Source: a virus (lineage: Duplodnaviria > Heunggongvirae > Uroviricota > Caudoviricetes). Taken from it: a stretch of DNA of 35,461 nt. Below the pieces are notes generated by a model. The model did not search any database, was not told where the DNA came from, and saw nothing but the letters and a program-made list of their open reading frames with translations. The position numbers and the translations under genes were made by a program. Where the stretch lies: the IMG/VR virus record IMGVR_UViG_2778261527_000008; one strand, written 5' to 3'. Shown here piece after piece: positions 1 to 35,461 of the stretch. Within the stretch, counting starts at the first letter, position 1; the number at the start of each line of letters is the position of its first letter.

Positions 1-21
1 ATGCGAGGGACAGTCGAAATT

Positions 22-351
22 ATGCGTTATCCCGTCACTCTTACACCCGCGCCGGAAGGCGGTTATATGGTTTCTTTTGTGGATATCCCTGAAGCGTTGA
101 CGCAGGGCGAAACTGTCGCTGAAGCGATGGAAGCGGCAAAAGATGCTTTACTGACCGCATTTGATTTTTATTTTGAAGATAACGAGCTTATCCCGTTACC
201 TTCGCCATTAAATAGTCATGATCACTTTATTGAAGTACCTTTGAGCGTCGCCTCTAAAGTATTGCTGTTAAATGCTTTTTTACAGTCAGAAATCACTCAG
301 CAAGAGTTAGCCAGGCGAATTGGCAAACCTAAATGTTGTAAACCCCAATAA
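22..351 (+). CDS. hicB: HicB-family antitoxin, C-terminally divergent/truncated (frame open from window position 1; first plausible ATG at 22)
   Basis: Translation MRYPVTLTPAPEGGYMVSFVDIPEALTQGETVAEAMEAAKDALLTAF... matches my recollection of the enterobacterial HicB N-terminal domain; ORF ends ...RRIGKPKCCKPQ* at 349-351 where canonical HicB continues into a DNA-binding C-terminus; GC content drops after ~334. Confidence 0.55.
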   Translation: MRYPVTLTPAPEGGYMVSFVDIPEALTQGETVAEAMEAAKDALLTAFDFYFEDNELIPLPSPLNSHDHFIEVPLSVASKVLLLNAFLQSEITQQELARRIGKPKCCKPQ

Positions 352-574
352 CTAAAATTTTTGCAATAAAAAGCCCCATCTCAAGGACAAGGCTTAGAAA
401 TCAACTAATTAACATAGTTTCCAGATCAAAAGGGTTATAATGAAATCCATAAAAGGTGATCTGTTAGCTGGGTGCTGTATATCTAAAATGTTACTTAATT
501 AATATCGTTCTGGTGGTTAGCTTTCATCGCATCCCACCAGTCTTTTGTAATCTTCATGCTATTGAATTTCATAG

Positions 575-1345
575 TTATTTGCACCCGTACTGGTCAACAT
601 AGATTTTAGAATATCCTTGTTTTTGTACTTCTAAGCGAATCATATCTTGATTATCACGCCACACATAATATTTTTTGTTATCCACTTGACCTTCATATTG
701 CATAGCACCATTCTGATGCGTCACGGTTTTTGTTTTTGCTTTATGTGCGTTATAATTATCACGATACACAAATTCAATAATTTCCCCGTCTTTTACTTTA
801 AGTTTAAGTTCACCAGAGTTATAACGAGGATAACTAGGGTCTTTAACTACTTTTGTTTCTACCCCGTCGTGGATTTCCCATTCATAGTGAACATCGCATT
901 GTAATTCCATATCGCCTGTAAATCCTTTTGGTTTCTCTTCAACCTTCGGTTCTTCTACCACTTTTTCTTCCTGTTTCGGTTGTTCTTCTTCAACCTTCGC
1001 AGAAGTCTCTGAAACGCTCCCTGACGCGGTTTCTTCTTTAGATAATACATTCATCAAGTTTTGGATTTGAGCGTTGTATACAGCCTCCAGTGGCTGAATC
1101 TGCCCGATATTGATCATTGTATCACGAACAGTTTTATTCCAGTTGCGTTGCTCTTGTTTAAGCGACGGGTCAATCTTAACAGCCTTAACATATACTTCAT
1201 GAAGTTTAGAATCCAGTGCGGAGATTGACTCATTAGAACAAATAAACTTCTCTGATTTGGTAGTAGCTTTAGCGCAATCAAAGGACGCAGCATTAGCACC
1301 GAAAGCAGTAGCAGAAAGCACGATAGCAGCGATAATGTTTTTCAT
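575..1345 (-). CDS. secreted protein with DUF1311/LprI-like N-terminal domain, Glu/Lys-rich linker and C-terminal beta-rich domain (moron candidate)
   Basis: 256-aa ORF; signal peptide MKNIIAAIVLSATAFGANA; FDCAKATTKSEKFICSNESISALDSKLHEVY resembles the DUF1311 signature; RBS AAGAGG upstream of ATG. Confidence 0.45.
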   Translation of the reverse strand: MKNIIAAIVLSATAFGANAASFDCAKATTKSEKFICSNESISALDSKLHEVYVKAVKIDPSLKQEQRNWNKTVRDTMINIGQIQPLEAVYNAQIQNLMNVLSKEETASGSVSETSAKVEEEQPKQEEKVVEEPKVEEKPKGFTGDMELQCDVHYEWEIHDGVETKVVKDPSYPRYNSGELKLKVKDGEIIEFVYRDNYNAHKAKTKTVTHQNGAMQYEGQVDNKKYYVWRDNQDMIRLEVQKQGYSKIYVDQYGCK

Positions 1346-1703
1346 TTTATACCTCTTTTGGTATGGACTGACTTTTAGATGCTTACTTTATTGATTTTTG
1401 ATATTTTTTCAATTATTGGGATGAGATTTAGTAATTAAATTAAGAAATTAATGCTTGACAAATTAAAAAGGTACTGTTCCACGGATGAAATAAAGGGAGT
1501 TTTCGGCACCCCGGTATTTGATACGCGTGTGAGATTTTAAAACGTGATCAGTGCAGTCCTAGCGCGGTCGCTACGCGACTATTAACCCACTTCCTAGCCC
1601 TTACCATTACTGGATCTTTCCCTTCGTTAGAATGCGATTTAGGCGCTTAGATTGTGCGTAAAACCAATAAATAAAATTACGCAAATTTAATGGAGGATAA
1701 CCA

Positions 1704-2258
1704 ATGAAAGAAGAATTAACCCTTACAGAAATTTCCCGTTTATACGGCTATTCATTGAATGGTGGCGCTAAGCGATGGATAGAAAGGGGATTGCCATTTA
1801 ACACCAATACCCGCCGCGTGCCAGCCAAAGAAGGAACAGAATGGGTCTTGAAAAATATTATCAACCCGCTTAAACAAACTTCTATCAAAGAACAAATCGA
1901 TGTAGAGAAATTACGCCGTGAACGTGCTTTGGCAGATGCAGCCGAACGAGAGAACCAGGAAAAAATGAATCTCCTGATTCCTGTCGGTTATGTAGAACAG
2001 GAACTAGCGGAATATTGCGGGAAAGTGAAGCAGACTATTTTGCAGATCGCCACAATTGACGTTTTGGAAGTTCTCGAATCTGCCACCGACCAGAAAACAT
2101 TGAAGAACAAATTAAGGGAGATCATCGAGCGTCGTTTAAATGAAGTAGGGGACTTGTTCGAAAATGCTGATTTGGGAGAAGACGAGGAAGAAGAATTACC
2201 ATTAATGGATGAACCGGAAGAAGAACCAGAAGAAGACGATGAATTTGATGTGTCTTAA
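1704..2258 (+). CDS. terminase small subunit, Nu1-like (winged HTH N-terminus, acidic C-terminus)
   Basis: 184 aa; N-terminal LTLTEISRLYGYS...WIERGLPF HTH-like segment, EKLRRE segment and acidic tail reminiscent of lambda Nu1 architecture; RBS GGAGGA; same strand as terL. Confidence 0.5.
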   Translation: MKEELTLTEISRLYGYSLNGGAKRWIERGLPFNTNTRRVPAKEGTEWVLKNIINPLKQTSIKEQIDVEKLRRERALADAAERENQEKMNLLIPVGYVEQELAEYCGKVKQTILQIATIDVLEVLESATDQKTLKNKLREIIERRLNEVGDLFENADLGEDEEEELPLMDEPEEEPEEDDEFDVS

Positions 2259-2359
2259 AATTTCTATACTAAATACATATGTGAAAGATGTTGAGCTGGT
2301 CAACGTCTACGGGGGAGAACATCCCCCGCTTAACCTTTTTCTTATTTGAGGATTTACCT

Positions 2360-2461
2360 ATGGTTGAATTTTTGATTTATCTTACTGTAGGATTAACTAT
2401 CGTATATTCACTGGCACATATTGGCATTTCTGCTGTGTGTAACGCTTTCAAGTATCATTAA
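2360..2461 (+). CDS. small hydrophobic peptide (33 aa), single TM helix
   Basis: ATG at 2360 with GAGGA RBS 7 nt upstream; MVEFLIYLTVGLTIVYSLAHIGISAVCNAFKYH; below the ORF-track size cutoff. Confidence 0.25.
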   Translation: MVEFLIYLTVGLTIVYSLAHIGISAVCNAFKYH

Positions 2462-2514
2462 TTAAATCGATGAATTGAACTATAGATGATGGTCGTGTTC
2501 AAAGAGGATTATCT

Positions 2515-2688
2515 ATGGATCTTTTTGTCTACTTTGCTACTCTGCTGTTTTTGACTATCGTCGCTGGCATTAAATTGATTTTTATATCGCTGGTGGTGTT
2601 TTTCAAATTTCTAATCGGTACGCCTTACGGCTGGGTATGCTTCTTTTTGTTTATTCTTTTTAGTTGCTGTAAAAAGGATACTAAATAA
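2515..2688 (+). CDS. small membrane protein (57 aa, two predicted TM helices)
   Basis: ATG at 2515 with AGAGGA RBS; MDLFVYFATLLFLTIVAGIKLIFISLVVFFKFLIGTPYGWVCFFLFILFSCCKKDTK. Confidence 0.3.
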   Translation: MDLFVYFATLLFLTIVAGIKLIFISLVVFFKFLIGTPYGWVCFFLFILFSCCKKDTK

Positions 2689-2846
2689 TAGTGTAATCTG
2701 CCTTTTCTCCTTATGGTTATTAACAGGGGATCTTCTTTGAGGATTCCCGATTAAAAGCCATAAAACACACTCCAGTACAGTGTTTTCATAGTCAGTGATC
2801 TATACAACACAAAAACATAACAAGTATAGATTGAGTATTAATCCTC

Positions 2847-2872
2847 CCGCCCCTTCGGGGCGGTTATTTTTC
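2847..2872 (+). terminator. rho-independent terminator (UUCG tetraloop hairpin + U tract)
   Basis: ccgcccc-ttcg-ggggcgg followed by ttattttt. Confidence 0.6.
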
Positions 2873-2948
2873 TGGCTTTAAAGAATAATGTAGCATTATG
2901 TTCATTATAACCTCATCTTTGTTGTGCAAACCTAACCTAAACTTACTA

Positions 2949-2974
2949 GGGACTCTTCGGAGTCCCTTTTTTTT
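2949..2974 (+). terminator. rho-independent terminator (second, tandem)
   Basis: gggactc-ttcg-gagtccc followed by 8 T. Confidence 0.6.
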
Positions 2975-3215
2975 ATGCAACAATTCGAAGTGTAAGTTTC
3001 TTATGTTGTGTAGGTTTAGTTTCATTTCGCCACTCAGGGAATACATGATCCATCATAACCGCATTAGTCTCATCAATCAGCTTTAAGGACTTTCTCAACG
3101 CCTTATTATCAGCTTTAAGAGTTTTAATCTCTGATTCCATCGCTACCATTCTTTCTTTCATTTTGGTAATTTCTAACATCAGATTACCCAGAAATTCTTT
3201 GTTTTGATTCATCAT
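2973..3215 (-). CDS. hypothetical coiled-coil protein (80 aa)
   Basis: ORF with GAGGGG RBS; heptad-like KxL periodicity; no recognisable catalytic motif. Confidence 0.4.
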   Translation of the reverse strand: MMNQNKEFLGNLMLEITKMKERMVAMESEIKTLKADNKALRKSLKLIDETNAVMMDHVFPEWRNETKPTQHKKLTLRIVA

Positions 3216-3230
3216 AGATTCACCCCTCTA

Positions 3231-4232
3231 TTAAGCTGCGTATGCGTAGGCGCTGTAGTTGGTGTCGTAGATAGCGTCATGCAGTGCCATCTGTGCTTCG
3301 CGGATCTCGTCTTCGTTTACTTCAATCTCTTCTTGTTCTTCTTCGGTATCTTCCCAAGTGGTTTTGAATTTAGCCATAAAGTTATTGCGCAGGGATTCAA
3401 AGTTAGTAACAGGTGCGGATTTTTCTTCAACCGGAACTACTACCGGATCAGCTTCTTTCTGTTCTTCCTGTTCTACTTTTTCACCATTACCCCAGCGATA
3501 GTTAAGGAGTTCTTCCAGTTCTTCATCAATGGATTTTTCTTCAACTGCTTCAACTTCAACCGCTGCTACTTCGAAAGTGGTTTCCTGTGCTGCCAGTTCA
3601 GCTTTCAGAGATGCGTTTTCAGCTTCCAGTTCAGCAATGCGTGCTTTCAGTGCTTCAACTTCGGAAGATTCAACCACTGCAACTTCTTCTTTAACTTCTT
3701 CAACTACTACCGGAGCAACTTCTTTCTGTGCTTCTTTTTTGCAGAAGAAGGAGGAAGTAACCTGTAATGCGTGGTTGTAGAAGGAACCGCCTTTAGCGGT
3801 GTTAACAGTACCAGAAACATCCTTTACAGTGGATTCGGTAGCAACAGTACGGAAGCGTTTTGCGACTTCCTGGGTCTCTACGCCGTATTCGTTACGCTTG
3901 CTCTTGTGATGCATTACAGCACGGAAGCCGGAAGCAGTTTTAACAACAGCCAGATAGTAAGTTTCATCGGCTTTAACAGCACGAGCGAAGCAATAAACGG
4001 ATTCACCTTCTACCAGTGTAGGTTTAACGTGACGTTTGTCGAAACGGTTAGTGATCTGCCATTCAGCACCGTCTTTGATGCCAGCATTCTGACGCATTTC
4101 GGTCAGAGTCTTACCGGATACTACTTCAAAGGATTTGTCTTGTTTGCTTGCTTTACCTTCCATGACGGTAATGTTCAGTTTGCCGTTGGATTTAATAAAC
4201 AGGTTGAAGGTGATGCGCTTAGAATTTTTCAT
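3231..4232 (-). CDS. hypothetical protein: basic N-terminal domain, coiled coil, strongly acidic C-terminal tail
   Basis: 333-aa ORF with GGAG RBS; EVEALKARIAELEAENASLKAELAAQ coiled coil; Glu-rich tail; family not recognised. Confidence 0.5.
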   Translation of the reverse strand: MKNSKRITFNLFIKSNGKLNITVMEGKASKQDKSFEVVSGKTLTEMRQNAGIKDGAEWQITNRFDKRHVKPTLVEGESVYCFARAVKADETYYLAVVKTASGFRAVMHHKSKRNEYGVETQEVAKRFRTVATESTVKDVSGTVNTAKGGSFYNHALQVTSSFFCKKEAQKEVAPVVVEEVKEEVAVVESSEVEALKARIAELEAENASLKAELAAQETTFEVAAVEVEAVEEKSIDEELEELLNYRWGNGEKVEQEEQKEADPVVVPVEEKSAPVTNFESLRNNFMAKFKTTWEDTEEEQEEIEVNEDEIREAQMALHDAIYDTNYSAYAYAA

Positions 4233-4349
4233 TTATAAATACTCCTGAATGCTGTGTTAGTTTTAATTGTTCATATCAAAAGCCTCCTTGCGCCAACAGG
4301 GAGGCTTTTTTATTTTTAAAGCCATCATATAATTCTCAGTGAAAGGTTA

Positions 4350-4532
4350 TTACCAGACCTCGGCGGTAATCTTTACTTTAATGTCATACTTCTTTAAGAG
4401 TTTGTGGAAGGTTGATTGATCAATACCTTCACCTTTAAACCATTCACCCATCACTACATCAGGTGTCAGTTCAAAATAACGCTTTGCCATTTCTAAAACG
4501 ATTTCACGAGTGAACTTAACAGGTCGTGCCAT
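4350..4532 (-). CDS. small hypothetical protein (60 aa), possible DNA-binding regulator
   Basis: ATG preceded by AGGAGG RBS; first gene leftward of the noncoding control region. Confidence 0.4.
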   Translation of the reverse strand: MARPVKFTREIVLEMAKRYFELTPDVVMGEWFKGEGIDQSTFHKLLKKYDIKVKITAEVW

Positions 4533-4874
4533 CTTATATCCTCCTAAATCTGGAATAATGATTTCTTAAAAAAGAGCTTTTCGCTCTGAACAATTCTATT
4601 TATAAAATGTTTTTCGAAAAACCCTGTAAAACCACTGTATATCCGATCAGTGGGAGCACGAATTGCTAAAGAGAAGATTAATAATTAATCAATTCGTACA
4701 TTATTCAATCGAATAAGCACTGTATGTTTAGCCAGTTCTGTATGAATTAACAGTGAGTCAGGGGATTTTCAGAAGTGAACAATCATTTCATGCATGTATT
4801 TATACACGAAAAAATCTTGCGTATCATCAATATGGGGATTGTTTCGAAAATTTCAACCCCTACCAACGAGAAAA

Positions 4875-4903
4875 AGCATAAAATAATCCTTGACAGTTGT
4901 CAA
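4875..4903 (-). promoter_or_regulatory. candidate sigma70 promoter reading leftward, embedded in palindrome TTGACA-gt-TGTCAA
   Basis: on minus strand -35 TTGACA (4903..4898), 17-nt spacer, -10 TATGCT (4880..4875); the palindrome could also be an operator. Confidence 0.3.
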
Positions 4904-5100
4904 TACACTTGATCTAAGCGAGAGATGACTATCAAAATTTTTGTGTGAAAATGGCGGATAACGATTATCAACCTTTATAACCTATTATAGCACGGCGACC
5001 TTTTGATAATTCTTTTTAAATCATGCATTTACGGCGATTTTTGGTGATTTTCTGGTTAAATAATATACAAGAATTTTCTATCAAAATTTTTGATGAAAAA

Positions 5101-5220
5101 CCTACACTACAAACCTACGCTTTAAAGGGATTGGCCTACACTACACTAGCCAGTAAACCTACACTATAACACCCTCAAACCTACACTATGAAACCTACAC
5201 ACCTACACTAACCCTACACT
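5101..5220. repeat. iteron-like direct repeat array, core CCTACACT (6 perfect + 2 variant copies)
   Basis: copies at 5101, 5114(var), 5135, 5158, 5180, 5194(var), 5202, 5213; three successive spacings of 21-23 bp; often preceded by AAA. Confidence 0.6.
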
Positions 5221-5408
5221 TCAATCTCATAAGTGTATGATATTGAAAGACATTTCACCCCACAGACCATAGAATATAAAATTCGAACTAACGTTCTCCT
5301 TTTTGCTCGTTTTCTCTCACTACGTTCAAGAAAGATCTCGCAAAAAGAATACGGCGTAGCCGTGCGCGAAGCGCCCATCAACACCTTCTAAGACCTGCAA
5401 GCAGGATT

Positions 5409-5561
5409 CGAAAGGGATTGGATAGTTCGCTTCGCTCACGTTCACGCCTACGGCGTTCACTCGCTTTTGAAAGGATTTTCTTAGAAAGGGATTTAATACT
5501 AGTTACTAACTGATTCTAGTAAACGAACGAAGTGAGTAACAATCACTTTCTAGAAAGGTAT
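5409..5561. repeat. second direct-repeat family GAAAGG(G)ATT (4 copies)
   Basis: copies at 5409, 5468, 5483, 5552 inside a GC-richer structured segment. Confidence 0.4.
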
Positions 5562-5799
5562 TGGTTATCCCTTCGGGATTGCAACCTTCGGTTGCTAAAT
5601 TGCTTCCTGATTATTATTTCTCCAAAAGAAAGATTCTTATATTCTAAAGATACTTCTTCGTTTTGATGATGATTTAATCAAACCATGAAGGAGGGCTTTA
5701 GCCCGACTGAATACAATCACCTTTCATAATAACAAGAATTTTCTCTTTATAAATAATAGTGAACTTACTTGATTCACTTTCTTTTAGAGGATTTCCACT

Positions 5800-6267
5800 A
5801 TGAACCATAAAATGACTACCACTACTCCTTTTATCCTTCTGGGTCTGGATTCTGATAGCTTCCACAATGACAAGTTAATGAAGATGTTCCGTGAACGTGG
5901 TTATAACATCCTTTTCAACTCTGATGAATCCCATTTCTCTAGTGCATGGTATGCGTTTTACCGTAATAAGAAGCCGACCATTGTAGTTAACTGCTTCACC
6001 GATGAAGAACGCTTAAAGTACCAGGATCTACCAGCAATTATTGTCCGTGATGATCTGCCGTTTCAAGTCCGTTCCGGTGACATTGATCTGGGTAGCTTCG
6101 TTACTGTCTATGAACTGGATGAAGCAATGTTTAACTACGGCAAAGAAACCGCTCAGGAAGCCCCAGAAGAAGATGAACAAGACGAAGATGACGACGACTA
6201 CGCACCAATCTGTTTTTCTTCTCAGAATGGCTTCTACGGTTACGACGAAGGCTTAGATATGCTGTAA
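5800..6267 (+). CDS. hypothetical protein with strongly acidic C-terminal tail (EEDEQDEDDDDY)
   Basis: 155-aa ORF, AGAGGA RBS, E. coli-like codon usage; first rightward gene after the control region. Confidence 0.5.
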   Translation: MNHKMTTTTPFILLGLDSDSFHNDKLMKMFRERGYNILFNSDESHFSSAWYAFYRNKKPTIVVNCFTDEERLKYQDLPAIIVRDDLPFQVRSGDIDLGSFVTVYELDEAMFNYGKETAQEAPEEDEQDEDDDDYAPICFSSQNGFYGYDEGLDML

Positions 6268-6302
6268 GTTAGGTCAACCCTTTGGCGTCTTGTCAAGGGG
6301 TA

Positions 6303-6331
6303 TTGACAAAAATTTCTGACTTTTTTATGAT
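6303..6331 (+). promoter_or_regulatory. candidate sigma70 promoter
   Basis: -35 TTGACA 6303-6308, 17-nt spacer, -10 TATGAT 6326-6331; upstream inverted TGTCAA at 6291-6296. Confidence 0.35.
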
Positions 6332-6389
6332 TGTCGCACTTGACAACTTTAAACCTATTTGACCTAGATTTGTAAATGGGGTGTTAATT

Positions 6390-6536
6390 ATGAACACTAC
6401 TAAGAAAATTGATGGACGTAAAACCCCGAACCGCAAACCGTGGACCCCAAACCTGAATTTCTCAATGGTTGACTTCCATGAACGCCAGCGTCGCATTCAA
6501 GAAGAAATTGATCGCGCGATTGCTGAATCTAAATGA
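6390..6536 (+). CDS. small basic protein (48 aa)
   Basis: ATG at 6390 with GGGG RBS; MNTTKKIDGRKTPNRKPWTPNLNF...; below ORF-track cutoff. Confidence 0.35.
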   Translation: MNTTKKIDGRKTPNRKPWTPNLNFSMVDFHERQRRIQEEIDRAIAESK

Positions 6537-6633
6537 GATAAAAACTTCTTATAAATAAAATTGTTCCGGTGATGCTGCCGGAACTAGGAGGATCAATATC
6601 ATTATCGCAAAACCGTTTAAGGGGAATTTAATT

Positions 6634-7440
6634 ATGAATACTGTTACTGCTATGAATACTACTAAAACCGCTTCCGTGTCTCTGGTTGTTGATAACACCA
6701 AACCGCTGACCATGTCTTCTCGTCAGATCGCTGAATTTACCGGAAAGAAACACTTTCACGTAAAACGCGACATTCGCGAAATGCTGATTACCTTAGAATT
6801 AGATGAATCCAAATTTGGATGCATCTTTTTTGATCAATATGGACGCGAGCAAACAGAATATCACTTGAATGAAGAACTGACTCTGACTCTTGTCACTGGT
6901 TACAATATCCAGATGCGAAACGCGGTTATTCAGGAATGGAAGCGACTGAAAGAAGAAAATGAAAAACTTCGCTCTACTCCGGTTAACCCGTATGCAGACT
7001 TTGAAGAAACCGACTGGATCGAACTGGCGTTAAAGAAAACTCGCGAGAACAAGCAACTGATTACTCTACATCATCGCAAATCCGTAGATAGCCATTCAAT
7101 GACGCGTTTGTTAGGTGCTAAAAAGGGCGCTACGAAGGTTAAAGAAGCACTGACGGCCTTACGTACTGCCGGATACATTGAGCGCGTCTATGATGAAAAT
7201 AACAAGCCGTGTGGGTATGTTGCTAATGATTCCGCGATACCGTTTTGCAGCATGAACGCTCACTATCAACTTTCTTTCACTGTTGATGTGCTTCCGGTGC
7301 TGGTTGAATTGGGTGTTCTTGAAGAAGAACAAAAAGCAGCTTTGACACTGCCTAAACCGAATAACACGATCATGATTCAGAATAAAGCGACTATCATGAT
7401 TCGTCAGAATGTTGGATCGCTAGAACACTTCGGACTGTAA
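6634..7440 (+). CDS. phage regulatory protein, Rha-family antirepressor-like
   Basis: 268 aa; N-terminal SSRQIAEFTGKKHFHVKRDIREML typical of Rha/ORF6N DNA-binding domain; AAGGGG RBS. Confidence 0.55.
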   Translation: MNTVTAMNTTKTASVSLVVDNTKPLTMSSRQIAEFTGKKHFHVKRDIREMLITLELDESKFGCIFFDQYGREQTEYHLNEELTLTLVTGYNIQMRNAVIQEWKRLKEENEKLRSTPVNPYADFEETDWIELALKKTRENKQLITLHHRKSVDSHSMTRLLGAKKGATKVKEALTALRTAGYIERVYDENNKPCGYVANDSAIPFCSMNAHYQLSFTVDVLPVLVELGVLEEEQKAALTLPKPNNTIMIQNKATIMIRQNVGSLEHFGL

Positions 7441-7448
7441 TAATTTTT

Positions 7449-7473
7449 GCCCCTGAATTTCAGGGGCTTTTTT
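7449..7473 (+). terminator. rho-independent terminator
   Basis: gcccctgaa-t-ttcaggggc perfect inverted repeat followed by tttttt. Confidence 0.6.
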
Positions 7474-7522
7474 GTATCTGTAGGTATAAAAAAAGCCAAC
7501 CCCGAAGGATTGGCCTAGAGAA

Positions 7523-7753
7523 TCAAATTCCTGTTGCTTCTACCATTTCACCATCAACCTGAACAAAGAATTTCAAATCAACTTTATGAAGGGATTTGTA
7601 TAGCTGGGCTATGGATAAGCCATGCTCATTTAATACCCGCTCTTTGTTCTCTTTACCTTTCGGTGCTTGATAGTACGCTTTTACAATCGCTGCCAGTTGT
7701 TCACGATTAAAACGGGCAGGGCGACCGCGAGTAGCTTTAGTAGTCATAGTCAT
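7523..7753 (-). CDS. small putative DNA-binding protein with AT-hook-like RGRP motif (76 aa from internal ATG)
   Basis: ORF track starts at a GTG; the ATG at 7753..7751 has a GGAG RBS; MTMTTKATRGRPARF... Confidence 0.4.
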   Translation of the reverse strand: MTMTTKATRGRPARFNREQLAAIVKAYYQAPKGKENKERVLNEHGLSIAQLYKSLHKVDLKFFVQVDGEMVEATGI

Positions 7754-7782
7754 TTTCTCCAAATTAAAGTGAATGTTCACCT

Positions 7783-8388
7783 TTATTTAGAGGACTTACA
7801 TTTTATCGGAAAAAGTTCTCCATCGTCAACCGACATAAAGAACTCTGCCTTAATCCCGTACTTCTTCAACCGTGAATAATATGTACCCCGACTAATATCA
7901 ACCTTGCGCAGCACTTCGAAGAACTCTTTAGGATTCCTGTAATAGTGGCTATATCGCACGTTAGCGAGTTCTACAAACAATTCCCTTGTATCACCATAGC
8001 CTTTCTTGAAAGCCACGTTACGATAGCGTGTAATGGCATGATTCAATCTCTTCTGTTTAAGCACTTCCCTGATCGGCTTCCACTGCAACCGATAGATAGG
8101 ACCGTCATCAATGCGATAATAACGCTTGATATCAAAATCAAACCAATCTCGGACTCTCCGAAACTCTGTATGTGATGTTCTATGCTTCTTAAAGAAGTTG
8201 TGAACGTCTCTATAGCCATTATCACGGTAAAATTCTATTAAAATCTCTTTCGCTTCCTCACGGCTAAACCCAGATGTTGTGTAATCGGTCTTTAAGTGCT
8301 TATGTTTTACTGGCAAACGATATTCATGATCGGTACAACAAGACAAGGCTAATTCTACTTCATCTCTTTGTTGCTGATTAATTAGCAT
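7783..8388 (-). CDS. hypothetical basic protein with C-terminal HTH-like segment
   Basis: 201-aa ORF; Arg/Lys/Tyr-rich; ISRGTYYSRLKKYGI resembles an HTH recognition helix. Confidence 0.45.
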   Translation of the reverse strand: MLINQQQRDEVELALSCCTDHEYRLPVKHKHLKTDYTTSGFSREEAKEILIEFYRDNGYRDVHNFFKKHRTSHTEFRRVRDWFDFDIKRYYRIDDGPIYRLQWKPIREVLKQKRLNHAITRYRNVAFKKGYGDTRELFVELANVRYSHYYRNPKEFFEVLRKVDISRGTYYSRLKKYGIKAEFFMSVDDGELFPIKCKSSK

Positions 8389-8474
8389 ACACCCTCCTTA
8401 AATCTTAATACCGTATTTATCAAAATATAAACAATTTAATAAATACCTTCATATTTCGTAATGAGGGTAATTAC

Positions 8475-10382
8475 ATGAAACTGATTTCTAATAAGGCAAA
8501 ATTAAAAAAGATTCTCAGAAATGCAGCCAAATATATTACGCCACCGCCTAAACTCCTTCCATCGGAATGGTGCGAAGCGAATCTAACGCTAGTCGATGGT
8601 CCTCGTGCTGGGGATAAAGTTAAATTGCTGTCATTTCAGAAAGGCATGATTGATGCTCCTTTCCTTGAGAAGAAAAAGAAGTACGTTTTTTGTACGAGTG
8701 CGCAGATCGGAAAGACGACCATCATGTCAGGGATCATGTTTAACCAGATGGCAAACGATCCGTGTAATATCATTATCGGGCAAAGTACCGCTAAAGAAGT
8801 GGCTATGTACTTGAATACTAAGATCCGTCCTTCTATTGAAGCATGTCCGGCATTACAGGAAGTGGTAACAGATAAGAATGATCGTAATGCGGTAAACAAC
8901 AATAACCAGATTCAGCTAAAAACAAACCATTTCCTTTACATGGTTTCTTTGACCAGTCCTTCAAGTTTGCGCGGGCGTACTGCCAAGTTAGGGATTGTAG
9001 ACGAATGCGACGCAGCAACAATCACCGAAGAAGGTTGCCCGGTGGCACTAACTGCAAACCGTTTAACTACCTTTGGTGATGAAGCTCGATTGATTGTTTC
9101 TAGTACCCCGACCAATAAGCTGGGAATCATTAACCAGCAATGGTTATCAAGTGATATGCGTATGTTTTTTGTTCCGTGTCCTCATTGCGGGGAACACCAG
9201 GTGATCGAGTGGGAAAACGTTCAATTTGAATGGCGTAACATTGATGGTAAGAACTTACCCGATCCTGATACCGCTCGTTATATTTGCCCCCACTGTAAGA
9301 ACGCATGGACAGAAGGGGAACGAATCAGGGCAGTAGCGCAAGGCGAGTGGAGAGCAACCCGTGAAAGTGAAGTAGCAGGATTCTGGATCAGTCGTCTGTA
9401 TTCACCTTTCAGCACGATCCGCGCTTGTGTGGTTGATTTTAGTCATGCGTGGCAATCCTTTGATTTACAATCCTTTTTTAACACCGTGTTAGGCAAGGTA
9501 TACGACGATCAGGACACGGCAGTAGAAGCAAATGAACTGGAACAACTCAAAACAGATGTTTCTATCGAGAATATCCCTGATGACGTGATTTTCTTGTGTG
9601 CGGGTACTGACCAGCAATTAGATCGCGCAGAAACTACGATCATGGGCGTGGCAAAGGATAAGATTTATATTCTGGATCACCGCAGCTTTTACGATCATAA
9701 CTGTGAACGATATGAATCACCTGTATGGGATAGATTAATCAACTTCCATAAAACCAAATTTACTACTGTATCGGGTGATCGTGTTCCTATGCTCGCCAGC
9801 TTCCTTGATACATCGAACGGTCGATTCACTCAAGCTGGATACCGTATTTGCGGCAAGTGGAAGAACTTACACGCTATCAAAGGTAGTTCTGCTGGTAACG
9901 CTCCGATCATTCCGGTTAAACCTACCCGCACAGGTGGTCATGAATTGCTTATGCTGGGCGTTAACGTTGGGAAATCCGCTGTTCGTGAAATGCTGGTTAG
10001 AAACCTGAAAGATAATCCTCATATTGGCTTAGAAATATCAGAAACCATTCCTGATGATTATCTCGATCAGCTTTTGAGTGAATCCATCAAGCGTACTACT
10101 ACTGGCGTGCGTTGGGTGAAAAATCCAGGTAGTACCCGAAACGAGGCTCTCGACTGTCTGGTTTATAGCTATGCTGCTTCTCGCTACGTTCTTTCAAAAA
10201 TGTCATGGGATAAACTCATTGCAATGAAAGACAGCTTAAACCGTGTTGTCGAAGAATCCGTAGAAGCTCCTAAATCGCAATCTGACGAGCAAATCGAAGA
10301 AAATAAGCCAATCACACGACCACAACGTAAAAACATCGCCAGACGCCCAAATAGAGGCCGTAGCTGGGTAACATCGTTCTAA
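8475..10382 (+). CDS. terminase large subunit, lambda GpA family
   Basis: 635 aa, size and motifs (zinc-finger-like CPHCG...CPHC segment) consistent with GpA-type terminases; GAGGG RBS. Confidence 0.8.
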
Positions 10383-10454
10383 TAACTCGCCGTCCTTCGG
10401 GGCGGCTTACTCCTAAATATTGTTAATCCAATAACAATTAAATAAGGGGTAATT

Positions 10455-10949
10455 ATGAGTTTAGAACTAATTCCCTTAGTAATTCGTAAAGGTGAAAAAA
10501 TCACGCTGGCGAATGAAGAGGGTGTAACAATTCAGGTAGGAAATAGTAAAGGTATCATTTATCAGGTTGATGATACTCCGGCTAATCATGAGATTAAAAC
10601 CTTAGATTTTGCCGAAGGTAAATATACCATCGTAACCACTTTGGAAGAAGAACTGGTATCAATGCAGGAATTAACTGTTTTACCAGTATTCGCCAAACAA
10701 TCCAAAAAAGAATATCTGCGGGAAACTATCGCCTTAATCGAGCAAGTTATTTTCGCCCGTTTATCTGGGGACGAAGCCGCATTATCTCAAATGACAGTGA
10801 AAGGGAATACTTTCGCCTATGAGTCATTAGGTGTTCTCCAGCAATTAAAGACTGATTATGAACGTCAGTTATCAAAATTAATTCAAGCCGAACGACGTAA
10901 ACAGGGAATTAGCCCGATTAAAAATATTAAAGTACGTCTTACGCGATAA
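10455..10949 (+). CDS. gpW-like head-tail joining protein with extra N-terminal domain
   Basis: position between terL and portal as for lambda W; C-terminal half shows gpW-like spacing of hydrophobic/Gly residues; 164 aa vs 68 aa for lambda gpW. Confidence 0.35.
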   Translation: MSLELIPLVIRKGEKITLANEEGVTIQVGNSKGIIYQVDDTPANHEIKTLDFAEGKYTIVTTLEEELVSMQELTVLPVFAKQSKKEYLRETIALIEQVIFARLSGDEAALSQMTVKGNTFAYESLGVLQQLKTDYERQLSKLIQAERRKQGISPIKNIKVRLTR

Positions 10950-10959
10950 GGGGTAAATC

Positions 10960-12471
10960 ATGTTTAATCTTTTTCGACGCAAAAAGGCGGTAGAAACTCC
11001 AGTTAAAACTAATCACCGCCAACAACAACCAAAAATTTTCATCGACAAACAAGTAGAAAAATTTCAGAAAGATTTGTCTAAGCGTTCTTTGGGCTTAGTC
11101 GGTGATCGAATTGATGGGCAGCTTCAACAAGATACTATCACCGGAACGTTCAATAAGGCTCTCAAATCGAACGGTAAGCGCCTTTATGATCAGGGTCGTA
11201 CTCTGGCCTTAAACACTTCCGTAGGCAGTCGATACACGCAATACATCACCGATATGGTGGTAGGTACTGGCCTAGATCCGAAGCCGTCAATCGTTAAATC
11301 AAATGGCAAACTTGATAGCGCACTGAATAAGCAGATCGAGAATGCTTTCTGGAAGTGGGCGCAGAATGCTAAACGCTTCTCTCGTAACGGTCGCTTTAAC
11401 TTCCGTGAATTGCTGGTAATGGCTGAACGTGAGCGCGTTATGGGTGGTGAGTGTTTCATCGTTTTAACTAAAGAAAACAATGAGTTAAATGTTTCTATCC
11501 TGTCTGCTGATAAGTGCGACTGGACTCTCAACCGTGAAGTGAGCAAAGAACGTGCGATATATCAAGGTGTGGAGTATGCCGTAGAAACGATGAAGCCCGT
11601 GGCATACTGGTTTCGTAAAGTCAACCTACTGACTCAGACCTACACTGGTGATAACTATCGCGTCGATGCTTCGCAAGTATGCCATTATTATCAACCGCTT
11701 ACCGCCGAATCCCTGCGTGGTGTGACTGACTTCCTGCCAGTGATTAAGGATATCGCACATCAAGATGCATTCCGCGAAACTGCGATCATCCAGAAACGCA
11801 TTGCAGCTAGCTCTATGGGCTTTATCGAACGTCCGAAAGATTCTGGTGACGATTTTGATACTGGTGAAGAGGATGAACAATATCAAGCGCCGGAAGTAGT
11901 ACAGGACTTTGCACCGGGTACTATTCAGGAATTGCCGGAAGGGGCAACGATTAAGTCAATTCAGAGCGCCCAAAGTGGCGATGACTTTAACAGCTTCAAT
12001 GATGCGATGTTTACTAGCGTATCAATGGGCTTAGGCGTGTTTAAACAGGGCTTAACTGGTGATACCAGCCAGATCAACTACAGCGCAGCCCGCTACGGCG
12101 AATTGCTTCAACGCACACGAGTTAAAGCACTGCAAAACAAATTAATTGAAACAGTGGTATTGCCAATTTTTGAAGCATATCTACGCCATTATTCCGCGCG
12201 TGGTATTGTTCCGATTCGTATTACTGCAATTCCGCATATTATCGACAACACTACTATTATTCGTCCGCGTTTTGAATCCGTCGATCCTATTAAAGACGTA
12301 AACGCTGATATTGCTTTAATTGATAAAGGACTTAAATCACGTACTGCCGTTATATTAGAACGTGGTGATGATCCTGAAAAAGTATTCTCAGAGATTCAAG
12401 CCGAAAAGAGCGCACTAAATATTATCGTTGATGGTGAGGGTGAAGAAAAAAATTCCCCAGCCGATCCCTAA
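10960..12471 (+). CDS. portal protein (lambda gpB-like)
   Basis: 503 aa, immediately downstream of terL, acidic C-terminus; synteny. Confidence 0.75.
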   Translation: MFNLFRRKKAVETPVKTNHRQQQPKIFIDKQVEKFQKDLSKRSLGLVGDRIDGQLQQDTITGTFNKALKSNGKRLYDQGRTLALNTSVGSRYTQYITDMVVGTGLDPKPSIVKSNGKLDSALNKQIENAFWKWAQNAKRFSRNGRFNFRELLVMAERERVMGGECFIVLTKENNELNVSILSADKCDWTLNREVSKERAIYQGVEYAVETMKPVAYWFRKVNLLTQTYTGDNYRVDASQVCHYYQPLTAESLRGVTDFLPVIKDIAHQDAFRETAIIQKRIAASSMGFIERPKDSGDDFDTGEEDEQYQAPEVVQDFAPGTIQELPEGATIKSIQSAQSGDDFNSFNDAMFTSVSMGLGVFKQGLTGDTSQINYSAARYGELLQRTRVKALQNKLIETVVLPIFEAYLRHYSARGIVPIRITAIPHIIDNTTIIRPRFESVDPIKDVNADIALIDKGLKSRTAVILERGDDPEKVFSEIQAEKSALNIIVDGEGEEKNSPADP

Positions 12472-12516
12472 TAACCAACGGGGGCGCAATGCCCCCAATT
12501 AATTAAAGGTGATTAA

Positions 12517-14523
12517 ATGCTTAAATTTCGCCGCGATCTTAACGGTTACGGTGGAGTTATTAATGAAGGGCATAACGATCAATACGAATTTGAAATTGCT
12601 TTCTCAAGTACACAGCCTTATCAGCGCCAATTTTGGGATGAGCAAAATCAAGAAATGGTGGTATTAGATGAAATTCTGGTACATACACCGGAAGCGGTTG
12701 ATCTGTCTCGTCTGAATAATAACGCTCCGTTGCTGTTCAATCACAATTTCGATAATCACATTGGTGTAGTTTGTAACGCTCGAATCGATGCGGATAACGT
12801 AGGTCGTGCTCTGGTTAAGTTCTCCAAGCATGGGACTTTGGCTAATGATATTCGTAATAAAGTCATTGAAGGTACGATGGAAAAAATTTCTGTCGGCTAT
12901 GACATTAAAGAATATCACATCGATTATGCCAAAGGACAATTGATTGTTACTAAGTGGGCACCCTATGAACTCTCATTTGTCACCGTTCCCGCAGACGATA
13001 CGGTCGGTTTAAATCGCTCTCTAAATACTATCACAGTTAATTTGGAGGCTAAACGCGATATGACTAAAGAACAAATTGAAGAAATCAAAGAAGAACAAGA
13101 ATCCGCTCAGGTTGAAGAAACTCCGGTAGAAGAAAATAAAGAATCGGAAGTAGAAGAAACTCAAGAGCGCCAAGTTGAAGAGAATAAAGAAGATGAAAAT
13201 CTCGAAGACGGAAAAGACGCTGAACATCCTGAAAGTGTTGATGATGATAGTTCAACTGTTCGGGAAACAGAAGAAGTAAAAGAAGAACGTGAAGCCGCTC
13301 CGGTTGAAGAAGAAAAAATCGAAGAAGTGGCTGAACGTTCCGAAGAAGACGAATTAGAAATTCGCGAAATTGCACGCGAACTAAATATTGATGACGAAGA
13401 ATTGAAACGCGCATTGGCAATTAAAGATATGACGCCGGAAGCATTCCGCACTAAGGCACTAAATAACATTACCAATGCTCAACGTATTAACGAACAACAA
13501 ATTAAGGACTCTAAAATGGAAAAAACTTTTGACCTGAACAACGTAATTCGCTCTCTGGTAGATGGTGAAGCTCTGGGTGCTAACGAAGCCGAGTTTTCTG
13601 CAATGGCTGCTACTACAACTATGCAGCGTGGTCGTGCCGCTCGTGGTGGCTCTGTATTCGTTCCGGCTGCTGCTATGCGTGCTGCTGCTGATGGCAACAC
13701 CAAAGCTAATCTGGTTGCTATCACTGACGAAAAACTGATGACTGAATCCTACATCGAAATGCTGATGCCTCAGAGTGTTTTAGGCCGCCTCGGGGTGACT
13801 GTTTATAGTGGCTTGACTTCTCCGACCGCTATTCCAAAAATGACTAAATCCAGCGTTGACGCTTTCGGATTCGTTGACGAAAATGGCGCTGCCCCCGAGT
13901 CACATGCGGAATTTTCGAACGTGAAACTGTCTCCGAAAACTTTTGCTGGTGGCAACCCGATCAGCCGTCAGTCGCTGAAAACCGTTCCGGGCATCGCTAC
14001 CCTGATCACCGATCACATTAACAAATCTGTTCGGATCAAACTGGAACAACTGATTCTGTCTGATAAAGAAAATGCTCGTGGTCCGGCTGGTCTGGTTAAG
14101 CAACTGGTAGACGCTAGCCGCGTTACCAAGAAAGCTGCTTTCTCTTATAAAGACTTCCTGAAAGAAATTGCAGCACTGACTGACGCTGGCGTTCCTGCTC
14201 AGGCGATCAAGTTTGCGATGAGCGGTGCAACTGCTGCTGAACTGGAATCTACCCTGAAAGATAACGGCGTTTCCGGTTATATCATCGAAAACGGCAAACT
14301 GGCTGGTTACGAAGTAGTTACTTCTGGCGTTATTCCGGCAGACCACATCGTTCTGGGTGACTTCTCCGGTATTACTATCGGTGAGTGGGGCGGTCTGGAA
14401 CTGGATATGGATCTAACTACATACCGTGATCGTGGTGCGGTAGTGCCTCGTATCTTTGTAGATTTGGACTACGTTGTAGCACAGCCGGAAGCTCTGAAAG
14501 TTCTTCACATCTCCGCTGAATGA
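12517..14523 (+). CDS. prohead protease (HK97 gp4/S78-like) - acidic scaffold-like linker - major capsid protein (HK97 fold) fusion
   Basis: N-terminal ~170 aa with protease-like SVGY/ELSFVTVPA motifs; ~110-aa Glu-rich linker; C-terminal ~340 aa capsid-like; single uninterrupted ORF. Confidence 0.7.
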   Translation: MLKFRRDLNGYGGVINEGHNDQYEFEIAFSSTQPYQRQFWDEQNQEMVVLDEILVHTPEAVDLSRLNNNAPLLFNHNFDNHIGVVCNARIDADNVGRALVKFSKHGTLANDIRNKVIEGTMEKISVGYDIKEYHIDYAKGQLIVTKWAPYELSFVTVPADDTVGLNRSLNTITVNLEAKRDMTKEQIEEIKEEQESAQVEETPVEENKESEVEETQERQVEENKEDENLEDGKDAEHPESVDDDSSTVRETEEVKEEREAAPVEEEKIEEVAERSEEDELEIREIARELNIDDEELKRALAIKDMTPEAFRTKALNNITNAQRINEQQIKDSKMEKTFDLNNVIRSLVDGEALGANEAEFSAMAATTTMQRGRAARGGSVFVPAAAMRAAADGNTKANLVAITDEKLMTESYIEMLMPQSVLGRLGVTVYSGLTSPTAIPKMTKSSVDAFGFVDENGAAPESHAEFSNVKLSPKTFAGGNPISRQSLKTVPGIATLITDHINKSVRIKLEQLILSDKENARGPAGLVKQLVDASRVTKKAAFSYKDFLKEIAALTDAGVPAQAIKFAMSGATAAELESTLKDNGVSGYIIENGKLAGYEVVTSGVIPADHIVLGDFSGITIGEWGGLELDMDLTTYRDRGAVVPRIFVDLDYVVAQPEALKVLHISAE

Positions 14524-14649
14524 ACTCCTGTAGAACCATCTGAACCTTCCCCCGATTTGGGGGAAGAAAATCTGATTCCTGAACCGGAAGAAGAATCCCA
14601 GACGGTTAAGGCGAAAGCCACAGCTAAAAAACAGCGTAAAACTAAAGAA
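14524..14649 (+). other. in-frame post-UGA extension of the capsid ORF (42 codons), candidate readthrough isoform
   Basis: no stop in frame from 14524 to TAA TAA at 14650-14655; no start codon or RBS; encodes TPVEPSEPSPDLGEENLIPEPEEESQTVKAKATAKKQRKTKE. Confidence 0.4.
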
Positions 14650-14657
14650 TAATAATT

Positions 14658-14684
14658 AGCCCTGCCTAACGGTGGGGCTTTTTT
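14658..14684 (+). terminator. rho-independent terminator after capsid gene
   Basis: agccctgcc-taac-ggtggggct followed by tttttt. Confidence 0.6.
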
Positions 14685-14714
14685 GTATGTAAATACTCCA
14701 TAAAGGGGGTAACT

Positions 14715-15005
14715 ATGTTCAAATTATCAGAATCACAATTAAATCGAATGTTTAAAAGTGCTCCTGTATTTTCGGTGGAAGGTGGTAAATCAATTCGTGC
14801 TTATCATGAAATTACTACTACCGACGAATCGGGGGTAATGACAGAAACAGAATTTCTATTCTGTCGTGAGGGAGACTTAAAGCAAGGTGATATTGTCACA
14901 GTAGAAAACCAGCGTTTCAAAGTTCAATACGTTAAGCGCAATGGTGACAATACTTGTGATTGCTTTATCACTTTAGCAGGGGGTACACATGCTCGCTACC
15001 GTTAA
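14715..15005 (+). CDS. head-tail adaptor / head completion protein (candidate)
   Basis: 96-aa ORF directly after capsid gene, AGGGGG RBS; synteny only. Confidence 0.4.
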   Translation: MFKLSESQLNRMFKSAPVFSVEGGKSIRAYHEITTTDESGVMTETEFLFCREGDLKQGDIVTVENQRFKVQYVKRNGDNTCDCFITLAGGTHARYR

Positions 15006-15411
15006 TAATATGCCGAGACTGAAAATCAAACGCGCCTTGCAAGATATTATCGAACAAGATTTAGGTCTGGCTTTAAACGTAGAACAAACTCAGCAAGGCT
15101 TTAGTGATGACGTGGTTTGTTGGATTACTGGCATGAATGAGACTTACACAAGGGTCCGTGGCGGTAATGCAATGCAAGCTGAATGCGTTATCGAAATGCA
15201 GTTATATTCTCAGATTCATGAAACGAAAATTCATGAGGGTATTTGCCAGATAATCCAGATTCAGCCAGATAACCCACGATTTAAAGATTTGGGCTTCTCT
15301 ATTTCAGATATCACTCCAGTAGCTTCTAATACCGATTATGACGATGATTCTAGTGATGGGGGTATCGTTGGGACACTTAGCCTTAAATTTTCTTATCTAG
15401 CGCGTTTTTAA
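14989..15411 (+). CDS. head-tail joining or tail completion protein (candidate)
   Basis: 140-aa ORF overlapping previous stop by 17 nt; synteny only. Confidence 0.35.
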   Translation: MLATVNNMPRLKIKRALQDIIEQDLGLALNVEQTQQGFSDDVVCWITGMNETYTRVRGGNAMQAECVIEMQLYSQIHETKIHEGICQIIQIQPDNPRFKDLGFSISDITPVASNTDYDDDSSDGGIVGTLSLKFSYLARF

Positions 15412-15420
15412 GGGGTAATA

Positions 15421-16254
15421 ATGAATATTACACAAGATAACTTAGATATTTTTACGGGGTCGCATGTTGAAGTCTCCGTTTCTACTATGGTCGATAGCCA
15501 GCCGGACTTTTTCGATCCTAGTTTTAGTTCTATTGAGAACGTCGCAGCATTCCCTACGCTAACCGAATCCACAGAGATTGAAACTCTGGAAGAGTACGAT
15601 CAGGACGCTACGGGGAAACTTGCTGGTTATCGTAGACTGGAACCGACAACACTCACATTAAACCGTGTTCTTGACGATGAACATCAAGCAATGTTGATGA
15701 AAGCGGTAGGGGATAAAACACCTTTACGCTTCCGTATGTTCTATGTTGTGAACTCTGGCTATAGTGCTGCTAACACTGGTTACTATGTCATCTATGACGC
15801 TTATGTCACTAGTCACAAAACCCGTGGCGCAGATAACAAAGCTGTAACACTGGAATTTAAACTTGAACCAGATGGCGGGATTTTGGCAAGGGGGATTGCT
15901 ACCGAAGGCCGGATCTTACGTCAGGGTGATTTTGGTTTGGGTGCTGGTGTAAATCCATTCACGGGTCCGATTGACAGCGAGGCATTAGCCGGAAACCGTT
16001 TCGTAACTTACAAGGGAACTGCTAGCGGTAATCCATATTCAACCGACACAGCATTAATTCACCTTCAAGCTAATGAGCATGGCGCATGGCAATTAACCTG
16101 TAATACTTCTGGCGCACCACGTTTACGCGTCCGAAATATTCAGGAAAACGGTCGCTCTGAATGGATCAAGGTATATTCCACCAATGAGAAACCGACACCT
16201 AGCGAAATTGGCGCAGTAGCTAAAACTGATAGAGTCGATTTCGGGGAGTATTGA
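15421..16254 (+). CDS. putative tail-tube-fold protein with C-terminal fiber-like segment (candidate side-fiber anchor/collar)
   Basis: 277 aa; N-terminal half has tube-protein-like pattern; C-terminal KPTPSEIGA motif shared with the downstream fiber. Confidence 0.35.
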   Translation: MNITQDNLDIFTGSHVEVSVSTMVDSQPDFFDPSFSSIENVAAFPTLTESTEIETLEEYDQDATGKLAGYRRLEPTTLTLNRVLDDEHQAMLMKAVGDKTPLRFRMFYVVNSGYSAANTGYYVIYDAYVTSHKTRGADNKAVTLEFKLEPDGGILARGIATEGRILRQGDFGLGAGVNPFTGPIDSEALAGNRFVTYKGTASGNPYSTDTALIHLQANEHGAWQLTCNTSGAPRLRVRNIQENGRSEWIKVYSTNEKPTPSEIGAVAKTDRVDFGEY

Positions 16255-16331
16255 TTCACTTCCTAAATAAAACATGAACGTTGGGAGGTTAACGCCTCCC
16301 TTATTCCTGTTTTATAGTGAGGTGATTCTAG

Positions 16332-25544: not shown

Positions 25545-25964
25545 ATGCTAAAAACTAGGCTTATCACCGATTACATCAATTCTTTAATAGGTCAGGAGTT
25601 CGTTCAGGGTGAGAATGATTGCAATCTCATTGCATGTAAGATCATCGATATTCTCGCTGGTACTGACCTATATAATTCTCTTTATAAAAAATATTCAACT
25701 AAAGAAGAAGGCTTGAAAATCTGCAAAGAATTAAGCGGGTATTCAAATATCCTTCAACCAATTAAGAAACATTTCAAATTAGTCACTGATGATTTACAGG
25801 ACGGCGACTTACTGGTCACAGCCCACAAATTAGGAAACCGTAATTATTATTCCGTAGTTCCTCATTATTCCGGTTATGGCCTCGTTGAAGAAGATGGTAT
25901 CTGGATGACCATTCCTGTTTCAGACATTGACTATGAACAAGTTTATAGATTCGGGGGTGAATAA
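25545..25964 (+). CDS. tail tip protein with NlpC/P60-like Cys/His motif (gpK C-terminal-like)
   Basis: ATG at 25545 with GGAGG RBS; GENDCNLIA and downstream His; 139 aa. Confidence 0.35.
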   Translation: MLKTRLITDYINSLIGQEFVQGENDCNLIACKIIDILAGTDLYNSLYKKYSTKEEGLKICKELSGYSNILQPIKKHFKLVTDDLQDGDLLVTAHKLGNRNYYSVVPHYSGYGLVEEDGIWMTIPVSDIDYEQVYRFGGE

Positions 25965-28900
25965 TGGGATTTGAAATATTAGTAGGCGCGGTTATTGCTG
26001 GTGCGTCTGCTGGGATGGCTGCTGCTGCAACATTTTCTGTTATGACCGCAGTCGCTATCGGTATGGCTGCTGGTGCAATGACCTTGATCGCTTCCACTGT
26101 AGGCGCACCAAAAACACCGAAAGTACAAAGCCCAGATAATGCGGTGACACTAGGAACATCAAACGATCCGAAGACAGTATTACCCGTTCTTTTCGGTACT
26201 ACCCGCACGGGTGCAATCTGCGTTTACAAGGCAATTTCTAAGCAAGAAAACAATAAGTTAGTGCAAATCTTCGCTATTGCCGAGGGTGAAATCGACCATT
26301 ACAAAGCACTCTTTATTGATAATAAAAATGTTCTTGTTGGTAAGAACATGACGATCCGTGATGGTATTCTCGATAAGGGCAACATTAAAGAAGAATATCG
26401 TAAAGTATTAGAAGTCGAGTTCCGCACGGGCAAGAATCCTAACACCGCTTTGTCGCTGGCAAAACGTCACTTAGGGTCAGACTGGAACGACAACTACAAA
26501 GGCAATGGTATTGCAACCATGTGTATTGTGTTACGTCGTGATGACAAATCTCTTGCTGCTGGTGTTGATATTCTCCAGCCTAATAGCCAGGTGGCAGTAG
26601 ACGTTTGCGGGTTAAAGATTCGTAACCTTGAAACCAATGCTATTGAGGCTAGCACTAACGGCGTGGACCAGATTTTCCATTATCTGACAAATACAAAATA
26701 TGGTCTTAGTGTACCAATTGAAAACATCAACGTTGATTCATTCCTGAAAGTACGTAAACAAGTACGCCAGATGGACCTACATTCAAACGGTGCATGTGAT
26801 CCGAACGCCAGCTTTAAAGAGAACTTGACCAGTCTTATGCAGACTTTCGGCGGGGTGATGTTCGAATCCTTCGGAAGAATTACCCTGAAACTGGATGCTC
26901 CTGATATTGTTAAGCATACCTTCAATGAAGACAATATTATGATGGGTAAGGTATCACTGAAAACAGGTGGCACTAACGGTTATTTCAATACCATTAACGC
27001 GATGTATCAAGAACCATCAATCGACTATTCAGAACAAATGCTACGTTATCCGGCTGATGCTGAAAACGATGCTACTATTCGTCAAGATGGTCGAATTATC
27101 GCTAAAGATATTGAATATCGTTTTGTTAAGTCTAAAGCCCAGATTGATAAACTTGCGAGTATTGAACGAAATAAATCTCGTATCACTCAGGTTATCAGCT
27201 TTATGACTACTGACGCATTCACTGCCGAAGTTTGGGATGTTATCAGCGTAACCTATGATGAATTGAAACTGAATAATTCCTTATGGCGTATTACTGCAAT
27301 TGATCGCTCGATTGATTCTGGTATTGCTGGGATGATGACTATCACCGCTACAGAATATAATTCTCAGGTTTATACTGACCTGAACTATGCGGCTAACCCA
27401 GATAACCGACCAAGTGGTTTACCGGATTCAATGACAGTACAGAAGCCTACTAATTTCAGAATTAAGGCAACTGGCGAGACGATTTACGGTAAAAACGTTA
27501 CTTTGACATGGGATGCGCCGGAAGATTTTAACCGTTATGGTTTTCAGATTGATTACCGTGTAAGCGGATCACCTAACTGGATTAAGCTGGGACAGACTTC
27601 ACAGCAAATTTTCAGTGTCAATGCACTGGCAAAAGATCGTTCTTATGATTACCGAGTTTGTGCTTTCGGTATCATCGCTCGATCCGATTGGGTAGAACTG
27701 GTTAACCAGAATCCGACTGTTACCTATGAATTGCCGACTCCGGTTATTCGAATCAAAAATCAGGGTAGCACGCCTGGTACTTTCGAAGGCAATGATCTGA
27801 TTATCGAATGGGAAAATCAGCAACAATTAGATGTTGAGATCAACGGTGAAACTAACAAGTTTAGTGACCTGTTTGAAGCATACATTATCAAGGTGACTAA
27901 CAAGGCTGGTAAGTCTATTCAGTACCGTACCCGCGATCCTGAATCATGGACTTATACGCTTGATATGAACCAGTTTAACGGCCTTTCGCGTCAACTGACG
28001 GTAGAAGTATCAGCTAAGGGCTATAACAACTCAGAGAGCGCCCCAGCGCGTTTAGTGGCTATCAACCCACAACATAAGCCAATGAAAGGTTTTAGTGCGC
28101 GTGGTGGCTTTAATACTGCGTTTGTTAGCTGGGCGGATGACGTAGAACATGACTATGCAGGGTCAATCATCCAGTATGCAACCGACAACACTTTCTCAGA
28201 TGCAAGGGCAGTAAGTACGAATAGTGTTAGCCATACTTCCTTTGATATTGCTGACGGTGATTATTATATCCGTGGTGCTCACTACGATATTTTCGGTATG
28301 GATGATGCTGTTTGGTCTGAACCGTATTTCATGCAAATGAAATCTACCATTAGCTGGGACGATCAGGACAAAGAAGCACTGGAAGATCTGATCGGTTTAC
28401 AAGATCGCTTAGATGAAACTATCGCGGATGCTATTAAGCAAGCTGGCGCTAATGCCGATGCTAAAATTGATGCAATGCATAAGCAAATCACTACCGAGAC
28501 GGGTAAAACTGTTCAAGCCTCAGCCGATACCTTAAAGAGTCTGATTGCTTCTGGTGATAAGGCAAGTTCAACTAAGATTGATCAGGTTAAAGCTGAACTG
28601 AAAGGCGATATCACCAAAGAAGTTAGCGCCTCCGCTACAACCCTGAAACAAGCTATTGCTACCAGTGAAGCAGCAAGCGCAAGTAAGATTGACCAAGTTC
28701 GGGTAGAAATGGATGGCAAGATTGCTGGTGTGAATCAGGAAGCGGACGTTAAGATCGATGCTTTGAAAGGAACCATTAACAGCAAATACAATCTAGCGGT
28801 TAATGCAGATGGTCGCGTGGCTGGTATTCACATGAGCGCAACTAACGATCCGGCACAACCGACTAAAATCATCTTTACGGCTGATAAAATTGCTGTAGCT

Positions 28901-29740
28901 CCGCAGAACGGGACCGATGTTTGCCCGTTTGGTATCGAAGGTAACAAGGTTTATCTCGATAATGCGATGATTCGTAATGCTGCAATTGGCACAGCCCAGA
29001 TTAATGATGCGGCAATTACTACCGCTAAGATCGGCAATGCTGCAATTAACAGCGCGAAGATTCAGGACGGGGCGATCACCAATGCGAAGATCGTAAACGG
29101 TGCTATTGATAACGCCAAAATTGGTAACTATATCCAGTCTTCCAACTGGAACGGATCAACCGGATGGCATATCAACAAGAACGGGTCCGCTACGTTCATG
29201 AACGCTACCGTTAAAGGTAATATCACGGCTGATTCTGGTACTCTGAACAACGTCACGATTAACTCTAGCTGTGTTATTAAGGGTATGCTTGAAGCTACTC
29301 AGGTTAAGGGTGATTTCGTTAAGGTGATTGGTCGTAAGTTCCCACACCGTGATGTTAACGTTGATAATGGTTATGGCGGCTATCCGCAAGGTACAGTAAC
29401 CGTTCGCGTTGAAGATGATCACAAGTTCGATCGTCAAATCGTTATTCCGGCGATTAGTTTTGGTGGATTGCGAGCGCGTGAAGGGTCGAACAATAATACC
29501 TATTACGACACCTGTCGCCTGATTGTTCGTAAGAATGGGTCAGAGTTGTATAATAGGGCGTATGGCGGTAATACTGGTCTTTACTCAGGTGTTATTGATA
29601 TGCCAGCGGGTAAAGGTGCTGTGACCTTGACCTTTGAAGTGCAATCAAGCGCAATCAACAACTGGACGCCTAGCACATGGATCAGTGATTTAACTGTAAT
29701 GGTAACTAAAAAAGCCACTACGGGTATTACTGTTTCTTAA
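25964..29740 (+). CDS. central tail fiber / host specificity protein, lambda J-like
   Basis: 1258 aa; C-terminal ~160 aa aligns by eye with lambda J receptor-binding region (DDHKFDRQIVIP.., VIDMPAGKGAVTLTF.., DLTVMVTKK..GITV); unusual 50-aa hydrophobic N-terminal extension. Confidence 0.8.
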   Translation: MGFEILVGAVIAGASAGMAAAATFSVMTAVAIGMAAGAMTLIASTVGAPKTPKVQSPDNAVTLGTSNDPKTVLPVLFGTTRTGAICVYKAISKQENNKLVQIFAIAEGEIDHYKALFIDNKNVLVGKNMTIRDGILDKGNIKEEYRKVLEVEFRTGKNPNTALSLAKRHLGSDWNDNYKGNGIATMCIVLRRDDKSLAAGVDILQPNSQVAVDVCGLKIRNLETNAIEASTNGVDQIFHYLTNTKYGLSVPIENINVDSFLKVRKQVRQMDLHSNGACDPNASFKENLTSLMQTFGGVMFESFGRITLKLDAPDIVKHTFNEDNIMMGKVSLKTGGTNGYFNTINAMYQEPSIDYSEQMLRYPADAENDATIRQDGRIIAKDIEYRFVKSKAQIDKLASIERNKSRITQVISFMTTDAFTAEVWDVISVTYDELKLNNSLWRITAIDRSIDSGIAGMMTITATEYNSQVYTDLNYAANPDNRPSGLPDSMTVQKPTNFRIKATGETIYGKNVTLTWDAPEDFNRYGFQIDYRVSGSPNWIKLGQTSQQIFSVNALAKDRSYDYRVCAFGIIARSDWVELVNQNPTVTYELPTPVIRIKNQGSTPGTFEGNDLIIEWENQQQLDVEINGETNKFSDLFEAYIIKVTNKAGKSIQYRTRDPESWTYTLDMNQFNGLSRQLTVEVSAKGYNNSESAPARLVAINPQHKPMKGFSARGGFNTAFVSWADDVEHDYAGSIIQYATDNTFSDARAVSTNSVSHTSFDIADGDYYIRGAHYDIFGMDDAVWSEPYFMQMKSTISWDDQDKEALEDLIGLQDRLDETIADAIKQAGANADAKIDAMHKQITTETGKTVQASADTLKSLIASGDKASSTKIDQVKAELKGDITKEVSASATTLKQAIATSEAASASKIDQVRVEMDGKIAGVNQEADVKIDALKGTINSKYNLAVNADGRVAGIHMSATNDPAQPTKIIFTADKIAVAPQNGTDVCPFGIEGNKVYLDNAMIRNAAIGTAQINDAAITTAKIGNAAINSAKIQDGAITNAKIVNGAIDNAKIGNYIQSSNWNGSTGWHINKNGSATFMNATVKGNITADSGTLNNVTINSSCVIKGMLEATQVKGDFVKVIGRKFPHRDVNVDNGYGGYPQGTVTVRVEDDHKFDRQIVIPAISFGGLRAREGSNNNTYYDTCRLIVRKNGSELYNRAYGGNTGLYSGVIDMPAGKGAVTLTFEVQSSAINNWTPSTWISDLTVMVTKKATTGITVS

Positions 29741-29759
29741 AAATTTAATTTTAATAATT

Positions 29760-29799
29760 AATCCCGCTTAATTCTTTTGAGTTAGGCGGGATTATTTTT
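29760..29799 (+). terminator. rho-independent terminator after J-like gene
   Basis: aatcccgcttaa ... ttaggcgggatt followed by attttt. Confidence 0.55.
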
Positions 29800-29844
29800 A
29801 TCTAAATAATTCTGCCATTAAATTATAAAAATATCGGGGGCGTA

Positions 29845-30123
29845 ATGACTGAAATTATATATGGCGGTATCGGTGTTATCGCCTTAATTTGCGGTGGTCT
29901 TTGGAGACTTCACCGAAATCAATTAGCAACTGAAAATAGATTGTCGAAATTGGAATCCAGCGACGCATTGTTAAACCAGAAGTTTGAGACGATGCAGAAT
30001 AACCATACTCAGATTGCTGAACGTGTTTACCAAATGGAACAAACACTACACGGTATAGAGAAGAAAGTGGTTGCGATGGACGCCAAATTTGACCAAGTTC
30101 TCGACATACTCAAACAAAAATAA
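29845..30123 (+). CDS. membrane-anchored coiled-coil protein (holin/antiholin or spanin-like candidate)
   Basis: 92 aa; N-terminal TM IIYGGIGVIALICGGLW then coiled coil; GGGGG RBS. Confidence 0.35.
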   Translation: MTEIIYGGIGVIALICGGLWRLHRNQLATENRLSKLESSDALLNQKFETMQNNHTQIAERVYQMEQTLHGIEKKVVAMDAKFDQVLDILKQK

Positions 30124-30141
30124 TAATAAAGGGGTGAATAT

Positions 30142-30312
30142 ATGAAGAATAAACTTAAGAAATATTTTGGTTATCTCTTGATTGTCGCCCTCACTTATAA
30201 CGTAGCTATTAGACCTCTGCTAACGTCCTTTGGGCTTGAACTCCCGGCTATGACCGTGGATGAACAATTGCTAAGGACACTGGCGGGGGTCTTTTCGTTA
30301 TTAGGGGGCTAA
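30142..30312 (+). CDS. small membrane protein (56 aa), holin-like candidate
   Basis: ATG with AAAGGGG RBS; hydrophobic core YLLIVALTYNVAI; stop overlaps next start region. Confidence 0.3.
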   Translation: MKNKLKKYFGYLLIVALTYNVAIRPLLTSFGLELPAMTVDEQLLRTLAGVFSLLGG

Positions 30313-30313
30313 C

Positions 30314-30997
30314 ATGGCAACCAGTACCAATAAACGAAACGCTCTAAGGACTAAGAAAGCGTTACGGCAATGGTCTGAAAAGGCAACCGATACATTCGAA
30401 AAGGCACTAGGGGAAGGGGCGATCTTTGCTTCCAGAGCACTCCAGAAGAAGATTAACAAGAATGTTGATAGACCTACTCGATGGACTCAGCAAGCTGTAG
30501 GTAATACCAACTACAAGAACCGATCAGGGACGAGACACCAAATCTTCATCAAGGGCGCAAGGGATAAGGACAAGAAGATCGGCAGTCAGGATGACTATCT
30601 GAAACACTATTTCGATGGGGGAAAAATCAATAAGCTAGTTCCAATCGCCAACGGTAAGGTCTTAGACGCCCACGGGAACATTAAGGCCATCAAAGGCGGT
30701 AAGATGATGCGTAACATCGAAAACGGCAACTTCATCAAGGTAGAGAACAAGGAAGGGACTTTTATCATGAAGAAGTACAAGCCTAAGAAATCCCGAACCA
30801 AACGCGCTAAGAATGGATCGGCGGTGGCAAAACGTCGCTTAGAGAAACGCATACAGAAACAGAGTAAGCGAATCGTTGCCGTTAAATCGGATAAAATTTC
30901 TACTCGTTATTCGACGCTAGGATCGTGGGAAAGCAACGAGGAAATGATGCTTAAGAACATTAATAAGCACATTAAATCGCGCATGAGATACGTTTAA
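30314..30997 (+). CDS. highly basic hypothetical protein (Lys/Arg-rich)
   Basis: 227-aa ORF with GGGGG RBS; function not recognisable. Confidence 0.45.
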   Translation: MATSTNKRNALRTKKALRQWSEKATDTFEKALGEGAIFASRALQKKINKNVDRPTRWTQQAVGNTNYKNRSGTRHQIFIKGARDKDKKIGSQDDYLKHYFDGGKINKLVPIANGKVLDAHGNIKAIKGGKMMRNIENGNFIKVENKEGTFIMKKYKPKKSRTKRAKNGSAVAKRRLEKRIQKQSKRIVAVKSDKISTRYSTLGSWESNEEMMLKNINKHIKSRMRYV

Positions 30998-31035
30998 TCC
31001 ATAAATACCCTCATAGAATCTTATGGGGGTATAAC

Positions 31036-31383
31036 ATGGCTAAAAATATTTTCACTGAATTTCCTACTTATCCGGTCGATCAGCTTTCCGGTATTTTTAT
31101 TAATGGCATTAGTCCAGAATCAATGACTTATGATTTTGAGGCGAAGAGAGTTAAACATAAACAATATAAAGAATGTATCCGTGACCATGAAAAGGGGACC
31201 GTGTTTTGTGTCGCTACATTGGCTAAACGTCCTAAGTATCGTTTTCGTGTCGGGCAAGAAGTCGATGTAGTTAATCCTTATAGCTTTAATTGTCTGGGCG
31301 ATGCACGCGCGGTGTGTGTAGGTACTGCTCCTTATTATATCAAGGGTATGCGCTTTATTGGTTATATCTTCGAAATGATCTAA
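31036..31383 (+). CDS. hypothetical protein
   Basis: 115-aa ORF with GGGGG RBS. Confidence 0.45.
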   Translation: MAKNIFTEFPTYPVDQLSGIFINGISPESMTYDFEAKRVKHKQYKECIRDHEKGTVFCVATLAKRPKYRFRVGQEVDVVNPYSFNCLGDARAVCVGTAPYYIKGMRFIGYIFEMI

Positions 31384-31392
31384 GGGGGTAAT

Positions 31393-31746
31393 ATGTTAAG
31401 CAAACATTTTTCTCGCAAGGAATTTAAATGTAAATGCGGAAAATGTGATTATGATACAATCGACGCTGAATTACTGGTAATTCTTGAGGATGTACGAGAG
31501 CACTTCGGTAAACCAGTGATTATTAACAGTGGCAACCGTTGCCCGACTCATAACAAGAATGTAGGCGGGGCAGCCAATAGCTATCACGTTCGAGGCCGTG
31601 CGGCTGACATTGTTATCAAGGGTGTCTCACCTGATATTGTTCATGCTTATCTTGATGGGAAATATCCTACTCAATACGGCTTAGGAAAATATAAAACATT
31701 TACGCATATCGATTCCAGATCAAAAAAATCACGGTGGAATGGATAA
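31393..31746 (+). CDS. endolysin, zinc peptidase M15 family (cell-wall peptidase)
   Basis: 117 aa; INSGNRCPTHNKNVGGAANSYHVRGRAADIV and later His/Asp fit the M15 zinc-binding signature. Confidence 0.65.
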   Translation: MLSKHFSRKEFKCKCGKCDYDTIDAELLVILEDVREHFGKPVIINSGNRCPTHNKNVGGAANSYHVRGRAADIVIKGVSPDIVHAYLDGKYPTQYGLGKYKTFTHIDSRSKKSRWNG

Positions 31747-31752
31747 AACAAA

Positions 31753-31776
31753 AGCGCCTCTGGTGGGCGCTTTTTT
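31753..31776 (+). terminator. rho-independent terminator after endolysin
   Basis: agcgcc-tctggtg-ggcgct followed by tttttt. Confidence 0.55.
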
Positions 31777-31955
31777 GTTAGAATATGCTGGCGACGTTAG
31801 CTATATTTCTGACCATTTTTTCATTATAGACAAATATACCGCAGACGATAAAGTCGTTTTTGACGAAGTAGATCCGTCTCTGGTTGAAGTAATGAAAGAA
31901 CCGGAAGACCTAGAGCTTGATTTAAGCCAATTATAGACTCTCTAACGCAATTAAA

Positions 31956-31980
31956 TTAAAAAGGGGTACGGATGTACCCC
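31956..31980 (-). terminator. terminator hairpin for leftward transcripts
   Basis: ggggtac-ggat-gtacccc with A tract on + side (U tract on minus strand). Confidence 0.45.
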
Positions 31981-32018
31981 TTAAAGCGTTTGGTTCGTTA
32001 TACGGCGATTTAGGCCGC

Positions 32019-32276
32019 CTATGATTTATTTTCTTGTTCTATGAAAATCTTTCTCACCTCATCAGAATAAATGTCTAGTGATTCCTCATAACATTTTCTG
32101 TATTCATCGTAATTACTGGTGGTCTTTTGACATAGCAATTTCAATGTCTTATGTGCTCCATCAATGAAAGCATCTTCTCTATAGGTTAGCGGTCTACGCA
32201 TTTCTTGGTCTACGGTTGCCAATGCCAAGCAAGAATTCATAGATAAAATCAAACCTAAAATCTTAATCATCTTCAT
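32019..32276 (-). CDS. small secreted protein
   Basis: signal-peptide-like N-terminus MKMIKILGLILSMNSCLALA; 4 nt downstream of recombinase stop. Confidence 0.35.
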   Translation of the reverse strand: MKMIKILGLILSMNSCLALATVDQEMRRPLTYREDAFIDGAHKTLKLLCQKTTSNYDEYRKCYEESLDIYSDEVRKIFIEQENKS

Positions 32277-32280
32277 TAGC

Positions 32281-33960
32281 TTAAATTCCAAATTCTTGTA
32301 ATGGACCTGGTATTTCTTCTTCTGGTTTCCAGTTCTTATCTGTCAGCATGTCTAAACATGGATGCAGAACAAGCCCGTTACTCTCCAGAATCTGCCTATC
32401 ATTGATAGTCTTCAAATCAACGAAGATCCGGCCTTTCCTCGGTCCTCTTGAATTTTCTATTACAACTCTCTGGGTCTTGCCATCGATGTATTCCAGTACA
32501 AACAAGTTTTTGTACTTGTCAATCCTGCTACACCCGATCCGTTTTAGAGCTTGCTTAATCTTAAACCGGACCTTAATGCGATCCTCGTTGTAAACATCTT
32601 CTAAATCAAATTCTGCGAGCTTCTCCCAGCCTTGAGAGTCAACAGAATACATTTCCTCTTCTGCCATCTTAAGTTGATTGTAGAGTGTTTCACGCTCGCT
32701 ATTGAGGGTAGTAATCTGATCGGCTAGCTCCTTCGTTGCTCCTGTCATAGCAGAAAGGGTAATCAGGTTATCAATCTTGCGTGATATTTCATCAATCTGT
32801 ACTTTCAAAGCCGGAACCGGATTAGCCTTATCTTCAGCAATCCAGATTTTATCAGCCAGCAATTGCAATACAGCTTTCTCTAATTGGTCGCCGCGAAAAC
32901 TCCAGTTTGTATGCACACATTCAATACGACTAGAGCGCATTGCATCGCATGAATAACGATATTGGTTAGGCCGTCTGTTTGTTCCTTTCACCTTAACCAT
33001 AGCGGAACCGCAATGTTCACATTTCAATAGACCAACACCACTAAGCAAGGGAATAGGTTTAGCTTCTTCTTTGTCTCCAAAGTTACATGCTCTAACACCA
33101 ATGCTTTTCTTAAGGTGATAAAACTCAGCGTCATCTAGCACACGAGGATAATAATCCTTTAACTCATACTTAACGCCATCTACAGAGATTTCCTTGATAC
33201 CAATCAAAGCGCGGGTATGGAACAACCTTTCAATCATTGCCCGTGACCAGTTTGAATGCCTCTTGTGACTTGCGGCTGGTGGTGGTGTGTATGTCGCGTT
33301 AAGGTGATCCAGTATCTCGGCGGTTGACCGTCCATTCCTGCGTAATTCCACAACTTCCTGAACAATAGGGAAGAAGACCGGATGAGGAAGCACATAACCA
33401 GATGTGGTATCAGTCCACCACATATTCTTTCCAATTTCCTCGATTGCAACAGCCGGATTTTGTGGATTTTCTTGATGAGCTTTAATCTTAATCAGTGCGC
33501 TTGAGTTAGTACGATTGCGCTTAGTCTGGCTTTCCTCATTACCACGGATGAATAAAAGGATGGAGAACATCAGGTCCATCGGGTTAGCGGTAACAGTATC
33601 AAGCGAGTAGATCTTGTTATCCATGCCAGTAACAATGGTTATCCCCCTACGGATGATTGAAAGGAATAACTCCTGCGCACTGACAATATCGGCACGGGAT
33701 AAACGGTCCAAGTTTTCGATGAATAGCCAGCTACCAACAGGAACGGATCTACCTATTGCATCAAGGAAACGAGATAGCGCCCCTGTTTTGGAGTTAGCAC
33801 CCTTAAACGCAGATACACCCAGATCCTGATAATCATTTACCAGTTCAAGGTCATACTTTACCGCAATCTCTCTAGCCATCCTGATTTGTCGTTCATAACT
33901 CGAACCATCATTCTGACGCATAGACGAGAAGCGAATATACGAATACAGTTTAGTTTTCAT
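32281..33960 (-). CDS. large serine recombinase (integrase/resolvase family)
   Basis: 559 aa from ATG at 33960; N-terminal resolvase catalytic motif YIRFSS..Q; Cys-rich zinc ribbon CEHCG...C..C; coiled-coil segment. Confidence 0.8.
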   Translation of the reverse strand: MKTKLYSYIRFSSMRQNDGSSYERQIRMAREIAVKYDLELVNDYQDLGVSAFKGANSKTGALSRFLDAIGRSVPVGSWLFIENLDRLSRADIVSAQELFLSIIRRGITIVTGMDNKIYSLDTVTANPMDLMFSILLFIRGNEESQTKRNRTNSSALIKIKAHQENPQNPAVAIEEIGKNMWWTDTTSGYVLPHPVFFPIVQEVVELRRNGRSTAEILDHLNATYTPPPAASHKRHSNWSRAMIERLFHTRALIGIKEISVDGVKYELKDYYPRVLDDAEFYHLKKSIGVRACNFGDKEEAKPIPLLSGVGLLKCEHCGSAMVKVKGTNRRPNQYRYSCDAMRSSRIECVHTNWSFRGDQLEKAVLQLLADKIWIAEDKANPVPALKVQIDEISRKIDNLITLSAMTGATKELADQITTLNSERETLYNQLKMAEEEMYSVDSQGWEKLAEFDLEDVYNEDRIKVRFKIKQALKRIGCSRIDKYKNLFVLEYIDGKTQRVVIENSRGPRKGRIFVDLKTINDRQILESNGLVLHPCLDMLTDKNWKPEEEIPGPLQEFGI

Positions 33961-34023
33961 ACCATTTCCAAACAAAAACGCCCCTACCGCGTATTATAAC
34001 GATAGGGGCCAGGTGATTAAAGA

Positions 34024-34443
34024 TTAAAGAATTTCACGGCAGCTAATCAGGGAATAAGACGTATCACCTTTTTTAACATCAAATATAGGTGCGCCATCTA
34101 CAGAATGCAGATATTTGATGTAGGATTTACCATCTTCGGAACCATAATATTCTTCTTTCTCGTTCTTATCTTCTTTCAGTTTTGGGCTTTTGATTGTTTT
34201 ATCAAATACCGGATCGTTGAAAGCAAATTGACTATTATCATCATTCACTCGAACCTTTACACCGATAAAACCACGGTATTTGCCAGACGGCGCATGATAA
34301 TAACGGTCGCCATCACTCAGGTAGCGTGTATCATCTCCTTTATATTCGAAGTAGGAATTGCACACATAATAGGTATAGGTATTAGCATTCGCAGCACCAA
34401 CCAAACCCAGAGCAAGAACAACACCAGCGATAATCTTTTTCAT
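34024..34443 (-). CDS. secreted/periplasmic hypothetical protein
   Basis: 139 aa; signal peptide MKKIIAGVVLALGLVGAANA; two Cys. Confidence 0.4.
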   Translation of the reverse strand: MKKIIAGVVLALGLVGAANANTYTYYVCNSYFEYKGDDTRYLSDGDRYYHAPSGKYRGFIGVKVRVNDDNSQFAFNDPVFDKTIKSPKLKEDKNEKEEYYGSEDGKSYIKYLHSVDGAPIFDVKKGDTSYSLISCREIL

Positions 34444-34488
34444 AGTAGAATTTCCTCTTGTTGTTTGAATTACGATATATTTATATCA

Positions 34489-34611
34489 TTAAAAGTTAAT
34501 GCTAATAATCAGACCAAACACAACCGCACCAATCAAATCAATCCAGTTAATACACAGCGAATATTCTTTCTTGAATGTCTTAGATGAAATGCCATCATGA
34601 AATTGTTTCAT
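34489..34611 (-). CDS. small hydrophobic peptide (40 aa), type I toxin-like or membrane modulator candidate
   Basis: ATG at 34611..34609 with GGGGTGAG RBS; MKQFHDGISSKTFKKEYSLCINWIDLIGAVVFGLIISINF. Confidence 0.2.
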   Translation of the reverse strand: MKQFHDGISSKTFKKEYSLCINWIDLIGAVVFGLIISINF

Positions 34612-34751
34612 TGCTCACCCCATACTAACGACAATATAAGAAAGACTAATCATGGTTGTGAGACTACCTCCCACGAATGAGATAAAAGCTAACATGTTTG
34701 ATTCTCCATTTAAAAAGCGGTGGGAATTACACCCACCAAATTAGAAATTAA

Positions 34752-35189
34752 TTAAGCGCGAACGATGGTCAGAGTATCCAGCAAACCTTTTTCGTATAAT
34801 TCGAAACACGTTTTATATTGCTCAATCTTCCAACCGTAGCGGGTGATCTTATTCAGTAGAATAATCACGGTATTCTCATCTAGGTATTGTCCTTGCTTAC
34901 CAATTACATATGACTCGCGGGATAGTCTCAGCTTACGGAAACCTTTAACACCTAATTCCTTAGCCACCGCTTTAACCTCGTTAATCTCACCTTCTGCGGC
35001 TACATATTCAGCGTCGATAATCTCAGTTGATGATCTCAGTGCTACCAGAACTAAGGCCATTGCTTCTTCTTCGGTACGAGCAACACCAGCTTTCTCGAAA
35101 GTCATCTCACCAAATTTACGAGTCATAATATTGAACATTGTCTGTATTCCGTTTAAATCGGCGGGAATAGTACCCGCCAAATTAGACAT
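34752..35189 (-). CDS. hypothetical protein
   Basis: 145-aa ORF; start overlaps upstream gene stop. Confidence 0.4.
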   Translation of the reverse strand: MSNLAGTIPADLNGIQTMFNIMTRKFGEMTFEKAGVARTEEEAMALVLVALRSSTEIIDAEYVAAEGEINEVKAVAKELGVKGFRKLRLSRESYVIGKQGQYLDENTVIILLNKITRYGWKIEQYKTCFELYEKGLLDTLTIVRA

Positions 35190-35461
35190 TACTTCTTGCT
35201 GATAAACTCTTTAGCGATAAAGTTGATTACTTCTTTCAGCTTCTTGTCTGTATCGATGCACGCTGGTAATTCTTCTTTAATATCCTGCGGCAGATACACA
35301 TTCCCTTTAAAGTGGAGGAAACCATCATTACCAATCATGTAGGAGAACATCCATTCACAATCGTTATCCGCTTCCCAGAACGCCACGGTCTCATCGTCAA
35401 TCAAGGTAATGTCCATGTTGCGACGTGCTGCGTAGTTGATGATTGCTTTACCGATGTTCAT
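35189..35461 (-). CDS. hypothetical protein (start coincides with window edge; may be N-terminally incomplete)
   Basis: 90-aa ORF whose ATG is the last three bases of the window. Confidence 0.35.
   Translation of the reverse strand: MNIGKAIINYAARRNMDITLIDDETVAFWEADNDCEWMFSYMIGNDGFLHFKGNVYLPQDIKEELPACIDTDKKLKEVINFIAKEFISKK

Follow-up and report, generated by a model that had tools for sequence, protein, structure and literature searches.

The Rha-like gene and the two small genes convergent with it, which lie between the terminase genes of a temperate siphophage, look, as a best guess that we infer from their arrangement and variation, more like regulators of the lytic cycle than like a spare immunity system. 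According to this tentative reading, to which somewhat less than an even chance is given, the 201-aa and 76-aa proteins (p201 and h76) would be lytic-cycle regulators at a late promoter, the Rha-like protein would be an exchangeable early regulator, and neither would maintain lysogeny. An earlier note on the same DNA had described these genes as a secondary immunity-like module, consisting of an antirepressor and two putative DNA-binding proteins; what it observed was confirmed, while its interpretation is partly supported.

The window, that is, the whole stretch of 35,461 nucleotides analysed (IMG/VR record IMGVR_UViG_2778261527_000008), is a complete, compact E. coli prophage, that of an uncharacterised temperate siphophage of about 35 kb integrated in hicB, and the two halves of hicB are found on both sides of the window in three complete genomes. 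The phage integrase is a large serine integrase. Of the complete E. coli genomes, about 1% carry this prophage lineage. Its nearest cultured relative, DCP80, shows 43% identity in the large terminase, and the context in the DCP80 record is uninformative; nucleotide and protein searches with the region and with p201 against 50,697 cultured phage records returned no match. A reading as a satellite or PICI was rejected, since the prophage has a full structural gene set. Family searches with Pfam, PHROGs and NCBIfam recognised no CI/Cro-type repressor anywhere in the window, no replication gene or replication family was recognisable in the whole prophage, and the same is true of an integrase directionality factor. 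Additionally, an Rfam scan of the window yielded no RNA family. The earlier note had assumed that the primary repressor lies outside the window; as the window is the entire prophage and no CI/Cro-type repressor was recognised in it, this assumption fails, and the phage offers no primary immunity region to which such a module could be secondary.

The sole early or regulatory region of the prophage is the 6.2 kb separating the small from the large terminase gene, so the three genes do sit inside the packaging region, between two terminase genes. The Nu1-like small terminase gene (1704-2258; phrog_57 match, E 1.5e-11) is preceded by a GC-rich island, a candidate for cos. The stretch with the Rha-like gene, h76 and p201 forms the right-hand third of the early region and comprises two separate transcription units. 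Two strong divergent promoters, P6303 (6303..6331, plus strand) and one at 4903-4875, are found in the early region and have TATTGACAA and TGTCAAGG in common. P6303 (TTGACA-17-TATGAT, 11/12 sigma-70 match) is the best sigma-70 match of the scanned region, is surrounded by five TTGAC half-sites, and lies in a region that is near-identical in all E. coli loci, largely retained in a Salmonella locus (L040) and different in the Proteus locus (L039). The rightward unit would run from P6303 through a 51-aa basic ORF (6381..6536, plus strand; annotated in RefSeq), in place of which many relatives carry an unrelated 110-aa gene, to the Rha-like gene and an intrinsic terminator (7449..7467, plus strand). 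Just upstream of the Rha-like gene, at 6540..6584 on the plus strand, lies a 27-nt element, AAAAACTTCTTATAAATAAAATTGTTC, with a hairpin; a second copy occurs upstream of the h60 gene (inverted repeat I1, 27 nt, 89%), and inspection by eye of the copy upstream of the Rha-like gene found no convincing IHF consensus.

The leftward early unit begins with h60 (4350..4532, minus strand), a 60-aa paralogue of h76, which precedes the gene of a 333-aa initiator candidate. Three LexA-like boxes at 4635-4753, between the strong early promoter and h60 as the first early gene, compare with 0.16 expected, and none of 100 shuffles reaches three; about one third of the relatives have another leader, which is devoid of LexA-like boxes. 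Iteron arrays of three types (A, B and C) are located at 5100-5225. Which type is present follows the allele of the 333-aa (or ~313-aa) gene in 16/16 and 17/17 cases, where alleles are clustered at 80%, a threshold that is itself a choice. These iterons are a candidate origin, and the 333-aa protein is a candidate for its initiator. A T4-like late promoter, suggested by TATAAATA upstream of several early genes, was rejected: six copies are present against 2.5 expected, a gp55-like protein is missing, and the sites fit ordinary -10 elements.

The Rha-like gene (6634..7440, plus strand) encodes a regulator of 268 aa. The N-terminal Rha motif that had been read from the translation is present at aa 29-51, and the protein passes the cut-off of Pfam PF09669 (Phage_pRha) with 49.1 bits against 29.9 (E 8.9e-13, aa 27-106), while its 33.4 bits for NCBIfam TIGR02681 stay under the cut-off of 45.95. 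A winged helix is predicted at aa 27-114 (nt 6712-6975) and a second one, as the C-terminal domain, at aa 154-236 (nt 7093-7341). The domain search proposed for the C-terminal half gave no family match for the C-terminal 155 aa in profile searches; its match to a DnaD-like loader PHROG (E 0.16) is at noise level and not significant, and a search of the whole protein against PDB sequences returned nothing usable. At least nine allele classes of the N-domain are exchanged on a more constant C-domain, and the allele of DEC5A fails the Pfam Rha model yet matches phrog_63. The gene is absent from the Proteus relative, which retains the 201/76 pair, and, judged by such comparisons, the Rha-like gene is an exchangeable cassette. 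The PHROGs labelled 'anti-repressor' match the Rha N-domain only, and the label 'antirepressor' for this protein comes from annotation transfer. The identity as an antirepressor is further weakened as the protein has no homology to a proven antirepressor domain (P22 Ant, Gifsy-type or 186 Tum) and P6303 has no LexA-like box, such boxes being confined to 4635-4753 ahead of h60; an Ant-type domain was likewise found in none of the three proteins. The family was founded on rha of phi80 and orf201 of P22, genes of the late operon that are known to inhibit growth on IHF-deficient hosts (PMC4936722). Regulation of the gene by IHF also belongs to the Rha phenotype.

All three ORFs prove to be genuine genes, conserved and subject to purifying selection, with dN/dS values of 0.09-0.26 for the 76-aa and 201-aa ORFs, whose homologues are found, with synteny kept, in E. 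coli, Salmonella, Shigella and Proteus. The two small genes are convergent with the Rha-like gene, as had been noticed: they lie on the minus strand with an intrinsic terminator of their own (7493..7516, minus strand), the terminators of the two units stand back to back, and the promoters are about 2 kb apart. The basic protein h76 (7523..7753, minus strand; extended mechanically to a GTG at 7780 in the ORF list and called as 74 aa by RefSeq) has an N-terminal TRGRPxRF arm followed by a predicted three-helix HTH and a beta-hairpin. Its RGRP motif, which the earlier note had compared to an AT-hook, is indeed present at aa 9-12 (nt 7718-7729) and conserved; TRGRPxRF reaches at least 90% conservation among homologues, and RGRP is kept in nearly all of them, with RGCP in one cluster and P12 invariant. 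It forms a short N-terminal arm directly preceding the HTH, reads ARP in h60 and is missing from p201. In AT-hooks, the R-G-R-P core lies within a basic, unstructured segment that contacts the minor groove of AT-rich DNA.

The larger protein, p201 (7783..8388, minus strand), consists of two tandem domains of the h76/h60 type, with predicted HTHs at aa 36-100 (nt 8089-8283) and aa 130-195 (nt 7804-8001) and an N-terminus and linker predicted to be disordered. Its description as a basic protein (pI 9.6) with a C-terminal HTH was accurate, except that the HTH is not C-terminal only, as two are predicted. An AlphaFold model of p201 shows domains of a three-helix HTH plus a beta-hairpin, to which h76 is homologous, and the tri-helical or winged HTHs of the small proteins are predicted to superpose on known DNA-binding domains; the suggestion that both are putative DNA binders thus gains from these predicted folds. 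On the basis of sequence, p201, h76 and h60 are one sequence-orphan HTH family, undescribed before. When an h76+h60 profile was used in an exhaustive HMM search, the real matches were four clusters, each of which belongs to this phage lineage, and a fifth hit was rejected as a repetitive false positive. A p201 profile gave nothing usable against PDB sequences; p201, h76 and h60 do not match Peptidase_S24 or HTH_3, and p201 and h76 match neither the RinA/ArpU/LtrC/Alt, Mor/C, Ogr and Q families nor a small-terminase family in Pfam, PHROGs or NCBIfam. A defence-island reading was also considered for the stretch that separates the two terminase genes, and was rejected because none of 10 early-region and right-arm proteins matches the PADLOC models of defence-system proteins.

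In E. coli, Salmonella and Proteus, p201 and h76 form, in this order, a core operon that is always divergent from the large terminase gene (8475..10382, plus strand; lambda gpA-type), the first gene of the structural operon. What separates p201 from this gene is a divergent control region of 86 bp (8389..8474). It is nearly identical even where p201 is 51% and the large terminase 57% identical, and conservation peaks at 0.94-0.96 at 8430-8474 against 0.5-0.9 in the flanks. It contains an inverted repeat, GTATTTAT (8413-8420) and ATAAATAC (8439-8446), whose arms are kept across relatives with spacers of 2, 18 and 26 bp; the enrichment of ATAAATAC is borderline, five copies being present where 2.1 would be expected, a count that is reached in 5 of 100 shuffles. 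The region is AT-rich, has no cosN-like GC stretch, and holds no near-consensus sigma-70 promoter for p201 or the large terminase gene, so that activator-dependent promoters would fit. Large-terminase alleles of 57% identity start shortly downstream of the conserved first ~45 nt of the gene and swap without a matching change in p201. A search for a late-promoter motif common to the upstream regions of both terminase genes retrieved AT-rich 8-mers only. The conservation of the intergenic region could partly be that of a recombination 'linker' between mosaic modules.

Across 40 related loci, the alleles of the Rha N-domain, the Rha C-domain, h76 and p201 assort independently, which, together with the lack of Rha in the Proteus relative, speaks against the idea of the three genes as one cognate module. 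The h76 alleles are independent of the integration site, as each of the two classes is found with hicB-type left ends as well as at the PHP-gene site. For the Rha N-domain, the Rha C-domain, h76 and the 155-aa gene, a search outside the respective gene retrieved no DNA 11-mer that varies together with the alleles, and therefore no binding site is pinned down for h76 or either Rha domain; the same test recovered the origin for the 333-aa gene, which indicates that the method works. Natural loss variants were also identified. One lysogen has a 1.29-kb deletion (window ~6739-8024), by which it has lost h76, the second HTH of p201 and everything in Rha from aa 36 onwards; the remaining genes called on that contig are full length. 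In two assemblies p201 is truncated at 130 aa, in one strain an IS element separates p201 from the large terminase gene, and in one strain p201 is deleted and the early genes are kept. Because lysogens survive deletion or truncation of p201, p201/h76 would not be a maintenance repressor, contrary to the role of lysogeny repressors envisaged for the small proteins; the sequence comparisons argue against either the Rha unit or the p201/h76 unit as the repressor that maintains lysogeny. Such natural knock-outs may sit in already defective prophages, which makes this tolerance of loss less weighty as evidence than a clean deletion would be.

In the preferred reading, p201, with or without h76, would be a lytic-cycle transcription regulator acting on the conserved divergent promoter region, where it would switch on, or time, the structural operon headed by the large terminase gene and would probably also regulate its own operon. 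With a flexible link between its two HTH domains, p201 could touch both arms of the inverted repeat, despite their differing spacing. The role of the Rha-like protein would be that of an early DNA-binding regulator which the phage can exchange or do without, with targets outside its own early region. Its proposed role would give p201 the place, just ahead of the packaging genes, that RinA/LtrC or lambda Q have as late activators. A late-activator role of p201/h76 is suggested by two lines of evidence, position and the conservation of the 86 bp; as for position, there is a precedent in activators of the RinA type, whose target promoter directly precedes terS (PMC3152322, PMC3753634). Against this model, the small terminase operon, which is expected to be late too, has no convincing motif in common with the DNA upstream of the large terminase gene.

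Several other explanations were weighed. It is distinctly unlikely that p201/h76 are the immunity repressor or repressors of the phage and the Rha-like protein their antirepressor, in a primary rather than secondary switch: lysogens survive the loss of p201/h76 with seemingly intact lytic genes, the convergent units have no operator region in common, Rha alleles are independent of those of p201/h76, the Proteus relative does without Rha, and an S24 or LexA-like cleavage domain is absent. Immunity regions normally diversify together with their repressors, whereas here all relatives share the same candidate operators and the same p201 intergenic region. Accessory functions outside the phage's own circuit, with Rha acting in trans on other phages or the host by cross-antirepression or exclusion, and 201/76 likewise, would account for the Rha N-domain classes (at least nine) with no co-varying site in their own early region, for the dispensability of Rha in the Proteus relative and the deletion lysogen, and for the kinship with the founding phi80/P22 rha phenotype, a host-dependent effect on phage growth (PMC4936722). 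This reading is nevertheless quite doubtful, as p201/h76, unlike morons, are universal and fixed beside the most conserved non-coding stretch, defence-system matches are absent, and P6303 resembles a repressible early promoter rather than a moron promoter.

A role in packaging, with p201 and/or h76 as factors of cos/pac recognition or terminase assembly that complement or replace the Nu1-like subunit, is very unlikely. Every relative has both genes directly next to that of the large subunit, the gene of the small subunit stands unusually far off (6.2 kb), small terminase subunits use HTH or winged-helix domains, and divergent layouts of terminase genes exist in P2-like phages; however, a Nu1-like subunit is already present, with a better cos candidate in the GC-rich island upstream of it, the intergenic region is AT-rich without a cosN-like GC stretch, the 57%-identity alleles of the large terminase swap without p201 change, and neither small protein belongs to a small-terminase family in Pfam, PHROGs or NCBIfam. 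Help in recombination or replication, with h76 or h60 as directionality factor of the serine integrase or Rha as an origin-binding or helicase-loading protein with a winged helix of the DnaD-like kind, appears highly improbable as well. Several such directionality factors are small (about 60-75 aa), none is recognisable in the prophage, Rha resembles lambda O in joining a variable DNA-binding N-domain to a constant C-domain, and its C-half has the noise-level DnaD-like match; but that match is not significant, the iteron type follows the 333-aa gene and no Rha, h60 or h76 allele, and the h76 alleles do not track the integration site.

A wider view, itself unlikely, is that the lineage runs both its lysis-lysogeny and its early-to-late switch without CI/Cro, using LexA, the winged-HTH family with the GRP arm, and p201 instead. 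The leftward early operon would be held by LexA of the host, and the logic that the phage itself encodes would come from h60, h76 and the tandem-domain p201, a family specific to the lineage; p201 would be a new regulator of the late operon that uses its two flexibly joined domains to read two half-sites at variable spacing. If this reading is true, a common and unstudied prophage type of E. coli and Salmonella would have a circuit of parts that no database names, among them an orphan HTH family used three times, a Rha protein with swappable DNA-binding heads and, probably, direct control by LexA. It would bear on predicting which prophages DNA-damaging antibiotics can induce, and would help to annotate many 'hypothetical' genes adjoining terminase genes. 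The name 'Rha' does not imply an antirepressor, and a regulator cassette between terminase genes need not be a second immunity region; here the interval is the only early region.

Among the known systems, P22 immI is similar in being a regulator cassette among morphogenesis and packaging genes, outside the immC-type region (PMC8022706). The resemblance that had been proposed goes little further: in immI, mnt and arc-ant diverge around one operator region and the small proteins Arc and Mnt are ribbon-helix-helix proteins, whereas here the units are convergent with no common promoter region, the small proteins are predicted HTHs, an Ant-type domain and a separate immC are missing, and the genes are not a linked cassette. 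CI/LexA-type repressors combine an HTH with an S24 autocleavage domain, for which p201, h76 and h60 have no match. As in the rha family, the Rha-like gene is close to late and packaging genes and not in a classical immunity region; it differs in being driven by an early-looking sigma-70 promoter, in C-terminal 155 aa with no family match and a predicted second winged helix, and in an N-domain replaced by very divergent homologues in close relatives. GIL01, in which LexA plus small phage-encoded helpers holds the prophage with no CI-type repressor (PMC4551915, PMC6182141), is alike in context rather than in the three genes, through the absence of a CI-type repressor and the cluster of LexA-like boxes as putative sites; however, it is a linear Bacillus tectivirus, no gp7 homologue is known here, and about one third of the relatives lack the boxes. 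RinA, ArpU, LtrC and Alt, functionally akin to lambda Q, Mu C and P2 Ogr, are small DNA-binding proteins that are encoded at the junction of early and structural genes and work on a promoter immediately ahead of the packaging genes (PMC3152322, PMC3753634), and, as with theirs, the late promoter here is weak or non-consensus; in contrast, p201/h76 have no sequence or profile similarity to them, their operon points away from the late operon rather than in its direction, and the structural operon begins with the large subunit gene, with the small subunit gene 6 kb off. For the proteins themselves, the closest known systems include HTHs with an N-terminal GRP minor-groove arm, such as the DNA-binding domain of Hin recombinase and the Tc3/IS630 transposases, and tandem-HTH binders such as CENP-B 1-129 and the paired domain.

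The Rha-like gene (6634-7440, +) and, on the opposite strand, the genes of h76, a 76-aa protein (7523-7753, -), and p201, a 201-aa protein (7783-8388, -), are present as the earlier note had called them, and all three are annotated by RefSeq in a 99.9% identical E. coli chromosome. They form two convergent units with one intrinsic terminator each, at 7449-7467 (+) for the Rha unit and 7516-7493 (-) for the p201/h76 unit. The homologues of both small genes show dN/dS values of 0.09-0.26, so p201 and h76 are real protein-coding genes; both products are basic (pI 9.6 and 9.8). The Rha identity of the 268-aa protein was likewise borne out by a Pfam Phage_pRha match over aa 27-106 (E 8.9e-13, over the cut-off).

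A Nu1-like small terminase gene (1704-2258; phrog_57, E 1.5e-11) lies 6.2 kb upstream of the large-subunit gene (8475-10382, +), and this separation of the terminase genes by an early region is kept in the E. coli, Salmonella and Proteus relatives. The 6.2-kb interval is the whole and only early region of the phage. Since it holds a putative origin, divergent promoters and LexA-like boxes, the three genes fill the right-hand third of an early region that is itself complete, and are not the island among packaging genes that had been proposed. Upstream of the small terminase gene, in an otherwise AT-rich stretch, a GC-rich island at about 1496-1650 is a possible cos site.

The ORF-poor stretch 4533-5800 holds an iteron array at 5100-5225, made of five copies of ACCTACACTA with at most one mismatch each, plus additional degenerate ones; the whole window contains eight matches within one mismatch, a number reached in none of 100 shuffles. 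The array is present in all 40 related loci, as at least three sequence types, the others including TTTTGCCCCTGAA and ATCCCTAGC. Its type tracks the allele of a 333-aa (or ~313-aa) gene (3231-4232, -) in 16/16 and 17/17 cases, with allele classes defined by 80% clustering across the 40 loci, and 11-mers specific to these alleles map to 5101-5462, across the independently assorting gene and leader of the 60-aa protein h60 (4350-4532, -). The 333-aa gene adjoins the iterons, and its product matched no database family; an 80-aa ORF lies at 2973-3215 (-). Because of this co-variation, the array and the gene are read as a putative origin and initiator, with the 333-aa gene a strong candidate to encode a new initiator of replication.

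The two best sigma-70 promoters, 4903-4875 (-) and 6303-6331 (+, here P6303), are directed outward from this stretch and have TATTGACAA and TGTCAAGG in common. Both strong early promoters (6268-6380, 4875-4905) lie within TTGACA/TGTCAA dyads, namely TTGACAACTGTCAAGG, and CTTGTCAAGGGGTATTGACAA accompanied by three further TTGAC sites. Every E. coli relative conserves these elements, the Salmonella relative largely retains them, and they are possible operators for a repressor. Between the 4903 promoter and the 60-aa gene lie LexA-like boxes (CTGTAT-N7-CAG) at 4635-4650, 4720-4735 and 4738-4753; for this cluster of three (4635-4753) the expectation is 0.16 boxes, and not one of 100 shuffles yields as many. 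They are kept in about two thirds of the relatives, the remainder lacking them and having another leader, one with TTAACA repeats, and the Salmonella relative L040 carries a near-consensus LexA box (18/20). Between the putative origin and P6303 lies the gene of a 155-aa protein (5800-6267, +), for which no family was matched; the protein has a strongly acidic C-terminal tail (pI 4.2) and two main allele classes.

Among the 5,426 complete E. coli genomes, 63 contain the region. The element interrupts the hicB antitoxin gene in strains CE0007a, DEC5A and PSJ-07, lying between its two halves, and the window extends from one half to a few bases short of the other; it is the entire prophage. The element encodes a lambda gpA-type large terminase, a portal, a protease-capsid fusion, tail genes, an M15 endolysin and a large serine recombinase, while no CI/Cro-like repressor and no known replication protein could be recognised anywhere in the window. 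As the window is thus the whole prophage and has no recognisable CI/Cro-like repressor, the view that the primary repressor lies outside it is untenable, and regulation of the phage, by whatever factor, is encoded inside. Cultured phages include no close relative of the lineage: by large terminase, the nearest reaches 43% identity and the second about 31%.

At least two integration sites are used in the lineage. One is inside hicB, and the window shows it (1-351 and the right end); in the other set of loci (L036, L038, L040, L046-L050 and L053) the prophage adjoins a short ORF with a PHP domain, which neighbours a 2-hydroxyacid dehydrogenase gene. The prophage-end genes 575-1345 and 34024-34443 (-) encode two secreted or lipoprotein-like products, one LprI-like, and look like lysogenic-conversion morons. 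A 91-nt ARAGORN tRNA-Glu call at 15176-15266 (-), within ORF 14989-15411, is probably a false positive in view of its length and position.

The two small proteins belong with h60. The h76 sequence aligns to h60 (E 2e-5), h60 aligns to the C-terminal half of p201 (E 1e-3) and more weakly to its N-terminal half, and in a profile-profile comparison residues 14-70 of h76 match residues 39-97 of p201 (90% probability, E 1.5e-6); judged by these alignments, the three are paralogues of one family. The model of p201 shows two domains, aa 36-100 and aa 130-195 (pLDDT about 85), each built from three helices and a beta-hairpin, and a disordered linker joins both HTH domains. The RGRP motif noted earlier in h76 is present, within a conserved TRGRPxRF arm directly before helix 1; the DNA-binding domains of Hin and Tc3 have similar arms, which serves as a lead only. 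Searched exhaustively with a profile, 1.84 billion representative proteins yielded four real clusters, all of this lineage, and word-indexed searches returned only unnamed prophage proteins of E. coli, Salmonella, Shigella and Proteus. The fold class is known, and the family is described in no database.

All relatives examined share one gene order, with p201 divergent from the large terminase gene and followed by h76. The 86-bp stretch separating p201 from the large terminase gene (8389-8474) is nearly identical in all 40 loci, even in those with a p201 of 51% or a large terminase of 57% identity; conservation is highest over 8430-8474 (0.94-0.96, versus 0.5-0.9 in the coding flanks), and synonymous divergence of p201 among E. 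coli copies is 0.2-0.6. Inside it, the arms of an inverted repeat, GTATTTAT / ATAAATAC, are kept although the spacer varies in length: most loci have 18 bp, Proteus has 26 bp and two recombinants have 2 bp. A promoter scan reported no near-consensus sigma-70 promoter in the region in either direction. The large terminase gene has two allele classes only about 57% identical (loci L004, L006, L007 and others), which swap between otherwise near-identical phages, with divergence starting shortly after the conserved first ~45 nt. At the E. coli PEC41 locus (L044) a 348-aa gene with an integrase-core (rve) domain (1828-2874) lies between p201 and h76, both of whose ORFs are unbroken.

The Rha-like gene behaves as a mosaic: across the 40 loci its N-domain falls into at least nine classes and its C-domain into three. 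Several PHROG matches, labelled anti-repressor or transcriptional regulator, all run through the N-terminal stretch aa 27-106; "antirepressor" is an annotation label. The AlphaFold model of the protein (mean pLDDT 66) has a confident N-terminal winged helix (aa 27-114) and a second winged-helix-like domain at aa 154-236 (pLDDT 70-80), with only non-significant Foldseek matches in the PDB, to MarR, MerR and RacA. The domain search proposed in the earlier note for the C-terminal half found no Pfam or PHROGs family in either C-domain allele class searched, the best, sub-significant matches being HTH_27 (E 0.11) and a DnaD-like loader (E 0.16). The DEC5A orthologue keeps the first 22 residues and a C-domain about 90% identical; its N-domain fails the Pfam Rha model and is only distantly related, via phrog_63. 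All close full-length homologues checked are within the same phage lineage, the Proteus relative lacks the gene, and no DNA words outside the gene co-vary with its alleles.

Upstream, the conserved promoter P6303 is followed by a 51-aa ORF and then the Rha-like gene. A 27-nt AT-rich element with TATAAATA, then a hairpin, precedes both the 60-aa gene (4573-4614, -) and the Rha-like gene (6540-6584, +); the hairpin at the former has a T-run and looks like a terminator. Copies of TATAAATA lie at 4234, 4597, 4797, 5748, 6550 and 34478, five of the six within 2.3 kb of the early region and one 35 nt upstream of the end gene 34024-34443 (-).

We tentatively favour two independent early-region units, p201 (with or without h76) being a divergent-promoter regulator and the Rha-like protein an exchangeable early regulator. 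Most likely, p201, alone or with h76, would regulate the conserved divergent region 8389-8474, and thereby control the structural operon that begins with the large terminase gene; we infer binding there, and activation instead of repression, as well as all that concerns the targets of the Rha-like protein. What the analysis establishes is that the genes are real, how the families are related, which folds are predicted, the synteny, the mosaic make-up, the intergenic conservation and that loss is tolerated. The Rha-like protein would be an exchangeable DNA-binding regulator of the early phase. Counting against the reading of p201 as a regulator, no motif is shared between the upstream regions of the small and large terminase genes, allele co-variation pinned no binding site, and the 86-bp conservation may partly mark a recombination joint. 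A packaging role is quite improbable, as are roles as recombination or replication helpers; membership of p201, h76 or h60 in any activator, repressor or small-terminase family could not be shown. Accessory roles in trans are somewhat less remote, and still unlikely.

A repressor/antirepressor switch is also unlikely, as lysogens tolerate loss or truncation of p201, h76 and Rha. In one E. coli assembly a 1.29-kb deletion (window ~6739-8024) takes out h76 and both terminators, along with Rha from residue 36 onward and the second HTH domain of p201; the other genes called on that contig are of full length, namely those for the large terminase, portal, capsid, tail fibre, initiator candidate, h60 and small terminase. 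In two further assemblies p201 is truncated to 130 aa while h76 is intact, in strain HeN100 an IS5-family element separates the start of p201 from the large terminase gene, and PSJ-07 has lost p201 and the structural genes and kept the early genes. A prophage that is otherwise intact should kill its host on losing its only maintenance repressor, and prophages usually decay by losing a gene needed for lytic growth, so these natural knock-outs argue against a repressor role for p201 and h76. As a caveat, the knock-out prophages might already have been inactive.

The main value of the finding is that it gives access to a prophage type of enterobacteria that is fairly common, has not been characterised and seems to lack a classical repressor. 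Compared with the secondary immunity region immI of P22, to which the module had been likened, three defining features were looked for and all are absent, so the module is not of that type. The N-domain of the 268-aa protein is a member of the known Rha family, whose founding genes in phi80 and P22 are late-operon genes defined by growth inhibition on IHF-deficient hosts (PMC4936722). RinA-type late activators are positioned in front of terS (PMC3152322, PMC3753634), and p201 occupies the same position relative to the packaging genes.

Follow-up and report, generated by a model that had tools for sequence, protein, structure and literature searches.

In the window, by which the whole 35,461-nt stretch of viral DNA analysed is meant, a gene encoding a protease, scaffold and major capsid protein in one open reading frame (ORF) ends in UGA followed by A, and the same frame then remains open up to a double stop. 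The locus raises the question of whether some ribosomes read through the capsid stop, yielding a minor, C-terminally extended capsid protein, or whether the frame behind it is open for another reason. The layout described in an earlier note, made from the sequence alone (a TGA stop, 42 in-frame open codons and TAA TAA), was borne out by the sequence and by a check of the ORFs (Table 1). The extension (14524-14649) lies in the capsid frame and translates as TPVEPSEPSPDLGEENLIPEPEEESQTVKAKATAKKQRKTKE; an untranslated spacer of 59 nt (14656-14714) separates the double stop from the next gene, and the gap between the double stop and the terminator stem is 2 nt in all loci compared.

The capsid ORF contains a Peptidase_S78 prohead protease domain at residues 40-162 (Pfam, E 2e-10) and an HK97-type Phage_capsid domain at residues 410-664 (Pfam, E 1e-25), and it matches PHROG_617, "major head protein" (E 6e-93). 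The capsid domain also aligns with the major capsid protein of roseophage R4C (PDB 8gta_A; E 9e-26), in an alignment that reaches to 7 residues short of the stop.

Table 1. Features of the capsid gene, the frame behind its stop codon and the adjoining region (positions in the window).
Feature	Position	Strand	Remarks
Protease-scaffold-major capsid ORF	12517..14520 (sense codons), TGA to 14523	+	668 codons/aa
Last sense codon, GAA (Glu)	14518..14520	+	
Candidate leaky stop UGA with base A at +4	14521..14524	+	TGA itself 14521-14523
Acidic Pro/Glu/Ser-rich linker TPVEPSEPSPDLGEENLIPEPEEESQ, extension codons 1-26	14524..14601	+	net charge -9
RNA hairpin CUUCCCCC-GAUUU-GGGGGAAG	14546..14566	+	begins 22 nt past UGA
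Lys/Arg/Ala-rich tail TVKAKATAKKQRKTKE, final 16 codons of the extension	14602..14649	+	net charge +6
Tandem stop TAA TAA closing the extension	14650..14655	+	
Intrinsic terminator ending the capsid transcript	14658..14689	+	9-bp stem (6 G-C pairs) at 14658-14679, T-run
Downstream gene	14715..15005	+	96 aa; weak Phage_attach match; bounds the untranslated spacer

A run of 42 open codons arises by chance with a probability of about (61/64)^42 = 0.13, and the open stretch is by itself weak evidence. What sets the extension apart from a chance ORF is its conservation across relatives, not its openness.

Conservation of the stop codon and of the frame behind it

The phage belongs to a family of E. 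coli prophages, and the prophage of E. coli H2 (NZ_CP028733) is 100% identical to the window. For comparison, 63 related loci were collected from IMG/VR, from metagenomes and from complete genomes of E. coli, with 30-odd distinct extension sequences. TGA followed by A was found at all 63 loci, which span two capsid lineages, while the codons around the stop do vary, with GAA, GAG, GAC or GAT before it and ACT or AAT after it. In both lineages every locus has a GAN codon, for Glu or Asp, before the stop, and this codon may therefore belong to the termination context. In the window, TAA closes 29 of the 33 ORFs and TGA only three, the capsid gene among them; in E. coli, UGA is the leakiest stop codon and is shunned by highly expressed genes (PMC4989110). 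The extension itself ends in TAATAA at 56 of the 58 loci tallied and in TGATAA at the other two, and five loci outside that tally are also double-stopped (TAATAA in L124 and L033, TGATAA in L125-L127).

Frame 0 is open in 23 of 23 distinct extensions, with the +1 and +2 frames closed in all 23, and it is open as well in every extension variant beyond these. Neither in-frame stops nor frame-disrupting indels were found in the extension at any of the 63 loci. Among relatives its length is 81, 84, 99, 126, 129, 132 or 135 nt; all of these differ by multiples of 3, so that every one of at least six indel events was frame-preserving, and in some relatives the linker has been shortened through in-frame deletions of 27 or 48 nt. 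The 59-nt spacer, in contrast, has taken up at least five indels, each of 1-2 nt and none of 3 (Fisher p = 0.002, calculated here on these counts). The comparison indicates that frame 0 is held open after the capsid stop by selection. Whether related genomes keep the post-stop frame, a check named in the earlier note, is thus answered clearly in the affirmative.

The spacer is otherwise nearly invariant (pi 0.007); because the junction region is so unusually conserved, part of the conservation of the ORF reflects low local divergence or constraint at the RNA level. One minus-strand frame is likewise open, in 21 of 23 variants. Both observations, together with the invariant stem of the hairpin described below and the fused Ala/Lys tails that do exist in sister capsids, would suit an untranslated relic, that is, a former C-terminus of the capsid protein cut off by a nonsense mutation and preserved in the 3' UTR for its RNA elements (hairpin, terminator) or as a low-divergence recombination hot spot. 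Such a relic would, however, have gone through some 50 substitutions since the common TGA, along with a minimum of six indels, with every indel a multiple of 3, next to a spacer carrying only indels of 1-2 nt; it would have acquired a frame-0 stop in no variant; and the TGA would not have drifted to the phage-preferred TAA at 63 loci in two capsid lineages.

Coding signature, RNA hairpins and the encoded peptide

The codon usage of the extension is gene-like. Frame 0 has a codon-usage log-odds score of +18.4, with genuine genes of this phage at 14.9 +/- 7.3, and 0 of 2000 off-frame pieces matched it. Substitution events in frame 0 numbered 19 synonymous to 25 nonsynonymous among 32 variants (null mean 12.5, P = 0.022; an earlier count on 23 variants had given P = 0.06), compared with 10:36 and 10:30 in the other two frames, and the event-based dN/dS is ~0.5. 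Tails of the GRPPK type differ among themselves mainly at third positions, that is, synonymously. The diversity of the extension has no third-position periodicity (0.108, 0.153 and 0.144 by codon position, as against 0.061, 0.067 and 0.224 in the capsid gene), which argues against strong selection on the peptide. The synonymous-biased substitution that the earlier note had named as a mark of translation is thus weakly present, being visible in the event ratio but not in the positional diversity. The untranslated relic gains from the weakness of this dN/dS support for coding, but it sits poorly with codon usage that is still gene-like and, on balance, is considered improbable.

Long variants of the extension, such as that in the window, form a hairpin with a dG of -15.9 kcal/mol (z -3.6), the stem of which is invariant in every long variant seen while its flanks vary; the sole change within it is one loop U-to-C in L111, L125 and L126. 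Short variants have another hairpin of 11 bp, 10 nt past the UGA (dG -14.9, z -6.5), with one compensatory pair, although its four distinct sequences give no significant covariation. The hairpins begin 10 or 22 nt after the UGA, farther than classical recoding stimulators; that of the window may serve as a readthrough stimulator or as an mRNA stability element.

That a hairpin does follow the UGA could also point to specific decoding of this codon, either as selenocysteine via a SECIS element or as a sense codon via a phage suppressor tRNA or an alternative code. The two extension types, however, carry unrelated hairpins at those unequal distances. A Rfam search of positions 14300-14800 (E <= 10) returned only noise, with no SECIS or other family; ARAGORN reported no suppressor tRNA in the window, its one doubtful call being a tRNA-Glu within an ORF; and the standard code (code 11) fits, all other long ORFs being intact. 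Specific decoding is accordingly regarded as scarcely credible.

Two further routes of translation were considered. The ORF list holds a 31-codon ORF with a TTG start (14557-14652), from which an independent small protein might be made, either by initiation at this internal non-AUG codon or by termination-reinitiation past the capsid stop. Yet TTG 14557, the sole in-frame start-like codon, has no upstream Shine-Dalgarno sequence, lies inside the hairpin and is replaced by TCG in L111, L125 and L126; the equivalent of this Leu codon in short variants is TTA, CTG or TCG, and the conservation of the frame reaches back to the UGA itself. A separate small protein is thus very unlikely, and the extension is, as had been stated before, not an independent gene, with no conserved start and no ribosome-binding site. 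A frameshift of the T7 10A/10B type is ruled out by the frame-0 position of the extension, by the closed +1 and +2 frames in 23 variants, and by the absence of a slippery heptamer before the capsid stop (14510-14523).

Across all variants, the net charge of the linker ranges from -3 to -9 and that of the tail from +4 to +6. The tail in the window ends in ..KKQRKTKE, without a GRP core; other tails among the relatives end in ..ERKTKAK, ..VGRPPKAK or ..KRGRKPKE. The +1 frame of the extension is equally basic, so that the basic charge is partly a by-product of A/purine-rich DNA, and its conservation was dropped as evidence at the protein level. Of the Lys/Arg-rich tail described earlier, the basic character stands in every variant, though its charge is in part compositional. 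The variant ends ..KKVGRPPKAK and ..KRGRKPKE resemble AT-hooks and the Lys/Ala/Pro-rich DNA-binding tails of the histone H1 type; the VGRPPKAK variant scores 13.4 bits with Pfam AT_hook (PF02178), under the cut-off of 17.4, and the tail in the window gave no match to this family.

The partly compositional charge also bears on the possibility that readthrough acts in cis and the peptide is irrelevant. By travelling as far as the TAA TAA, leaking ribosomes could affect how the terminator folds or how Rho gains access, or could shield the 3' end of the abundant capsid mRNA; the open frame could also be no more than a short, harmless "landing strip" for a leak that is unavoidable. This would be in line with the strong conservation of frame and openness as against the weak conservation of the amino acid sequence, and with the position of the double stop 2 nt from the terminator stem at all loci. 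A leak of a few percent could, however, alter termination only marginally, and a landing strip would be more simply avoided by a switch to TAA, as in nearly all other genes of the phage. Moreover, non-homologous tails (QRKTKE, ERKTKAK, VGRPPKAK, RGRKPKE) all retain the acidic-then-basic design, and sister clades fuse similar tails directly to the protein. A pure cis effect therefore appears unlikely.

Database searches with the extension and its surroundings were negative. No match was obtained by tblastn of the 42-aa extension against phages, and no protein containing it was found in 5.8 billion protein clusters. PGAP had annotated nothing at the extension in any E. coli genome record whose annotation was examined. 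In INPHARED (50,697 phage records), megablast with the capsid region gave no match, and the collection has no isolated phage of the family; scanning the representative genomes of GTDB, once by a protein-alignment pattern and once by an invariant 28-mer of the spacer, found nothing. Annotation pipelines never call this extension, and similar cases elsewhere have probably been missed.

A second capsid lineage and the proposed readthrough

A second capsid lineage (L110-L112 and L124-L127), only 37% identical to the capsid protein of the window, carries the same post-stop module. Homology begins at most 7 nt from the stop, and both TGA-A and the frame are kept at the junction. The candidate programmed readthrough put forward in the earlier note is in part supported: the invariant UGA-A, the kept frame and the in-frame module of a second capsid lineage speak for it, the weak synonymous bias less so. 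The reading preferred here, with a probability of roughly 0.6, is that UGA readthrough by tRNA-Trp has been selected and would yield, as a minor species, capsid protein lengthened at its C-terminus by a disordered tail.

Under this proposal, most ribosomes would stop at UGA-A with RF2 and release the normal protease-scaffold-capsid precursor. A small fraction would decode the UGA by a near-cognate tRNA, in E. coli Trp-tRNA-Trp, and run through the 42 codons to the tandem TAA TAA just ahead of the transcription terminator. The predicted product is a minor capsid subunit with a flexible, acidic Pro/Glu-rich linker followed by a Lys/Arg/Ala-rich C-terminal tail; it would be some 4.7 kDa larger than the mature major capsid protein, and its tryptic peptide across the stop, with the UGA decoded as Trp, would be VLHISAE-W-TPVEPSEPSPDLGEENLIPEPEEESQTVK. 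In reporters, UGA readthrough in E. coli K-12 ranges from ~2% at 37 C to 4% at 25 C, with Trp-tRNA-Trp competing with RF2, and the leak varies with temperature, cAMP and RF2 (PMC10570021). If the T=7 shell of the closest relative of solved structure, built from 415 subunits, is taken as a guide, a readthrough of 1-4% would correspond to ~4-17 extended subunits per head. UGA readthrough may be lower in natural isolates of E. coli that have a fully active RF2 than in K-12.

A few percent of the capsid subunits would thus probably carry the acidic-linker/basic-tail peptide by way of stop-codon readthrough. We infer the insertion of Trp, the readthrough itself and the entry of extended subunits into virions from sequence comparison. 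Since shells with the HK97 fold usually leave the C-terminus exposed, the tail would most likely be displayed on the outside of the head, by analogy with encapsulin and in keeping with general knowledge of T7 and P22 display. Possible binding partners of an exposed tail would be polyanions, namely DNA, LPS, capsule or mucus, or else an acidic patch on the shell.

Relation to known recoding systems

The coat gene of phage Qbeta has the same stop context, UGA-A. In this phage the UGA is read as Trp by a host tRNA at ~5%, which gives the A1 protein (PMC7026636, PMC8067240). A leaky UGA as coat stop, few extended subunits per particle and an E. coli host would be common to both systems, and, just as the linker here is rich in Pro, the start of the A1 extension is Pro-rich and forms a polyproline II helix (PMC7026636, PMC8067240). 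Qbeta is, however, a levivirus with an ssRNA genome and a T=3 shell, and its coat fold is unrelated to that of the present capsid, which belongs to an HK97-fold dsDNA phage; the Qbeta extension is a folded domain of 196 residues that is essential for infectivity, whereas those described here have 27-45 residues and are probably disordered. Plant luteoviruses and further RNA viruses likewise produce a minor coat species through stop-codon readthrough; its readthrough domain is displayed on the particle and often starts with a Pro-rich linker (PMC7026636). These domains, however, are made by eukaryotic ribosomes with eRF1, are large and functional, and depend on long-range RNA stimulators.

Among tailed phages, C-terminally extended minor capsid proteins made by frameshifting are known from T7 (gp10B), T3, Lactobacillus phage A2 and Listeria phages A118, A500 and PSA, and in T7 the recoding is influenced by a distant element in the terminator (PMC5009743). 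There, too, a single capsid gene is expressed as a shorter and a longer protein, alike but for the C-terminal extension of the longer one, a minor component of the virion; in the present case this arrangement is proposed from the sequence. The mechanism differs: these phages shift by -1 or +1 at slippery sites, several of them thereby appending Ig-like domains, whereas the extension here lies in frame 0 behind a stop. With such proteins already described (PMC5009743), the earlier claim that a capsid extension of this sort would be a decoration new to dsDNA tailed phages was overstated; the novel element would be stop-codon readthrough as the route to an extended capsid protein. Among bacteria and the DNA phages that infect them, functional readthrough of stop codons is very rare: a review of recoding names Qbeta as its only phage case and SacB of B. 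subtilis as its only bacterial one (PMC7026636), and literature searches for capsid readthrough in tailed phages found no example. If confirmed, readthrough at this locus would widen the recoding repertoire of tailed phages past frameshifting, and would provide a natural, tunable E. coli system for the study of UGA leak as well as a new, minimalist type of capsid appendage.

The closest comparison is offered by sister clades of the same capsid family. In sister capsids with ~40% identity (L069, L071-L073 and L076), a similar Ala/Lys tail forms the in-frame C-terminus of the protein itself. In L130 and L078 a similar tail lies in the -1 frame, preceded by the motif A_AAA_AAG (L130, as GAA_AAA_AAG) or A_AAA_AAA (L078, as GAA_AAA_AAA), and candidate -1 frameshift tails are present altogether in L130, L078, L070, L074, L137 and phage DCP80. 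As at the present locus, a homologous capsid gene is followed by a short tail, ending in Lys/Arg, between the capsid stop and an intrinsic terminator, and in L070 and L130 a hairpin comes directly after the stop; unlike here, the stop is TAA (TGA in L137), the tail is in the -1 frame, and Lys-codon motifs (A_AAA_AAG, A_AAA_AAA or A_AAG) stand 1-3 codons ahead of the stop. A more far-reaching interpretation, offered tentatively and with the odds somewhat against it, is that UGA-A, hairpin, acidic linker with basic tail, double stop and terminator together make up a portable recoding cassette, grafted onto at least two capsid genes (those that are 37% identical), which would set the number of subunits with an exposed polyanion-binding tail. 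In sister clades, a -1 shift at A_AAA_AAG-type sites or the direct fusion of the tail would serve the same end, such that readthrough, frameshifting and constitutive fusion would be interchangeable within one capsid family, and the window would hold the first programmed stop-codon readthrough in a structural gene of a tailed dsDNA phage. The contrast with the sister clades, in which the tail is fused or in the -1 frame, offers a direct handle on the replacement of one recoding mechanism by another.

The capsid gene and its in-frame extension

The window is a siphovirus-type prophage of E. coli (E. coli H2 is 100% identical over the compared region), with genes including a lambda-type terminase and portal, a tape measure protein, and tail fibres. 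The capsid ORF encodes a prohead serine protease (Pfam Peptidase_S78), an acidic scaffold-like region, and an HK97-type capsid domain (Pfam Phage_capsid; PHROG major head protein). The alignment of the capsid domain with the roseophage R4C capsid protein (8gta_A, E 9e-26) ends seven residues short of the stop, and the extension thus starts at the end of the capsid fold. The layout was found as described in the earlier note, with TGA-A, 42 open in-frame codons, and TAA TAA, and PGAP leaves the interval from the capsid stop to the next gene unannotated.

Features of the capsid junction in the window and of the -1-frame tails in sister-clade loci
Feature	Position	Description
Protease-scaffold-capsid ORF	12517-14523	668 codons; stop TGA 14521-14523, next base A
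Extension	14524-14649	42 in-frame open codons after TGA; reads TPVEPSEPSPDLGEENLIPEPEEESQTVKAKATAKKQRKTKE
Long-variant hairpin	14546-14566	8 bp; dG -15.9; z -3.6; begins 22 nt past UGA
Short-variant hairpin	begins 10 nt past UGA	unrelated, 11 bp, GNRA loop; dG -14.9; z -6.5
Tandem stop TAA TAA	14650-14655	ends extension
Intrinsic terminator	stem 14658-14679	stem plus T-run; starts 2 nt past double stop
Next gene	start 14715	
-1-frame tail, L130	about 2515-2620	
-1-frame tail, L035 (phage DCP80)	3400-3530	
-1-frame tails, L078, L074, L070, L137		

Stop usage among the 33 long ORFs of the window is extremely biased toward TAA (29 TAA, 3 TGA, 1 TAG), and a second in-frame stop directly follows the first in seven of them. 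Despite this bias, TGA terminates the capsid gene, the most highly expressed gene of the phage; UGA is the leakiest stop and is shunned by highly expressed genes (PMC4989110). One 42-codon open stretch has a chance probability of ~0.13 and is weak evidence by itself. Elsewhere in the window, TGA-A also terminates a 160-aa ORF (34105-34587) that lacks a PHROG match and may not be a real gene; after it the same frame stays open for 30 codons (34588-34677; NAIMKLFHCSPHTNDNIRK...), in a sequence that does not resemble the tail.

Other routes to translation were considered. The sole in-frame start-like codon, TTG 14557, lies within the hairpin and lacks a Shine-Dalgarno sequence. Some relatives have TCG instead, and the matching Leu codon of the short variants is TTA, CTG, or TCG; an internal start was thus rejected, in keeping with the earlier view that the extension is no independent gene. 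ARAGORN called no suppressor tRNA in the window; its single call, a 91-nt tRNA-Glu (anticodon TTC; 15176-15266, -) on the opposite strand inside ORF 14989-15411, is probably spurious, given its excessive length and its position within a conserved protein-coding gene. Rfam gave no match at the junction, SECIS included, and an altered genetic code was rejected since the standard code fits every other window ORF. No protein in a 5.8-billion-cluster collection contains the extension, and no sampled locus had the extension called as a gene or the UGA swapped for a sense codon. The extension is not a selenoprotein, a product of a recoded-genome phage, or a separate gene.

Conservation of the frame, the peptide, and the RNA

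The junction was compared across 63 loci, comprising the window, 32 IMG/VR contigs, 11 metagenome contigs, 14 stretches of complete E. coli genomes, four IMG/VR contigs of a second capsid lineage, and one contig with the capsid gene broken upstream. In all 63, the capsid stop was TGA with A as the next base, frame 0 stayed open through the extension, and a double stop (TAATAA or TGATAA) closed it. Frame 0 was open in each of 23 distinct extension sequences tested per frame, whereas frames +1 and +2 were closed in all 23; frame 0 was also open in every variant added afterward. To explain the extension lengths (81, 84, 99, 126, 129, 132, and 135 nt), a minimum of six indel events is needed, each a multiple of three; they include deletions or replacements of 27 and 48 nt and several indels of a single codon. 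E. coli BLAST matches with length differences not divisible by three were picked out and retrieved for inspection; their 1-2 nt indels all fell inside the 59-nt untranslated spacer 3′ of the double stop, specifically in the terminator loop (+1, +2, -1), an A-run (+1), and a G-run (+1). Multiple-of-three indels therefore accounted for 6/6 in the extension and 0/5 in the spacer (Fisher's exact test, p = 0.002), and the frame-disrupting indels that, by the earlier note, would have refuted readthrough were absent from the extension. There is good support for selection that keeps the frame-0 extension open downstream of an invariant UGA-A; that the extension is instead an untranslated relic, preserved by RNA-level constraint or low local divergence, appears unlikely.

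The module occurs in ~1% of complete E. coli genomes (54/5426, all chromosomal) and was not found in GTDB species representatives. In L033/L182 (IMGVR_UViG_2877285697_000006), the capsid gene is interrupted, with frame 0 stopping after 393 codons from the start, and the 3′ capsid part, TGA-A, and a 28-codon extension are intact; prophage decay or a sequencing error may account for the interruption. Downstream, the stretch from the terminator through the spacer and RBS into the first codons of the next gene (window 14656-14730) is near-invariant in the family (pi 0.007, versus a synonymous-site pi of 0.22 in the flanking capsid gene), which could mark a linker for recombination between head modules or a role at the RNA level.

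The second capsid lineage, found in E. coli PE15, 39EVA, and RMDEC332 and four IMG/VR contigs, encodes a protein ~37% identical to that of the window and ending in ...TVVQKKVD or ...KKGE, and its nucleotide homology to the window begins no more than 7 nt from the stop. The stop is again TGA-A, followed in frame by an extension of 42, 44, or 33 codons; a new tail (..AKRGRKPKE) seen in this lineage terminates in TGA TAA. Because this lineage keeps both TGA-A and the frame, the stop and extension act as a unit, in register with either upstream capsid gene; the last sense codon is GAN (Glu or Asp) throughout both lineages.

The coding signature of the extension is mixed. Its frame-0 codon usage scored +18.4 log2-odds, compared with 14.9 ± 7.3 for in-frame pieces of the phage's genes and -33 ± 10.6 for off-frame pieces, none of which reached +18.4 (0/2000). 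In a codon alignment of 32 distinct extension variants, single-base events in frame 0 were 19 synonymous versus 25 nonsynonymous (null mean 12.5, P = 0.022), identical substitutions read in the other two frames gave 10:36 and 10:30, and GRPPK-type tails differed almost entirely at third positions (GGA/GGT, CGT/CGC, CCA/CCG, AAG/AAA). Third-position periodicity of nucleotide diversity was, however, absent from the extension (0.108/0.153/0.144, versus 0.061/0.067/0.224 in the last 100 capsid codons); the synonymous bias for which the earlier note proposed a test is seen weakly in the event count and not in the diversity. Every variant has a tail charge of +4 to +6 and a linker charge of -3 to -9, but the +1 frame is equally basic (+4 to +9), so the basic charge is partly due to A/purine-rich DNA. 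The reading frame is strictly kept and the peptide loosely constrained, as expected for a disordered linker and tail or for an ORF open for reasons other than its product; that the ORF is kept open for a cis effect and its peptide does not matter is considered improbable.

Both non-homologous versions of the extension, long and short, contain a post-stop hairpin, the one in the short variants standing in place of the long-variant region. The long-variant stem is invariant in all long variants seen, the sole change being a loop U-to-C in three second-lineage loci (L111, L125, and L126). Across four distinct short-variant sequences, 43 of 44 cells are paired, with one compensatory U-A to C-G change, which entails a Leu-to-Ser replacement, and three one-sided compatible changes; covariation in these four sequences, too few for the purpose, falls short of significance. 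The hairpins are suggestive of a readthrough stimulator or a stability element, and their spacing from the UGA exceeds that of classical recoding stimulators.

Basic tails in the sister clade

Sister-clade capsids, ~40% identical and outside the family, stop at TAA (TGA in L137) and fall into three tail states. In the first (L069, L071, L072, L073, L076, and L135), an Ala/Lys tail is fused in frame as the capsid's own C-terminus (..GTPAEAKAAKQ, ..PAEAPAEAKAGK, ..PAEVKAALKASA, ..GEAEAGETRKAK), with a terminator 13-25 nt after the stop; the fused tail ..GCTAAAGCTGCTAAGCAA is similar at the DNA level to the window's GCGAAAGCCACAGCTAAAAAACAG. In the second, the -1 frame contains a tail of 17-38 aa, Lys/Arg-rich at its end, that reaches the terminator, and in the third there is neither tail nor terminator. 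An in-phase Lys-codon slip motif precedes every -1-frame tail: GAA_AAA_AAG in L130 (a dnaX-type heptamer), GAA_AAA_AAA in L078, A_AAA in L070 and L074, and A_AAG in DCP80 and L137. Homology between the tails of L070 and L130 extends across an in-frame codon indel, and the two have a common hairpin with one compensatory pair. The sister-clade capsid gene is thus a candidate for -1 programmed frameshifting, a lead rather than a result because the slip motifs overlap in part with a conserved Glu-Lys dipeptide. It is likely that a short basic tail at the C-terminus is a real, recurrent feature of the capsid family, and its dosage would be set by different means in different lineages.

L035 (PQ671644.1, 4358-9286) belongs to Escherichia phage DCP80, whose 141-kb genome is filed under Straboviridae (Tevenvirinae). 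Close to the left end of that genome are a portal gene and then a protease-capsid fusion module related to the window's prophage family, all annotated "hypothetical protein"; the module may stem from chimeric assembly or from an unusual insertion.

Putative readthrough and known systems

From sequence evidence, the best explanation is that the extension is made by readthrough and built into heads, to which we assign a probability of about 0.6. The majority of ribosomes would terminate at UGA by RF2, whereas a few percent would accept Trp-tRNA-Trp and translate on to TAA TAA. UGA readthrough reporters in E. coli K-12 give ~2% at 37°C and ~4% at 25°C, levels that depend on how the Trp-tRNA-Trp ternary complex competes with RF2 and that cAMP modulates (PMC10570021). 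In the closest capsid of known structure, 415 subunits form a T=7 shell that lacks a decoration protein (PMC10276861), so 1-4% readthrough would yield ~4-17 extended subunits per head.

Some tail variants have a below-threshold AT-hook match, and we conjecture that the Lys/Arg/Ala tail, on its flexible acidic spacer, could bind polyanions. The C-terminus of the HK97-fold shell protein lies outside in T7 and P22. It is likewise exposed outside in encapsulins (PMC8229669), and the tail is therefore probably on the capsid exterior.

No tailed-phage capsid made by stop-codon readthrough was found in a searched literature collection of 8 million papers, and a recoding review lists Qbeta as the sole phage and SacB as the sole bacterial readthrough case (PMC7026636). 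The extension would have the same purpose as the minor capsid proteins that T7, T3, A2, A118, A500, and PSA produce by frameshifting (PMC5009743), but falls outside that group because it is in frame 0 and has no slippery site. The arrangement in the window would instead work like luteovirus coat readthrough and like Qbeta A1, which is produced via UGA readthrough at ~5% (PMC7026636, PMC8067240).

Follow-up and report, generated by a model that had tools for sequence, protein, structure and literature searches.

The 668-residue open reading frame (ORF) at positions 12517..14523 of the window, the 35,461-nucleotide stretch of viral DNA analysed here, belongs to a lambda-like E. coli prophage and serves in head assembly. 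It seems to be a nested set of genes and not a 1:1 polyprotein: with a probability of about 0.6, it yields a small number of subunits with a tethered protease and a large number of plain capsid precursors. The computations establish which domains are present, that they are fused, how far the fusion is conserved, where internal ATGs with Shine-Dalgarno motifs lie, and that there is a step in codon adaptation and a conserved frame behind the stop. Internal-start use, product ratios, the cleavage site and readthrough are all points that we infer from the sequence.

In the proposed scheme, translation from the first ATG would give a 74-kDa protein containing protease, tether and capsid domain. Internal initiation at Met182 (53 kDa) and, mainly in this lineage, at Met334 (35 kDa) would give capsid precursors without the protease. 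Through the shared capsid domain, all of these forms would co-assemble in the procapsid, and the few long copies would bring the protease into the shell interior via a disordered acidic tether of ~100 residues. The protease (His76/Ser125) would cut off all residues N-terminal of about Asn398 from every subunit, itself included, leaving a 29-kDa mature shell protein. A small fraction of ribosomes might also read through UGA-A, presumably with tRNA-Trp, so that some subunits would carry a 43-residue acidic-then-basic tail. Taken together, this would mean at least four primary products from one gene, by way of two internal starts and programmed UGA readthrough, with the protease carried Gag-Pol-style on a minority of subunits and the basic C-terminal tail likewise on a minority. 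This full set of products is proposed tentatively, at somewhat below an even chance.

The fusion alone is ordinary and already annotated; the mode of expression is what could matter. Should internal starts govern the ratio of protease to capsid protein, many database 'protease/MCP fusion' genes would be nested gene sets, and the products and stoichiometries of such fusions would be mis-described.

The fused ORF and its relatives

All features described below are on the plus strand. The ORF encodes the protease, the tether, the pro-region and the major capsid protein, and ends at a TGA stop (14521-14523). A Shine-Dalgarno (SD)-like AAGGTGAT (12506..12513), read from the sequence, is located 3 nt 5' of the first ATG, at which the long product would begin. 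Since this ATG has a good SD as well, the long form is not necessarily rare.

The first-pass annotation placed the protease, a linker and the capsid protein in one 668-aa ORF, and both the Peptidase_S78 and the Phage_capsid models of Pfam matched this ORF. Of the 5426 complete E. coli genomes examined, 52 have the gene, with 86-96% nucleotide identity, and more than 100 near-identical proteins of 665-671 aa come from independent assemblies. A sequencing error creating a false fusion, which that annotation had named as a concern, is ruled out by these independent proteins and genomes. More generally, it is extremely improbable that two separate genes, one for the protease and one for the capsid protein, were joined only through a fault in sequencing or assembly. 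An ORF of 662-672 aa recurs in dozens of independent complete genomes and in metagenome contigs. A scan of genomes from diverse bacterial species gave 196 confirmed relatives, and nearly all of the best 80 of these loci are a single frame of ~560-840 aa, in which the protease motif and the capsid domain occur together. The artefact reading is refuted by these comparative data, and nothing was found in its favour.

Among 50,697 phage records, Megablast found no DNA match to the region. The element is known in prophage form only. At the protein level, no deposited phage exceeds 43% identity. The gene is a mosaic, in which protease alleles have been exchanged at about window position 13069.

The fusion had been contrasted with the separate protease and capsid genes of lambda and HK97. 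It is not unusual, however: fusions with this layout are spread over many bacterial phyla and already have models in PHROG (617/4523) and NCBIfam (NF045541). Protease-capsid fusions are described in published annotations (PMC8508860, PMC8601537), and the SEA-PHAGES notes use the term 'major capsid and protease fusion protein'. The phrog_617 profile was matched by both halves of the ORF (E 1e-38 and 2e-47), and phrog_4523 ('major head and protease protein') aligned with just the N-terminal half (E 1e-35). The score for NF045541 ('prohead protease/major capsid protein fusion protein') was 127.7 bits, below the cutoff of 525, over residues 22-345 only. The 668-aa protein shares the architecture of NF045541 but, by this score, is not a member of that specific family.

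Domain structure

The prohead serine protease domain comprises residues 21-165 (12577..13011), as judged from Pfam PF04586, phrog_80 and the AF2 model. PF04586 (Peptidase_S78) matched residues 40-162 with 41.3 bits (gathering cutoff 21), in agreement with the HK97-type protease that had been proposed at residues ~1-170, and phrog_80, 'head maturation protease', matched with an E value of 4e-12. The NCBIfam equivalog TIGR01543 scored 35.9 bits, below its cutoff of 59; by the NCBI threshold, the domain is a homologue and not an equivalog of TIGR01543. His76 (12742-12744) and Ser125 (12889-12891) are the putative catalytic residues on the basis of conservation: in 99 relatives, His76 is invariant and Ser125 is at least 90% conserved, and both are invariant in 25 protease domains. 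We take them to be equivalent to His65 and Ser114 of HK97 gp4; the spacing is 49 residues in both proteins. The AF2 model has pLDDT values of about 90-98 in the protease domain (84 for the domain model). In a Foldseek comparison of this model with the PDB, the top matches were the pseudorabies and EBV proteases (herpesvirus assemblins) and T4 gp21. These scores were weak: the probability was 0.97-0.99, but the E values were 0.008-0.02 and the TM score was about 0.4.

The region between the protease and the capsid domain had been described as a Glu-rich linker of ~110 residues. Its richness in Glu was confirmed, but it is not a single linker: AF2 splits it into an acidic tether, disordered with pLDDT<50 at 168-269, and a confidently predicted helical region at 276-391. 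The acidic tether comprises residues 182-275 (13060..13341; composition and AF2), with 36% Glu and a net charge of -29. It is predicted to be mostly disordered, with pLDDT<50 at residues 196-269 and a short predicted helix at 184-195. A family-conserved helical module is located at residues 276-337 (13342..13527; AF2 and alignment) and consists of the helices 276-288, 293-301, and 307-337, with pLDDT values of 85-97. I282, A299, T306, F310, and N317 in this module are invariant columns in five distant relatives. The short helical pro-region, residues 334-397 (13516..13707), is predicted to be cleaved off, as judged from AF2 and the alignment with R4C. Its AF2 helices are 340-349, 355-370, and 384-391, and confidence is low at 394-409.

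The predicted mature major capsid protein comprises residues about 398-668 (13708..14520; 29 kDa) and has the HK97 fold, as indicated by Pfam, phmmer and Foldseek. PF05065 (Phage_capsid) matched residues 410-664 with 91 bits (cutoff 24.2), and phmmer matched PDB 8gta_A with an E value of 2.7e-25. Foldseek with the capsid domain gave 8gta (E 2.9e-19) and HK97 Head II (2ft1; TMt 0.71). A capsid domain had been assigned to residues 330-668; the HK97-fold identity holds, but the fold begins near 398-410 and not at 330. PDB 8GTA, the capsid chain of roseophage R4C, is exactly the C-terminal 268 aa (residues 362-629) of a fused 629-aa ORF. R4C is the closest solved relative, and its chain is consistent with the earlier suggestion that the N-terminal part is removed. 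When the two sequences are aligned, the residue at which the mature chain of R4C begins would put the mature N-terminus here near Asn398.

Internal start sites

It had been stated that the ORF contains no internal start signal. This is probably wrong, as in-frame pairs of SD and ATG are present at both Met182 and Met334.

At the first site (13044..13062), GGAGG at 13044-13048 is separated by 11 nt from the ATG at 13060 (Met182); the putative product is 487 aa (53 kDa). GGAG(G), 8-11 nt and ATG or GTG are kept in three E. coli protease alleles, despite their differing peptides. In the wider family, 56 of 75 diverse loci have an in-frame SD and start at a distance of 15-75 codons past the WxPxExS motif; for the two other frames, the counts were 15/75 and 0/75, and the difference from the +1 frame had a Fisher p of 2e-11. 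The SD of Met182 uses the GAG of codon 177, in an ORF with 7 GAG vs 70 GAA. GGGGG replaces GGAGG at this position in two close loci; these were counted against the internal-start proposal.

At the second site (13504..13518), AAGGA at 13504-13508 is followed after 7 nt by the ATG at 13516 (Met334); the putative product is 335 aa (35 kDa). This arrangement occurs in 23/23 close loci with this allele, where the overlapping peptide is QIKDSK or INKEQI. A 37%-identical allele has AAGGA, 9 nt and ATG eight codons further upstream. The SD of Met334 uses the AAG of codon 330 (8 AAG vs 33 AAA in the ORF), and both internal SDs are thus made of rare synonymous codons of the gene. Some stand-alone relatives (345-349 aa) start 10-19 residues ahead of the motif equivalent to Met334, and others (400-445 aa) start ahead of the helical module and include it. 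The Met334 product would be without the family-conserved helical module (276-333), and its ability to assemble alone is uncertain. An internal promoter was rejected as the source of a highly expressed 3' part, because the four consensus matches were at the chance level (4.0 expected); none of them was just upstream of Met334.

Codon adaptation and models of expression

The codon adaptation index (CAI) was 0.25 for residues 1-181, 0.25 for 182-333, 0.70 for 334-398, and 0.55 for 399-668. These segment values were computed without E, K, D, M, and W codons, with weights after Sharp & Li 1987. The remaining prophage genes have values of 0.27-0.38 in all-codon CAI. In the window, the change point falls on codon 332, with a support interval of 317-342 and a permutation p<0.0005. 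Change points in relatives are at codons 344 (L003), 353 (L005), 204 (L014), and 226 (L015), each with a permutation p<0.0005. L014 and L015 are more distant enterobacterial relatives, and their CAI jumps just after the post-protease start; that their support intervals open only past this ATG was counted against the proposal. A CAI step at an internal ATG would imply that capsid precursors without the protease outnumber the long form.

The first-pass annotation had instead implied that the protease is incorporated 1:1 with the capsid protein and removed by autoproteolysis. In this model, only the full-length 668-aa polyprotein would be made, each subunit would bring its own protease into the procapsid, and residues 1 to about 397 would then be cut off. 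The single uninterrupted ORF, the good SD at its first ATG and the conservation of the fusion across phyla fit such a model. It is also physically feasible: ~37 kDa would be removable per subunit, which is of the order of the scaffold load in phages like P22 by our rough, uncomputed estimate. In addition, P2 gpO is described, in the background text of a preprint, as synthesised full-length only (bioRxiv 10.64898/2026.09.13.751334). However, 1:1 incorporation rests on the absence of an internal start, and since this premise is probably wrong, the model is doubtful; we consider it unlikely. It leaves unexplained the SD and start just past the protease in 56 of the 75 relatives and in the three E. 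coli alleles, the rare synonymous codons of which the SDs are made, and the more than doubling of CAI at an internal ATG in four independent enterobacterial lineages. Were the ORF always translated from end to end, one would expect an even pressure for efficient translation over its full length, and the CAI step does not fit this.

The internal SD-like motifs might also be pause signals at domain borders or chance occurrences, with the CAI step caused by mosaic ancestry or by accuracy selection. The gene is in fact mosaic, and accuracy selection could be stronger in the structural domain. However, the step is located at the start codon Met334, away from both the mosaic joint at 13069 and residue ~398, where the mature protein is predicted to begin. 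The best-adapted part of the ORF is the segment 334-398, which is predicted to be discarded. Furthermore, the 37%-identical allele shows the same step at its own SD and ATG, and in L014 and L015 the step comes shortly past a different SD and ATG, with support intervals opening 2-3 codons past that ATG. For pausing, no ATG at SD spacing would be required. This reading of the motifs and of the step seems improbable.

Extension downstream of the UGA stop

Past the TGA stop, the frame stays open for 42 sense codons (TPVEPSEPSPDLGEENLIPEPEEESQTVKAKATAKKQRKTKE) until TAATAA is reached (14524..14655); this stretch is a putative readthrough extension. A readthrough tail had been noticed before, and the conservation of the frame is consistent with it: TGA-A and an in-frame ORF occur in 31/32 related loci, whereas stops abound in the other two frames. 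The extensions fall into seven length classes (27, 28, 33, 35, 42, 43, and 44 codons), without internal stops and always ending in TAATAA. In locus L001, the extension is out of reach via a homopolymer indel, and this locus counts against the proposal. Its 'frameshifted' tail, at first taken as evidence against readthrough, goes back to the loss of one base in an A6 run in comparison with L116. UGA-A is reportedly leaky in E. coli. Trp at the UGA would give the junction peptide ISAE-W-TPVEPSEPSPDLGEE (HISAE-W-TPVEPSE).

The variable sites of the extension by codon position are 7, 11, and 13, which suggests little constraint at the amino-acid level. What is kept is the composition, an acidic/Pro part and then a Lys/Arg tail, and not the sequence itself. 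A hairpin, CUUCCCCC-GAUUU-GGGGGAAG (14546..14566), is located 22 nt past the UGA in a region with a z-score of -4.9. The unrelated 28-codon class has a different 11-bp hairpin, 10 nt past its UGA. An intrinsic terminator with a 9-bp stem and a T-run (14658..14685) would end the capsid transcript.

Other readings of the UGA and the tail were rejected. At the UGA, no Rfam match attained the gathering threshold of its family, SECIS families were absent from the matches up to an E value of 10, and the whole window gave no Rfam match at gathering thresholds; this speaks against selenocysteine or another known RNA element at the UGA. ARAGORN found no suppressor tRNA in the window, its only call being an odd 91-nt tRNA-Glu within a coding gene, and a phage-encoded suppressor was discarded on this result. 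The tail does not seem to be a separate small gene, as the extension classes have no conserved start codon in common and the intergenic region 14524-14714, in which it lies, is free of minus-strand ORFs of at least 50 aa. Readthrough is not a family-wide trait either: the 72 broader relatives have no extension, the stop is TAA in 60 of them, and the tail is restricted to the E. coli lineage.

If true, a UGA-readthrough tail on the capsid of a dsDNA phage would add a recoding mechanism to this virus class, and the capsid surface would gain a natural site for low-copy display. To our knowledge, it would be the first conserved stop-codon-readthrough capsid extension in a dsDNA phage.

Comparison with known systems

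The fusions catalogued under PHROG 617/4523 and NF045541 include R4C gp6, Jilinvirus ep3/Bas97/PT1, VP882/phiHAP-1, the Rhodobacter RcC-cluster phages and the SEA-PHAGES entries. They share the order of an S78 protease, a variable spacer, a helical pro-region and the HK97-fold capsid domain, with the portal gene adjacent. The present lineage differs from its distant relatives in the expanded acidic tether, in the second SD and ATG at Met334 and in the TGA with an in-frame tail. The protease of Pseudomonas phage MD8 gp5 was modelled on ClpP and matched by HHpred to the protease region of lambda gpC (PMC8508860), whereas the protease here is of the S78 family; neither internal starts nor readthrough are discussed in that paper. 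Protease-capsid fusions are not treated in the Stx2-phage Sp5 paper or in the R4C structure paper.

HK97 gp4 and gp5 have the same protease family and the same capsid fold. The N-terminal helical pro-domain (delta domain) of the HK97 major capsid protein is removed by the protease (PMC10275583). HK97 has two genes, whereas here they are fused, and the protease would be targeted by the covalent link instead of by binding to the delta domain.

In lambda C/Nu3, HSV-1 UL26/UL26.5 and HFTV1 gp17/gp17.5, an in-frame internal start gives an abundant short assembly protein next to a rarer protease form, according to a preprint (bioRxiv 10.64898/2026.09.13.751334); for the lambda C/Nu3 nesting, Shaw & Murialdo 1980 is cited in a passage of PMC8508860. 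The hallmark of such nesting, an in-frame internal start with a ribosome-binding site, is present at Met182 and Met334. In nesting of the lambda C/Nu3 type, the shared C-terminal part is a scaffold, whereas in the nesting proposed here it would be the capsid protein.

As for the tail, the coat/A1 pair of Q-beta has a UGA readthrough extension, and T7/T3 10A/10B and Listeria phage PSA/A118 have capsid extensions produced by frameshifting; in each case, recoding places a C-terminal extension on a minority of the capsid subunits (PMC7026636, PMC5009743). Q-beta is an ssRNA phage, whereas the dsDNA-phage examples found use frameshifting and not stop-codon readthrough. With 27-44 residues, the tail described here is short, and its sequence is of low complexity.

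Architecture of the fusion gene

Two Pfam domains were recognised in the 668-aa ORF (12517..14523, + strand): Peptidase_S78, covering residues 40-162 with 41.3 bits (cutoff 21), and Phage_capsid, covering residues 410-664 with 91 bits (cutoff 24.2). The protease and the capsid protein are encoded in a single ORF, as the first-pass annotation had proposed. The fusion is genuine and not a sequencing artifact: assemblies of E. coli, Shigella and Salmonella made independently of one another contain more than 100 near-identical proteins of 665-671 aa. The region was also found, with 86-96% nucleotide identity, in 52 of 5426 complete E. coli genomes, in each of which the portal gene lies on one side and small head-tail genes on the other. 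Since the region resides in E. coli genomes and the window encodes a gpA-type terminase and a lambda-type portal, the window is a lambda-like E. coli prophage. No DNA relative of the region was found among deposited phages, where the best protein match of the fusion protein was 43%. Around 13069 the gene has a mosaic joint, at which three protease alleles are attached to the same tether and capsid part.

The AlphaFold2 model, built on 99 relatives (mean pLDDT 82), consists of a confident, beta-rich protease domain (residues 21-165), disordered stretches (168-179 and 196-269), confident helices (276-288, 293-301, 307-337, 340-349, 355-370 and 384-391), a low-confidence stretch (394-409) and the HK97 fold (410-668). 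The acidic tether (residues 182-275) is 36% Glu, with a net charge of -29. In the protease, His76 is invariant and Ser125 is at least 90% conserved among relatives. The best PDB matches of the isolated protease model were herpesvirus assemblins and T4 gp21, with weak scores. The capsid part matches HK97 itself and roseophage R4C (8GTA). R4C likewise encodes a fusion, of 629 aa, whose C-terminal 268 residues are precisely the capsid chain in the PDB entry; therefore, the whole N-terminal part is absent from the solved virion. Alignment to R4C predicts a mature N-terminus near Asn398, which would give a protein of 271 aa and 29 kDa.

It should be mentioned that this fusion is not unusual and that the architecture is already known (PMC8601537; SEA-PHAGES announcements); for phage MD8, protease, scaffold and MCP were explicitly proposed to be one gene (PMC8508860). 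Both halves match phrog_617 ("major head protein", 626 positions), the protease half matches phrog_4523 ("major head and protease protein"), and the NCBIfam model "prohead protease/major capsid protein fusion protein" is matched below cutoff. The same two-domain match was seen in 92 phage records. When each bacterial species was represented by a single genome, a scan gave 196 relatives; nearly all of the best 80 are one open frame of ~560-840 aa, and their hosts range from Proteobacteria to Verrucomicrobia and Planctomycetes. With residues 270-668 as query, ~110 of the best 150 50%-identity cluster representatives are of fused size. What is added here is two hypotheses that the sequence supports and that can be tested: nested initiation and readthrough of the UGA.

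Putative internal starts and codon adaptation

The gene had been described as lacking an internal start signal, but Shine-Dalgarno (SD) sequences with ATG codons are found at both Met182 (13060) and Met334 (13516). At Met182 the SD is GGAGG, 11 nt upstream of the ATG. In all three E. coli protease alleles, GGAG(G), 8-11 nt and ATG/GTG are kept, and the border peptides differ (NLEAKRDM, VLEGEQV and VDGEKNV). Among 75 non-identical relatives, 56 have an in-frame ATG/GTG with an SD (duplex with ACCUCCUUA of -5 kcal/mol or below) 15-75 codons past the WxPxExS motif, versus 15/75 and 0/75 in the control frames (Fisher p = 2e-11 against the +1 frame). In 20-codon bins, 37 such sites lie 40-60 codons past the motif, which matches the fullest annotated-start bin (35); the other internal bins hold 3-21. 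R4C has a site of this kind at Met189.

The SD of Met334 is AAGGA, with 7 nt between it and the ATG, and both elements are kept in all 23 close loci of the window allele, in which the overlapping peptide is QIKDSK or INKEQI. The 37%-identical allele (L001, L005) has AAGGA, 9 nt and ATG eight codons upstream of this site. Both SDs are formed by rare synonymous codons: GAG (7 versus 70 GAA) and AAG (8 versus 33 AAA). Among stand-alone relatives, proteins of 345-349 aa start 10-19 residues ahead of the Met334-equivalent motif, and those of 400-445 aa just ahead of the helical module. These fit internal initiation, and some could be truncated gene calls.

The codon adaptation index (CAI) was calculated with the Sharp & Li values of E. 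coli relative adaptiveness, excluding Glu, Lys, Asp, Met and Trp. For protease, tether/module, pro-region and fold, respectively, it was 0.25, 0.25, 0.70 and 0.55 in the window; 0.26, 0.27, 0.64 and 0.62 in L005; 0.20, 0.27, 0.71 and 0.72 in L003; 0.24, 0.49, 0.63 and 0.66 in L014 (a 43% relative); and 0.32, 0.59, 0.61 and 0.58 in L015 (phage Bas97). With all codons, the fusion-gene segments had values of 0.30, 0.43 and 0.61, and other prophage genes 0.27-0.38. Change points (permutation p<0.0005 each) lie at codon 332 in the window (support 317-342), 344 in L003 and 353 in L005, each at its own Met334-type ATG. In L014 (codon 204; support 182-228) and L015 (codon 226; support 220-241) the step is found shortly past the ATG that follows the protease (Met180 and Met217, respectively). 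Its position goes with the SD and ATG, not with the mosaic joint or the mature N-terminus; the best-adapted segment, 334-398, is predicted to be discarded. No internal promoter stands out. Most simply, the step suggests that the 3' part is translated by many more ribosomes than the protease part, through internal initiation.

Proposed assembly scheme

In the proposed scheme, a few long subunits would co-assemble with numerous short ones forming the bulk of the shell, and the disordered acidic tether would keep the protease inside; the protease would afterwards trim all subunits, long and short. This resembles lambda C/Nu3, HSV UL26/UL26.5 and HFTV1 gp17/17.5; unlike in those systems, the shared C-terminal part here would be the capsid protein itself. 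The first-pass annotation had instead inferred that protease and capsid are co-incorporated 1:1. That stoichiometry is possible but probably wrong; it leaves both the conserved internal starts and the codon-adaptation step unexplained.

Open frame after the stop codon

The TGA (14521-14523) is followed by an in-frame tail of 42 sense codons and TAATAA (14524-14655), and then by a terminator. The readthrough tail suggested earlier stands as far as the frame is concerned: TGA, A and an open in-frame tail are kept in 31 of 32 E. coli-lineage loci. Metagenome contigs (11) and the capsid allele of 37% identity are represented among the 31. UGA readthrough itself is a possibility that the sequence supports. 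The 31 tails have 27, 28, 33, 35, 42, 43 or 44 codons and differ in the N-part and the basic end (QRKTKE, VGRPPKAK, RGRKPKE, ERKTKAK). Every tail ends in TAATAA, and stops abound in the other two frames. At least six length changes occurred, all multiples of three, for which chance gives ~0.001 by a rough estimate. The single exception, L001, lost one A from an A6 run. A strong GC-rich hairpin lies 10-22 nt past the UGA in both unrelated sequence classes (14546-14566 in the window). Amino-acid-level constraint is weak, as expected of a low-complexity appendage. Neither the tail nor the window gave a match to a SECIS element or any other Rfam family at the gathering thresholds, and no suppressor tRNA was detected in the window.

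Broader relatives mostly stop with TAA (60/72) and are without a tail. In L111 (UMJI01079478.1), a 41%-identical relative, TAA is followed by an in-frame Lys/Arg-rich stretch (EKQKQKRKRKLKLL...) that resembles the basic tail. Capsid extensions made by recoding are known from Q-beta by readthrough and from T3/T7, A2, PSA and A118 by frameshift (PMC7026636, PMC5009743); the literature search found no dsDNA-phage capsid extension by readthrough.

Other features

IS903B and IS1A insertions break the fusion gene in NZ_OW848980.1 and NZ_CP195866.1, respectively; for the IS1A case, the PGAP annotation contains an "HK97 family phage prohead protease" as well as a "phage major capsid protein". In some relatives, an additional gene of 340 aa separates the portal gene from the capsid gene (851-1873 in L003/L004). 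The left end of the L014 record (PQ671644.1, "Escherichia phage DCP80", 141 kb, classed in Straboviridae) carries this lambda-like module of terminase, portal and fusion capsid; the record is probably a chimera that includes an induced prophage.

Two small genes of 96 and 140 aa with a 17-nt overlap lie 3' of the capsid gene (14715-15411) and match none of the PHROG or NCBIfam families; the gene that follows, of 277 aa, weakly matches a major tail protein family. Within ORF 14989-15411 (+ strand), ARAGORN called a 91-nt tRNA-Glu(UUC) on the - strand (15176-15266); as it has no Rfam match at the gathering threshold, the call is probably false. A GC-rich hairpin, CGGGGGCGCAATGCCCCCA (12479-12497), separates the stop codon of the portal gene from the ribosome-binding site of the capsid gene. 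On the + strand no T-run follows this hairpin, which may serve in RNA processing or stability.

Follow-up and report, generated by a model that had tools for sequence, protein, structure and literature searches.

A candidate leaky-stop extension cassette shared by the capsid and tail tube genes of an E. coli prophage

The genes of the major capsid protein (MCP) and of the tail tube protein (TTP) of a siphovirus-type E. coli prophage both end in a UGA stop codon in a leaky context, and behind both stop codons the reading frame stays open up to a TAA that directly precedes a predicted intrinsic terminator. From comparative sequence analysis, we consider it probable—at roughly 0.7—that both extensions are translated by UGA readthrough. 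The hallmarks by which programmed stop-codon readthrough is recognized in sequence are present, namely a leaky UGA with an A in position +4 and a downstream in-frame ORF that is kept open. Extension and terminator behave as a portable 3′ cassette, which is found behind capsid genes of 37–50% identity to each other and behind one of two TTP alleles.

Two structural genes with in-frame extensions

The window, that is, the whole analyzed stretch of 35,461 nucleotides (IMG/VR record IMGVR_UViG_2778261527_000008), represents most of the prophage of roughly 35 kb. It carries a lambda-type large terminase (8475–10382), a lambda-type portal (10960–12471), the MCP gene, a long fibre gene (16332–19862), and the TTP gene, downstream of which a tape-measure-like gene and a tail-tip gene follow in the structural region. 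No close deposited phage was found: the top match is a part of phage DCP80, at 43% protein identity. Annotation by PGAP calls nothing in the extension stretch of either gene. All MCP and TTP features described in the following lie on the plus strand.

The MCP gene (12517–14523) encodes a fusion of prohead protease, scaffold, and HK97-type major capsid protein of 668 residues, which matches Peptidase_S78 (2.3e-10) and Phage_capsid (1.2e-25) of Pfam as well as the major head protein family phrog_617 of PHROG (5.6e-93). Its TGA (14521–14523) is followed by an A, and the resulting TGA-A (14521–14524) is assigned as a leaky stop context from stop-codon usage and from relatives. In frame 0, an extension of 42 codons (TPVEPSEPSPDLGEENLIPEPEEESQTVKAKATAKKQRKTKE) plus TAA follows (14524–14652), with a second in-frame TAA right behind it (14653–14655; TAA-TAA). 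Its C-terminal end is a basic tail, AKATAKKQRKTKE, of net charge +5 (14611–14649). The putative MCP-side terminator comprises a 9-bp stem with a 4-nt loop (14658–14679) and a T run (14680–14684; feature 14658–14684, fold z −3.5).

The TTP gene (19919–20392) encodes 157 residues and was assigned by Pfam (Phage_TTP_11), by PHROG (phrog_158 major tail protein, 1.9e-21), and by an AF2 model. It covers only positions 15–157 of the 376-position phrog_158 profile, whose other members are longer. Modeled by AF2 with its extension, TTP reaches pLDDT values of 80–93 in the core; the extension stays at pLDDT 36–46 and has no secondary structure. A Foldseek search with the TTP model gives lambda gpV as best matches (7t4f, 8k36, and 7t2e; E ~3e-7, ~153 aligned columns). 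Judged from this model, TTP is a lambda-like tail tube protein with the fold of the gpV N-domain. As the TTP core matches the tube domain of gpV, the TTP extension begins at the point where gpV has the linker to its peripheral Ig-like domain. The C-terminus of gpV points outward from the tube, and that of TTP presumably does so as well.

The leaky stop context of the TTP gene (TGA 20390–20392; TGA-A 20390–20393), assigned from the same stop-usage count and relatives, is followed in frame 0 by 39 codons (TNEELPEPEPQPEHEAVVIPDVEEVTAKATAKRSRKAKD) plus TAA (20393–20512). Here the basic tail is AKATAKRSRKAKD, again with net charge +5 (20471–20509). The predicted TTP-side terminator has a 10-bp stem with a 5-nt loop (20517–20541) and a T run (feature 20517–20545, fold z −3.2). 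At MCP and TTP alike, the terminator stem starts about 5 nt past the stop codon of the extension.

An earlier, sequence-only reading of the stretch had pointed to a 19-nt identity between the two 3′ ends. Indeed, GGCGAAAGCCACAGCTAAA occurs exactly twice on the plus strand, at 14610–14628, where it codes for (K)AKATAK, and at 20470–20488; in 100 dinucleotide-preserving shuffles of the window, no 19-mer match arose, even when two mismatches were allowed. Past the 19-mer, the next 21 nt diverge as had been described, reading aaacagcgtaaaactaaagaa behind MCP and cgaagccgcaaggctaaagat behind TTP and encoding KQRKTKE and RSRKAKD in the frame of the respective upstream gene. The terminators are near-identical, too: AGCCCTGCC-TAAC-GGTGGGGCT (14658–14679) stands against (A)AGCCCTGCC-TTAAT-GGTGGGGCT(T) (20517–20541), each with a T run after it. 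Both hairpins are the top two plus-strand terminator predictions within positions 8000–26000, and they have the sequence characteristics of candidate intrinsic terminators, that is, a GC-rich hairpin, a U run, and compensatory changes in relatives. The sequence-only reading did not spell out that each stretch continues the frame of the upstream gene beyond its TGA. Hence, the similarity of the 3′ ends starts at the stop codon (TGAACT...) and not at the 19-mer. Alignment of the two ends agrees with this, as their similarity reaches back to the stop codon and is not confined to the terminator hairpin. The proposal that one recoding-plus-termination cassette is common to both genes is likewise supported, with TGA-A, a related in-frame stretch, and a near-identical terminator at each of them—its recoding part being a probable reading of these sequences.

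The 35 genes of the window end in TAA in 31 cases, in TGA in three, and in TAG in one, and only the MCP and TTP genes (two of the 35) end in TGA-A. These two are presumably the most highly expressed genes of the window. UAA is the stop codon favoured by highly expressed bacterial genes (PMC5289835). A passage of the same article, citing Engelberg-Kulka 1981, describes misreading of UGA with +4A by tRNA-Trp as especially likely in E. coli (PMC5289835).

Occurrence of the cassette in relatives

TGA-A and an open extension are found at 34 of 34 MCP loci and at 16 of 16 loci of TTP allele A. In viral contigs, all 56 matches of the motif behind MCP (33) or TTP (23) come with TGA-A and an open extension—eight further matches in viral contigs are unrelated chance matches—and so do 21 of 21 matches in metagenome contigs (13 MCP, 8 TTP). 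The motif can hence be followed behind capsid and tail genes of relatives, as the sequence-only reading had proposed to do, with TGA-A and an open frame in every case. The roughly 80 occurrences, however, stem from related and recombining relatives and are hence not independent. Extension lengths range from 28 to 45 codons for MCP and from 36 to 41 codons for TTP allele A, and a short form of the MCP extension resembles the TTP form.

The cassette is not restricted to close relatives of the MCP. It is also found behind MCP alleles of ~37–40% identity (loci L042, L064, L071, L084, L132, L134, L142, and L146) and behind two Salmonella MCP alleles of 50% and 47% identity (L094 and L097). The Salmonella extension reads TPVEPSEPLPDNGESETPSVTAKATKRGRKPKE, and the terminator sequence after it differs from that of E. 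coli; thus, the extension does not merely come along with the terminator. The stems of the variant terminators of L014, L042, and Salmonella are still paired. In Salmonella, too, 5 nt lie between the stop codon of the extension and the stem of the terminator, compared with 8–16 nt in extension-less relatives.

Relatives without extension end in TAA throughout. This applies to TTP allele B (12 loci, ~59% identical), to the Salmonella TTPs without extension, and to the Salmonella MCPs L098 and L099, whose two alleles are those of L094 and L097. It also applies to 24 more MCP relatives of 24–52% identity. A search of genome contigs with an MCP alignment gave a single relative, from Methylophilus and of 26% identity, with a TAA end and no extension. 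Phage DCP80, whose MCP is 43% identical, has a TAA end and an interrupted downstream frame, without a simple readthrough extension. Since several relatives lack it, the extension is dispensable.

Coding potential of the extensions

The lengths of the extensions change by whole codons: the distance from TGA to motif takes seven values—39, 60, 63, 69, 78, 84, and 87 nt—which all are multiples of 3. Across 36 distinct extension peptides of 28–45 residues, frame 0 contains no stop codon, although ~4.3% of point changes would introduce one, and frames +1 and +2 contain 1–7 stops. A rough chance of such a pattern without coding constraint is obtained by multiplying (1/3)^6, which accounts for the lengths, by ~0.03, which accounts for the missing stops—a guide only, as the sequences are related and recombining. 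Divergence within the extensions (pS 0.15–0.19) and many indels have led to zero frame breaks or stops.

The encoded peptides share a bipartite composition. In every variant, the linker is acidic (net −3 to −9) with 14–25% proline, and the Lys/Arg-rich tail has 12–16 residues and a net charge of +5 or +6. Six versions of the tail end are found (KQRKTKE, KVGRPPKAK, KERKTKAK, RSRKAKD, RGRKAKN, and RGRKPKE); within one version, changes are mostly synonymous, with three encodings for KVGRPPKAK. However, frame +1 of the tail is mostly open and basic as well (+2 to +9), and frame 0 stands out mainly by its narrow charge range. The basic character is therefore partly compositional, and charge conservation, which we considered as a strong proof of coding, was downgraded after this control. 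Amino acid constraint gives a similarly mixed picture. For MCP, dN/dS is 0.75 in the extension (0.90 in the linker) versus 0.25 in the gene body; for TTP, it is 0.41 versus 0.13. Values modestly below 1 in the extensions give weak support for coding. The residues of the MCP linker are almost free to vary, which fits a disordered spacer but also fits non-coding DNA. The sequence-only reading had taken different codons for conserved Lys/Arg residues as a sign of selection on the peptide: the differing nucleotide sequences and the basic peptides stand, but as proof of peptide selection they weigh less, given the open and basic frame +1 of the tail and dN/dS values of 0.41–0.75.

Searches of databases place the extensions in no known family. 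Neither the MCP nor the TTP extension has a significant Pfam or PHROG match, and in a profile search of 1.84 billion representatives, both extension peptides found neither a family nor a fused homologue; the only matches were P0018, an ORF of 33 residues called within the extension, and a repeat protein that is spurious. An AT-hook (PF02178) is matched only by the KKVGRPPKAK variant, at 14.2 bits below the cutoff of 17.4 (E 0.039), and by none of the other tail variants. A natural fusion of the extension by a sense codon was not found in protein database searches. One candidate, P0001 (198 aa, with W at the stop position), was rejected, as its contig L093 has TGA and the gene call was made with a code in which TGA is Trp.

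RNA structure behind the stop codons

The long form of the MCP extension contains an 8-bp RNA hairpin (CUUCCCCC-GAUUU-GGGGGAAG; 14546–14566) that starts 22 nt past the UGA according to folding. Its arms are invariant among the E. coli variants; in Salmonella, which was compared with E. coli by single-sequence folds, two compensatory pairs (CUCUCCCC/GGGGAGAG) are found that cost amino acid changes. The short MCP form bears a different hairpin of 11 bp, located 10 nt past the UGA (z −5.2). The long-form hairpin is absent from the short-form and TTP extensions, and folding of the TTP extension yields no significant hairpin. A uniform readthrough-stimulating hairpin was hence dismissed: hairpin sequence and distance from the UGA (22 nt, 10 nt, none) vary among the forms, and this variation together with the absence in TTP speaks against a common stimulatory structure and against a SECIS-like element.

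On the level of the consensus, the terminator hairpin and a 3-bp GGC-GAAA-GCC mini-stem are all that RNAalifold supports among 47 distinct regions, and an Rfam search of the window gave no match. On both counts, an element that acts as RNA only was rejected. The sequence-only reading had favoured a translated peptide over such an element; a frame that is always open behind TGA-A and lengths that change by whole codons, along with the consensus fold and the empty Rfam search, point in the same direction.

Alternative readings

The most serious competitor of translation is an untranslated 3′ UTR cassette, that is, a conserved non-coding junction that contributes to mRNA 3′-end stability and serves as a homology patch for recombination—with open frame, TGA-A, and basic peptide as by-products of composition and recent spread. 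The 70 nt past the MCP extension show a pi of 0.005, compared with a pS of 0.27 in genes. With so much less variation in cassette and flank than in the genes, the sequences are not independent, and recombination spreads one module and inflates the counts. The occurrence of the same cassette after MCP alleles of 37–50% identity is typical of a recombination junction, too, and the dN/dS of the MCP linker close to 1 as well as the open, basic frame +1 of the tail are what such non-coding DNA might display. Nevertheless, we regard this reading as unlikely: it has to cope with seven distances that are all multiples of 3 and with a frame 0 free of stops in 36 peptides against 1–7 stops in the others, with TGA-A before every extension and TAA wherever the extension is lacking, in a phage where 31 of 35 genes use TAA, with Salmonella keeping TGA-A and extension despite a different terminator, and with mostly synonymous changes within tail versions. 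Somewhat less plausible still is a purely regulatory readthrough, in which ribosomes that pass the UGA mask the 5′ arm of the terminator and thereby couple readthrough to transcription of the downstream genes, the peptide itself being unimportant. The weak amino acid constraint would be expected here, and so would the constant stop-to-stem spacing of 5 nt at MCP, TTP, and Salmonella against 8–16 nt in extension-less relatives. However, the AKATAK motif, the +5/+6 tail, and the acidic, proline-containing linker are left unexplained, and at a few percent of readthrough, probably no more than a few percent of transcripts would be affected, and these only under tight coupling of ribosome and RNA polymerase.

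That the extensions are decaying leftovers of longer C-terminal domains severed by a nonsense mutation seems very improbable. The longer members of phrog_158, of whose 376 positions TTP matches 15–157, and the C-terminal Ig domain of lambda gpV at the same point would suit such a history, but the same TGA-A with a homologous extension on two different genes does not, nor does a pS of 0.15–0.19 with many indels and yet no frame break or stop, nor do 28–45 residues of low-complexity sequence with no domain match. We give the least credit to decoding routes other than readthrough by a near-cognate tRNA. Selenocysteine at the UGA could be suspected from the 11-bp hairpin 10 nt past the UGA in the short-form MCP extension; however, there is no common hairpin after the UGA across variants, Rfam is empty, and the short-form hairpin, with its GAAA loop, is unlike the E. 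coli SECIS. No phage suppressor tRNA was found with ARAGORN; the sole match, a ‘tRNA-Glu’ of 91 nt, lies in antisense orientation within an ORF. An internal small-ORF start at a TTG, to which the 33-residue database ORF call P0018 might point, is contradicted by the lack of this TTG in the short form and in Salmonella (GAT AAT GGG) and of a Shine-Dalgarno sequence before it.

Relation to other recoded structural proteins

The closest parallel to the proposed UGA readthrough is the A1 protein of phage Qbeta, which arises by UGA-to-Trp readthrough at ~5% (PMC7026636) or 1/15 (PMC8067240) and whose extension opens with a polyproline linker (PMC8067240). Like Qbeta A1, the MCP gene has an in-frame UGA at the end of a major capsid gene, an E. 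coli host, and a proline-rich linker as the first part of the extension (PMC7026636, PMC8067240). In Qbeta, Trp insertion by a near-cognate tRNA leads to a minor extended coat isoform at low copy, and by analogy the same may occur here. The systems are otherwise dissimilar: Qbeta is a T=3 ssRNA phage (Fiersviridae) with an unrelated coat fold, and its extension is a folded domain of roughly 200 residues that is needed for infection, whereas the putative extension here consists of 28–45 disordered residues, is dispensable, and is found on a tail protein, too.

Among tailed phages, the Listeria phages PSA, A118, and A500 recode their capsid (cps) and major tail (tsh) genes, the same pair as proposed here. 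They use +1 or −1 frameshifting at shift sites (e.g., CCC_UGA) into another frame, in contrast to the frame 0 of our extensions. As the latter follow in frame 0 directly past the stop codon, frameshifting is not needed, and programmed frameshifting of the PSA, T7 10B, or SPP1 gp17.1* type was rejected, with frames +1 and +2 being closed. More generally, the C-terminal add-ons of T7/T3 10A/10B, Lactobacillus phage A2, SPP1 gp17.1*, and lambda gpV are attached to an HK97-fold capsid or a tail tube protein, as here. In the capsid gene of T7, a strong terminator, T-phi, stands behind the gene, which is again the arrangement seen here. Such add-ons are minor species (with a ratio of 3:1 in SPP1), are dispensable for infectivity, and are thought to make weak cell-surface contacts (PMC5009743, PMC8718954). 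Those of T3, A2, SPP1, and gpV, however, are folded Ig-like or FN3 domains—the one of T7 is not—and are added via frameshift or direct fusion, whereas the present candidate is a short disordered peptide behind a leaky stop. An Ig-like or FN3 decoration, which would be folded and about 80–100 residues long, was dismissed for the extensions in view of their 28–45 residues, a pLDDT of 36–46, and no domain match.

In luteoviruses and poleroviruses, readthrough of the coat stop codon yields the CP-RTD, an exposed minor capsid isoform that mediates contact with surfaces in vector transmission (PMC9553062, PMC7827187). There, however, translation is eukaryotic, another stop codon and long-range RNA signals are used, and the readthrough domain is large and folded. 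In full-text literature searches of incomplete coverage, stop-codon readthrough was not reported for any capsid or tail tube gene of a tailed phage, which is absence of evidence only.

A possible mechanism and its implications

If the extensions are translated by readthrough, most ribosomes would stop at the UGA of MCP and TTP, while a few percent or fewer would continue after near-cognate tRNA-Trp has read UGA-A, as in Qbeta A1. These ribosomes would run for 28–45 codons to a strong TAA—TAA-TAA behind MCP—and add 29–46 residues. Both proteins would thereby gain a minor isoform with a disordered, acidic and proline-rich linker followed by a Lys/Arg tail (AKATAK plus an R/K-rich end), and a low number of these tails might be exposed on the exterior of both the head and the phage tail. 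Exterior display is suggested by the start of the TTP extension at the Ig-linker point of gpV and by the Ig-like surface domains that T3 and A2 make by recoding (PMC5009743). A lambda-like tail has ~192 tube subunits (PMC5009743), which at 1–7% readthrough would give roughly 2–13 extended copies per tail. Natural E. coli isolates may terminate at UGA more efficiently than K-12, and hence the level of readthrough could be very low.

As to the function, our preferred guess is that the extensions act as flexible polycationic tethers and bind anionic surfaces such as the cell envelope, LPS, mucus, or DNA, with a probability well below that of readthrough itself. Taken as a whole, the following picture is tentative and rather doubtful: tailed dsDNA phages may possess a portable leaky-stop display cassette—UGA-A, disordered acidic and proline-containing linker, polycationic tail, strong stop, and terminator—that recombination moves between structural genes. 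A few flexible cationic tethers on head and tail could help the particles to adhere reversibly to gut mucus or to the cell envelope, their dosage could be set via host RF2, and a ribosome beside the terminator may tune downstream transcription.

Should the extended isoforms exist, readthrough in viral structural genes would reach beyond RNA phages and eukaryotic viruses, and tailed DNA phages would use it beside frameshifting to produce minor isoforms of capsid and tail tube proteins. As far as found, programmed stop-codon readthrough would thereby be described for the first time in structural genes of Caudoviricetes. Head and tail genes would share a peptide module that is shuffled between them and among capsid alleles. 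This module might also provide a natural low-valency display site on both the head and the tail of a coliphage, as Qbeta A1 or T7 10B do, and it offers a simple test system for the role of low-copy surface add-ons in phage. For annotation, the cassette marks a blind spot, with both stretches skipped by PGAP and the sole database ‘fusion’ resulting from a wrong genetic code. Among 5426 complete E. coli genomes, 54 contain a near-identical prophage, with CE0007a (NZ_CP119011) and EC416 (NZ_AP027404) as examples, and further near-identical prophages are found on 33 IMG/VR contigs.

Hairpins within the MCP extension

The long form of the extension that follows the UGA of the protease-scaffold-capsid fusion gene (MCP)—the form found in the window—bears an 8-bp hairpin at 14546-14566 (+), 22 nt past the UGA. 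Both arms of this hairpin are without change among the E. coli variants. At the equivalent position of the Salmonella locus L094, two compensatory base-pair changes are present, and these alter the coded residues as well, from S to L and from E to S. The short form of the MCP extension carries an 11-bp hairpin instead, which is located only 10 nt past the UGA.

The junction 3' of the MCP extension

Behind the MCP extension lie 70 nt (14653-14722) that comprise the terminator, a spacer and the ribosome-binding site of the next gene. Over 34 loci, compared at homologous positions in L002-L034, this junction is near-invariant with a pi of 0.005, whereas the MCP genes of the same loci reach a pS of 0.27. 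The same junction is also found behind MCP alleles that are just ~40% identical. The stretch looks like a mosaic recombination junction.

One related record deserves separate mention. L001 (PQ671644.1, Escherichia phage DCP80) is a 141-kb record classed as Straboviridae (Tevenvirinae), and yet its opening part (1-16786) is a module of lambda-type terminase, portal, protease-MCP and tail-tube genes that resembles the one of the window, which suggests that the record is either chimerically assembled or a mosaic of an unusual kind. Between its MCP gene and the terminator lies a stretch coding a basic peptide, which has no open frame with MCP.

C-termini of relatives without an extension

Relatives that lack a readthrough extension end in a short basic C-terminus followed by TAA, as seen for the MCP ends of the Salmonella loci L098 and L099, for the tail-tube protein (TTP) ends of L094 and L098, and in the relatives L101-L103 and L120. 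These ends read ...AGRSK, ...EARSK, ...GSRK, ...MGRK, ...AARK, ...AKAPASK and ...AEAKSKA, of which AKAPASK is similar to the extension's own AKA[TP]AKK motif. These MCP and TTP families may in general have a basic C-terminus.

Annotation artefacts and a probable false tRNA call

Public protein collections include a 198-aa entry, P0001, in which TTP continues via W into the extension; it stems from the 842-nt contig L093 and from a gene caller that took TGA for Trp. The same collections list P0018, a 33-aa ORF call whose start is a TTG inside the MCP extension. These two entries are artefacts of annotation, which by chance expose the open frame. A 91-nt tRNA-Glu(UUC) called by ARAGORN at 15176-15266 (-), opposite to the ORF at 14989-15411, is probably a false positive—being unusually long and positioned inside a coding region.

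Genes around the tail-tube gene

The gene immediately 3' of the TTP extension and its terminator (20561-21067, +) codes for a Gp38 adhesin N-terminal domain (PF21721, 3.5e-15) and is present in every locus with the extension-bearing TTP allele A. For loci with allele B, as well as for the Salmonella loci, TTP is followed by the 102-aa chaperone-like gene with nothing between. In the window, two small ORFs of 102 and 113 aa (21110-21789, +) occupy the place of the G and T genes 5' of the tape-measure gene. The 113-aa ORF is in the -1 frame relative to the 102-aa ORF, the overlap spans just 16 nt (21403-21418), and a scan of 21301-21420 around it returned no XXXYYYZ slippery heptamer.

The window also contains a 277-aa ORF (15421-16254, +) placed between the head and tail genes and closely followed by the 1176-aa fibre gene. 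Its N-terminal half is a tail-tube paralogue, 29% identical to TTP (phrog_158, E 4e-8), and its C-terminal part shows likeness to tail-fibre proteins. This ORF bears the third TGA stop of the window, in the context TGA-T, after which merely 3 codons are open; a terminator-like hairpin of its own follows at 16283-16300.

Follow-up and report, generated by a model that had tools for sequence, protein, structure and literature searches.

How a prophage with no obvious spanin pair, and with its endolysin gene set apart from the genes for small membrane proteins, brings about lysis of its host is the question raised by the segment between positions 29845 and 31936 of the window (the whole stretch of 35,461 nucleotides that was analyzed). 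The window is the prophage of a temperate siphophage, integrated in hicB of Escherichia coli and found in ~1% of complete E. coli genomes. The segment closes the block of virion genes on its right-hand side; the original prediction had called it an atypical lysis region, in which two small membrane proteins, a 227-residue and a 115-residue protein precede an M15 endolysin. The six open reading frames of the segment, these five among them, were found exactly where they had been placed, and the same six genes are called by PGAP in the 100%-identical chromosome of E. coli CE0007a.

The gpJ-like tail tip gene J (25964–29740, plus strand) lies immediately upstream of the operon. It is followed by an intrinsic terminator (29759–29794, plus strand; a 16-bp stem with 6 GC pairs, then a T run), beyond which a separate or attenuated transcription unit begins. 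A hairpin terminator at 31961–31982 (9-bp stem, 5 GC pairs) separates the other end from the convergent integrase-side genes. The genes in between, all on the plus strand, are referred to as g92, g56, g227, g115, the endolysin gene and orf65. The intergenic gaps across all six range from −8 to 38 nt, the first five genes each have a strong GGGG(G) ribosome-binding site upstream, and g227 starts 1 nt past the stop codon of g56, indicating translational coupling of the two. Five genes are under purifying selection (dN/dS = 0.06–0.21, wherever dS was unsaturated).

The gene order is kept in at least seven lineages, from E. coli, Salmonella, Providencia, another enterobacterium and phage DCP80. 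Downstream of J, the E. coli, Salmonella, Providencia and L013 lineages and DCP80 share the order TM-coiled-coil gene, ~55-residue TM gene, Z-like gene, gene of ~100–115 residues, endolysin. As this order is conserved in independent lineages, the reading frames are genes and not chance occurrences. The last slot is filled by three non-homologous enzyme types among the relatives (M15_3; a T4-lysozyme type in DCP80; Peptidase_M15_4 in L013 and L014), the mark of an endolysin slot. The four upstream genes of L013 touch or overlap one another, with a 29-nt overlap between those of the g92 and g56 type, and the endolysin gene is 200 nt distant; such coupling could mean, against the reading preferred below, that the four genes share one function. 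Nucleotide and protein searches with g227, g115 and g92 against 50,697 phage records gave nothing useful except the DCP80 lead, and NCBIfam and PADLOC yielded zero matches for the unknown genes of the operon. The layout is a fixed arrangement of the whole prophage family and not a single oddity. The arrangement is real, as had been claimed, but the name composite late operon, for lysis plus tail completion, suits it better than atypical lysis region.

The 117-residue endolysin (31393–31746) is predicted to be a soluble zinc peptidase of the Peptidase_M15_3 type. It matches Pfam PF08291 with an E-value of 8.8e-28 (97 bits against a cut-off of 23.2), PHROG 894 'endolysin' over its full length (E 1.7e-45) and PDB entry 1LBU (E 3.5e-6), and its sequence contains the H-x6-D (SYHVRGRAAD) and THID motifs that correspond to LAS-type zinc ligands. 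There is no hydrophobic segment and no signal or SAR sequence, so a holin is needed for the enzyme to reach the wall. The two genes that separate it from the membrane-protein genes, as originally noted, have no match to a lysis family.

The most plausible source of the holin activity is g56 (30142–30312), ~1.1 kb upstream of the endolysin gene in the same operon. The 56-residue product has one clear hydrophobic stretch, no Cys and a net charge of +3. It was compared with annotated holins that adjoin endolysins, one of which is noted as 'Holin of 3TMs'; these references were retrieved with a family consensus as BLAST probe, and all statistics were calculated on database sequences. The g56 family (8 sequences) aligned with six phage genes annotated as holin at an hhalign probability of 95.5% (E 1.5e-8, score 48.2), and the five enterobacterial sequences alone at 60% (E 8.7e-5, score 28.5). 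None of 150 composition-preserving shuffles of the core columns reached either score (maximum 20.2; z 8.5 and 17.3). In a Pfam HMM scan of g56 and its homologues no holin model was matched, even at E-values up to 10; the PHROG match is to family 2024, of unknown function (E 5e-3; DCP80 homologue E 4e-4). Residues 7–53 align to the TM2-loop-TM3 core, covering holin positions ~71–123, and of the three TM segments the protein retains two at most. By profile comparison g56 is related to the 'Holin of 3TMs' (GTA-type) family, of which it is a truncated version, and is the best holin candidate, in keeping with the earlier view of the membrane-protein genes as holin-like.

With the members of this family (PF11351 by name; e.g. 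the holin of phage DSL-LC05 and gp32 of Roseobacter phage CRP-810) g56 shares an aromatic-N/Q-F/V...P motif, the proline-containing loop and the G-rich last helix. The endolysin is encoded in the same operon in GTA-type holins too, and in DSL-LC05 the same holin type occurs alongside an M15_3-like peptidase and a small coiled-coil membrane protein. The rcc00556 holin of RcGTA is presumably a member of the 'Holin of 3TMs' family. The rcc00555-rcc00556 pair is needed for lysis and GTA release (PMC5026251). The differences are nevertheless considerable. The 3TM holins have 132–152 residues and carry an N-terminal helix, a helical linker with a VNKxEA motif and a basic C-terminal tail, whereas g56 lacks all three parts. 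It is instead preceded by a separate 92-residue TM-plus-coiled-coil gene, and two genes of non-lysis type lie between it and the endolysin, which the 3TM holins adjoin.

The preceding gene, g92 (29845–30123), encodes a bitopic membrane protein with a single N-terminal hydrophobic helix (KD17 2.02; Gly-rich TM at residues 4–20), a conserved juxtamembrane motif W(R/K)LHRNQ and a coiled coil of ~65 residues. From the distribution of charges an N-out/C-in topology is predicted by the positive-inside rule. Its family is confined to prophages of E. coli, Salmonella and Providencia, with a DCP80 homologue at a probability of 68%; it matches PHROG 12015, of unknown function (E 4e-5), and in Pfam only weak coiled-coil-type matches were obtained. 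g92 probably either partners the holin or supplies the N-terminal 'half' of a split one. A split is suggested by the shape, though not the sequence, of g92, which is that of the N-terminal part lacking in g56, and by the combined length of g92 and g56, 148 residues compared with 132–152 in full-length holins. No similarity to the N-terminal halves of the holins (hhalign Prob 0.2%) or to small proteins adjoining the reference holins was found, so the argument for a split is one of architecture. In DCP80 an endonuclease-VII-like gene lies between the g92- and g56-type genes. An endonuclease gene between two gene halves is known from 'genes in pieces'. We entertain, as a tentative proposal, that g92 and g56 are a 3TM holin split into two genes, possibly via a homing endonuclease that is still present between the halves in DCP80. 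On metagenome contig L021 a single 99-residue gene of the 3TM-holin type (Prob 88.5%) lies directly upstream of the Z-like gene.

It is unlikely that g92 and g56 are lysogenic-conversion or superinfection-exclusion membrane proteins and that the true holin is encoded elsewhere, for example by an unannotated 57-residue membrane ORF at 2515–2688. Conversion and exclusion genes such as cor, llp and lom are often located after tail-fiber genes, and g92 and g56 do come directly after J, behind a terminator; neither matches a Pfam holin family, and the ORF at 2515–2688 is small and holin-shaped, with a good ribosome-binding site. That ORF is, however, uncalled by PGAP and ~6 kb away from the endolysin gene on the circular map, and the relation of g56 to annotated holins stands well above the shuffle controls. 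Its coupling to g227 also argues against an exclusion gene, as does the persistence of the g92/g56 pair where the receptor-binding end of J differs, unlike receptor-specific exclusion genes. A Cor/Llp-like lipoprotein signal is absent, and PADLOC gave no match.

The gene that follows, g227 (30314–30997), had been singled out for an extremely Lys/Arg-rich product, which the composition bears out: 57 of the 227 residues are K or R (25%), with a net charge of +38, a pI of 10.7 and no hydrophobic segment. Over residues 28–181 the protein matches PHROG 1924 'minor tail protein' (E 3.7e-4), a match found for 10 of the 15 family members (best 2.4e-33), and the family aligns with gp44 of Rhodobacter phage RcCronus, also a 'minor tail protein' (hhalign Prob 96%, E 4.8e-9), although the basis of this label is not documented in the RcCronus paper. 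We assign g227 to the PHROG 1924 family on these similarities. A bridging member (P0033) matches phrog_27 'tail completion or Neck1' at 5.5e-3 and Pfam Minor_tail_Z (PF06763) at 0.11, both weak, and the named Foldseek/BFVD matches of g227, all weak, are HK97-gp10 or tail-component proteins. The AF2 model (pLDDT 71.6) suggests a folded alpha/beta core that resembles tail completion proteins, with basic helices at residues 159–183. g227 itself had no match to the Pfam families of tail completion proteins (Minor_tail_Z, HK97-gp10_like), and its family showed no relation to lambda gpZ (hhalign Prob 0.1%) or to the 140-residue neck protein of the window. The family is very rare (6 clusters in a set of 5.8 billion proteins; 12 representatives in one of 1.84 billion), the protein is highly divergent between otherwise similar prophages, and homologues of 183–188 residues have lost much of the basic helix region. 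The sole match of the profile among PDB sequences, adenovirus pre-protein VI, was rejected as spurious.

Taken together, g227 is probably a tail completion protein with an HK97 gp10/lambda gpZ-like fold and a basic insertion, and its product would be located in the virion. The original suggestion of a nucleic-acid-binding or injected protein rather than a lysis factor is in line with this, a virion protein of the tail completion type being the most likely assignment. The tail-completion-type protein of 80alpha is positioned in the tail lumen against the DNA end (PMC11661146), a location that fits a nucleic-acid-binding or injected role for g227.

The position of the gene is exceptional. Tail completion proteins of the Neck1 type (lambda gpZ, HK97 gp10, SPP1 gp16.1, 80alpha gp51) are encoded by neck genes between head closure and tail terminator, whereas g227 is found after J, inside the lysis operon. 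The neck module of the window consists of a gpFII-like head-closure gene (14715–15005; 96 residues, PF05354 Phage_attach E 4.4e-5), a gene for 140 residues (14989–15411, plus strand) and the first tail-tube-like gene (15421–16254; 277 residues), whose product matches PHROG 158 'major tail protein', as does a 157-residue protein. Only one gene thus lies between head closure and the first tail-tube-like gene, compared with two (Z and U) in the lambda order FII-Z-U-V, which leaves one slot empty in this phage.

RcCronus, whose gp44 is the homologue of g227 with the strongest support, shares the head and packaging layout, namely a gpA-type terminase, a W-position protein, a fused protease-capsid and, immediately ahead of the tail protein, an FII-like protein. 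Its gp44 gene is also out of the neck position, as the last gene before cos; the endolysin and putative holin genes are downstream of the terminase genes. RcCronus encodes no homologue of g92, g56 or g115, and gp44, unlike g227, has no neighbors of these types, so the Z-like gene is independent of the membrane proteins. The g227 homologue of L021 is likewise displaced from the neck. For p143 of T5 (PF25747; 255 residues, compared with 227 for g227; low-confidence mixed helical models) a location on the tail tip rather than in the neck has been described (10.1101/2024.10.16.618446). Tail-tip proteins of T5-like type (DTP-pb9 domain) are present in the phage, and a tip location would fit the post-J position of g227; the parallel is confined to position, as the g227 family has no sequence relationship to p143 (hhalign Prob 1.7%). 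Comparison of g227 with the N-terminus of the tape measure in five lineages gave no co-variation of their identities.

g115 (31036–31383) encodes a small, mostly beta protein of 115 residues, for which a low-confidence AF2 model was obtained (pLDDT 66). In the enterobacterial lineages and DCP80 it is always found directly downstream of the g227-type gene (DCP80 homologue, hhalign Prob 92.8%), and it is also present in L013. Only 16 clusters exist, from E. coli, Salmonella and Providencia, and there was no match in Pfam, PHROG or NCBIfam. It is possibly a partner or chaperone of g227, or another neck or tail protein.

Passage of the outer membrane was addressed by searching for spanins. A six-frame lipobox scan of the whole window with all start codons, and a relaxed scan of the plus strand of the cassette in seven lineages, revealed no spanin-type lipoprotein ORF and no unimolecular spanin of the T1 gp11 type (N-terminal lipoprotein signal and C-terminal TMD). 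The scan of the window did return a lipobox candidate at 8141–8043 (minus strand), which was rejected: it has no basic N-terminus, and the 201-residue gene in which it is embedded has no TMD, looks DNA-binding and is far from the lysis genes. Judged from its sequence, the phage has no recognizable spanin, in agreement with what had been predicted. Unlike the lambda S-R-Rz/Rz1 cassette it has no embedded, overlapping or separate lipoprotein gene, and unlike both lambda and phiKT it has structural genes in among those for lysis. Spanins are absent from about 15% of the phages that infect Gram-negative bacteria; in at least one of these, phiKT, spaninless like the present phage, a cationic peptide (disruptin gp28) takes their place (10.1101/515445). 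By the criteria drawn from that work (<80 residues, soluble, amphipathic, highly cationic with a net charge of at least +4), no disruptin-type peptide was found in the operon: g56 is at +3 and has a TM, orf65 is at −11, and g227 has 227 residues.

We consider it quite unlikely that lysis is the function of all four genes ahead of the endolysin, with the cationic g227 (together with g115) replacing spanins as an outer-membrane disruptor, a large analogue of the phiKT disruptin whose tail likeness would be ancestral or misleading. g227 does always lie between the membrane-protein genes and the endolysin, whatever the type of the latter; the coupling in L013, the lack of spanins, the precedent of a cationic peptide in a spaninless phage and the charge and basic helices of the protein would all suit such a role, and the RcCronus homologue is three genes from the endolysin across cos. 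The protein is, however, four times the size of the disruptin and appears to have a folded alpha/beta core like that of tail completion proteins, and both the family annotation and the remote matches all point to tail and neck proteins. In addition, the neck gene set misses exactly a tail completion component, the shorter homologues dispense with much of the basic helix region, and gp44 of RcCronus has no membrane-protein neighbors. A variant is that g227 and g115 have a second job, the extremely cationic tail-completion-type protein being made in excess of the few copies that a virion requires, released through the holin lesion and destabilizing the outer membrane, a large disruptin-like factor recruited from a structural protein. 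If true, this would account for a gene that keeps its place between holin and endolysin in all lineages while the endolysin itself is readily exchanged; we regard it as decidedly improbable, and rate the two-gene split of a 3TM holin, tentative as that is, as the likelier of the two.

A very improbable alternative is that g92 is a short Rz-like inner-membrane spanin and g56 its non-lipoprotein outer partner, an unconventional two-component spanin. g92 combines a TM with a coiled coil, the two genes overlap in L013 like some spanin pairs, and weak, nearly full-length matches to the Rz-like spanin family phrog_739 were obtained (g92, E 0.036; the 153-residue DCP80 homologue, E 0.001). Similar E-values were seen with many unrelated coiled-coil families, and these matches are probably compositional. 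The charges of g92 and its homologues predict a cytoplasmic rather than a periplasmic coiled coil, 92 residues are short for spanning the periplasm, and g56, without Cys and hence without a lipobox, aligns to the holin core instead. Scarcely credible is a virion-associated M15 peptidase that degrades the wall during infection, with the whole post-J operon encoding virion or entry components: although the gene is co-transcribed with the tail-type g227 just downstream of the tail tip gene, and the enzyme that takes its place in DCP80 matches 'baseplate hub subunit and tail lysozyme' families as well, the M15 enzyme is small, single-domain and matched by PHROG 894 over its full length, there is no other endolysin candidate among the scanned ORFs of the window or in the PGAP annotation, a holin relative is present in the same operon, and non-orthologous replacement, here by free-standing genes for a lysozyme and for M15_4, is what endolysin slots typically undergo.

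With moderate confidence, we favor a single late operon that combines lysis and virion completion, with a putative holin, g56, and its probable partner, g92, a displaced tail completion gene, g227, and no spanin. g56 would supply the membrane core (TM2-loop-TM3) of a 3TM/GTA-type holin and is the candidate for the holin activity; g92, N-out with a cytoplasmic helical domain, would most likely form a two-piece holin with g56 or else regulate it. At a set time the two would make the inner membrane permeable, so that the soluble M15_3 peptidase would escape and cut the peptidoglycan cross-links. The g227 protein would be lodged in the tail, up against the end of the DNA and the tape measure, and be needed for infectivity and not for lysis, with g115 as a conserved partner. 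Rupture of the outer membrane would occur by mechanical failure or through a factor not yet recognized.

None of these findings overturns current models, but five genes that were formerly 'hypothetical' in ~1% of complete E. coli genomes and in many Salmonella gain testable assignments. A two-piece holin of the 3TM type would, if confirmed, reveal which part of the family forms the lesion. A tail completion gene outside the neck module calls for caution in position-based annotation of necks, and adds to the recent finding of a T5 tail completion protein that is not in the neck. Being temperate, without recognizable spanins and hosted by the genetically tractable E. coli, the phage also makes spanin replacement directly addressable by complementation with lambda Rz/Rz1.

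The region behind the endolysin is variable among the relatives. The last gene of the operon, orf65 (31739–31936), overlaps the end of the endolysin gene by 8 nt, lacks conservation among the relatives and probably falls outside the conserved core; its acidic product of 65 residues (pI 4.05, net charge −11) shares a 26-residue segment with the Inh protein of RB49-like phages, with both nucleotide and protein matches to inh.

The six open reading frames placed at 29845-31936 by the original prediction, which took this stretch for an atypical lysis region, were found at exactly the predicted coordinates: g92 (29845-30123, 92 aa), g56 (30142-30312, 56 aa), g227 (30314-30997, 227 aa), g115 (31036-31383, 115 aa), an M15 endolysin (31393-31746, 117 aa) and orf65 (31739-31936, 65 aa). 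The intergenic gaps over all six genes range from -8 to 38 nt, and a GGGG(G) ribosome-binding site lies ahead of each of the first five. The operon is bounded upstream by a strong terminator (29759-29794), located 3' of the gpJ-like tail tip gene, and downstream by a hairpin terminator (31961-31982). In every lineage examined, the same order was found 3' of a J-like gene: a TM-coiled-coil protein (~92-153 aa), a ~55-aa membrane protein, a g227-like protein, a protein of ~100-119 aa and an endolysin. These lineages include further E. coli prophages, several from Salmonella, Providencia, a distant enterobacterial prophage (L013/L014) and Escherichia phage DCP80, for which homology was seen by profile comparison (92.8% for g115, 68% for g92 and 47% for g56). 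The dN/dS ratios were 0.06-0.21 for all five genes, wherever dS was unsaturated. The operon genes are real and conserved, and annotation of the cassette lists every gene but the peptidase as 'hypothetical'.

The region combines a lysis part and a virion part in one late operon, and we infer the functions of its genes from homology and gene context. The lysis part would pair a cut-down 3TM-type holin (g56), probably acting with g92, with a soluble M15 endolysin, and the virion part would comprise a displaced tail completion protein (g227) and its partner g115. The original interpretation is supported overall. Lysis genes of the holin-endolysin kind, with no spanins, would here alternate with a tail completion gene, a new combination of known kinds of component.

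The 117-aa protein is a Peptidase_M15_3 enzyme (E 8.8e-28) that matches PHROG 894 'endolysin' (E 1.7e-45) and has no signal-like segment. Three unrelated enzyme types occupy the last cassette slot, namely M15_3 in the window, a T4-type lysozyme in DCP80 and M15_4 in L013, a kind of swapping that endolysin slots usually show. That the peptidase is instead a virion enzyme, encoded as it is next to virion-type genes, has a low probability; this and the other rival readings of g92, g56 and g227 are kept low because their support is positional or compositional. The strongly acidic orf65 overlaps the endolysin stop, and part of its stretch, especially 31836-31906 (71 nt, 26 residues), is ~90% identical to inh, which encodes the prohead protease inhibitor in RB49-like Krischvirus phages. 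The post-endolysin stretch varies among relatives, with UvsY fragments or UvsW-type helicases in place of orf65.

The g56 protein has a basic N-terminus and a hydrophobic stretch, and lacks cysteine. Library scans with g56 gave no match beyond PHROG 2024, a family of unknown function. In the metagenome contig L021 the g56 position is taken by a 99-aa protein, the C-terminal half of which resembles the 'Holin of 3TMs' family. A consensus of this family, used as a search probe only, retrieved 22 phage records, mostly annotated 'holin'. Six real genes from these records, one of them noted as 'Holin of 3TMs' and most adjoining an endolysin, formed the reference set. The g56 family (8 sequences) matched the six holins with a Prob of 95.5% (E 1.5e-8, score 48.2), the five enterobacterial g56 sequences alone with 60% (E 8.7e-5, score 28.5) and the L021 protein alone with 88.5% (E 2.7e-6, score 38.8). 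The top scores in 150 composition-preserving shuffles of the core columns were 20.2 and 19.5 (z = 8.5 and 17.3), and whole-alignment shuffles and reversal gave likewise low scores. The aligned portion of g56 corresponds to TM2-loop-TM3 (holin positions about 71-123); the N-terminal helix, linker and basic tail of the reference holins are absent from g56. Since the alignment is partial and the Pfam holin model does not match g56, we call it a truncated relative of the 'Holin of 3TMs' family rather than a member. We take rcc00556 to belong to the same Pfam family as the 3TM holins. Both lysis and the release of the gene transfer agent in Rhodobacter require the founding pair rcc00555-rcc00556 (PMC5026251).

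The g92 family is confined to these prophages, and g92 itself has a single, Gly-rich hydrophobic helix at the N-terminus. The flanks of this helix are acidic before and basic after (W-R/K-L-H-R-N-Q, invariant), and by the positive-inside rule g92 is predicted to be N-out with a cytoplasmic coiled coil. A three-TM holin with a cytoplasmic C-terminal tail would be expected to have this topology in its N-terminal helix and linker. The architecture is consistent with g92 and g56 being a 3TM holin split in two: together they have 148 residues, compared to 132-152 in full-length holins, a single 99-aa gene occupies the g92/g56 position in L021, and in DCP80 an endonuclease-VII-like gene lies between the g92- and g56-type ORFs. 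When compared with the reference holins' N-terminal halves and with the small proteins of neighbouring genes, g92 showed no similarity to either. Its matches were only to coiled-coil-type families and, weakly, to PHROG 739 'Rz-like spanin' (E 0.036, and 0.001 for its homologue in DCP80); on this basis g92 could be an unconventional spanin, a reading that we consider improbable. Also improbable is the proposal that g92 and g56 are exclusion proteins, given the holin similarity of g56. Two distant lineages have the endonuclease-VII-like (HNH-type) gene at the holin locus (8322-8789 in the DCP80 locus L009 and 872-1315 in L021, there immediately 5' of the single 99-aa holin), and it may be a mobile endonuclease targeting the holin site.

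A six-frame scan of the whole window with all start codons yielded no credible lipoprotein ORF. The cassettes from seven lineages, scanned on the + strand with relaxed criteria, gave nothing beyond pieces of known genes in the same frame and a single 35-aa ORF that is not conserved. The original prediction of 'no obvious spanin pair' was borne out by these alternative-frame searches. None of the operon ORFs fits the published search criteria for disruptins. In the absence of a lipoprotein or disruptin-type ORF, the prophage family is spaninless by current definitions, as are ~15% of phages of Gram-negative hosts (10.1101/515445).

The g227 protein is highly basic (25% Lys+Arg, net charge +38, pI 10.7), a composition that could suit a cationic outer-membrane disruptor; we hold this role to be unlikely, and the family relationships point to the tail. 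The family is very small (six 90% clusters among 5.8 billion proteins, and 12 representatives in a profile search of 1.84 billion). Residues 28-181 of g227 directly match PHROG 1924 'minor tail protein' (E 3.7e-4), as do 10 of the 15 family members, with a full-length match (2.4e-33) for the bridging member P0033. The latter also weakly matches phrog_27 'tail completion or Neck1' (5.5e-3) and, collinearly, Pfam Minor_tail_Z (0.11). The family profile matched gp44 'minor tail protein' of Rhodobacter phage RcCronus with a Prob of 96% (E 4.8e-9), and the result was reproduced. [quoted passage not shown] The named BFVD matches to the model were HK97-gp10 or tail-component proteins, weak throughout. 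[quoted passage not shown] No sequence similarity was detected between g227 and gpZ, T5 p143 or any PDB sequence.

Gene context fits the tail-protein reading: the window has one gene between the FII-like and first tail-tube-like genes, where lambda has Z and U. RcCronus has a similar head and neck layout, and there too the g227 homologue lies apart from the neck genes, in final position ahead of cos; in L021 the g227-type gene lies just 5' of the terminase genes. Overall, g227 is probably a tail completion-type virion protein. A g115 homologue directly follows the g227-type gene in all enterobacterial lineages and DCP80, and none was found in RcCronus; we leave g115 as a conserved partner of g227. 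Otherwise similar cassettes, such as those of the window (g227 at 30314-30997) and the relative L018 (=L015; 10001-10684), differ far more in the g227-type gene than in any other (30-36% identity, compared to 59-84% for g56 and 65-84% for the endolysin), which suggests possible allele replacement. The tape-measure N-terminus is similarly divergent (23-57%); no co-variation of the two was seen.

The operon region matches E. coli CE0007a at 100% identity, and a version of it occurs in 55 of 5,426 complete E. coli genomes, chromosomal in every case. The window is a prophage that interrupts hicB and encodes a large serine recombinase. Its head and packaging genes are lambda-like (gpA-type terminase, W-position gene, fused protease-capsid and gpFII-like protein), and those for the tail tip resemble their T5 or GTA counterparts (pb9-domain distal tail protein, gp84-N hub, DUF6950 and J-like protein). 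A small-terminase-like gene (1704-2258; PHROG 57, E 1.5e-11) and the gpA-type large terminase (8475-10382) are 6 kb apart, with Rha-type and other early-looking genes in between; in DCP80 and L021 the former is located 3' of the cassette or immediately before TerL. In the window the small-terminase-like gene is followed by a hairpin terminator and then by two small membrane ORFs, each with a good ribosome-binding site; they are unannotated, and PGAP calls neither. One has 33 aa, read from an internal ATG (2360-2461), and the other has 57 aa, with 2-3 hydrophobic segments, a KKDTK tail and a holin-like shape (2515-2688). The full-length ORFs (2288-2461 and 2515-2688) matched no family in a PHROG scan, nor did the latter give a match in PADLOC.

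The DCP80 record (PQ671644, 141 kb) is classified as a T4-like Gaprivervirus. Positions 1-26,300 carry the siphovirus-type structural module and the post-J cassette that the window prophage has, and past ~26 kb a small-terminase-like gene is followed by T4-like early genes such as motA; the record must be one of two things, a remarkable chimera or an assembly artefact. T-even-style fibre parts are found in the siphovirus-type prophage itself (16332-19862 and 20561-21067), with a 1176-aa fibre carrying a gp34 trimerisation domain and an S74 chaperone, and with a gp38-like adhesin. The fibre gene is flanked by two tail-tube-like genes (15421-16254 and 19919-20392). Two secreted-protein morons are present at the prophage ends (575-1345 and 32019-32291, both on the minus strand). 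One is a lysozyme-inhibitor LprI-family protein adjoining attL, a curious pairing with the prophage's own peptidase-type endolysin; the other is a 90-aa signal-peptide protein, the gene of which overlaps the integrase start.
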